From Macrostomum lignano (taxonomy: Eukaryota): 64,000 bases of DNA. Numbering within the stretch: position 1 is the first letter of the stretch; the number at the start of each line of letters is the position of its first letter. The notes under the pieces are model-generated. The model was given only the letters and a program-made list of their open reading frames with translations. It was not told the DNA's origin and made no database searches. This document shows, in pieces, positions 1 to 64,000 of the stretch. The stretch lies in contig NIVC01001000.1 in the NCBI GenBank assembly GCA_002269645.1, forward strand, positions 186,001 through 250,000. Direction: 5' to 3'. The position numbers and the translations under genes are program-made.

Positions 1-1
1 A

Positions 2-730
<729 letters not shown>

Positions 731-964
731 GTGCAAAGTGTGCGGCAAGAAATTCTATCAAGTCAAGAATCTTAAGTGGCACTCCGACTGCACTTTCTGT
801 AACGAATATTCACCCTTGCGGCGCTCCGTCATTGCCGACGTGCACAATCGGTCTTGGTCTTTAGTGTGCTCGCAATCCTTTAGCAGCTGTTTTGTCGTTT
901 TATTCATGATCTTCGGACTTTGTTGAATTCTCTTAAGGCATTCGGAAGCTAATCCAATATCCAA

Positions 965-1333
965 TTAAAGACAGCACCTAATGGCCAGTTAGTGACAGCA
1001 CTTAATGACCAGTCAGTGAGAGCACTCAATGACCAGTTAGTGACAGCACTCAATGACCAGTTAGTGACAGCACTCAATGACCAGTTAGTGACAGCACTCA
1101 ATGAGCAGCCAGTGAGAGCACTCAATGACCAGTTAGTGACAGCACTCAATGACCAGTTAGTGACAGCGCTCAATGACCAGTTAGTGACAGCACTCAATGA
1201 GCAGTTAGTGACAGCACTCAATGACCAGTTAGTGACAGCACTCAACGACCAGTTAGTGACATCACTCAATGACCAGTTAGTGACAGCACTCAATGACCAG
1301 TTAGTGACACTTACAGCAATCAATGACCAGTAG
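965..1333. repeat. 24-bp minisatellite (consensus GACCAGTTAGTGACAGCACTCAAT), ~15 copies
   Basis: Direct tandem repeats, period 24, downstream of Z1. Confidence 0.95.
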
Positions 1334-2175
1334 GCACTGCATATACTATACTGCACTGTACTGCTAGATCAGCTTTTTACTTTGTTTTCCTGCTAAAGGT
1401 TTCCAATTGTTTCCGAATCATTTCATTACTTACTGTAGAAGTGCTTAGCACTTGAACTTTTCCTTTGACTCCCTAGCTTGCGTTTCGATTTTGTTCAATA
1501 AAGCGTTATTATCGAACCTTTTCTCCCCTGTATTTATAAATTACACCGGTGGCATTCAAATTTTACTTGTTTTCTTTACTAATTGTTTTGTTTAAATGTT
1601 TGCCAGGATATTTTAATTGCTTTTTTAATGACTTGATAGGCAACGTAAACCCATCCACCTGTGCTTTTTATTTGTGCATATAACAGCAAATCCTTTAATC
1701 GCCCCGGGTGTTTTCATTTCTGACAAATAATTGCTTAATTGCTGCTGCTATGCTGACTACTACAGTTATATAATCGTGGGTCAGCAATTTCGTCTTGTTA
1801 ATTTTGCAGCAAATGATAATAAGAGTATATTCATACGTATTCTAAGAGAAATTTCATAAAAAGTACATAAGTGAAATTCGGTGCACGGGTAGCTACAAAA
1901 AACAAGTTTAAAAATATTTTTGCCTTTATTCATTAAAATGAACCTCAATGCATTCAGATGCAAATTGAATGCTTGAATCTTTTGTCTCCATACTAAAATA
2001 TCTTTGTCATTAAACGGAATCTTCTGACAATACGTGATTAAAAATCTTTTAACGTCATTCAAACTTGGATGACAAAGTGACGAAGTCTCTATCGCTCCGC
2101 ATTGCAGCTCAAGGCAGAGACGGGCTTCGAGCATCGGCATCTCAGCACGGATTGTAGCCCCACAGTTTCTCAGAG

Positions 2176-4231
<2,056 letters not shown>

Positions 4232-4269
4232 ATTCTCTAAAAGCATTCGGAAGCTAATCCAATATCCAA

Positions 4270-4806
4270 TTAAAGACAGCACCTAATGGCCAGTTAGTGA
4301 CAGCACTTAATGACCAGTCAGTGAGAGCACTCAATGACCAGTTAGTGACAGCACTCAATAACTAGTTAGTGACAGCACTTAATGACCAGTTATAGACAGC
4401 ACTCAATGACTCGTTAGTTACAGCACTCAATGACCAGTTAGTGACAGCACTCAATGACCAGTTAGTGACAGCGCTCAATGACCAGTTAGTGACAGCCCTC
4501 AGTGACCAGTTAGTGACAGCACTCAATGACCACTTAGTGACAGCAATCAATAACCAGTTAGTGACAGCACTCAATGACCAGTTAGAGACAGCCCTCAATG
4601 ACCAGTTAGTGACAGCACTCAATGACCAGTTAGAGACAGCACTCAATGACCAGTTAGTGACAGCACTCAATGACTAGTTAGTGACAGCACTCAATGACTA
4701 GTTAGTGACAGCACTCAAAGACCAGTTAGTGACAGCACTCAACGACCAGTTAATGACAGTACTCAACGACCAGTTAGTGACACTGACAGCAATCAATGAC
4801 CAGTAG
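4270..4806. repeat. 24-bp minisatellite, ~22 copies
   Basis: Same consensus as 965-1333. Confidence 0.95.
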
Positions 4807-5651
4807 GCACTGCATATACTATACTGCACTGTACTGCTAGATCAGCTTTTTACTTTGTTTTCCTGCTAAAGGTTTCCAATTGTTTCCGAATCATTTCCTT
4901 ACTTACTGTAGAAGTGCTTAGCACTTCAACTTTTCCTTTGACTCCCTAACTTGCGTTTCAATTTTGTGCAATTAAGCGTTATTATCGAACCTTTTCTCCC
5001 CTGTATTTATAAATTACACCGGTGGCATTCAAATTTTACTTGTTTTCTTTACTAATTGGTTTGTTTAAATGTTTGCCAGGATATTTTAATTGCTTTTTTA
5101 ATGACTTAATAGGCAACGTAAACTCATCCATGTGTGTTATTTGGGCATATAACAGCAAATCGTTTAATCGCCCCGTGTGTTTTCATTTCTGACAAATAAT
5201 TGCTTAATTGCTGCTTCTATGCTGACTACAGTATACTCGTTGGGTCAGCAATTTCGTCTTGTTTAATTTTGCAGCAAACGATAATATATTCATACGTATT
5301 GTAAGAGAAACTTCACATGCTAATGTCTTAAAAAAGTAAATTGGTGAAATTCAGTGCATGGGTAGAAAAAAATTGAAAAAATAGTTTTGCCTTTATTCTT
5401 TCAATATGAGCCTCAATGCATTCAGATGCAAATTGAATGCTTGAATATTTTGTCTCCATACTAAAATACCCAACTATCTTTATCATTAAACGGAATCTTC
5501 TGACAATACGTGTTTAAAAATCTTTTAACGTCATTCAAACTTGGATGACAAAGTGACGAAGTCTCTATCGCTCCGCATTGCAGCTCAAGGCAGAGACGGG
5601 CTTCGAGCATCGGCATCTCAGCACGGATTGTAGCCCCACAGTTTCTCAGAG

Positions 5652-7003
<1,352 letters not shown>

Positions 7004-7240
7004 TAAGTGCAAAGTGTGCGGCAAGAGATTCAATCAAGTCAGCAATCTTAAGTGGCACTCCGACTGCACTTTCTGTAGCGAATATTCACCCTTGCGGCGC
7101 TCCGTCATTGCCGACGTGCACAATCGGTCTTGGTCTTTAGTGTGCTCGCAATCCTTTAGCAGCTGTTTTGTCGTTTTATTCATGATCTTCGGACTTTGTT
7201 GAATTCTCTTAAAGCATTCGGAAGCTAATCCAATATCCAA

Positions 7241-7585
7241 TTAAAGACAGCACCTAATGGCCAGTTAGTGACAGCACTTAATGACCAGTCAGTGAGAGCA
7301 CTCAATGACCAGTTAGTGACAGCACTCAATGACCAGTTAGTGACAGCACTCAATGACCAGTTAGTGACAGCCCTCAATGACCAGTTAGTGACAGCACTCA
7401 ATGACCAGTTAGTGACAGCACTCAATGACCAGTTAGTGACAGCACTCAATGACCAGTTAGAGACAGCACTCAATGACCAGTTAGTGACAGCACTCAATGA
7501 CTAGTTAGTGACAGCACTCAATGACTAGTTAGTGACAGCACTCAATGACCAGTTAGTGACACTGACAGCAATCAATGACCAGTAG
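7241..7585. repeat. 24-bp minisatellite, ~14 copies
   Basis: Same consensus. Confidence 0.95.
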
Positions 7586-8423
7586 GCACTGCATATACTA
7601 TACTGCACTGTACTGCTAGATCAGCTTTTTACTTTGTTTTCCTGCTAAAGGTTTCCAATTGTTTCCCAATCATTTCATTACTTATTGTAGAAGTACTTAG
7701 CACTTGAACTTTTCCTTTGACTCCCTAACTTGCGTTTCAATTTTGTGCAATTAAGCGTTATTATCGAACCTTTTCTCCCCTGTATTTATAAATTACACCG
7801 GTGGCATTCAAATTTTACTTGTTTTCTTTACTAATTGTTTTGTTTAAATGTTTGCCAGGATATTTTAATTGCTTTTTTTAATGACTTAATAGGCAACGTA
7901 AACTCATCCGTGTGTGTTATTTGTGACTAAAAAAGGAAATCCTTTAATCGCTCCGTGTGTTTTCATTTCTGACAAATAATTGCTTAATTGCTGCTGCTAT
8001 GCTGACTACAGTATACTCGTTGGGTCAGCAATTTCGTCTTGTTTAATTTTGCAGCAAATGATAATATATTCATAGGTATTGTAAGGGAAACTTCACATGC
8101 TTATGTCTTAAAAAAGTAAATTGGTGAAATTCAGTGCATGGGTAGAAAAAAATTGAAAAAATAGTTTTGCCTTTATTCTTTCAATATGAGCCTCAATGCA
8201 TTCAGATGCAAATTGAATGCTTGAATATTTTGTCTCCATACTAAAATATCTTTATCATTAAACGGAATCTTCTGACAATACGTGTTTAAAAATCTTTGAA
8301 CGTCATTCAAACTTGGATGACAAAGTGACGAAGTCTCTATCGCTCCGCATTGCAGCTCAAGGCAGAGACGGGCTTCGAGCATCGGCATCTCAGCACGGAT
8401 TGTAGCCCCACAGTTTCTCAGAG

Positions 8424-9617
8424 ATGCGCCGGGGCTCTGTCGCCTGCCCGTTTTGTCCCAGGCGGTTCTGCCGCACCCGACCGACAGCGGCGCAGTACTT
8501 GCGTCATGTGCGGTCACACGGAATTGGCCGCGACTCGGAGCCTGAGGAGGCGGCTGCGACCAACTCAGAAGCTGGCAGAGCGGCGGCGGTCGAGCAGGTC
8601 GCGTCTCGCAATGAGTCAGCGATGCAGCCGTGTGCAGATGGCAGTCGTGCAGTGACAAATAGTGCTCAGGGTCTCCAGAAGCCGTTCCAGTGCGACACTT
8701 GTCAAAAGAAGTTCTCCAGGAGAAGCTATCTCAATGCTCACATTAGTGTGGTGCACAGGAAGGCAAAACCGCACAAATGCAAGCGGTGTGAAAAGTCCTT
8801 CTCAGCAAAACATGATCTGCACGTGCACAGCCGGTCTCACACTGGTGAGAGACCGTTTGAGTGCAAGGTGTGCGGCAAGAGATTCAGTGTCAGCAGCAGC
8901 CTTACTACACACTCCAGGCTGCACACAGGAGAAAAGCCATTTGAGTGCAAAGTGTGCGGCAAGAGATTCAGTGTCAGCAGCAGCCTTACTACACACTCCA
9001 GGCTGCACACTGGAGAAAAGCCATTTGAGTGCAAAGTATGCGGCAAGAGATTCAGTGTCAGCAGCCATCTCACTAAGCACTCCAGACTGCACACAGGAGA
9101 AAAGCCATTTGAGTGCAAAGTGTGCGGCAAGAGATTCAGTGACAGCAGCCATCTTACTACACACTCCAGGCTGCACACAGGAGAAAAGCCATTTGAGTGC
9201 AAAGTGTGCGGCAAGAGATTCAGTGTCAGCAGCAGCCTTACTACACACTCCAGGCTGCACACAGGAGAAAAGCCATTTGAGTGCAAAGTGTGCGACAAGA
9301 GATTCAGTGTCAGCAGCAGCCTTACTACACACTCCAGGCTGCACACAGGAGAAAAGCCATTTGAGTGCAAAGTGTGCGGCAAGAGATTCAGTTTCAGCAG
9401 CAGCCTTACTACACACTCCAGGCTGCACACAGGAGAAAAGCCATTTGAGTGCAAAGTGTGCAGCAAGAGATTCAGTGACAGCAGCAGCCTTACTACACAC
9501 TCCAGGCTGCACACAGGAGAAAAGCCATTTGAGTGCAAAGTGTGCAGCAAGAGATTCAGTGACAGCAGCAGCCTTACTACACACTCCAGGCTCCACACAA
9601 GAAGAAAAGCCATTTGA
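8424..9617 (+). CDS. Z4: multi-C2H2 zinc-finger protein, 397 aa (9 repeat fingers)
   Basis: Intact ORF ending HTRRKAI-TGA. Confidence 0.85.
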   Translation: MRRGSVACPFCPRRFCRTRPTAAQYLRHVRSHGIGRDSEPEEAAATNSEAGRAAAVEQVASRNESAMQPCADGSRAVTNSAQGLQKPFQCDTCQKKFSRRSYLNAHISVVHRKAKPHKCKRCEKSFSAKHDLHVHSRSHTGERPFECKVCGKRFSVSSSLTTHSRLHTGEKPFECKVCGKRFSVSSSLTTHSRLHTGEKPFECKVCGKRFSVSSHLTKHSRLHTGEKPFECKVCGKRFSDSSHLTTHSRLHTGEKPFECKVCGKRFSVSSSLTTHSRLHTGEKPFECKVCDKRFSVSSSLTTHSRLHTGEKPFECKVCGKRFSFSSSLTTHSRLHTGEKPFECKVCSKRFSDSSSLTTHSRLHTGEKPFECKVCSKRFSDSSSLTTHSRLHTRRKAI

Positions 9618-9855
9618 GTGCAAAGTATGCGGCAAGAGATTCAATCAAGTCAGCAATCTTAAGTGGCACTCTGACTGCACTTTCTGTAGCGAACAGTCAC
9701 CCTTGCGGCGCTCCGTCATTGCTGACGTGCACAATCGGTGTTGGTTTTAGTGTGCTCGCAACCATTTAACAGCTTTTTTGTCGTTTTATTCATGATCTTC
9801 GGATTTTGTTGAATTCTCTTAAAGTGATGCATTCGGAAGCTATTCCAAAATCCAA

Positions 9856-10488
9856 TTAGTGACAGCACCTAATGGCCAGTTAGTGACAGCACTGAATGAA
9901 CAGTTAGTGACAGCACTCAATGACCAGTTAGTGACAGCACTCAATGACCAGTTAGTGACAGCACTACATGACCAGTTAGTGACAGCACTCAATGACTAGT
10001 TAGTGACAGCACTCAAAGACCAGTTAGTGACAGCACTGAATGAACAGTTAGTGACAGCACTCAATGACCAGTTAGTGACAGCACTCAATGACCAGTTAGT
10101 GACAGCACTACATGACCAGTTAGTGACAGCACTCAATGACTAGTTAGTGACAGCACTCAATGACCAGTTAGTGACAGCACTCAATGACTAGTTAGTGACA
10201 GCACTCAAAGACCAGTTAGTGACAGCACTGAATGAACAGTTAGTGACAGCACTCAATGACCAGTTAGTGACAGCACTCAATGACCAGTTAGTGACAGCAC
10301 TACATGACCAGTTAGTGACAGCACTCAATGACTAGTTAGTGACAGCACTCAAAGACCAGTTAGTGACAGCACTCAATGACTAGTTAGTGACAGCACTCAA
10401 AGACCAGTTAGTGACAGCACTCAACGACCAGTTAGTGACAGCACTCAACGACCAGTTAGTGACACTGACAGCAATCAATGACCAGTAG
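9856..10488. repeat. 24-bp minisatellite, ~26 copies
   Basis: Same consensus. The variant-unit order is shared with the Z5 and Z6 arrays. Confidence 0.95.
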
Positions 10489-11356
10489 GCACTGAATACA
10501 CTATACCGCACTGTACTGCTAGACCAGCTTTTTACTTTGTTTTCCTGCTAAAGGTTTCCAATTGTTTCCGAATCATTTCATTAGTTACTGTAGAAGTACT
10601 TAGCACTTAAACTTTTTCTTTGACCCCTAACTTGCTTTTCAATTTTGTTCAATCAAGCGTTATTATCGAACCTTTTCTCCCCTGTATTTATAAATTACGC
10701 CGGTGGCATTCAAACTTTACTTGTTTTCCTTACTATTGCAATAATTGGTTTGTTTAAATGTTTGCCAGGATATTTTAATTGCTTTTTTAATGACTTAATA
10801 GGCAACGTAAACTCATCCATGTGTGTTTTTTATTTGTGCATATAACAGCAAATCGTTTAATCGCTCCGTGTGTTTTCATTTCTGACAAATAATTGCTTAA
10901 TTGCTGCTGCTATGCTGACTACAGTATACTCGTTGGGTCAGCAATTTCGTCTTGTTAATTTTGCAGCAAACGATAATACGAGTATATTCATAAGATCGTA
11001 TGTATTGTAAGAGAAATTTCACATGCTAATCTCTTAAAAAAGTAAATTGGTGAAATTCGGTGCACGGGTAGCAACAAAAAACAAGTTTAAAAAATAGTTA
11101 TGCCTTTATTCTTTAAATATGAACCTCAATGCATTCAGATGCTAATTGAATGCTTGAATCTTTTGTCTCCATACTAAAATATCTTTATCATTAAACGGAA
11201 TCTTCTGACAATACGTGATTAAAAATCTTTTAACGTCATTCAAACTTGGATGACAAAGTGACGAAGTCTCTATCGCTCCGCATTGCAGCTCAAGGCAGAG
11301 ACGGGCTTCGAGCATCGGCATCTCAGCACGGATTGTAACCCCACAGTTTCTCAGAG

Positions 11357-12802
11357 ATGCGCCGGGGCTCTGTCGCCTGCCCGTTTTGTCCCAGGCGGTT
11401 CTGCCGCACCCGACCGGCAGCGGCGCAGTACTTGCGTCATGTGCGGTCACACGGAATTGGCCGCGACTCGGAGCCTGAGGAGGCGGCTGCGACCAACTCA
11501 GAAGCTGGCAGAGCGGCGGCGGTCGAGCAGGTCGCGTCTCGCAATGAGTCAGCGATGCAGCCGTGTGCAGATGGCAGTCGTGCAGTGACAAATCGTGCTC
11601 AGGGTCTCCAGAAGCCGTTCCAGTGCGACACTTGTCAAAAGAAGTTCTCCAGGAGAAGCTATCTCAATGCTCACATTAGTGTGGTGCACAGGAAGGCAAA
11701 ACCGCACAAATGCAAGCGGTGTGAAAAGTCCTTCTCAGCAAAACATGATCTGCACGTGCACAGCCGGTCTCACACTGGTGAGAGACCGTTTGTGTGCAAA
11801 GTGTGCGGCAAGAGATTCAGTGTCAGCAGCAGCCTTACTACACACTCCAGGCTGCACACAGGAGAAAAGCCATTTGAGTGCAAAGTGTGCGGCAAGAGAT
11901 TCAGTTTCAGCAGCTGTCTCACTAGGCACTCAAGGCTGCACACAGGAGAAAAGCCATTTGAGTGCAAAGTGTGCGGCAAGAGATTCAGTTTCAGCAGCAG
12001 CCTTACTACACACTCCAGGCTGCACACAGGAGAAAAGCCATTTGAGTGCAAAGTGTGCAGCAAGAGATTCAGTGACAGCAGCAGCCTTACTACACACTCC
12101 AGGCTGCACACAGGAGAAAAGCCATTTGAGTGCAAAGTGTGCGGCAAGAGATTCAGTGTCAGCAGCAGCCTTACTACACACTCCAGGCTGCACACTGGAG
12201 AAAAGCCATTTGAGTGCAAAGTGTGCGGCAAGAGATTCAGTGTCAGCAGCTATCTCACTAAGCACTCCAGACTGCACACAGGAGAAAAGCCATTTGAGTG
12301 CAAAGTGTGCGGCAAGAGATTCAGTGACAGCAGCCATCTTACTACACACTCCAGGCTGCACACAGGAGAAAAGCCATTTGAGTGCAAAGTGTGCGGCAAG
12401 AGATTCAGTGTCAGCAGCAGCCTTACTACACACTCCAGGCTGCACACAGGAGAAAAGCCATTTGAGTGCAAAGTGTGCGACAAGAGATTCAGTGTCAGCA
12501 GCAGCCTTACTACACACTCCAGGCTGCACACAGGAGAAAAGCCATTTGAGTGCAAAGTGTGCGGCAAGAGATTCAGTTTCAGCAGCAGCCTTACTACACA
12601 CTCCAGGCTGCACACAGGAGAAAAGCCATTTGAGTGCAAAGTGTGCAGCAAGAGATTCAGTGACAGCAGCAGCCTTACTACACACTCCAGGCTGCACACA
12701 GGAGAAAAGCCATTTGAGTGCAAAGTGTGCAGCAAGAGATTCAGTGACAGCAGCAGCCTTACTACACACTCCAGGCTCCACACAAGAAGAAAAGCCATTT
12801 GA
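11357..12802 (+). CDS. Z5: multi-C2H2 zinc-finger protein, 481 aa (12 repeat fingers)
   Basis: Intact ORF, same translation as Z6. Confidence 0.85.
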   Translation: MRRGSVACPFCPRRFCRTRPAAAQYLRHVRSHGIGRDSEPEEAAATNSEAGRAAAVEQVASRNESAMQPCADGSRAVTNRAQGLQKPFQCDTCQKKFSRRSYLNAHISVVHRKAKPHKCKRCEKSFSAKHDLHVHSRSHTGERPFVCKVCGKRFSVSSSLTTHSRLHTGEKPFECKVCGKRFSFSSCLTRHSRLHTGEKPFECKVCGKRFSFSSSLTTHSRLHTGEKPFECKVCSKRFSDSSSLTTHSRLHTGEKPFECKVCGKRFSVSSSLTTHSRLHTGEKPFECKVCGKRFSVSSYLTKHSRLHTGEKPFECKVCGKRFSDSSHLTTHSRLHTGEKPFECKVCGKRFSVSSSLTTHSRLHTGEKPFECKVCDKRFSVSSSLTTHSRLHTGEKPFECKVCGKRFSFSSSLTTHSRLHTGEKPFECKVCSKRFSDSSSLTTHSRLHTGEKPFECKVCSKRFSDSSSLTTHSRLHTRRKAI

Positions 12803-13041
12803 GGGCAAAGTATGCGGCAAGAGATTCAATCAAGTCAGCAATCTTAAGTGGCACTCTGACTGCACTTTCTGTAGCGAACAGTCACCCTTGCGGCGCTCCG
12901 TCATTGCTGACGTGCACAATCGGTGTTGGTTTTTAGTGTGCTCGCAACCATTTAACAGCTTTTTTGTCGTTTTATTCATGATCTTCGGACTTTGTTGAAT
13001 TCTCTTAAAGTGATGCATTCGGAAGCTATTCAAAAATCCAA

Positions 13042-13674
13042 TTAGTGACAGCACCTAATGGCCAGTTAGTGACAGCACTGAATGAACAGTTAGTGACAGC
13101 ACTCAATGACCAGTTAGTGACAGCACTCAATGACCAGTTAGTGACAGCACTACATGACCAGTTAGTGACAGCACTCAATGACTAGTTAGTGACAGCACTC
13201 AAAGACCAGTTAGTGACAGCACTGAATGAACAGTTAGTGACAGCACTCAATGACCAGTTAGTGACAGCACTCAATGACCAGTTAGTGACAGCACTACATG
13301 ACCAGTTAGTGACAGCACTCAATGACTAGTTAGTGACAGCACTCAATGACCAGTTAGTGACAGCACTCAATGACTAGTTAGTGACAGCACTCAAAGACCA
13401 GTTAGTGACAGCACTGAATGAACAGTTAGTGACAGCACTCAATGACCAGTTAGTGACAGCACTCAATGACCAGTTAGTGACAGCACTACATGACCAGTTA
13501 GTGACAGCACTCAATGACTAGTTAGTGACAGCACTCAAAGACCAGTTAGTGACAGCACTCAATGACTAGTTAGTGACAGCACTCAAAGACCAGTTAGTGA
13601 CAGCACTCAACGACCAGTTAGTGACAGCACTCAACGACCAGTTAGTGACACTGACAGCAATCAATGACCAGTAG
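13042..13674. repeat. 24-bp minisatellite, ~26 copies
   Basis: Same consensus. Confidence 0.95.
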
Positions 13675-14542
13675 GCACTGAATACACTATACCGCACTGT
13701 ACTGCTAGACCAGCTTTTTACTTTGTTTTCCTGCTAAAGGTTTCCAATTGTTTCCGAATCATTTCATTAGTTACTGTAGAAGTACTTAGCACTTAAACTT
13801 TTTCTTTGACCCCTAACTTGCTTTTCAATTTTGTTCAATCAAGCGTTATTATCGAACCTTTTCTCCCCTGTATTTATAAATTACGCCGGTGGCATTCAAA
13901 CTTTACTTGTTTTCCTTACTATTGCAATAATTGGTTTGTTTAAATGTTTGCCAGGATATTTTAATTGCTTTTTTAATGACTTAATAGGCAACGTAAACTC
14001 ATCCATGTGTGTTTTTTATTTGTGCATATAACAGCAAATCGTTTAATCGCTCCGTGTGTTTTCATTTCTGACAAATAATTGCTTAATTGCTGCTGCTATG
14101 CTGACTACAGTATACTCGTTGGGTCAGCAATTTCGTCTTGTTAATTTTGCAGCAAACGATAATACGAGTATATTCATAAGATCGTATGTATTGTAAGAGA
14201 AATTTCACATGCTAATCTCTTAAAAAAGTAAATTGGTGAAATTCGGTGCACGGGTAGCAACAAAAAACAAGTTTAAAAAATAGTTATGCCTTTATTCTTT
14301 AAATATGAACCTCAATGCATTCAGATGCTAATTGAATGCTTGAATCTTTTGTCTCCATACTAAAATATCTTTATCATTAAACGGAATCTTCTGACAATAC
14401 GTGATTAAAAATCTTTTAACGTCATTCAAACTTGGATGACAAAGTGACGAAGTCTCTATCGCTCCGCATTGCAGCTCAAGGCAGAGACGGGCTTCGAGCA
14501 TCGGCATCTCAGCACGGATTGTAACCCCACAGTTTCTCAGAG

Positions 14543-15988
14543 ATGCGCCGGGGCTCTGTCGCCTGCCCGTTTTGTCCCAGGCGGTTCTGCCGCACCCGAC
14601 CGGCAGCGGCGCAGTACTTGCGTCATGTGCGGTCACACGGAATTGGCCGCGACTCGGAGCCTGAGGAGGCGGCTGCGACCAACTCAGAAGCTGGCAGAGC
14701 GGCGGCGGTCGAGCAGGTCGCGTCTCGCAATGAGTCAGCGATGCAGCCGTGTGCAGATGGCAGTCGTGCAGTGACAAATCGTGCTCAGGGTCTCCAGAAG
14801 CCGTTCCAGTGCGACACTTGTCAAAAGAAGTTCTCCAGGAGAAGCTATCTCAATGCTCACATTAGTGTGGTGCACAGGAAGGCAAAACCGCACAAATGCA
14901 AGCGGTGTGAAAAGTCCTTCTCAGCAAAACATGATCTGCACGTGCACAGCCGGTCTCACACTGGTGAGAGACCGTTTGTGTGCAAAGTGTGCGGCAAGAG
15001 ATTCAGTGTCAGCAGCAGCCTTACTACACACTCCAGGCTGCACACAGGAGAAAAGCCATTTGAGTGCAAAGTGTGCGGCAAGAGATTCAGTTTCAGCAGC
15101 TGTCTCACTAGGCACTCAAGGCTGCACACAGGAGAAAAGCCATTTGAGTGCAAAGTGTGCGGCAAGAGATTCAGTTTCAGCAGCAGCCTTACTACACACT
15201 CCAGGCTGCACACAGGAGAAAAGCCATTTGAGTGCAAAGTGTGCAGCAAGAGATTCAGTGACAGCAGCAGCCTTACTACACACTCCAGGCTGCACACAGG
15301 AGAAAAGCCATTTGAGTGCAAAGTGTGCGGCAAGAGATTCAGTGTCAGCAGCAGCCTTACTACACACTCCAGGCTGCACACTGGAGAAAAGCCATTTGAG
15401 TGCAAAGTGTGCGGCAAGAGATTCAGTGTCAGCAGCTATCTCACTAAGCACTCCAGACTGCACACAGGAGAAAAGCCATTTGAGTGCAAAGTGTGCGGCA
15501 AGAGATTCAGTGACAGCAGCCATCTTACTACACACTCCAGGCTGCACACAGGAGAAAAGCCATTTGAGTGCAAAGTGTGCGGCAAGAGATTCAGTGTCAG
15601 CAGCAGCCTTACTACACACTCCAGGCTGCACACAGGAGAAAAGCCATTTGAGTGCAAAGTGTGCGACAAGAGATTCAGTGTCAGCAGCAGCCTTACTACA
15701 CACTCCAGGCTGCACACAGGAGAAAAGCCATTTGAGTGCAAAGTGTGCGGCAAGAGATTCAGTTTCAGCAGCAGCCTTACTACACACTCCAGGCTGCACA
15801 CAGGAGAAAAGCCATTTGAGTGCAAAGTGTGCAGCAAGAGATTCAGTGACAGCAGCAGCCTTACTACACACTCCAGGCTGCACACAGGAGAAAAGCCATT
15901 TGAGTGCAAAGTGTGCAGCAAGAGATTCAGTGACAGCAGCAGCCTTACTACACACTCCAGGCTCCACACAAGAAGAAAAGCCATTTGA
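14543..15988 (+). CDS. Z6: multi-C2H2 zinc-finger protein, 481 aa (12 repeat fingers)
   Basis: Copy of Z5 exactly 3186 bp downstream. Confidence 0.8.
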   Translation: MRRGSVACPFCPRRFCRTRPAAAQYLRHVRSHGIGRDSEPEEAAATNSEAGRAAAVEQVASRNESAMQPCADGSRAVTNRAQGLQKPFQCDTCQKKFSRRSYLNAHISVVHRKAKPHKCKRCEKSFSAKHDLHVHSRSHTGERPFVCKVCGKRFSVSSSLTTHSRLHTGEKPFECKVCGKRFSFSSCLTRHSRLHTGEKPFECKVCGKRFSFSSSLTTHSRLHTGEKPFECKVCSKRFSDSSSLTTHSRLHTGEKPFECKVCGKRFSVSSSLTTHSRLHTGEKPFECKVCGKRFSVSSYLTKHSRLHTGEKPFECKVCGKRFSDSSHLTTHSRLHTGEKPFECKVCGKRFSVSSSLTTHSRLHTGEKPFECKVCDKRFSVSSSLTTHSRLHTGEKPFECKVCGKRFSFSSSLTTHSRLHTGEKPFECKVCSKRFSDSSSLTTHSRLHTGEKPFECKVCSKRFSDSSSLTTHSRLHTRRKAI

Positions 15989-16227
15989 GGGCAAAGTATG
16001 CGGCAAGAGATTCAATCAAGTCAGCAATCTTAAGTGGCACTCTGACTGCACTTTCTGTAGCGAACAGTCACCCTTGCGGCGCTCCGTCATTGCTGACGTG
16101 CACAATCGGTGTTGGTTTTTAGTGTGCTCGCAACCATTTAACAGCTTTTTTGTCGTTTTATTCATGATCTTCGGACTTTGTTGAATTCTCTTAAAGTGAT
16201 GCATTCGGAAGCTATTCAAAAATCCAA

Positions 16228-16860
16228 TTAGTGACAGCACCTAATGGCCAGTTAGTGACAGCACTGAATGAACAGTTAGTGACAGCACTCAATGACCAGT
16301 TAGTGACAGCACTCAATGACCAGTTAGTGACAGCACTACATGACCAGTTAGTGACAGCACTCAATGACTAGTTAGTGACAGCACTCAAAGACCAGTTAGT
16401 GACAGCACTGAATGAACAGTTAGTGACAGCACTCAATGACCAGTTAGTGACAGCACTCAATGACCAGTTAGTGACAGCACTACATGACCAGTTAGTGACA
16501 GCACTCAATGACTAGTTAGTGACAGCACTCAATGACCAGTTAGTGACAGCACTCAATGACTAGTTAGTGACAGCACTCAAAGACCAGTTAGTGACAGCAC
16601 TGAATGAACAGTTAGTGACAGCACTCAATGACCAGTTAGTGACAGCACTCAATGACCAGTTAGTGACAGCACTACATGACCAGTTAGTGACAGCACTCAA
16701 TGACTAGTTAGTGACAGCACTCAAAGACCAGTTAGTGACAGCACTCAATGACTAGTTAGTGACAGCACTCAAAGACCAGTTAGTGACAGCACTCAACGAC
16801 CAGTTAGTGACAGCACTCAACGACCAGTTAGTGACACTGACAGCAATCAATGACCAGTAG
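16228..16860. repeat. 24-bp minisatellite, ~26 copies
   Basis: Same consensus. Confidence 0.95.
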
Positions 16861-17728
16861 GCACTGAATACACTATACCGCACTGTACTGCTAGACCAGC
16901 TTTTTACTTTGTTTTCCTGCTAAAGGTTTCCAATTGTTTCCGAATCATTTCATTAGTTACTGTAGAAGTACTTAGCACTTAAACTTTTTCTTTGACCCCT
17001 AACTTGCTTTTCAATTTTGTTCAATCAAGCGTTATTATCGAACCTTTTCTCCCCTGTATTTATAAATTACGCCGGTGGCATTCAAACTTTACTTGTTTTC
17101 CTTACTATTGCAATAATTGGTTTGTTTAAATGTTTGCCAGGATATTTTAATTGCTTTTTTAATGACTTAATAGGCAACGTAAACTCATCCATGTGTGTTT
17201 TTTATTTGTGCATATAACAGCAAATCGTTTAATCGCTCCGTGTGTTTTCATTTCTGACAAATAATTGCTTAATTGCTGCTGCTATGCTGACTACAGTATA
17301 CTCGTTGGGTCAGCAATTTCGTCTTGTTAATTTTGCAGCAAACGATAATACGAGTATATTCATAAGATCGTATGTATTGTAAGAGAAATTTCACATGCTA
17401 ATCTCTTAAAAAAGTAAATTGGTGAAATTCGGTGCACGGGTAGCAACAAAAAACAAGTTTAAAAAATAGTTATGCCTTTATTCTTTAAATATGAACCTCA
17501 ATGCATTCAGATGCAAATTGAATGCTTGAATCTTTTGTCTCCATACTAAAATATCTTTATCATTAAACGGAATCTTCTGACAATACGTGATTAAAAATCT
17601 TTTAACGTCATTCAAACTTGGATGACAAAGTGACGAAGTCTCTATCGCTCCGCATTGCAGCTCAAGGCAGAGACGGGCTTCGAGCATCGGCATCTCAGCA
17701 CGGATTGTAACCCCACAGTTTCTCAGAG

Positions 17729-19258
17729 ATGCGCCGGGGCTCTGTCGCCTGCCCGTTTTGTCCCAGGCGGTTCTGCCGCACCCGACCGGCAGCGGCGCAG
17801 TACTTGCGTCATGTGCGGTCACACGGAATTGGCCGCGACTCGGAGCCTGAGGAGGCGGCTGCGACCAACTCAGAAGCTGGCAGAGCGGCGGCGGTCGAGC
17901 AGGTCGCGTCTCGCAATGAGTCAGCGATGCAGCCGTGTGCAGATGGCAGTCGTGCAGTGACAAATCGTGCTCAGGGTCTCCAGAAGCCGTTCCAGTGCGA
18001 CACTTGTCAAAAGAAGTTCTCCAGGAGAAGCTATCTCAATGCTCACATTAGTGTGGTGCACAGGAAGGCAAAACCGCACAAATGCAAGCGGTGTGAAAAG
18101 TCCTTCTCAGCAAAACATGATCTGCACGTGCACAGCCGGTCTCACACTGGTGAGAGACCGTTTGTGTGCAAAGTGTGCGGCAAGAGATTCAGTGTCAGCA
18201 GCAGCCTTACTACACACTCCAGGCTGCACACAGGAGAAAAGCCATTTGAGTGCAAAGTGTGCGGCAAGAGATTCAGTTTCAGCAGCTGTCTCACTAGGCA
18301 CTCAAGGCTGCACACAGGAGAAAAGCCATTTGAGTGCAAAGTGTGCGGCAAGAGATTCAGTTTCAGCAGCAGCCTTACTACACACTCCAGGCTGCACACA
18401 GGAGAAAAGCCATTTGAGTGCAAAGTGTGCAGCAAGAGATTCAGTGACAGCAGCAGCCTTACTACACACTCCAGGCTGCACACAGGAGAAAAGCCATTTG
18501 AGTGCAAAGTGTGCGGCAAGAGATTCAGTTTCAGCAGCAGCCTTACTACACACTCCAGGCTGCACACAGGAGAAAAGCCATTTGAGTGCAAAGTGTGCAG
18601 CAAGAGATTCAGTGACAGCAGCCATCTTACTACACACTCCAGGCTGCACACAGGAGAAAAGCCATTTGAGTGCAAAGTATGCGGCAAGAGATTCTGTGTC
18701 AACAGCCATCTCACTAAGCACTCAAGGCTGCACACAGGAGAAAAGCCATTTGAATGCAAAGTATGCGGCAAGAGATTCAGTGTCAACAGCAGCCTTACTA
18801 CACACTCCAGGCTGCACACAGGAGAAAAGCCATTTGAGTGCAAAGTGTGCGGCAAGAGATTCTGTGTCAACAGCCATCTCACTAGGCACTCAAGGCTGCA
18901 CACAGGAGAAAAGCCATTTGAGTGCAAAGTATGCGGCAAGAGATTCAGTGTCAGCAGCCATCTCACTAGGCACTCAAGGCTGCACACAGGAGAAAAGCCA
19001 TTTGAGTGCAAAGTGTGCGGCAAGAGATTCAGTTTCAGCAGCAGCCTTACTACACACTCCAGGCTGCACACAGGAGAAAAGCCATTTGAGTGCAAAGTGT
19101 GCAGCAAGAGATTCAGTGACAGCAGCAGCCTTACTACACACTCCAGGCTGCACACAGGAGAAAAGCCATTTGAGTGCAAAGTATGCGGCAAGAGATTCAG
19201 TGTCAGCAGCCATCTCACTAGGCACTCAAGGCTCCACACAAGAAGAAAAGCCATTTGA
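17729..19258 (+). CDS. Z7: multi-C2H2 zinc-finger protein, 509 aa (13 repeat fingers)
   Basis: Intact ORF ending HTRRKAI-TGA. Confidence 0.85.
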   Translation: MRRGSVACPFCPRRFCRTRPAAAQYLRHVRSHGIGRDSEPEEAAATNSEAGRAAAVEQVASRNESAMQPCADGSRAVTNRAQGLQKPFQCDTCQKKFSRRSYLNAHISVVHRKAKPHKCKRCEKSFSAKHDLHVHSRSHTGERPFVCKVCGKRFSVSSSLTTHSRLHTGEKPFECKVCGKRFSFSSCLTRHSRLHTGEKPFECKVCGKRFSFSSSLTTHSRLHTGEKPFECKVCSKRFSDSSSLTTHSRLHTGEKPFECKVCGKRFSFSSSLTTHSRLHTGEKPFECKVCSKRFSDSSHLTTHSRLHTGEKPFECKVCGKRFCVNSHLTKHSRLHTGEKPFECKVCGKRFSVNSSLTTHSRLHTGEKPFECKVCGKRFCVNSHLTRHSRLHTGEKPFECKVCGKRFSVSSHLTRHSRLHTGEKPFECKVCGKRFSFSSSLTTHSRLHTGEKPFECKVCSKRFSDSSSLTTHSRLHTGEKPFECKVCGKRFSVSSHLTRHSRLHTRRKAI

Positions 19259-19497
19259 GTGCAAAGTGTGCGGCAAGAGATTCAATCAAGTCACCAATCT
19301 CAAGTGGCACTCCGACTGCATTTTCTGTAGCGAATATTCACCCTTGCGGCGCTCCGTCATTGCCGACGTGCACAATCGGTCTTGGTCCTTAGTGTGCTCG
19401 CAATCCTTTAGCAGCTTTTTTGTCGTTTTATTCATGATATTCGGACTTTGTTTAATTCTCTCAAAGTGATGCATTCGGAAGCTAATCCAATATCCAA

Positions 19498-20583
19498 TTA
19501 GTGACAGCACCTAATGTCCAGTTAGTGACAGCACTTAATGACCTGTCAGTGACAGCACTCAATGACCACTTAGAGACAGCAATCAATGACCAGTTACTGA
19601 CAGCACTCAATGACCATTTAGTGACAGCAATCAGTGACCAGTTACTGACAGCACTCAACGACCAGTTAGTGACGGCACTCAATGACTAGTTAGTGACAGC
19701 ACTCAATGACCAGTTAGTGAAAGCACTCAATGACTAGTTAGTGACAGCACTCAATGACCAGTTAGTGACAGCACTCAATGACCAGTTAGTGACAGCACTC
19801 AATGACCTGTTAGTGACAGCACTTAATGACTAGTTAGTGACAGCACTTAATGACCAGTTAGTGACAGCACTCCATGACCCGTTAGGACAGCAATCAATGA
19901 CCAGTTAGTGACAGCATTCAATGACCAGTTAGTGACAGCACTCAATGACCTGTTAGTGATAGCACTCAATGACTAGTTAGTGACACTAATCAATGACCAG
20001 TTAGTGACAGCACTAATGACCAGTTAGTGACAGCATTCAATGACCAGTTAGTGACAGCACTCAATGACCTGTTAGTGATAGCACTCAATGACTAGTTAGT
20101 GACACTAATCAATGACCAGTTAGTGACAGCACTTAATGACCAGTTAGTGACAGCACTCAATAACTAGTTAGTGACAGCACCTAATGAGCAGTTAGTGACA
20201 GCACTCAATCAACAGTTAGTGACAGCACTCAATGACCAGTTAGTGACAGCACTCAATGACCAGTTAGTGACAGCACTCAATAACTAGTTAGTGACAGCAC
20301 CTAATGACCAGTTAGTGACAGCACTCAATGACTAGTTGGAGACAGCACCTAATGACCAGTTAGTGACAGCACTCAATGACCCGTTAGGACAGCAATCAAT
20401 GACCAGTTAGTGACAGCACTCAATGACTAGTTAGTGACAGCACTCAATGACTAGTTAGTGACAGCACTCAATGACCAGTTAGTGACAGCACTCAATGACC
20501 AGTTAGTGACAGCACTCAAAGACCAGTTAGTGACAGCACTCAAAGACCAGTTAGTGACACTGACAGCCATCAATGACCAGTAG
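19498..20583. repeat. 24-bp minisatellite, ~45 copies, more diverged
   Basis: Same consensus with more variant and 23-bp units. Confidence 0.95.
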
Positions 20584-21064
20584 GCACTGCTTATACTATA
20601 CTGCACTGTACTGCTAGACCAGCTTTTTACTTTGTGTTCCTGCCAAAGGTTTTCAATTGTTTCTCAATCATTTCATTGCTTATTGTACTCGTAGAAGTAC
20701 TCAGAACTTAAACTTTTTCTTTGACTCCTTAACTTACGTTTTAATTTTTTTGCTATCAAGCGTTTTCTCGAAACTTTTTCCCCTGTATCTAAAAATTACA
20801 CTGGTGACATTGCGAACTTTACTTGTTTTCTTTACTAATTGGTTTGTTTAAATGGTTTTTGTCTTGTTTTGACTGCTTTTTTATTGGCTTAATAGGCCAC
20901 GTAAACTGTTGAATGCAGAGCTTTGTTGTCGTAAGGCATTTGCTCAGGACATAGGGCCTCTGTCAGTAAATATTCAGTAAGTTCAGCAAGTTGGTCAAGT
21001 TTTTTTTCAGCTGCAGCAGTTTTCGAAAAATTCGAAAGCTTGAGAAATTCAAAAAACCACTAGG

Positions 21065-21773
21065 TACGAGGGGTGTATGGAAAGTTCTGACGCTTTTACG
21101 CTCGTAATTTCAGATCAAAAAACAGTAGCAGCTGCAAGCACAACAATTTGGTGTCATTTTAAAGCGGCACGTACATCTTTTCTTTCAATGAATTCAGTCG
21201 CGTGTATTTTATTCATTTCATTCAAAAGTTATGCGTGAAAAACCATCACAATGCCACTGAGTCTTAAGTAAAAGGTGAAGTTCGAGTGGCCAAAAGGGAC
21301 GGAATTTTACGCTTTGGAGAATCGGAAAGACGAGGCAGAGCAGAGCAAAATTCTCATTTGACATCGATTCATGGGTCAGATGTAGTGAGCCGGTGTACCA
21401 TCTACCGATGGGATCATTTGGAAGACAATTGTTCGGCGCATTCTCTCCCACGATGTTTCAGGACAATGCTACGAGCGTATCCTGATGCGATTGACGAAAT
21501 GCTCAAGCGATGGGGAAAGTGTTTTGCTACAGGTAGAGACTATGTTGAGAAGGCTGACTTGAAGGTTGGTGATCATGATGAATGACTACAATTCGTTTCT
21601 TTGAGGACTTTTTCACGCATAACTTTTTGATGAAATGAATAAAATACAAGCAACTAAATTCATTGGAAAGAAGAGATGTACCGCCTTAAAATGACGCCAA
21701 AGTTGTGCTTGCAGCTGCTACTGTTTTTGCTCTTTGATTAAAAGTGTCCAGAACTTCCCGGACACCCCGCGTA
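21065..21773 (+). mobile_element. Internally deleted mariner (Tc1/mariner) element with long inverted arms
   Basis: TA-flanked termini TACGAGGGGTGTATGGAAAGTTC / GAACTTCCCGGACACCCCGCGTA. Imperfect inverted arms of about 170-180 bp. Internal remnant LKRWGKCFATGRDYVEK resembles the mariner transposase C-terminal RW-KC-G-DYVEK motif. Confidence 0.85.
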
Positions 21774-22319
21774 GTTCGATAGCGTCTCATCGTCAAAATT
21801 TTTTGCTAGCCCACTTCCTCCAGCTCACAATTGCTCACTTTGAAATTCCAAAATTACGCGTCATATTGCAGAAGTGCCAGGCACGCCATGCGTTCGTCGA
21901 AATTCCGTTTTCATTATCGGCTTCTAATCACGGGGCATAACCGCTATTGTACCTAAAAAAACAATTACGATTTTACACCATCATGAGACTCCATTCAGTC
22001 CAAGTTCACGAAAAGCACCTCGATTCTAATCCGGGACGTACATGTACGTAAACTACTTTTGGTAACTAAAAGTTGTGACTCCGTAGATAAAGCCTATCAG
22101 CTCCATTAGGAAGCTAAATATGATTTTCCCGTCTGCAGGAATGAATCTGCAACAATATTAGCAAACGAGATCCCAGCAGTTTCATCTCAACTACCTACCA
22201 ATTAAAGCGATCAATCCTAGGATTTCTTGCGAGGCTATATGATCGATCCTTTTGGCTTACTTTCACGGGTTCTCACACGCTAGCAAAATGTTTCCTACAG
22301 TAGTTTTATATTTGTAAAA

Positions 22320-22720
22320 GTGTCGTCGTCATGGGATGCGGAGGTCCCCGCCGACATTCTTCAAATATGGAATCAGTGGCTAATTCAACCACTTCGTGTA
22401 CATTTGAAGTACTGCGCTTCCTCTTTCGATCTAAGCCGCTTCAAATCATTTTGCATGGATTCTGGGATGCCATTGAAAAGGCTTGAAATGTCACTAAGAA
22501 ACTATTTGTGCAAACACACAGAGTTAGTGAAATTCCGCTGTCTCTCTCATCACCTTCCAAATGGTTTCATGTGTCTGGGGAACACAACCCTATAGCTGCT
22601 GCATGATTTACCATAACCATCACTGGAGAAGATGGTTGACAACAATCTCTGGTTGCACGGGCTGTCCTGCTCGTCAACTGAGCTATAGCTAGTTGCAGAA
22701 GTTCATGCAGTCAGCTGCAT
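22320..22720 (+). mobile_element. Degenerate BEL/Pao LTR-retrotransposon pol fragment (RT-RNase H junction / RNase H)
   Basis: Frameshifted motifs in the expected order: SWDAEVPADILQIWNQW, LHGFWDAIEKA (cf. LHGFCDASEKAY), WFHVSGEHNP (cf. WRHVPxxxNPAD), NLWLHG (cf. LWWxGP). Confidence 0.65.
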
Positions 22721-22894
22721 GTCCGGACGAAGCTGTTCTCGACGGGAATACTACTTCAGACGATCTTATCAAGCCAGCATAAAGCCAGCCGTCAGACAGC
22801 AGTGACTTCGAGCTTCCAGCTCCGAAATGAATTCTAAACAACGCGGGATTCATCAATCAGGGACTATACTCTACTAAGACGGCGAAACTATGTT

Positions 22895-23120
22895 TCATAG
22901 AAAATTTTAGGGAGGCTGATTTTCGCCGAAAAATGCACTATGGGGATATATATATATACACTACGTGTATTAACTCTCACTTTTTTATAATAAATTAATT
23001 GTCATCGCTTTCGATAGCTGAGGCAGACCATTTAATTGTTCATATTTTGAAATGTTTTGCCATGCAAATACCATATTTTGATATTTGTAACACAAGTCAG
23101 CTAAGAATGGTAAACTGATT
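22895..23120 (+). repeat. Unclassified dispersed repeat, diverged copy of 36580-36810 (inverted)
   Basis: Shared blocks TTTTCGCCGAAAAAT(G/A)CACTA(T/C)GG, GCTTTCGATAG and TGTTCATATTTT, colinear on opposite strands. Confidence 0.6.
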
Positions 23121-23706
23121 CATAAAACTAATGAGTTGAGCCGTGTCATTTGAATGGTTTTTTAGGCATAGAACATGTACGATTGCGCGTAGAATAAAAA
23201 TTTTTATAGTATATTAGATGTCAAATGCTCGAAAATTAAAGTGCTAACTTAAAAATAATGTTTATTTTTCTGTTTATTAATGAAAGAAATCAATTTTTAA
23301 AAAAAATAACGTGCTATAAAAACTCTTCTTTTAGTTGTAAATACGTTGAGTTGCAATATTTATACACTTGTTTTATTTTTACAAAAGCGTATATTCCTTT
23401 TTTAAGTTATCAATTTTGAACCATTTTTTCTAATCTTTATGATATCTGAACCTAGTCTGTAAAATCTGCACAGTTTTTCCAACTAATCAGCTCAAAAGAA
23501 TAACCTACTATGCTAATTTATTAAATGATTTATCTGCTTCTTTAAAGTGTACAGTATTTTATTGCAGCATACTGCCTGAACGATAGAAACAATGGATTGC
23601 TCCACTAATAGAGCCTACTATACTAGTAAACTGGGCCAGTGATCCTATAAGTTATAACAACAGCACGACAGTAAAAGGACGTTAAAAACATAATCCAGAC
23701 TGGGAA

Positions 23707-26700
23707 ATGGCGAGTTCAGCTGTTGTCACCAAAACAGCTAAATCTCCACGCATAAAGCGTAACAAACAAGAGACGGAATTTGAAAAATATCGACTGGAAG
23801 AAAAGTGGTCAACTATTCTTGATGTACTTAAAACTGCCAAAGTACCAAAATGTAAGCAGCTGTATCGAACTTTTGTGTATATTTGTTCAATTTTTTTATA
23901 CTTAGACCAGAGGTAATGCCAATATTTCTATTCTATATTAGCTACTTAGTTAAGGTTCCTGAATTCCTAGTTAAAAACAATATTTTATAATAAAACTATA
24001 AATAGACATATTTTTATTCCTATACCATAAACATAGTCTAAGCCTCATTCTAGCAGACTAGCTTAAAGATAGGTGAAAGCATAGTGTTCTTATATACAAT
24101 CTAGTCACTTTGCTTTAGTTTTAATAAAAAATTAATTTTGAAAATATGGCAAAATGGTCTTATGACTATGAATATGATATACCTGATATTATACTTTTTT
24201 TCAATAAGCTTTTGATATTTTATTAAGTTTCCTTGAAAATTGAAACATTAATAATTATTTATTATACTGGTATAACTAGTCACAATAGTATAACTAGTTA
24301 TACTGTTCATATTACACTAGTAATATATGAGAGGTATCCAGAAAATAGTGTTAGGCCTACTTTTACCTGTTGCAGACATTTTTTAGCTGCATTGACATAA
24401 ATTTGGTGTCATATAAAAAAGGCAAGTCTCTTCTTTAAAATGATTTTAACCATGATTGATTTGGACTTATGTTATAAAAATTGCACTTAAGTAGAGGGAG
24501 ATCAGTCATAGACTTACAGAAGATCAAATATGAGTGGAACTGCTAAAACTAGCATTCTGCTCAATGGCAATCAATATTTTTGGCATAGATTATAAGTTGT
24601 TTTATAGTCAAATGTGGCACATTGAAAAGAAAATTGCTAAACTAGTTATATTGAAAAATCTTCACTGTTGCTCAATTTTGATCCATCAATTGTCAAATAG
24701 ATGTGCATTCAAAGACTAGGAAATAGCATGGCATCTTTATACTTTGGAGCTCCAGGTATAAAGTAGCTGATCTTTATAGGCAACTCTAAACTGCACATGG
24801 TAACCATTCCATTAGCATAATAACAGTGAACAAGTGGATGAACAAGTTTAGAGGTGGAAGAACTGACATGAACTGGAACTAAACTGATTAAAAGTCAGGA
24901 TACCCTGAGATCCATGCCAGGGACGGCCTTGTCTTGCATCCATTCTTGACTTCATTGATAAAGACTGCTAAAGACTGATAAAGACCAACAAAGCATCCAT
25001 ACAAAGCTAATAGACTAGATTGCTTAAAGTCCACAGTTTACAAGTGTCTACAGAAGATAATTCATATCAAGCTAAGTGCCTGTTGGTTTCCCTGGTGGCT
25101 CACTAAGGACTAGACATGAAACTGGATCATCTGTACAAAAGACTTGTATCTAGGTTCTGTAAGTCTATGACTAATCTCCCTCTACTTAAGTGCACATATC
25201 TCTTAAAATACAAACCTAAATCGATTGCAGTTTAAGTCATTTTAAAAAAGAAACCTGCCATTTTAAAACAATGCCAAACTTGTGTCAATGCAACTTACAA
25301 AATATCTGCTGCAAGTAAAATTAAAGTAAAACCATTTTCTGGACATCCCTCATATAATTGATATACCCATTGTAAGTTAATTTAGCAATTATATCAATAA
25401 ATAACCCTAAAAAAGCTGAAAACTTTTTTTGCAAATTGCAGTTGCTAAAAGTTAAATTTTAGTATCTGAGGGGAATAAATCTAAGGATCAGACAATTGTG
25501 GCACAAAAACTAAATGCACTTATTACTAAGTTACTAGAATTTAATAATAAGTAAACATTGGTAGCTAAATTTTTGAAGAATCATGCATGCAAGTATATAA
25601 AGTAGCCTATCCATCAGATATATAATCTATGGGGTGCACGTAGCCCTTGTCTCTATGGCAACTAAACAAAATCATGTCAAATGGCATTTAATATAGAGCC
25701 AAAATAGTGTTGTTAGGGTAGCACTCTTTTTGTTACTATTATGATAGGCATATTCGAAGCAATTAAGTTATATAAGCCATAGTCTTAATTGTCTAGGGTA
25801 GTTAGTAGAAACTTTTGCTATTTGTAAATAACCTAAGTTTATGTGCTAAGGCTTTGTAAGTTTCTGTTTGCCAGGATGAATTGATCAATATTATAATTTA
25901 TCAAGTTAATTATCATAATTATCATTAATTATCAATTAATGAGGGCTTTCACTACCCGCATCCAATTTCTCAAGCTGACTTCATCCGCCTATGCGAAGTG
26001 GAAGCCCAACTAGAGAACTTCCTACTCAATGACTATGCTGGAGCAGATAGTGTCGTACCAACCGCCTATCAGGAGACTCTTCGATCAATATTTAATAGCG
26101 GCAGCGATGATCTGGTTGTACACATCGACTCTGGATTGTTGCTAGCCAAAGCTTTGTACTATTCCAATCTGTACCAGGAGGCTCTGTCTGTGCTGGATGA
26201 TTTGGCTCTGGATAGCCAGTCTGGCTGGTCAGCCGCTAGTAGAACAAGTCGCCTGCTCAGTGAGGGTTACGCTGTTCGAGGCATCTGCTTGGAGAAGGTG
26301 AGCTATGTGGATGTTATTCTTGTTATATTGTGCATCTTGTTACTTGAGTTTTTTTGTAGTTTTTTAAACTATTGTTTTTTCTGTTACAGAACTGTCTGTC
26401 TTTATGTAACTTTCTTTATGTAATTAAGCTGTCTGATACAGAACTTTCTTTATGTAATTAAGCTGTCTGATACAGAACTGTCTGTAATTGAGCTGTCTGT
26501 TACAGAACTCTGTCTGTAATTAAACAGCGTGTTACAGAACTGTCTGCTATTAAGATGTCTGTTACAGAGATCTCTTGCTCAACTGCCTGTAACGGAACTG
26601 TGACCAGACTGTCCTGTCCCCGTGCCTTCACTTAGGACTAAAATCCGTTATAAATCCCTTCAAAAATTACGCTTCCCATTCCCCAGGTGAGCCAGTCCCA

Positions 26701-29700
26701 GTCGCACGTTGTTCGCATCGGCCGACACGAGGAGGTGATCGAATGCTACGAGCGGGCAGGCGACCTCTACATCCAGCACCTGCAGGAGTCCCAGGCTCAG
26801 GTGCTGGATAAGCGAACTGTCACCGTTAGCGAAGAGGTCGGGCACGCTCTACAGCAGTCGCCTATATTGCGGATGTCGCATGGCGATTTGACTGGAGCTA
26901 TTCACCGGTTGAGACAGGTGCACCGCTGTAGGCTTGGTTAATCGGGTTTAGGGTTGTTGTCGCCTACAGCTTGATGTTGAAGTTACAGCCTCCAGCCAGC
27001 CTCCCAGATTACCCAGATTAAGCTAACAGTCTCCCAGATCCTCAGAGGAGCTACCAGCCTCCCAGATCCCCCAGATTAAGCTACCAGCCTCTCAGATCCC
27101 CCTGATTAAGCTATTAGCCTAGCTCCCAGATTACCCAGAATAAGCTACCAGCCTCCCAGATCCTCAGAGGAGCTACCAGCCTCCCAGATCCCCCAGATTA
27201 AGCTACCAGATCCCCCAGATTAAGCTACCAGCCTTCCAGATCCCCCAGGCCCCAAATTAAGCCACCAGCCTCCCAGATCTCCCAGATTAAGCTACCAGCC
27301 TCCGCAGCTCCCTTCTTGGCCTGCCTTTTGGCGCGTTGTTTAGCGCCTTCTTGACCAGCCCAGATCCTCCAAATTAAGCTACCAGCCTCCCAGATCCCCC
27401 AGATTAAGCTATCAGCCTCCCAGATCTCCCATACGAAGCCACCAGCCTCCCAGATCTCCCAGATTAAGCTACCAGCCTCCGCAGCTCTCTCAGATTAAGC
27501 TACCAGCCTCCCCAGCTCCCCCAGATTCTCCAAATTAAGCTACCAGCCTCCCAGATCCCCCAGATAAGCTATCAGCCTCCCAGATCTCCCATACGAAGCT
27601 ACCAGCCTCCCATATCTCTCAGATTTGAGTTTGTACTTTTAAATTCGTTTTTGAATCGTTCCTCGAAGTGCCTCTTGATTAGGCACTCTATCTGGCCATC
27701 CCTTGGCTCCCCCAGGTGCTCCGCTGTCACGAGACCAAGTGCAGCCGGTCGATCCGGCAGACGCTTTCCCGGCAGCTGGCGGAAATCTTGCTCCGCGGTG
27801 TCTCGCCAGAAACCTACCGCAAGCCGGAGCTGTCCAGAGCTCGCACAATCGGCGTCTATCAGCACTCAGGCGACGACCTGCTGGTGCCGGACTCGCCGCT
27901 GCAGGAGGCCATCCTGCTGCTGATGATCTCGGAGCTGATTGCCTTCCAACAGGCTGTGCTGTCACGTGACCAGGACACTCGCCTAGAAAGGAAAATTGCT
28001 TTTGAAAACACTGTGGCGGTGTACGATTTACTCTGCGTAGCCCTGTCTAGGGTGGGGGCCTACGCTCAGTTGACTGAGATTCTTGAGCACGCTATGAAAT
28101 TTTCGTTTGGCGAATCGCACATCTGGCTGCAGTTCGGCTTGGCTTTGATCTCGGCTGGCAATCTGAGCAGGGGCTTGGCCGTGTTTCAGGTGAGCTTGCT
28201 GTAGTGCGATTAATTACTACTGCTAGTAATAGTAGTAGTATTACTACTAGCAGTTAGTAATAGTATTAATAGTAGTAGTAATAATAGTAATAGTAATAAT
28301 AATAATAGTAATGATAATAATTTTAATAGCAGTAGTAATATTAAAAGCAGCAGTAGTAGTAGTTGTTGTTGTTAAACGGGGGTGGGAAGCTTGGCTACCC
28401 GCGGATCAGCCCTTGGGGGGGGGGGGCTCTGCCGCAGAGGGGCACTACCAGGGGCCCAGACATTAGTAGTACAGGGCCCGAGATACCCCGAGACATGGAA
28501 TTGGGCCCCAGCTTAAGCTAGGGAAAGAGCGAGGGACTTCAAGCCTACGGTACAAGACACCGCCAAACCAACAGTGGAATCAGGGACGGTGCTAGGACCG
28601 AGTCACCCAGGCTACCCCCCAGCAGACAGGTCCTCGGGAGTGCGCGAAAAACAGAATTGGATTATTACTGAAAAGCCGTCCAAGAGCGGGAAACCCAGAA
28701 GTCTTGGAAAGGGCTAACAGGGGCGGGCAAACTTTTTAGAGAGTGGGCCAAATAATACTTTGTTGAACAGCCGCGGGCCGGAGCTCAATAACGAGGCAAC
28801 TTTCTTGGTAGATAGAAATACAGTTTAGTTTATTTGCTTATCAAGCTTTTAATAGTATGTTTCATTACAATTAGTGAAATACATGTATCATTGAATATGC
28901 AGATATTTGCTTTATATAAAGTCGAATTAACAAATGAGAAGTTTAAGTAAAAATGACGTTTAAAAAATTACGTAACTGCTCTTACATCCGATGGCAATAA
29001 CATCAGCGCTGATGAAAAAGTTATGAGTTACTTGCTATAGATGATACAGTTGATATTTAATGAAGGAAAATAGTACTAGCAATAGAAAAATGGACAATAA
29101 AAAGTGACATTGACAGGGAATTATAATAGGAAAGATACAAAAAGAATACATTGACAAAATGCTCGAACAATGATGGGCAGTGATAGCATGCCGTTAGAGG
29201 AGATATTAGTGACAAATTTTGGTTGACAGACATGCCCAATCTACAGTCTGTTAGCAGAAATTCAGTCATTTGAACTTAATGAGATGGGTGGTACTGTTTG
29301 CCCCGAAGAAGTGCTTCAAAATCCGGCTTGATAGACAAAGTAGACAGCAGAAGGATATCATTAAGATGGCGGTCTGAAATCTGGGAACGAAGGCGAGATT
29401 TGGTGAAGCTCATTTTGGAAAACAGCTGTTCGCAGCAATAGGTGCTCCCAAACATGGCCACAATATGTTGAACATGGGCGATGTAGTTTGGAAAGTTGTT
29501 GGATGGGAGAACAAGGTCCCGAAAGAAGGCTAGAGGGGAGGAAGTGCGGAACTTTGCCTTCAGTCCATCGTTGCACTGCAGCTCAACCAACTCCATCTGC
29601 AGGGCAGCTGGGGCATCATCCACCGAGCAGTCAAAGGGAGCAGTGAGGAGCTTGAAGTCCACAGCCAGGCGTCTGACTCCTGCAAAGCGGGAGGCAAACT

Positions 29701-32700
29701 CCTCCCGCAGAGAAGCCACAACCCCTGCGCAAGTGACCAGGTCCACGTCATCTGGGGCACAGGCAGCAAGACGAGGAAAGTGCACAAACTGACCAGCAGT
29801 CAGCTGAGCCTCCCACAAGCGTAGCTTGACCTCGAATGCAGTGATCTCAGCGTGCATGTCCGTCACAAGAATTTCTTGGCCTTGAAGTTTTATATTGAGG
29901 GCATTCAGGTGTGCAGTGACATCAGTCAGCAGGGCCAGGCGAGCAAGCCATTTTGGGTCAGAAAAGCAGTCCGCATGGGGCAGATTCTTCTGGCGCAAAA
30001 ATGTGACAATCTCCTGCTGCAGGTCACACACACGAGAAAGCATGGCCCCACGGCTCAGCCAGCGGACTTCGCAGAAGTAGAGCAGGTCTCCATATTGCGT
30101 ATTCACCTCGTCCACTAGAGTCTGGAACTGGCGATGGTTGAGGCTGCTAGAGAGGATGGAGTTGACAACTTTCACCACAATCGACATGACATCAGCAAGT
30201 TTGGCAGGCAGACTTGGCGCACAGGGCCTCCTGATGAATAATGCAATGCATCTTTTGTATTGGCTGGGTATGGCCGGCAGCCTCACAGTGATGCACTAGG
30301 AGTGATGCGGCGCCTTTCCTCTCTCCAGTCATTGCTGGGGCACCATCGGTCGTCACACACACAAGGCGAGAAAGATCAAGTGAGTGCTGCTCAACACACT
30401 GAAGCACAGCATCAAAGATGTCCTTGCCAGTGGTGGTGCCATGCAGTGGGACAAGCTGCAGAAACTCCTCGTGAATCTTGAGGTCAAAAGTGACTCCTCG
30501 GATAAAAATGGCCAGCTGGGCTGTATCTTTCATGTCAGTGCTCTCGTCAAGAGCTAGGGAGAAGGCAACTAGATCAGAGCAGCAGGTCTTCAGCAAGTCG
30601 TGCACATTGTCCGACATCTCCTCAATGCGCCGTCGAACAGTACGGGATGAGAGGCTCACGCTCTCAAAAGCAGAACGCTGTTCTGGACAGACAGAGTTCA
30701 CCACAGTCACAAGGCACTCCTTGATGAAGTCCCCATCCGAGAAAGGCTTCATCCGGCAAGCTAGTAGATGGGAGACCTCGTAGCTTGCACGAGTCACCTT
30801 GTCGGCCTCAGTGGTCTGCTTGCGGAAGAGCAAAGTCGTCTTCTGCAGGTTGCCAGACAGCTTTGTGATAGCTTCTTTCTTCTTATCAGCAGGCATTGAA
30901 GCATAGGCTGATGTTTGGTGATTAGTTTCCCAGTGGCGACGCACATTGAATTCTTTAAGGACGGCCACAATCTTAAAACAGATAAGACACTGCGCCTGGC
31001 CAAAGCGCTCAACAAAAAAGTACTTCTCCTGCCAATCAGCTTTAAAGGCCCGACACTCGAGATCTACTTTTCTCTTTTTAGCAGGTTGAGGTGTAGTAGA
31101 CATGATTAGATAGATAGATGGAAGGCACACTGTGACACTGAGGGAAATTTTATTTTAGGGGAACTTTTAGTTAATAGGCACATAAATAAACAGATTCGGG
31201 GGAGGTGGTCTACCAACAGCAGGCTGCAGCCTGCTAAACAATGCAGGGGCCAAACCAACTCTTTTCTCTCTGGATAATATAACAATGTCTAAGGCTTGAT
31301 AGGAAGACTGCTAGAAAGGGGAAGAGAACTTATGGACGTACGCCACGTGCCCAGAGGGAAAGACAGCCAAATTGAGCTTAAGGTTGGGCACAGCCCATAC
31401 CTTCGAATCTTAGAATCTGACAATATACTATATAAAGGGAGAGGGGAATAAGTCTTGTTTGCTTATTAGAGTCTAGACTCCTTAGTAGAGCCTTAGAATC
31501 TGGAAAATCTAGTGCCAGACTTATGCGGGCCAGATTTTAATGCAAATGAGAAGCTATGTGGCGGGCCAGAAAATAAAGCCTCGCGGGCCGGATCTGGCCC
31601 GCGGGCCGGAGTTTGCCCGCCCTAGGGCTAACTATTGGAGTGAGTCTGGAAGGCTTGTATCCGAGGGGGAGACTCCAGGCGGGAAGACCGTCCACCTCTA
31701 TTGCTGCCAACCCAAGGGCATCGCCTATCCAGCTCATTATTGGGGGGCCAGGCCAAGGGGGGGAGGGGCACAAGAAGCAAGAGGAAACCGGACTCAGCCG
31801 GTTTTCCCCGATTCGGGACGAACTTCCTTCCCAGGACTCCAATCCACTGTCAGAGATGAGAGCCAAGACACTAAAGCAGGGAGACAACCAGAGGAGCCAG
31901 CAGATGGACCAAGGACAGAGCAGGATGGACCGGGCAGTTAGGGCAGAGCTCATAACTCCAAGAAATTGGATGGCACTATGACCGGGTAAAAGAATAAAAA
32001 CATAAAAGAAAAGGGATAAAACAGCGCTGGGATGCCAGCCCAGAAAAAAAGAAATGGCAGAAGGGAGGAGCACCTGAACCCTACAAGCAGGCGTATTGCA
32101 AACCTGCAACCCGGGGCTCAGCCTCAGGGCTGGCATCAACTGGGCTCTACCGTACACTTTAGTGAATTGTCGTCTTTCCTGCAGGGCGGGTGCGACCGGG
32201 GGGCTCAAGTCCCGTTCTAGCCACACTACAGTCCAGATCTCCAACTCACTCCAGGTACACCACCCCTAACCCAAGGCCGAGGGCCAAATAATTGGAATGT
32301 ACACTAAAGAAATAGGGTTATTTTTAGATGGGCACAGCCCCTCCGGGGCGGACCCTTAGAAATTGGCAAAGCCAATCGGATTGCGCACAACCCTTAGACA
32401 AGCTACCAGAAAGGCAACCAGGGTAAAAACAGTCAGAGACCGTCTTTAGTAGTAGTAGTTACGAGTAGTAGTAGTAAGTAGTAATAGTAGTAGAACGGGG
32501 TTGTAGCCTAGTGGTCAGAGCGTCGGACTCACGACTAAAAGGTCGGAGGTTCGATTCTCGACCTACTCGGAACAATTTGTGTCCTTGAGCTAGACACTTA
32601 ACTCTGCATTGTTCACCCAGCTTTAAAATGGTTGCCAGCATTAGCTGGGGTAATTGAGGCTGTGTGTGGCGACCCCCAAGTCCTTGGGCTCAACAGCCGT

Positions 32701-35434
32701 ACGCAGCCTTCAGATGCGCCAAGCAATAGCTGCGGCTGAGCTGTCGGTTGCACATCTGGCCCGATTGGGCCAGGTGTAGTCAATTATTAGTAGTAGTAGT
32801 AGCTAATATTACATAGTACTTATACTACTATGAATGTTTGACTTCTGTGTTAACTCATATACTACTACCATGACGATTCGTACCAGTAGTTCAATGGGAA
32901 TTTTAAAGGGAAACATTGAATTCCACAATAACCATGACTACTTACATCCGCTCGCTGTCGCTGTCGAGCAGGAATGCTACCGCCTGGAGACCATGGACGG
33001 TCACTATTGCCTACTAGCCGCGAAAGCCGCCTTTGAACTGCAACGCCTCGGCGAAGGCCTTCGCTGGGTTGAACGAGCCGGCAGCGTGCACCGGGCCGCG
33101 CTGTTTCGCGGAGTCGGCTGCCTACTGAAGGCGGCCGACAGTCGCAGCTTGGAAGAGCGTCGGGGTCACCTTGACGAAGGCGAGAAAGCTCTCCGGCTGG
33201 CGTGCGCCGAGGATCCAGCTGACTATTTGGCCTTCTATCACCTGGCTCTCTGTCTAGCTGAGCAGCGCAATCTTCAGGAGGCTCGGGCCACCGTTCTGCA
33301 AGCCTTGGAATTGAATCCCGACCACACCGACTCGGCGCACCTGCTGGCTTTGGTCTATACTGGGCTGCGGCAGTGGGATGTGGCTCAGAAGGTTTGTCAA
33401 TGCTTTTTGGTGTGTCGCCTAGCAACTTAATATTATCTCCTAGTCACCTAGCAACTGATGTGTTTTCTCTAGCTACCTATCTGTTTAGCCTAGCAACCGA
33501 TCTGTTCTGCCTAGCAACCAATCTCTTTATTCTAGTAACAGATTTATGTAATTATTGTAGCAACCGATCTGTATTGCCTATCAACCAATCTGTTCTGCCT
33601 AGCAACCGATCTGTATTGCCTATCAACCAATCTGTTCTGCCTAGCAACCGATCTGTATTGCCTATCAACCAATCTGTTCTGCCTAGCAACCGATCTGTAT
33701 TGCCTATCAACCAATCTGTTTAGCCTAGCAACCGATCTGTTTAGCCTATCAACCGATCTGTTTAGCCTGGAAACCGATCTGTATTAGCCTATCAACCGAT
33801 TTGTTTAGCCCAGCAACCGATCTGTATTAGCCTATCAACCGATTTGTTTAGCCCAGCAACCGATCTGTATTAGTCTAGCAACCGATCTGTATTGCCTATC
33901 AACCGATCTTTATTAGTCTAGCAACCGATTTGTATTGCCTAGCAACCGATCTGTTTATCCTAGCAACCAATATGTTTATTCTAGCAACCGATCTACTTAA
34001 TTATCAAATTCATTCGCCAGGTGCTGTCAGCCGCCTCCCGCGCCCATCCCTACCATTCGAGCATCTTGATCACCCGAGCCTCCTTGGCCGCCTTCCTGCA
34101 CGGCCTCCGCCGCGCTGTTAACGTCTATCGCGCCCTCATCCAGTCCTGGACGGACCGGTTCGGCGACAGCGGTCGTCAGGAGGGCTCGGTGTTGGACCGC
34201 TGGCTGGGCCGACTGGACTCGGAGCTGATGGAGCGGGACCAGTCTGTGAAGCGGGAGTCTGCAGCCGCTAGCAGGATTGAGCACGCTTTCACCGAGCTGG
34301 TCACCGGCACCAGCGACTGCTCGCTTAGCGCCAGTGGCGGGCAGGCGTCCGGCCAGTCTGAGGCGCAGAGGTCTGTTGTGTCTGTCTGTTGTTTGTTTGT
34401 CTGGCTGTCTGTCTGTTGTGTCCCTCTTTTTTGTCTGTTGTCTGTTCTGTTTCTGCCTGTGTGTTTAAGTTAGTTTTTTGGGTCTGTCTGCCTGTATTTG
34501 TTCACTCTATAAATGAATGTATCCTAGATTTCCATCCTCACTAGTACTAGCTGGATAGTTCTCCTTACCCAACCCGAACCTTCAGGCTGCAGGTTCGAAT
34601 CCTGCTGGAGCTGGCCGAGCTATACGTGGATCACGGCATGCTGCAGGAGGCGGGCGACGCGGTGCGGGAATGCGAGCAGCTGGTGCGCCTCAGCCATCAC
34701 GTGCTGTATTTGCGCGGCAGAATTTTAGAGGCCTGCGATCAGCCGGCTAGAGCCAGGGAGGCCTATCAGGTGAGGCTTTTCATACTACTGATTCGGAGAA
34801 GTAGCAAGTATTGAAATTTAATTTAAACCTTTTGATTAAGATTTAAAATAAAACTTCTAAGAAAAGAACTGACTGACTGACTGACTGACTGACTGACTGA
34901 CTGACTGACTGACTGACTGACTGACTGACTGACTGACTGACTGACTGACTGACTGACTGACTGACTGACTGACTGACTGACTGACTGACTGACTGACTGA
35001 CTGACTGACTGACTGACTGACTGACTGACTGACTGACTGACTGACTGACTGACTGACTGACTGACTGACTGACTGACTGACTGACTGACTGACTGACTGA
35101 CTGACTGACTGACTGACTGACTGACTGACTGACTGACTGACTCATCATTTCCGCACCGCAGGACGCCGTGTCCATCAATCCCGGTCACGTGCGCTCTCTG
35201 CAACGCCTCGGACTGCTACTGATTCGTCAGGGCAATCTGCAGTTAGCTGAGAAAATCCTCACCGATGCCGTGAACTACCAGCCTACTAGCAGTAGGAGTT
35301 GGACTCTGCTAGGCCAGGCTCTGTCGCTCACTGGTCAGGAAGCGGAGGCGGCCCAGTGCCTGTTGACGGCGGCTGAACTTGAGCAAACGGAACCGTTTGT
35401 GCCCTTCTACTTTCTGCCGAAAGGTGTGCCGTGA
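23707..35434 (+). CDS. TTC7: Tetratricopeptide repeat protein 7 (PI4KA/EFR3 complex scaffold), 8 exons, 799 aa
   Basis: Exons 23707-23851, 25975-26297, 26687-26917, 27716-28189, 32972-33391, 34021-34370, 34586-34769, 35162-35434. All GT-AG, phases compatible, total 2400 nt. Motifs match recalled TTC7B: ETEFEKYRLEEKW, EGYAVRGICLEK, CYERAGDL, RQLAEILLRG, SHHVLYLRG, HVRSLQRLGLLL..LAEKILTDAV, CLLTAAELE..P.VPF. Confidence 0.93.
26385..26600. repeat. Degenerate ~33-bp minisatellite in TTC7 intron 2
   Basis: Repeated (CTGTCTG[A/T]TACAGAACT..TAATTAAG). Confidence 0.7.
26985..27620. repeat. ~30-bp minisatellite in TTC7 intron 3
   Basis: Repeated CCAGCCTCCCAGATCCCCCAGATTAAGCTA with variants. Confidence 0.85.
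28200..28375. repeat. (TAG/TAA)n low-complexity tract
   Basis: Trinucleotide repeats at the start of TTC7 intron 4. Similar tracts at 32445-32495 and 32785-32800. Confidence 0.85.
28718..31623 (-). mobile_element. hAT DNA transposon (Buster/SPIN-like), ~2.9 kb, in TTC7 intron 4
   Basis: TIRs CAGGGGCGGGCAAACT / AGTTTGCCCGCCCT. Direct repeat AGGGCTAA(C) at 28710-28717 and 31624-31631 (8-bp TSD). Internal transposase. Confidence 0.92.
29276..31103 (-). pseudogene. hAT transposase (GTF2IRD2/SPIN-like), single frameshift; 607 aa if corrected
   Basis: N-terminal CLIC..HWETNH zinc finger, LALDESTD, TTDGAPAM, CIIHQEALC, STYCCEQLFS, C-terminal ..HPSH. The frame is broken only by a 4-bp duplication GGCAGGCA at 30203-30210. 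Confidence 0.9.
32497..32782 (+). mobile_element. tRNA-derived SINE
   Basis: tRNA-like head with A box (TAGCCTAGTGG) and B box (GGTTCGATTCT). Followed by GTGTCCTTGAGCTAGACACTTAAC, typical of SINE central domains, and a (TAG)n tail. Confidence 0.75.
33418..34000. repeat. 21-bp minisatellite in TTC7 intron 5
   Basis: Repeated TAGCAACCGATCTGTATTGCC and variants. Confidence 0.9.
34868..35142. repeat. Perfect (CTGA)n microsatellite, ~68 copies, in TTC7 intron 7
   Basis: Directly visible. Ends about 19 nt before the acceptor AG (35160-35161). Confidence 0.98.
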
Positions 35435-35519
35435 CCTGTTAGCGGTATATATTTCTCTCTGGTTCGGCAAATTGTGCCTCTGGAGTCGGAGTTAATTTTC
35501 TATTTGAATTATTCTGTTA

Positions 35520-35522
<3 letters not shown>

Positions 35523-35554
<32 letters not shown>
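35523..35554. repeat. (TG)n microsatellite in TTC7 3' region
   Basis: Directly visible. Confidence 0.9.
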
Positions 35555-35556
<2 letters not shown>

Positions 35557-35659
35557 ATATTGTGTTTTGTTTTTATTCACTGAAAGCTTTTTCTTTCGAC
35601 CATAAAAAAACAAAATTTACTAATGCAAACTTATTGACTTGATGCAATTCTTATTGTAA

Positions 35660-35975
35660 GAAGGCCGTTTTCATAATTAAGATCTCTTAAAAGGGCCGCT
35701 TTCATGATAAAAGTTCTTAAAATGGCCGTTTTCATAATACGATTTCTTAAAAGGGCCGTTTTCATAATAAAAGTTCCTTAAAGGGCCGTTTTCATAATAA
35801 AAGTTCCTTAAAGGGCCGTTTTCATAATAAAAGTTCCTTAAAGGGCCGTTGTCATAATTAGACTTCTTAAAGGGTCGTTTTCATAATTAGACTTCTTAAA
35901 GGGTCGTTTTCATAATAAAAGTTTTTTAAAGGGCCGTTTTCATAATAAAAGTTCTTAAAAGGGCCGTTTTCATAA
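35660..35975. repeat. 30-bp minisatellite, ~10 copies
   Basis: Repeated AAGGGCCGTTTTCATAATAAAAGTTCCTTA. Confidence 0.9.
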
Positions 35976-36861
35976 ATGGCCGTTTGTTTAGGGTATAATA
36001 ATTCATTGAAGTTGCTTCATGTACTTGTAAAGGCCCATCTTAAAATGTCTTCGAAATGACGAAATTAAATTATGCATAGTTTAATTCCTAGAAAATACAT
36101 GCTGGTACTGAAGATAAACCTTTTTCCATTATTTGTTAACAATTCATCATTTTAGTTGCCTTTTCTTGTTTTGATTAACGATTATAATTTAATATGTAAT
36201 AAAGTTATGCATCTAAATTAACTATATAGTTTTTATAGTAGCAACCTGTGTCAATAGATCGTTGTGACTATAATTAGTATTTTTTAGGATTTTATATTTA
36301 TTATTACGAGTATTATTACTCTGCTGCGCTACATACATAATCGATTTTCTTGCATCAAGTTTATGGCCTGATTGAAACTGATTGTGGCAAATGAATCCGA
36401 TATCACAGTTCACTGGTTTAATTACTAATTGCTAAACTAATAAACTGAAAACGGCTATTATTGCTTCAAACTTGTGATAATAATATAGTCTCAGTGTGTG
36501 ATCATGTCACAGTTATCTCAAACATTTACTTTACTTTATACAGTGTAGATTATAACTATTTTCTAAGGATTTTCCGCATATACAAAATCCACACCTACCC
36601 CCAGCCAAGTCTACTGCAATCCACATCCACCTAACTTTCTGAGCCTTATGAATATCGATAGAGCTATAAGAAAGGCACAAAATATTCCCAGTAAAATATG
36701 AACATCGGGTCTGTCTCCTATCGAAAGCAATAACAACTTTAGTGCTGAAAAAATAAAACTTCCTATCTCCGTAGTGTATTTTTCGGCGAAAAGTTGCCTT
36801 CAAAAAATTGCCATAGATTTTGAGTGTTGCATCCTTCTACTTAAGTTGTCCTTGCTCACAT

Positions 36862-37625
36862 CTACCCCAATCCACACCTACCCCAACCCACACCTGCCCC
36901 AATCAACACGTACCGCAATCCACACCTACCCCAACCCACACCTGCCCTAATCAACACGTACCCCAATCCACAACTACCCCAACCCACACCTGCCCCAATC
37001 AACACGTACCGCAATCCACACCTACCCCAACCCACACCTGCCCCAATCAACACGTACCCCAATCCACAACTACCCCAACCCACACCTGCCCCAATCAACA
37101 CGTACCCCAATCCACAACTACCCCAACCCACACCTGCCCCAATCAACACGTACCGCAATCCACACCTACCCCAACCCACACCTGTCCCAATCAACACGTA
37201 CCCCAATCCACACCTACCCCAACCCACACCTGCCCCAATCAACACGTACCCCAACCCACACCTACCCCAACCCATACCTGCCCCAATCAACACCCACCCC
37301 AACCCACACCTGCCCCAATCAATACCTACCCCAATCCACACCTACCCCAACCCATACCTGCCCCAATCAACACCCACCCCAACCCACACCTGCCCCAATC
37401 AACACGTACCCCAACCCACACCTACCTCAACCCATACCTGCCCCAATCAACACCCACCCCAACCCACACCTGCCCCAATCAATACCTACCCCAATCCACA
37501 TCTACCCCAACCCACACCTGCCCCAATCAACACCTACCCCAATCCACATCTACCCCAACCCACACCTGCCCCAATCAACACGTACCCCAACCCACACCTA
37601 CCCCAACCCACACCTGCCCCAATAC
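36862..37625. repeat. C-rich 16-bp minisatellite with 48-bp higher-order unit (CCCCAA core)
   Basis: CCCCAATCCACACCTA-CCCCAACCCACACCTG-CCCCAATCAACACGTA repeated. Confidence 0.92.
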
Positions 37626-38164
37626 ACACGTACTCTTAAAAGCAATAAATTAAGAAAAAAATTACCAAATATTATTTATCATACTTATTAATAAGAAGAT
37701 TTTGATTAATTTGAGTACTATATCGACTAGTCGACTAAGGGATCTTTCTTTTTTATTAGCAAAAAACTGCGAGACATCTTTCAATTTAAGTAAAACCTGT
37801 ACACATGACTAAACTTTACATGTACATTATTTTAAAAATCGTAGTCTTGTTAGCACTCATTTTGGCGCCGCAAGCACTCTTTTTCGCCATCTATATTTGT
37901 ATTTATATTCGCTATACTTTAGCGCCCTAAAGCAAAATGCTGACTCAACACACACAAGCGCGCCATTACTGAACTCATACACACGCTCACACAGGGTGTT
38001 GGATCGAACACGACAACCGTCACCGGCCAATTTTCGTGCACACTCACAAGCCCAATAAATGTGAAACGGAATCGAACCAATGAATGAATGAAATTTAATC
38101 TGAATTTGAATTAAAAAAAATTGAATTGGATCAAAACCAATCTGAGTAACCATGCATTCTACAT

Positions 38165-38575
38165 ATGAGCCTCGACATCTCAGCAACTCCCCAATGAGCC
38201 TCGACATCTCAGCAACTCCCCAATGAGCCTTGACATCTCAGCAACTCCCCAATGAGCCTTGACATCCTAGCAACTCCCCAATGAGCCTTGACATCTCAGC
38301 AACTCCCCAATGAGCCTTGACATCTCAGCAACTCCCCAATGAGCCTTGACATCCTAGCAACTCCCCAATGAGCCTTGACATCTCAGCAACTCCCAAATGA
38401 GCCTTGACATCTCAGCAACTCCCCAATGAGCCTTGACATCTCAGCAACTCCCCAATGAGCCTTGACATCCTAGCAACTCCCCAATGAGCCTTGACATCTC
38501 AGCAACTTCCAAATGAGCCTTGACATCTCAGGAATTCCCCCATGAGTCTCAGCATGTCTCAGCAATTCTCCCATG
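38165..38575. repeat. 29-bp minisatellite, ~13 copies
   Basis: ATGAGCCTTGACATCTCAGCAACTCCCCA, period 29. Confidence 0.95.
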
Positions 38576-38858
38576 AGCTATGAGCCACAGAATTTCATCT
38601 CTCACACAAACACGAAAACAAAGCCAAAAATTAAATCTGATAAATTTCCACTGCAATAGCTCCTTTAAAAAAGCATAAAAAACACGAAAACACAAAAAGA
38701 CAGAAAACATCACAGAAATATTTCTCTCTCCAGCTATTGTTTTAAACTGCATTGCGAATGAAATGCATCTTGATTTCTCGAGGAGATTCGGGGGAATGAA
38801 TTTTGGCATAGAGCTAACAATTAATGATTTCCTGTCTGGTTATCTTCGATCTTGCTCA

Positions 38859-39984
38859 ATGCTCAGCTACCAGGATAAATATTGCCTAAATCGACAACTC
38901 AGAATCGCAATTAATTCTACCATCTTTTTCCAACCAACAACACCCGGACTATGCCTCGTATCTTTGTGTTGCTTCTGTTTGCCAGCTGCAGCAGCATTCT
39001 CGCCGACGGAGCTGCAGCCGACTTCGAGCCAATTAACCTACTGGGAACTGGTCAACGAGGACCTGCAGGAGTACAGCCTGCAGCAGGCCGCCTTTCCGGA
39101 GAGTAACTACCTTGTCTGCCTGGCTAGCGGCATTGAGGCAGACTCGGACGCTGTCGACTTTAACGAATCTGATGGACTCTGCCGCCTGTACAGTTGCAGG
39201 TGGGGCCGCTGGGGCTGCCGGAAGTGCCGCAACCTTCGCCGGAACGACGAGCAGCCGCTTTGGGTGAGAAATATCTGCATCTACTTCTAATTTTGTGGTC
39301 CATGGCCATGCCAGTTGCCGAAAGCGATCGCAAGGTTACCGCGAGTCTGAAAACTTTAATCCCGGATCGTTTCAGGTGCGTCAGCTGCATCATCTCAACC
39401 GTAGAGTCTGCTGGCGCACCTTCCAGCATCGGGTGGACGGCTCCGTGCTCTTCAACCGATCCTGGGCGGACTACCAAGCCGGCTTCGGCCAGGGCGAGCG
39501 GCTCAACCACTGGATGGGCTTGGACGCGATGCACGACGCCACAAAGGATGGACTTCGGCGACTCCGCTGGGAGCTGACCCTGTGGTCAGGGGAGCCGTTC
39601 TGGGCCGAGAACGAACTGTTTGTAGTGCACGGACCCGCCGAAAATTACCGGCTAAGCCTGGGAGCGCTGGACTCGCCCAGGTCCACCTTAGGAATGCCCG
39701 AACTCAACCACTCGCGATCCCCTAACAACCAGTCCTTCACAACCTACGACAACGACAATGATCTGCTGCATGGCAAAAATTGCGCTCAGGCGTACTACTC
39801 GGGCTGGTGGTTCGGAAACTGCTTCTGGTTCAACCCTAACGGTCGCTATGTGGACTTCGAGGCTACGGCCCCCGGCCAGACGGGAGGACCGGCGATGACG
39901 TACACGTGGCCCGCATCCAGCTATCCGTTCGTTCTGTGGTACTCGCATCGCAGCTTTGAGTGCCTGTATACTGAGTTTGTATGA
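38859..39984 (+). CDS. Fibrinogen C-terminal domain (FReD) protein with N-terminal PAN/apple-like segment, 2 exons, ~337 aa
   Basis: Exon 1 38859-39263 (hydrophobic Cys-rich stretch, then C..AVDFNESDGLCRLY) with donor GTGAGA. Exon 2 39376-39984 with FQHRVDGSVLFNRSWADYQAGFG, HWMGLDAMH, FTTYDNDND..NCA..GWWF..C...NPNGRY. Start codon and acceptor choice are uncertain. Confidence 0.8.
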
Positions 39985-40677
39985 AAAGCGATTATGCTTC
40001 TAAGAACGATTGAATTACTATATAAAAAACTCAGCACAGCACATTCTAATTAACTTGAGAGAAATATTTCAACGCATTCAAACATTTTAGTGCATTGATT
40101 TTTACTTTTACTTTTTTACTCAAACATTCAGAATTTAGAAGTGAAAGAGATAGTTTCTGAATCATGATTGGCTAATGTACTTTTGACAGGGATAGATTCG
40201 GCAGTTCGAAAGAACCTCCCGCAAAGGCGATCTTCTCCATGTCCTTGCATTATTTAGGTAATGCGATCCAGTCCCAGCAGTTGGGTCCTCTTTATCGGCT
40301 ATGACTTCGAGGTTGACTGTTGCGAGCAAACGCACTACATGTATAGTAGTTCAGATCCCCTTTCAAGTTGAAACACGATTTCGATAGAGCTGGTTTGGTA
40401 AGAGCCGCGCAGATCCCAGGGGGTTTGATGGCGGCGGATTTAGCCTAAACTACGGATTAGCTGATTTCTATTTTTCAATACAAATTCTCCCCGCTGACAT
40501 GCGCATCTCGCTGTCTTTTTTAGCTATTAGCTGCCCGCTGCTACACACCGTATGCCACCTCGGGACAGAGTCGGACTGCATATATAAGCTGTATTATGAC
40601 TGTAGGCAGTTTCTACATGTATATGCTTTAAATACTGATAAGCCTCTTTCATCTAGGGCTTAAATTTGTTTTTATAA

Positions 40678-40890
40678 TGTGAGCATTCTATGCACCTAAA
40701 TATTCTAATGTTGTTCGTAGTCCTATTTGTACGTGCTTGCGTATGGGGGTGGTTGTTTGCAACGTGCGGCTGCCCCGTGTGTGTGCAACACCCAAACCCC
40801 ATCTCAATCTTCGGCTTATAAAATATATCGATTGTCAGGCCTGAGCGCCAAGTCGGTTTTCTCGCAATCTCAAACCTCGCTCGTTTTACA
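40678..40890 (+). repeat. 5' LTR (213 bp)
   Basis: Matches 45455-45669. Confidence 0.95.
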
Positions 40891-40891
40891 C

Positions 40892-40909
40892 TGGTGGCAG
40901 CGATGGGCT
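40892..40909 (+). promoter_or_regulatory. Primer-binding site, probably tRNA-Leu
   Basis: TGGTGGCAGCGATGGGCT, 1 nt after the LTR. Close to the complement of recalled tRNA-Leu 3' ends (..CCCACCGCTGCCACCA). Confidence 0.7.
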
Positions 40910-41740
40910 CAACTCACACAAGTGAAAATAATGCTGCTTTGCTACCGCCGAAATTCTCCGGCCAGTCAAACGTGCACAAATGGCTCAGTGTCTTCGAAGA
41001 CTTTGTAGAGGACAAAGGCTGGGACGACGCACAATCTGCTTCGAAGCTGAAGCTCCTGCTGCATGGTGAAGCCCAGATATGCGTTTTGGGATCTGCCGGA
41101 GGCTGATAGGAAAAGCTACAAAAAGATAAAAGAGGTGCTACAAAAGCAGTTCGGCGGAGCAGCCAGCCAGCATCGCGCCATGGAAGAGTTCCAAGATCGA
41201 CGGAGAAACAGCGCAGAGACTCTGCGAGAGCTTTCGTACTCCTTGAGGCTGCTGTACATGACAGCACGGCCTGATGACTCCTCGGCGCTGCGAGATCGTG
41301 AGGTGAAATTTCGAATAATTCAGCTGATGACTGCGGACATACGCGACACCCTGCTCAAGGACAGGGACCTGGACTCCTGCACGCTGGAGGAGCTGGTCGA
41401 GTGGGCCACGAGGCTGGAGCAAATCGCGAGCAAATGCAAACCAGGCAACTCGCCCGCAGTGGCGATGGTTGACGATCGACTGGCACGGCTGGAGCAGCAG
41501 CTGGAGACCCTGACGGCTGCGGTGACGAGGGGCGGCAGCGCGAGAGGACGCGGTGGCGGCAGGCCGAGAGATCAGCAGCAGCGGTCATCAGGCTGCTTTC
41601 GGTGCGGTAAGGAAGGCCACATCGCCCGCCGGTGCCCTGCTGGCGGATCTCAGGGCCAAGGTCGCTGCTTCAACTGCTCCGGCTGGGGCCACGGCGCGGC
41701 TGTCTGTCCGTCAAAGGCTCGGCCGTCGGGAAACTTCTGA
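40903..41740 (+). pseudogene. gag: gag with two CCHC zinc knuckles, 1-nt frameshift
   Basis: PPKFSG..W..FE N-terminus. An extra C at 41072-41074 breaks LHGEA/RYAFWDL. Knuckles CFRCGKEGHIARRC and CFNCSGWGHGAAVC. Confidence 0.88.
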
Positions 41741-44700
41741 GGGTCGGCAGCGAAGGGCCAGCTCCAACCCGTCAATCAAGTGCCCAATCTGCACTCTCAA
41801 TCTTCGTGCGTGCGCTTCTGCAAGGCAAGGAGGTCAGTTTCCTGCTCGACACTGGCGCACAGACATCCTTGATCAGCCGCAGCCTCGCGCAAGTCTGCGG
41901 CCTTCAGATCGAGCCCGGTGGAAGCTGCTGCCCGACTTCGGTCGATGGTGGCCGCCTGAGTTGCATCGGGATTGCCCGAGCCACAATTCAAGTCGGCCAG
42001 TCAGTCAATGTTGTCCATGAGCTCAACGTGGTGGAGAAAATCAGTCTGGATCTCATCCTCGGCATGGACTTCATCACCCGAACCACCCGAGAGCTTCAGA
42101 TCGACATCGTTGGTAGGACCGTATGCCTCAACGGAGAGAAAGCCCCGTTCTTCAACAGCAGCTCAAGCGTCCGAATTGTGACCGGCACCCTCGTTGCTCG
42201 AGTGGAAAGCAAAACAAGTGTTCCAGCACGAAGCGAAAAGCTGGTGTGGCTCCGCGTCAAGTCGGAAGACGAGCAAGGCATCTTCGAGCCCAACGCCAAC
42301 TTTACCCAAGCGACTGGTTTGCTTGTCTCAAGAGTTTTGACCGTTTCAGCTGATCAGAAGATTCCAGTCCGGGTGTGCAATTTAGGCTCCGAGGAGGTGC
42401 TACTCTACGCCAACAAGGTCGTCGGCTCTTTTGAAGCTGCCGACCTGATCAACAACAGCGCTGGCACAGTCAAGCAGTCGGACTGCTGGGATGTCAACCC
42501 TGACTTGGATGCGGCTGACAGGCAGAGACTACTGGCACTACTCAAGGCGAACGGTGACCTGTTCAGCACTCACGAGTACGACCTCGGCTCCACCGCGCTG
42601 CTGAAACATCGTATCGAGCTGCAGCCCGGCACGCAGCCCTATAAGCAGCGCCAGCGACCGATTCCGCTGCCGGTTCGTGACCAGGTCGACCAGAAAATTG
42701 GCCAGATGCTGGAGCACGACATCATTGAGCCGTCCAACTCGCCCTGGGCCAGCAATCTTATCGTCGTCCGGAAAAAGAGCGGCGACATCCGCCTATGCAC
42801 CGACTGGCGTCAGTTGAACGCTGTGACCATCAAGGACGCCTACCCCCTGCCGCACCTGCAACAATCGATGGATACTCTGGCGGGCTGCTCTTGGTTTACC
42901 ACTATCGACTGCAAGCAGGGGTTCAACCAGGTCGTGGTCGACGAGGCAGACCGCTACAAGACTGCTTTCTATTTCACACGAGGCCTTATGCAGTTCAAGA
43001 AGATGGGCTTCGGTATGTGCAACTCTCCTGCGACCTTCCAGAGGCTAATGGAGCTCGTTATGTCCGGCCTGACCTGGGAAGAGGTGCTAGTCTACGTGGA
43101 CGACTTGATCGTGTTCAGTCGGAGCTTCGAAGAGCATCTGGCCAGCCTGCGCAAAGTTTTCGACCGGCTGCGAGCTGCGGGACTGAAGCTCAACAAGGAC
43201 AAGTCGGTGTTCGCTCACAGGAGCATGAAGTACCTGGGCCACATCGTCAGCCGGGAAGGAATTCGGCCGGATCCGGACAAAGTGGAGGCCCTGGCCAAGA
43301 TTCAGTCACCAAGTTCTGCCGAGGAGGTGCGACGATTCATCGGCATGTTGTGCTTCTATCGCAGATTCATCAGGGACTTCAGCAAGACAGCGGCACCACT
43401 GCATGCCGCAACACAGAAGACGGGCTTCACCTGGACAGACGAGTGCAAGACGGCCTTCCAGACGCTCAAGGAGCAACTTGGGCGAGCACCTGTGCTTCGC
43501 CTGCCGGACTTCCGCCGACCATTTATCATGAGCTGCGACGCCAGCGCCTTCGCAGTGGGCGCGGTTCTCTGCCAGCGTTACGGAGACGCGGAGCTTCCAG
43601 TGGCATTTGCCTCCAGGACCCTCAACAAGGCGGAACGAAATTACTCGGCCACTGACAGGGAACTGCTGGCCTTGGTTTGGAGTCTCAAGCACTTCAGAGC
43701 CTACCTGTGCAGCGTGAAAGACTTCACTGTGTTTACCGATCACCAGCCGCTCAAGGGCCTGCTGCAGACCAAGGAGCCAGAGGGTCGGCTGGCACGTTGG
43801 CTCGACACCATCTAGCAGTTCAATTTCGCGCTCTGCTATCGGCCAGGGCGGGAGAACGTGGTGCCAGACGTGCTCAGTCGGACGGCTGTTACTCAACTGG
43901 CAAATCGCGATGACTTGCTGGCAGAGCAGCTCCGAGACAGCCTTCTGCAGAATGTCTTCAAGGCGATCAGTGACGGCTTCGTCCACCTGTCCAAAGGCTG
44001 TCGGCAGCGAGTCGAAGAATTCCTAGCAAATGGCGACATCCAGATCGGGCAACACGGTGAGCTGGTCCGGCAGGGCAAACCGGTGGTGCCCAGTCACCTG
44101 CGTGCGCAGTTCCTGGCTGACGCGCACGACGCCGCCTGCAGCGGTCACCTCGGCACAGACCGAACGCTGGACAAGCTCGCCGACCGCTGCTGGTGGCCGG
44201 GCATGCACAACGACGTCAAGAACTGGGTCGCCAGCTGCGCCGCTTGTCTTCGGCGGAAGAACAGCAGTCGGCCGCAGCGAGCACCACTGCAAGCGACTCC
44301 ACTGCCGTCGAGGCCATGGGAGATGGTCCAGATCGATATCAAGGGTCCGCTGCTAAGGACACCACGAGGCAACAGTTACGTGCTGAGCATCTGTGACTGC
44401 TTCTCAAAGTGGATGGAGACCTGCGCTCTACCAAGCATCGAGGCTGAGCGGGTGGCCGACGCTCTGGTCAGGCAGGTAGCGCTTCGGCACGGCGTCCCAG
44501 ACGCTATCCACAGCGACCAAGGGCGTCAATTCGAAAGCCATCTGTTCCAGTCCCTGTGCCAGCGGCTCGGCATGCAGAAAAGCCGCACTTCGCCTTTCCA
44601 TCCCAGCGGCAACGGCCTGGTTGAGCGCGGAAACCGAACCCTTGGTGACATGCTAGCGACGGTTGTGGCAGAGGATCAGGACGACTGGGACCTCCAACTT

Positions 44701-45386
44701 GCCTTCGTCACGTGGGCCTTCAACAGCTCGGTGCACTCGACCACGGGCCTGTCGCCGTACCAGACGCTGCACGGATGGCCACCAAGGCTGCCAATCGACT
44801 CCAAGCTGCCCAAAGCATCGGATGGCTTCACTGATGCGCTGGACTTTGCAGAGGCAACTCAGAGGCGCCTGCTGGACAACCGGGCGCGTTTCCATCAGCA
44901 GCTGCAGGCGTCGCAGACCGAGCGCAACGAGCGGTACAACATGGAGACTCGGTTCCGGCCGTACAAAGAGGGCGACTTGGTGATGCTGAGCTGCAAGGTG
45001 GTGAAACCTGGCAGATCAAAAAGCCTCAGTAACATCATCCGTACATCATCCTGAAGAGGATCGGCGAGGTCAACTACCGAGTGCGGCCGGCCTCGGGTCC
45101 CGGCGTGCGGATGCGACGCAGGCAGGTGGTGCACCACGACCGGCTCAAACCATTTGTGGAACGGCGCAACTCCTTACGGCCCGGCGACGACCTGCAGGCT
45201 ACCGCAAACGAGGCTGCTGACGGACTGGTGGACCCTCAGCTCCAGGCGCCTGATGCCTGGGTGCAGCTGTTCGACGGTAACGGCGGACCGGATGAGACAG
45301 CGACTGAGACCAATCAGCAAGAGGCTCAGCTGCCGAGACGGTCGGCCAGAGAGCGAAGACGTCCTGATTTTTATCGCCCAATGTGA
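41728..45386 (+). pseudogene. pol: pol (protease, RT, RNase H, integrase) in -1 frame to gag; premature TAG and late frameshift
   Basis: LLDTGA, YVDD, CDAS..DHQPL, H-H-C-C, QID/HSDQG/GLVER. TAG at 43813-43815. Frame break near 45030 before PYIIL..NYRV..VVHHDRLKPF. Confidence 0.93.
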
Positions 45387-45454
45387 ATGCTTGATTTTCT
45401 GTGAACTTTTGCCATAGACATTGTGTTGCGTCTTTTAAACCCGGGGGGAAGTGG

Positions 45455-45669
45455 TGTGAGCATTCTATGCACCTAAATATTCTAATGTTGTTCGTAGTCC
45501 TATTTGTACGTGCTTGCGTATGGGGGGTGGTTGTTTGCAACGTGCGGCTGCGCCCGTGTGTGTGCAACACCCAAACCCCACCTCAATCTTCGGCTTATAA
45601 AATATATCGATTGTCAGGCCTGAGCGCCAAGTCGGTTTTCTCGCAATCTCAAACCTCGCTCGTTTTACA
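45455..45669 (+). repeat. 3' LTR (215 bp)
   Basis: Matches 40678-40890. Confidence 0.95.
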
Positions 45670-46128
45670 ATAAGAAGTCTAACTCACCATGCACCGTAAA
45701 CTAGAATTTCAACTAGCTAATGCAATTTTTGTGGTGCATTAGATACCAGCTAATATATATTTTAATTAAATATCTGGTTGGAGCATCGCTAACTAAACAA
45801 CCACGGTCAATTTTAAGCTCTAATTTTAAAATGTACATGCATGTAATACCTTTTCCGTAAATTCGATCTTATCCTATAATTTTATAATCTCCAACGAGCG
45901 CTCTTTTATGTCCCTCAAATGTACTGTATTCCATACATGAATCGAGCAGCTTACCACGCTTTCTAAAAATTTATGTCGACATTGTAGAGGGCCATCATAC
46001 ATAAATTGGGGTCTTAAAAAGTGGCAAGCTATGAAAAGTTAAGTATTCAAAAATTTTGGAATTCTATCATGTAATTATATTAGATACCTGCAAACAACTC
46101 ATTGGATTACAGTACATTGGATTAAAGG

Positions 46129-48044
46129 CAGGCGCGCGTCCCACCGGGGGGGGGACAGGGGGGACATGTCCCCCCATGCAGTAAAAGCTATGGGGGGACA
46201 AGCCAATGCTTGTCCCCCCACCCTACCTTGTGACTCATTGTGTTAATCAATAACTTTTCTTGAGGACGCCAAAATAAAACACCTCCGGCGCTAAAATAAA
46301 TGCCTGCGGCGCCAAAATGAGTTCCTGCGGCGCTAAAATATAAATGCCTGCGGCGCCAAAATGAGTGCATGTGGCGCTAAAATGAATGCCTGCGGCGCCA
46401 AAATGAGTTCCTGTGGCGCTAAAATAAGTGCCTGCAGAGCTAAAATGTATGCCTGCGGCGCCAAAATGAGCGCTGACAACACGATTCTGAAGATAATGGA
46501 ATTTTACAAATTTAGTCATGTACATGTTGAATTCTTGGCTTTGCCCCCTGTTAGAGTTTAGGATCTCCGCGTTTTAGGGTCTCCGGCCCGGAGATCACAA
46601 ACTGAAAATTGTGTCATTTTAAGATCGCCCACACGGAGATCGGAAACCATAACATAAGATAGAGTTACAGTTCTCCGCCGTGTTAGGATCTCCGCGGTTC
46701 TTTTCTATATGAAAATTATCGCTACTTCTATGTACATCGAGATTGGCACCTCAAAGTGTGAGCAGTCTTGCGTAACTTTCAATAGGCTTTGCACATTTTG
46801 GAGATCAGCTTTGTACTCATATTTTATGGGTGGCGGGAAGCGCTGTAAACATTTATATTGGGCAGATGATAAGAAAGGTTTGTGCTGCCATGTGATTTTC
46901 GTCGATTTCTGCATTTCAAAGCTTGATGGCTTCGCTCAATCAAATATTTTTCTACGTCCTAAACAATGAATACACGCAGGTACCAGCCAGATTGGACGCC
47001 AAAGATAAGGCCAACTTAAAAAGACGTATTAGCGAAAAGAGCAAGCGTTTCTCCATCCATGACGGAGCGCTTTACTACAGGGTGACTAATAAGGACGACA
47101 GTCAGCGAATTCGGCCTGAAGACCATCGCAGAGTACTTTTCACAGAGGAAGAGGTACGGGATAAGATCCGCAGCCTTCACTCGCAAGGAAGTCACGTGGG
47201 TGTCAACAGCACAGTGAGCCTTTTTACTGCATGATACTATGCTGACATCCCCGTCACACTGATTGCCAAGGCAGTGGTCGAGTCTTGTGACAGGTGCGAG
47301 CTGGTCACACCGTGGGAGCAGCTGGGGTTCAGGATCTGAAGCGAGGGAACAGAGTTAGGCTTCGCAATCTTCGCAGGGACGATCGGAAGGGTGGTAAGAT
47401 GCGATACACTTGGAGTCAGCAAGTCTACATCGTGACCAGGTGTCTTGGTCAAAACGTGTACAGGCTAGGAGGACTAACCAGGTGTGTCAATGGAAAACAC
47501 CTCAAGAGATGCTTCCTCCAAGCACCGGGCTGAAAGTGCATCACCGGTTTTTCACTAAGCGGACATTTACTTCATTTCTTTAACAGTAAACAGTTTTCCA
47601 TTTAAATACACAGTTGTGCGAGCATATACATATAAAACTAGTGCTACGTTGATGATAAAAATGCCTTTCCACTTCTTATACATGTACGCGTTCAATACCA
47701 TGACCATTGGTTTTACACAAATGGGGGGGGAGATCGGAAACCGGAGATCCTAAACCAGGACTTTGTTTTTGCGGCCCTGACGGAGATCAGAAACTGGTTT
47801 AAGATCTCCGGGTGCGGAGACCTGAAAATGCCCCGGAGACCCTTAAACGGTTTCAGATCTCCTACCCCGGAGACCCATAACCGTTAGAAGTCTCCAGGGG
47901 AGATCCTAAACGGTTTAGGGTCTCCGGGCGGAGATCCTAAACCGTTTAGGGTCTCCGCCCCGGACACCCTAAACTGACCGGACCCCCGGAGATCCTAAAC
48001 CATAACACCCCCCCCCACACCATAAAATCCATGGCGACGCCCTG
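46129..48044. mobile_element. Non-autonomous hAT-type element (about 0.45 kb without its nested insertion)
   Basis: CAGG..CCTG termini and exact 8-bp TSD ATTAAAGG (46121-46128 and 48045-48052). Subterminal GGGGGACATGTCCCCCC and repeated GCCTGCGGCGCCAAAATG. Confidence 0.8.
46549..48007 (+). mobile_element. Internally deleted Ginger-type (Gypsy-integrase-related) DNA transposon nested in the hAT MITE
   Basis: TGT..ACA termini, TIR TGTTA(GA/TG)GTTTAGGATCTCCG, CCCC on both flanks. ORF remnants 46926-47533: KRF..DGALYY, LHSQGSHVG..CDRC (integrase H2C2), RKGGK..W..VY..Y.L..VNGKHLK. No DDE core. Confidence 0.75.
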
Positions 48045-48722
48045 ATTAAAGGAATGGTTATCATGTACGACTAAAATCATCAAGTACTAGATAACTAAAG
48101 TACTAGTGTAGGGAACTGGTATTAATAGTATAATTTGTAACTATCAGTTATTGTGGACTTTTTCGACTAAATTTACCTTTGTATCTTCTACGTTGTTGTA
48201 CGACTGTAACTTCTAGTGTCCCTTGTTTTAAGAGCGTATAACTTAGTCATGTAGAAGTTTTTCCAAAATTTACAATCACAAATGTAATTGCAGCAACAAT
48301 TGTCCTAGCTAACGCTAGTTTCAAGACTGTTCTGAACGGTTTCACGAAATAAAACTTAACAAATATTTCAAATGAACTTCTGCCAAAGCATTAAATTGCA
48401 TTTGAATTATATTGCCGCGTGACAAAATTACTGAATAAATGTCGAATTTCAGTCCTTTTTCATCCAGTTTCGTGCTGTTAAAGACTCCTGACACGCTAAA
48501 GATTCGATTCGATTTTAACTTCCATATCGAGCACGCTATTTTATCGTCAAGATAATCAGCTCACTCGAGGCATAGCTTTAAGTTTGACTTTACAAAAATC
48601 CAGTGTATTTACGCATATTTTGGTGTTTTCTAATTCACAAGTGTATTTTGAGCCTTTATTGTTCAAGACTATAGCCAAGGGTATCGATAAAAGTAATCTA
48701 AACTTTAATTGTTAATTTAATC

Positions 48723-59161
<10,439 letters not shown>

Positions 59162-59199
59162 GCTGACAGTTGGAACTTGTGAGCTCTGGGGCTTGCCTA

Positions 59200-59950
59200 T
59201 TGACTCATGTTCTTGTTGAAATTTCCTTTGGGATTCCCTTTGTAATTCCAATTTGTGTTTCTTGGGATTTCCCTTGGGATTCCTATTGGGATTCCCTTGG
59301 GATTCCCCTTGGGATTCCCCTTGGGATTCCCTTGGGATTCCCTTGGGATTCCCCTGGGATTCCCTTGGGATTCACCTTGGGATTCACCTTGGGATTCCCC
59401 CTGGAATTCACCTTAGGATTAGATTCCCCTAGCAATTTCCCTTGGGATTAATTACCTTTAGGATTCTCTTTGGAATACCCATCGGGACCCCCCCCTCCTT
59501 AGAAGTTTCCTCGGAATTCCGCTTGGGATTCCCTTTGGGAGCCCTTGGGATTCCTTTTTGAATTTCCCTTGGGACTTCCCTTTGGATTCATTCCCCTTGG
59601 AATTCCCCCTGGGATTCATTCTAGGGATTCTCTTTGAAATTCCCATGGGAATTCCTTGAATTTCCCTTAGGATTCTCCTTGGAATTTGCCTTGGAATTTC
59701 TCTTGGAATTTCCATGAGGATTCCCCTAGGAATTCACCTTGGGATTTCCTTTAGGATTCTCTTTGGAATTCCCATTAAGATTCCCCTTGGAATTTCCCTC
59801 GAATTACTTTGAGATTTCCCCTTGGATTCTCCCTACAATGTCTTGGAATTCTTCTAATTGTTCTTAAGATTCTCATTAGCATCCCCGTGATATTCCTCTG
59901 TGTTTCTATTCTTATTCCCCTTTTCATTCCCCTTTAAATTCCCCTTAGAA
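59200..59950. repeat. Degenerate GGGATTCCC(C)TT-type repeat
   Basis: Many GGGATTCCC / GGAATTCCC / GGAATTTCC units. Confidence 0.8.
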
Positions 59951-60264
59951 ACCCTCGGAGTTTTGCTCTGTATTTCTTTTGCTATTCACGCTCCTAAATA
60001 TATGGATCGTATTGTTGTTCCCAATAGACTGGTCGGCCGGCAGTTTTATTAATCGTGTTTAGTCATGTGTATGTATTAATTGGTATTAGTATTTTATATT
60101 ACAATATTATCATATATAATCATTGGTGACACAAGTCTAAATATTGTGATCTGTGGTCTTTTATTAACGTTGATAGTTATGCTGGTTATTTTACTTTAAG
60201 CTGCTTTAGCATAAAAATTTGTCTTACGAGTATTTGTCTGTCAGCATGGATTTATTTATAACGC

Positions 60265-61850
60265 CATTGTCTATCTACTTCTCTGTCACTGTCTATCTAC
60301 TTCTCTGTCACTGTCTATCTGCTTCTCTGTCACTGTCTATCTACTTCTCTATCACTGTCTATCTACTTCTCTGTCACTGTCTATCTACTTCTCTGTCACT
60401 GTCTATCTGCTTCTCTGTCACTGTCTATCTACTTCTCTGTCACTGTTTATCTATTTATCTATCACTGTCTATCTGCTTCTCTGTCACTGTCTATCTACTT
60501 CTCTGTCACTGTCTATCTACTTCTCTATCACTGTCTATCTACTTCTCTGTCACTGTCTATCTACTTCTCTGTCACTGTCTATCTACTTCTCTGTCACTTT
60601 CTATCTACTTCTCTGTCACTGTCTATCTACTTCTATATCACTGTCTATCTACTTCTCTATCACTGTCTATCTACTTCTCTGTCACTGTCTATCTACTTCT
60701 CTGTCACTGTCTGTATATTTCTCTCTTACTGTTTATCTACTTCTCTGTCACTGTCTATCTACTTCTCTGTCACTGTCTATCTACTTCTCTGTCACTGTCT
60801 GTATATTTCTCTCTTAATGTCTATCTACTCTCAATGTCTATCTACTTCTCACTTATTGTCTATCTAGTCTCACTGTCTCTCTAATTCGCTCATGTCTACT
60901 TCTTTCTCACTGTCTATCTACTTCTCTATTTGTCCATCTACTCCTCTATTTGTCCATCTACTTCTCTCTAGCTGTCTATCTACTTCTCTGTCACTGTCTA
61001 TCTACTTCTCTGTCACTGTCTATCTACTTCTCTATCACTGTCTATCTACTTCTCTGTCACTGTCTATCTACTTCTCTGTCACTGTCTATCTACTTCTCTA
61101 TCACTGTCTATCTGCTTCTCTGTCACTGTCTATCTACTTCTCTGTCACTGTCTATCTACTTCTCTGTCACTGTCTATCTACTTCTGTCACTGTCTATCTA
61201 CTTCTCTGTCACTGTCTGTATATTTCTCTCTTACTGTTTATATACTTCTCTGTCACTGTCTATCTACTTCTCTGTCACTGTCTGTATATTTCTCTCTTAC
61301 TGTTTATCTACTTCTCTGTCACTGTCTATCTACTTCTCTGTCACTGTCTATCTACTTCTCTGTCACTGTCTGTATATTTCTCTCTTAATGTCTATCTACT
61401 CTCAATGTCTATCTACTTCTCACTTATTGTCTATCTAGTCTCACTGTCTCTCTAATTCGCTCATGTCTACTTCTTTCTCACTGTCTATCTACTTCTCTAT
61501 TTGTCCATCTACTCCTCTATTTGTCCATCTACTTCTCTCTAGCTGTCTATCTACTTCTCTCATTGTCCATCTACTTCTCTCTAATTTTCTATCTACTTCT
61601 CTATGTATTTCTACTATCATTGTCTACTTCTCTCTAATTGTATATCTACTCTCACTGTCTCTCTAATTCCCTCACCGTCTACTTCTCTCACGGTCTATCT
61701 ACTTCCCTCTTTCTATCTATCTACTCTCACTGTTCATCTACTTCTTTCACCGTCTCTCTAATTCCCTCACTGTCTATCTTCTCTCACTGTCTATCTACTT
61801 CTCTCACTGTATATCTACTTCTCTCACTGTATATCTACTTCTTTTACACT
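60265..61850. repeat. 22-bp CT-rich minisatellite (ACTGTCTATCTACTTCTCTGTC) with 571-bp higher-order duplication
   Basis: Directly visible. The variant block at ~60800-60980 recurs at ~61375-61550. Confidence 0.92.
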
Positions 61851-61939
61851 GTCCAATCAACTTATGCTCTGTTAAAATTCTCACTTGCTTACGTACTCAT
61901 CTGTTAGCATTGACGTTGTAAATCCCCCGAGCTATTATG

Positions 61940-62214
61940 TTCTGAGAAATTCCCACATGAGCCTATAGCATCTGAGAAATTCCCCCATGAGCCTATAGCA
62001 TCTGAGAAATTCCCCCATGAGCCTATAGCATCTGAGAAATTCCCCCATGAGCCTATAGCATCTGAGAAATTCCCCCATGAGCCTATAGCATCTGAGAAAT
62101 TCCCCCATGAGCCTATAGCATCTGAGAAATTCCCCCATGAGCCTATAGCATCTGAGAAATTCCCACATGAGCCTATAGCATCTGAGAAATTCCCCTATGA
62201 GCCAATGGCATCTG
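61940..62214. repeat. 30-bp minisatellite, 8 full copies
   Basis: ATGAGCCTATAGCATCTGAGAAATTCCCCC, period 30. Confidence 0.95.
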
Positions 62215-62599
62215 CGCAAGTGCGGAGTTTGCATATTACGTCAAAATCGCAGACAATATGACATTGTAGATTAAAATCATATGAAAATTACAATCATGCT
62301 ACATATTGCACTGTTAAATTAATGTACTTCATAATAGTTTTGTTCACTGCTGAATCAATATTATTTGGTTAACAATTGTATTTCGATGATTTTCCAGCTA
62401 AAACAGCTTTACTACTCGTAACAGTCTCTAATCGATTGTCCATTTGTGTTGTTTCTAAGAAAATATAAACAAATTTTGTCAATGGTGTGTTGGACTCTGC
62501 AACACTCGTGGCTTATTGAATTGTTAACTAAAATAGCCCTTTGTTATGTAATAAGCTGAGTCACTTTTCATTTCTGTGCTTTTCTGACTCACAGCTCTT

Positions 62600-63560
62600 T
62601 GTGCCATGTCTCACAGGGAGATTATGTGTTTGTGCCATGTCTCACAGGGAGATTATGTGTTTATGCCATGTCTCACAGGGAGATTATGTGTTTGTGCCAT
62701 GTCTCACAGGGAGATTATGTGTTTGTGCCATGTCTCACAGGGAGATTATGTGTTTATGCCATGTCTCACAGGGAGATTATGTGTTTGTGCCATGTCTCAC
62801 AGGGAGATTAATATGTGTTTGTGCCATGTCTCACAGGGAGATTATGTGTTTATGCCATGTCTCACAGGGAGATTATGTGTTTGTGCCATGTCTCACAGGG
62901 AGATTATGTGTTTTTGTGCCATGTCTCACAGGGAGATTATGTGTTTGTGCCATGTCTGATGTCTCACACGGAGATTGTGTTTGTGCCATGTCTGATGTCT
63001 CACATGGAGATTTTGTGTTTGTGCAATGTCTTATCGAGAGAGTGTGTTTGCCTGTTTTATGTCTCATTGAGATTACATGTATGTGTCTATCTGTGCCATG
63101 TCCCACAGAGAGTTTGTGTCTTTCTGTACCATGTCTCATAGAGAGAGTTTGTGTCTATCTGTGCCATGTCCCACAGAGAGTTTGTGTCTTTCTGTACCAT
63201 GTCCCATAGAGAGAGTTTGTGTCTTTCTGTACCATGTCCCATAGAGAGAGTTTGTGTCTTTCTGTACCATGTCCCATAGAGAGAGTTTGTGTCTTTCTGT
63301 ACCATGTCCCATAGAGAGAGTTTGTGTCTTTCTGTACCATGTCCCATAGAGAGAGTTTGTGTCTTTCTGTACCATGTCCCATAGAGAGAGTTTGTGTCTT
63401 TCTGTACCATGTCCCATAGAGAGAGTTTGTGTCTTTCTGTACCATGTCCCATAGAGAGAGTTTGTGTCTTTCTGTACCATGTCCCATAGAGAGAGTTTGT
63501 GTCTTTCTGTACCATGTCTCACAGAGAGAGAGTTTGTGTCATGTCTCATTGAGATTGCAT
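62600..63560. repeat. Adjacent related minisatellites: 31-bp (62600-62960) and 35-bp (63085-63530)
   Basis: GTGCCATGTCTCACAGGGAGATTATGTGTTT and CTGTACCATGTCCCATAGAGAGAGTTTGTGTCTTT. Confidence 0.92.
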
Positions 63561-64000
63561 GTATGTGTGTGTCTGTGCCAAGTCTCATAACTCATAGAGA
63601 GATTATCTGTCTGCCAGTGTATTTCCTACTTACCAACCGCATACAGTCTCTAGAACCATAAATTTCTAACCCTAAAGTTTGCATTTGAAAAGCAGAGAAA
63701 ATAGACACAATATCAGTGCTTTACTGTCTGCCCCACGACAAGCTCTATACTATCAAGCCTCATTTGACAGTTTAATTGACAAAGTAAACAGAGTTTGATA
63801 AATTTGAGTTTTCTGTTTTCAGGTTTAGTTAGCAGCTCAGAGGTGCAGCTAAATTGTCAACATTGTTTAATTTTTACCTGCGATTCTGTATCTCTGGCTA
63901 AACTCGACCTAGCGAAATGTGAGTTTGCATTTTGTCTCATTTAACTAGAATTTTGAGACTAATCTTTCTTATTCTGATACGCTGGTATGCAAGAGCTACA

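What the first reader, a model, noticed from the sequence alone, without database searches (positions are those of the whole stretch)
8890..18530. Z5/Z6 are recombinant genes: 5' half of Z7 fused to 3' half of Z4
Seen: Z5/Z6 share with Z7 the leader markers (TGTAACCC, TNRAQ, PFVCK) and repeat fingers 1-4 (VSSS-T, FSSC-R, FSSS-T, DSSS-T). Their fingers 5-12 match Z4 fingers 2-9 (including the CACACTGGAG linker and the CDK finger, with one H>Y change), as do the tail, minisatellite variant order and spacer. The crossover maps to about 12080-12157. Established: this is the product expected from unequal crossover between tandem paralogs. Inference: a direct snapshot of a new 12-finger specificity being created.
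Basis: seen in the sequence. Interest (0 to 1): 0.72.

Follow-up and report, generated by a model that had tools for sequence, protein, structure and literature searches.

The report
Hybrid zinc-finger genes from unequal crossover
In a tandem array of zinc-finger genes of the flatworm Macrostomum lignano, two identical genes are clean hybrids of their two neighbours, made by the textbook mispair-and-exchange mechanism; it is a tidy new example of a known process, and the copy number still needs checking against raw reads.

Summary
The window is Macrostomum lignano (assembly Mlig_3_7, contig NIVC01001000.1). It holds seven tandem single-ORF C2H2 zinc-finger genes. A 3186-bp unit is repeated 3.03 times over 8891-18529. 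Z5 and Z6 are identical. Each equals Z7 (upstream spacer, head, fingers 1-4) up to 12157, and equals Z4 (fingers 2-9, tail, minisatellite, spacer) from 12076 on. The switch lies in one 82-bp tract shared by all three. Z5/Z6 side with Z7 at 85 of 85 diagnostic sites on the 5' side, and with Z4 at 28 of 30 on the 3' side. A chimera predicted from Z7 and Z4 differs from Z5 by 2 nt (one synonymous, one H299Y at a DNA-contact position). This is the anti-Lepore topology: upstream parent, hybrid, downstream parent. The seven differences among the three copies fit two successive unequal exchanges. The hybrid therefore drifted (0.22%) before it was duplicated again, so it is not brand new. The same pattern would arise if the assembler had added a spurious third unit, so three versus two copies is unverified. 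No independent sequence of the locus could be found. Expression, function and new specificity are untested. Verdict: a new member of a known kind; interest is modest.

The parts
8424..9617 (+). Z4, upstream parental gene (397 aa; 9 repeat fingers)
   Evidence: ORF and finger parsing. Its upstream spacer is only 90.9% identical to those of Z5/Z6/Z7.
8891..8972 (+). Exchange tract in Z4 (3' end of finger 1 plus 5' end of finger 2)
   Evidence: Identical to 12076-12157, 15262-15343 and 18448-18529.
8891..12075 (+). Copy 1 of the ~3186-bp duplicated unit: Z4 fingers 2-9, tail, minisatellite, spacer, then Z5 head and fingers 1-4
   Evidence: Exact-run analysis at periods 3185 and 3186. It differs from copy 2 at 6 sites, all before 9847.
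9852..10464 (+). 24-bp minisatellite downstream of Z4 (25.5 copies), identical to those downstream of Z5 and Z6
11357..12802 (+). Z5, hybrid gene (481 aa; 12 repeat fingers)
   Evidence: Equals Z7 17729-18529 plus Z4 8973-9617, apart from 2 nt (12223 synonymous; 12251 H299Y).
12076..12157 (+). Crossover interval in Z5, bounded by the helix -1 codons of fingers 4 and 5
   Evidence: The last mismatch to Z4 is at 12075. The first mismatch to Z7 is at 12158.
12076..15261 (+). Copy 2 of the unit
   Evidence: One mismatch to copy 3 (14329 T against 17515 A).
12251..12251 (+). C>T (CAT>TAT, His>Tyr) at helix position +3 of finger 6; derived and shared with Z6 (15437)
   Evidence: TAT is absent from the 40 independent fingers.
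13033..14328 (+). Interval that must hold the second exchange (between copy A and copy B), covering the minisatellite and spacer
   Evidence: Inferred from the distribution and polarity of the seven inter-copy differences.
14543..15988 (+). Z6, second copy of the hybrid gene, with an ORF identical to Z5
15262..15343 (+). Crossover interval as copied into Z6
15262..18447 (+). Copy 3 of the unit: Z6 fingers 5-12, tail, minisatellite, spacer, then Z7 head and fingers 1-4
17729..19258 (+). Z7, downstream parental gene (509 aa; 13 repeat fingers), the last gene of the array
   Evidence: It is annotated as a 509-aa CDS in the public record.
18448..18529 (+). Exchange tract in Z7 (3' end of finger 4 plus 5' end of finger 5); right-hand end of the repeated region

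Best explanation
Z5 and Z6 are hybrid genes made by unequal homologous exchange (NAHR) within a head-to-tail array of paralogous C2H2 zinc-finger genes.

**Step 1.** Two copies of the array (sister chromatids or homologues) paired out of register by one gene. Their 84-bp finger repeats were also shifted by three fingers, so Z7 finger 4 lay on Z4 finger 1. In that register the whole Z4 finger array aligns with Z7 fingers 4-12 at 93% identity. An exchange resolved inside an 82-bp tract of perfect identity. It gave Z4 - [Z7 5' part + Z4 3' part] - Z7, and duplicated the 3186 bp between the two breakpoints. This is the same topology as haemoglobin anti-Lepore.

**Step 2.** The two unit copies drifted apart at seven sites (0.22%). 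One of these is His>Tyr at a base-contacting position of the hybrid.

**Step 3.** A second unequal exchange between the two unit copies, somewhere in 13033-14328, produced a third unit and hence a second identical hybrid gene.

**What is shown and what is inferred.** Shown: the mosaic, the single switch interval, the unit arithmetic and the polarity of the differences. Inferred: the order of events, that the exchange was a crossover, and that the hybrid protein binds a new composite DNA target built from Z7's first four fingers and Z4's last eight.
For: - **Unit arithmetic.** The repeated span 8891-18529 is 3 x 3186 plus about 82 bp, with only two boundaries.
- **Flank identity.** The Z5 upstream spacer is 100% / 99.9% identical to those of Z6 / Z7, against 90.9% to that of Z4. 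The Z5 tail is 98.8% identical to Z4's, against 91.0% to Z7's.
- **Diagnostic sites.** Z5/Z6 follow Z7 at 85 of 85 sites on the 5' side and Z4 at 28 of 30 on the 3' side.
- **Predicted chimera.** It has exactly the length of Z5 and differs by 2 nt.
- **Switch interval.** It is bounded by the -1 codons of two adjacent fingers.
- **Pairing register.** Register +3 pairs the whole Z4 array with Z7 at 93.1% identity.
- **Polarity of differences.** Derived alleles are shared by copies 2 and 3 in the left 956 bp, and by copies 1 and 2 at offset 2254. No site has copy 2 alone, as the [A][B/A][B] product requires.
- **Signs that the arrays are functional.** The ORFs are intact, and amino-acid variation among 40 fingers is concentrated at helix positions -1, +3 and +6.
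- **Gaps.** There are no Ns in the window.
Against: - All evidence comes from one PacBio-CLR/Canu/Pilon assembly of a repeat-rich neopolyploid genome (PMC5730564). No independent copy of the locus could be retrieved.
- Six of the seven differences lie in the first 30% of the unit, and none in the minisatellite (P = 0.004). A simple clock on a single event does not predict this.
- One of the differences is a 1-bp change in a T run, a typical consensus error.
- The exchange used an 82-bp identical tract, although tracts of 175-210 bp exist in other registers.
- Crossover cannot be told apart from replication-based template switching on the product alone.
Confidence: 0.8

Rival explanations
1. 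Assembly artefact. In one version the third unit (one of Z5/Z6) was added by the assembler to a true two-unit structure. In the more drastic version, the Z7-to-Z4 junction itself is a false join through the near-identical finger repeats, or between homeologous or haplotypic copies.
For: - The assembly is Canu 1.4 on noisy CLR reads, polished with short reads. The genome is more than half repetitive, with 180 Mb of >=95% identical duplicated blocks.
- Copy 2 is exactly a mosaic of copies 1 and 3 with no private change. A spurious extra unit would look just like this.
- One difference is a homopolymer-length change.
- No second sequence source confirms the locus.
Against: - The contig is gap-free here and the units are in perfect phase.
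- Copy 1 and copies 2/3 differ by five substitutions, with derived states on both sides. So reads of two distinct 'Z4-type 3' parts' exist.
- A false join would have to jump backwards in a 93%-identical array, yet leave a clean 82-bp junction and a complete in-frame ORF.
- The repeat (9.6 kb) is within reach of CLR reads at 130x coverage.
Confidence: 0.12
2. The same tandem duplication arose by replication-based template switching or sister-chromatid slippage (fork stalling and re-priming on the 82-bp homology), not by a meiotic crossover.
For: The product is identical to that of NAHR. The homology used (82 bp) is short for classical homologous recombination, and longer identical tracts were available.
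Against: - No insertions, inversions or templated patches lie at the junction.
- The flanking arrays pair over 756 bp at 93% identity, which suits homologous recombination.
- The second event needs ordinary exchange between two 3.2-kb near-identical units.
Confidence: 0.1
3. Whole Z7 units were duplicated first. Gene conversion from Z4 then overwrote their 3' parts, without any unequal crossover at the observed junction.
For: Conversion and cassette sharing are evident in this array. A two-finger F-S-T/D-S-T cassette is 206-222 bp identical in Z2, Z4 and twice in Z7.
Against: - The conversion tract would have to run from finger 5 through the tail, the 613-bp minisatellite and the spacer, in two genes, and end without a second boundary.
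- Only two boundaries exist, and the span is 3 units plus 82 bp exactly.
- The spacer downstream of Z4 is already identical to the others from 9847.
Confidence: 0.04
4. The Z5 type is ancestral, and Z4 and Z7 are the derived genes, each a deletion-type hybrid with a lost neighbour.
For: Mosaic similarity alone has no direction.
Against: - This needs two independent deletions whose junctions fall by accident in the same 82-bp tract.
- Z5, Z6 and their spacers are 99.9-100% identical, whereas ordinary neighbours in the array differ by 9-10% in spacers. This marks Z5 and Z6 as the young copies.
- Z5/Z6 carry derived states at 12251, 12804 and 13032.
Confidence: 0.03

Closest known systems
Haemoglobin anti-Lepore (and Lepore) hybrid globin genes; likewise red/green opsin hybrids (from established knowledge, not tested here)
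   Same: - Unequal homologous exchange between adjacent tandem paralogues.
- The duplication product carries a hybrid gene, made of the 5' part of the downstream parent and the 3' part of the upstream parent, lying between both intact parents.
- There is one switch interval of shared identity.
   Different: - Here the exchange is inside an internal 84-bp coding repeat, three repeats out of register. The hybrid therefore also has a new repeat number (12, against 9 and 13).
- The hybrid unit was then duplicated again.
- The organism is a flatworm, and no phenotype is known.
Tandem clusters of poly-zinc-finger genes in vertebrates (KRAB-ZNF clusters)
   Same: - Local tandem duplication by unequal crossing over or gene conversion, followed by change in the finger array (PMC5363842).
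- TGEKP-linked C2H2 arrays.
- Variation concentrated at base-contacting residues.
   Different: - There is no KRAB or other known effector domain.
- The N-terminal 87 aa are found only in a handful of Macrostomum-type proteins among 1.84 billion representatives.
- The genes are single-ORF units only about 3 kb apart, each followed by a 24-bp minisatellite.
PRDM9 zinc-finger minisatellite
   Same: - 84-bp finger repeats with 92-95% DNA identity.
- Fingers are shuffled, gained and lost by unequal exchange.
- Hypervariable positions are -1, +3 and +6.
   Different: - There is no PR/SET, KRAB or SSXRD domain.
- The exchange here is between two different genes, not between alleles of one.
- There is no evidence of a role in recombination.

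Membership tests
Krueppel-type C2H2 poly-zinc-finger protein | Tandem C-x2-C-x12-H-x3-H fingers that match Pfam zf-C2H2 | tested here: met
   PF00096 E = 9e-71 with 13 stretches; PF13465 E = 1e-103.
Krueppel-type C2H2 poly-zinc-finger protein | Conserved TGEKP-type linkers between fingers | tested here: met
   TGE(K/R)P precedes every repeat finger.
KRAB zinc-finger proteins (KZFP) | N-terminal KRAB domain | tested here: not met
   No PF01352 hit in Z5 or in its 139-aa head.
PRDM9-type proteins | PR/SET domain upstream of the finger minisatellite | tested here: not met
   Pfam finds only zinc-finger families.
PRDM9-type proteins | Minisatellite-like 84-bp finger repeats with variation focused at helix positions -1, +3 and +6 | tested here: met
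   TRF reports period 84 with 92-95% matches. The codon table of 40 fingers is.
Anti-Lepore-type product of unequal crossover (NAHR tandem duplication with a hybrid gene) | Parents in direct tandem orientation flank the hybrid | tested here: met
   The order is Z4 - Z5/Z6 - Z7, all on the + strand.
Anti-Lepore-type product of unequal crossover (NAHR tandem duplication with a hybrid gene) | The hybrid is the 5' part of the downstream parent plus the 3' part of the upstream parent, flanks included | tested here: met
   85 of 85 diagnostic sites on the 5' side and 28 of 30 on the 3' side.
Anti-Lepore-type product of unequal crossover (NAHR tandem duplication with a hybrid gene) | A single switch interval lying in sequence identical in both parents | tested here: met
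   The interval is the 82 bp at 12076-12157.
Anti-Lepore-type product of unequal crossover (NAHR tandem duplication with a hybrid gene) | The repeated span equals n units plus the homology tract, with only two boundaries | tested here: met
   8891-18529 is 3 x 3186 plus about 82 bp.
Anti-Lepore-type product of unequal crossover (NAHR tandem duplication with a hybrid gene) | Reciprocal deletion (Lepore-type) or pre-duplication haplotype present in the population | not testable with these tools
   No other sequence of this locus could be reached. L003 and L004 are diverged paralogous arrays.
Anti-Lepore-type product of unequal crossover (NAHR tandem duplication with a hybrid gene) | Junctions and copy number confirmed by single molecules | not testable with these tools
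   Raw reads are not available here. The assembly method is described.

The most novel reading that the evidence does not exclude
A Macrostomum-specific zinc-finger family with no known effector domain may be evolving in the same arms-race mode as vertebrate KZFP/PRDM9 arrays. The signs would be contact-residue diversification plus finger shuffling between neighbouring genes. On this reading the hybrid unit was retained, acquired a contact-residue change (H299Y) and is now being amplified because its new composite specificity is useful, for example against the abundant LTR retroelements of this genome.
Probability: 0.2. Interest if true: 0.55.

Novelty: new member of a known kind. Interest (0 to 1): 0.3.

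Why it matters
If reads confirm it, the locus is an unusually clean natural experiment. Both parents and the hybrid sit side by side, and the hybrid differs from a simple join of its parents by one amino acid. The modularity of long finger arrays could therefore be tested directly, by asking whether the hybrid's DNA target is the sum of the parental half-sites. It also shows that between-gene finger shuffling, known from vertebrate ZNF clusters, operates in a flatworm family that has no KRAB domain. It does not reveal a new mechanism.

Tried and rejected
**Searches for an independent copy or alternative haplotype of the locus**
- Exact-protein look-ups of Z5 and Z4 found nothing. The look-up of Z7 found only the window's own contig.
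- The 161-aa CDS annotated at Z5/Z6 is found only on this contig and forms a one-member cluster.
- A full-length Z5 protein search was swamped by generic vertebrate ZNFs. The only close hit was a fused gene model from another array (P0001, 70% identity).
- A search with the head only gave two diverged paralogues. Their contigs, L003 and L004, are 83-93% identical arrays with unrelated flanks, so they are not homeologues of this locus.
- A search with an exon of the neighbouring TTC7 gene, meant to reach a homeologous contig, returned nothing.
- The 2023 subgenome paper still uses Mlig_3_7, so no newer assembly was identified.

**Explanations rejected**
- Gene conversion alone, and 'Z5 is ancestral', were rejected on boundary count and on the coincidence of the junctions (see rivals).
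- Chance resemblance was rejected because identity is 99.9-100% over kilobases, against 90-92% between ordinary neighbouring units.


Full report
**Where the window comes from.** The 509-aa Z7 protein is on record only in GCA_002269645.1, contig NIVC01001000.1. The literature identifies this as the Mlig_3_7 assembly of the free-living flatworm Macrostomum lignano, line DV1. The window corresponds to about 186001-250000 of that contig. The assembly was made from 130x PacBio CLR reads with Canu 1.4, polished with Pilon and scaffolded with SSPACE. The genome is more than half repetitive and partly duplicated, with 180 Mb in blocks that are >=95% identical (PMC5730564).

**What is there.** The first 20 kb hold a head-to-tail array of single-ORF C2H2 zinc-finger genes on the + strand:

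| Gene | Coordinates | Size / fingers |
|---|---|---|
| Z1 | 35-926 | cut by the window start |
| Z2 | 2176-3357 | 393 aa, 9 repeat fingers |
| Z3 | 5652-6842 | 396 aa, 9 repeat fingers |
| Z4 | 8424-9617 | 397 aa, 9 repeat fingers |
| Z5 | 11357-12802 | 481 aa, 12 repeat fingers |
| Z6 | 14543-15988 | 481 aa, 12 repeat fingers |
| Z7 | 17729-19258 | 509 aa, 13 repeat fingers |

- Each unit has a 139-aa head, which includes two divergent canonical fingers.
- The head is followed by an array of 84-bp finger repeats that are 92-95% identical in DNA.
- A short tail follows the fingers.
- Next comes a 24-bp minisatellite of 13 to 44 copies.
- Last is a spacer of about 0.9 kb.
- Pfam finds only zinc-finger families, with no KRAB or other effector domain.
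- The first 87 residues have only four strong matches among 1.84 billion representative proteins. The three whose source is known are Macrostomum lignano proteins.

**Check of the observation.**
- The Z5 unit and the Z6 unit (3186 bp each) differ at one base.
- Sequence identity at a period of 3186 bp (3185 before a 1-bp indel) runs from 8891 to 18529. That span is 3 x 3186 plus about 82 bp.
- Z5 is identical to Z7 from the upstream spacer up to 12157.
- Z5 matches Z4 from 12076 through fingers, tail, minisatellite and spacer.
- The last mismatch to Z4 is at 12075, in the helix -1 codon of finger 4 (GAC against GTC).
- The first mismatch to Z7 is at 12158, in the helix -1 codon of finger 5 (GTC against TTC).
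- The switch therefore lies in one 82-bp tract that is identical in all three genes.
- In aligned flanks, Z4 and Z7 differ at 85 columns on the 5' side (spacer, head, finger 1). Z5 and Z6 follow Z7 at all 85.
- In the 3' tail, Z4 and Z7 differ at 30 columns, and Z5 follows Z4 at 28.
- A windowed comparison shows the same single switch.
- A chimera written as Z7 17729-18529 plus Z4 8973-9617 has exactly the length of Z5. It differs at 2 nt, one synonymous and one giving H299Y.
- Background identity between ordinary neighbouring units is 90-92% in spacers and tails, so this cannot be chance.

**What it is.** The arrangement is upstream parent, then a hybrid with the 5' part of the downstream parent and the 3' part of the upstream parent, then the downstream parent. 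The intervening spacer is duplicated and there are only two boundaries. This is the duplication product of an unequal homologous exchange, as in haemoglobin anti-Lepore (established knowledge). The pairing register that produced it puts Z7 finger 4 on Z4 finger 1. In that register all nine Z4 fingers align with Z7 at 93.1% identity.

**History read from the seven differences among the three unit copies.**
- Six differences separate copy 1 from copies 2 and 3, and all lie in the first 956 bp of the unit. They are:
  - 9038 A/G (synonymous)
  - 9066 C/T (His>Tyr)
  - 9619 T/G
  - a 1-bp change in a T run
  - 9804 T/C
  - 9846 C/A
- The seventh (11143 and 14329 T against 17515 A) separates copies 1 and 2 from copy 3.
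- Comparison with the other paralogues polarises the differences. Both lineages carry derived states:
  - Copies 2/3: 12804 G, 13032 A and 12251 T
  - Z4: 9804 T and the shortened T run
  - The spacers upstream of Z5 and Z6: T at 11143 and 14329
- This is the pattern expected if a first exchange gave two units, A and B, which drifted by 0.22%. A second unequal exchange between A and B, somewhere in 13033-14328, then gave [A][B/A][B].
- The hybrid gene therefore existed for some time before it was duplicated. No change has accumulated since the second event.

**Caveats.**
- Copy 2 has no private difference. A spurious unit added by the assembler to a true [A][B] structure would look the same, so three copies as against two cannot be settled from the sequence.
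- The existence of the hybrid itself is better supported, because two distinct versions of the 'Z4-type 3' part' are present. It still rests on one CLR assembly.
- Six of the seven differences lie in 30% of the unit, and none in the minisatellite (binomial P = 0.004). This is unexplained. Later homogenisation, exchange between diverged haplotypes, or polishing errors are all possible.
- I found no independent sequence of the locus. L003 and L004 are diverged paralogous arrays elsewhere in the genome.

**Function.**
- Among 40 independent fingers (Z2, Z3, Z4, Z7), amino-acid variation is concentrated at three helix positions, the canonical base-contacting positions:
  - -1: V / D / F / I
  - +3: S / H / N / C
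  - +6: T / R / K
- Most other codons are invariant or vary synonymously.
- This pattern, together with the intact ORFs, suggests DNA-binding arrays under diversification. A new combination of fingers would then plausibly mean a new composite target.
- That remains an inference. Nothing here tests expression or binding.
- The public record annotates Z7 as a 509-aa CDS. At Z5/Z6 it annotates only a 161-aa CDS in another reading frame.

**Comparison and novelty.**
- Duplication of poly-zinc-finger genes by unequal crossing over or gene conversion, followed by change in the finger array, is the accepted model for vertebrate KZFP clusters (PMC5363842).
- Finger shuffling by unequal exchange is well known for PRDM9.
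- The present genes fail the KRAB and PR/SET membership tests, so they work like those systems without belonging to them.
- I found no paper on such arrays in Macrostomum.
- The finding is a clean new example of a known process in an unusual lineage, not a new kind of system.

**Scores.** Interest is 0.3. The best explanation has confidence 0.8.

Noticed in passing
window 35-926 (Z1): Z1, cut by the window start, has an in-frame stop in its fourth finger (GEKPF*CKVC) and a 3-nt insertion in a later finger. It is probably a pseudogene.
   Followed up: partly
window 3357-4061 (downstream of the Z2 stop): The 84-bp finger repeats of Z2 continue for about eight more units past the stop codon, with several frameshifts and stops. 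Z2 looks like a truncated gene that once had about 17 fingers.
   Followed up: partly
window 9596-9700, 12781-12885, 15967-16071, 19237-19341: The Z4-Z7 ORFs end the same way: a 1-nt insertion in a TGEKP linker gives HTRRKAI*. It is followed, out of frame, by a relic finger ([19 protein letters not shown]...). The family's stop codon is therefore an old, conserved frameshift.
   Followed up: partly
window 3082-3301, 9336-9545, 18289-18514, 18961-19190 (and the copies in Z5/Z6): A two-finger cassette (contact residues F-S-T then D-S-T) is 206-222 bp identical in Z2 fingers 7-8, Z4 fingers 7-8, and twice in Z7 (fingers 3-4 and 11-12). This is evidence of further intra- and inter-genic exchange or conversion.
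   Followed up: partly
all finger arrays, window 2593-19237: Amino-acid variation among fingers is concentrated at helix positions -1, +3 and +6, and to a lesser degree at the residue after the second Cys (G/S/D). Other codons vary mostly synonymously. This pattern resembles PRDM9/KZFP arrays.
   Followed up: partly
window 12513-12998 and 15699-16184: The public record annotates 161-aa CDSs here in a reading frame different from the zinc-finger frame. It also carries a 230-aa spliced model at Z4 and an 87-aa model spanning Z3 to Z5. These are probably annotation artefacts in repeated sequence.
   Followed up: no
window 970-1309, 4275-4782, 7246-7561, 9852-10464, 13038-13650, 16224-16836, 19494-20559: A 24-bp minisatellite (GACAGCACTCAATGACCAGTTAGT) follows every gene, with 13 to 44 copies. 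The same minisatellite occurs in a paralogous array on another contig (L004 2390-3167).
   Followed up: partly
window 41063-45054 (+): ORFs of an LTR retroelement of the Ty3/gypsy kind are present: zinc knuckle, aspartyl protease, RT, RNase H and integrase. They are read as several ORFs in different frames. I did not examine them further or reconstruct the element.
   Followed up: no
window 23707-~35000 (+) and 29276-31130 (-): A TTC7-like gene (TTC7_N and TPR exons at 27716-28204 and 32834-33430) starts about 4.4 kb downstream of Z7. Two long antisense ORFs lie between those two exons. One has a Spin-doc-type zinc finger, and they look like a domesticated or decaying DNA-transposon gene.
   Followed up: no
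window 39295-39984 (+): An ORF with a fibrinogen C-terminal globular domain (Pfam E = 2.5e-32).
   Followed up: no
window 36820-37653, 52738-54120, 57440-59161, 60219-61455, 62541-63588: There are long minisatellite arrays with strong strand-composition skew. They stay open in several frames (for example PTHTCPNQHVPQST and CLSV repeats). This matches the reported 15% tandem-repeat content of this genome.
   Followed up: no
L004 5695-9235: The paralogous zinc-finger array on contig NIVC01000975.1 is interrupted by long ORFs that look like a retroelement. I did not analyse them.
   Followed up: no
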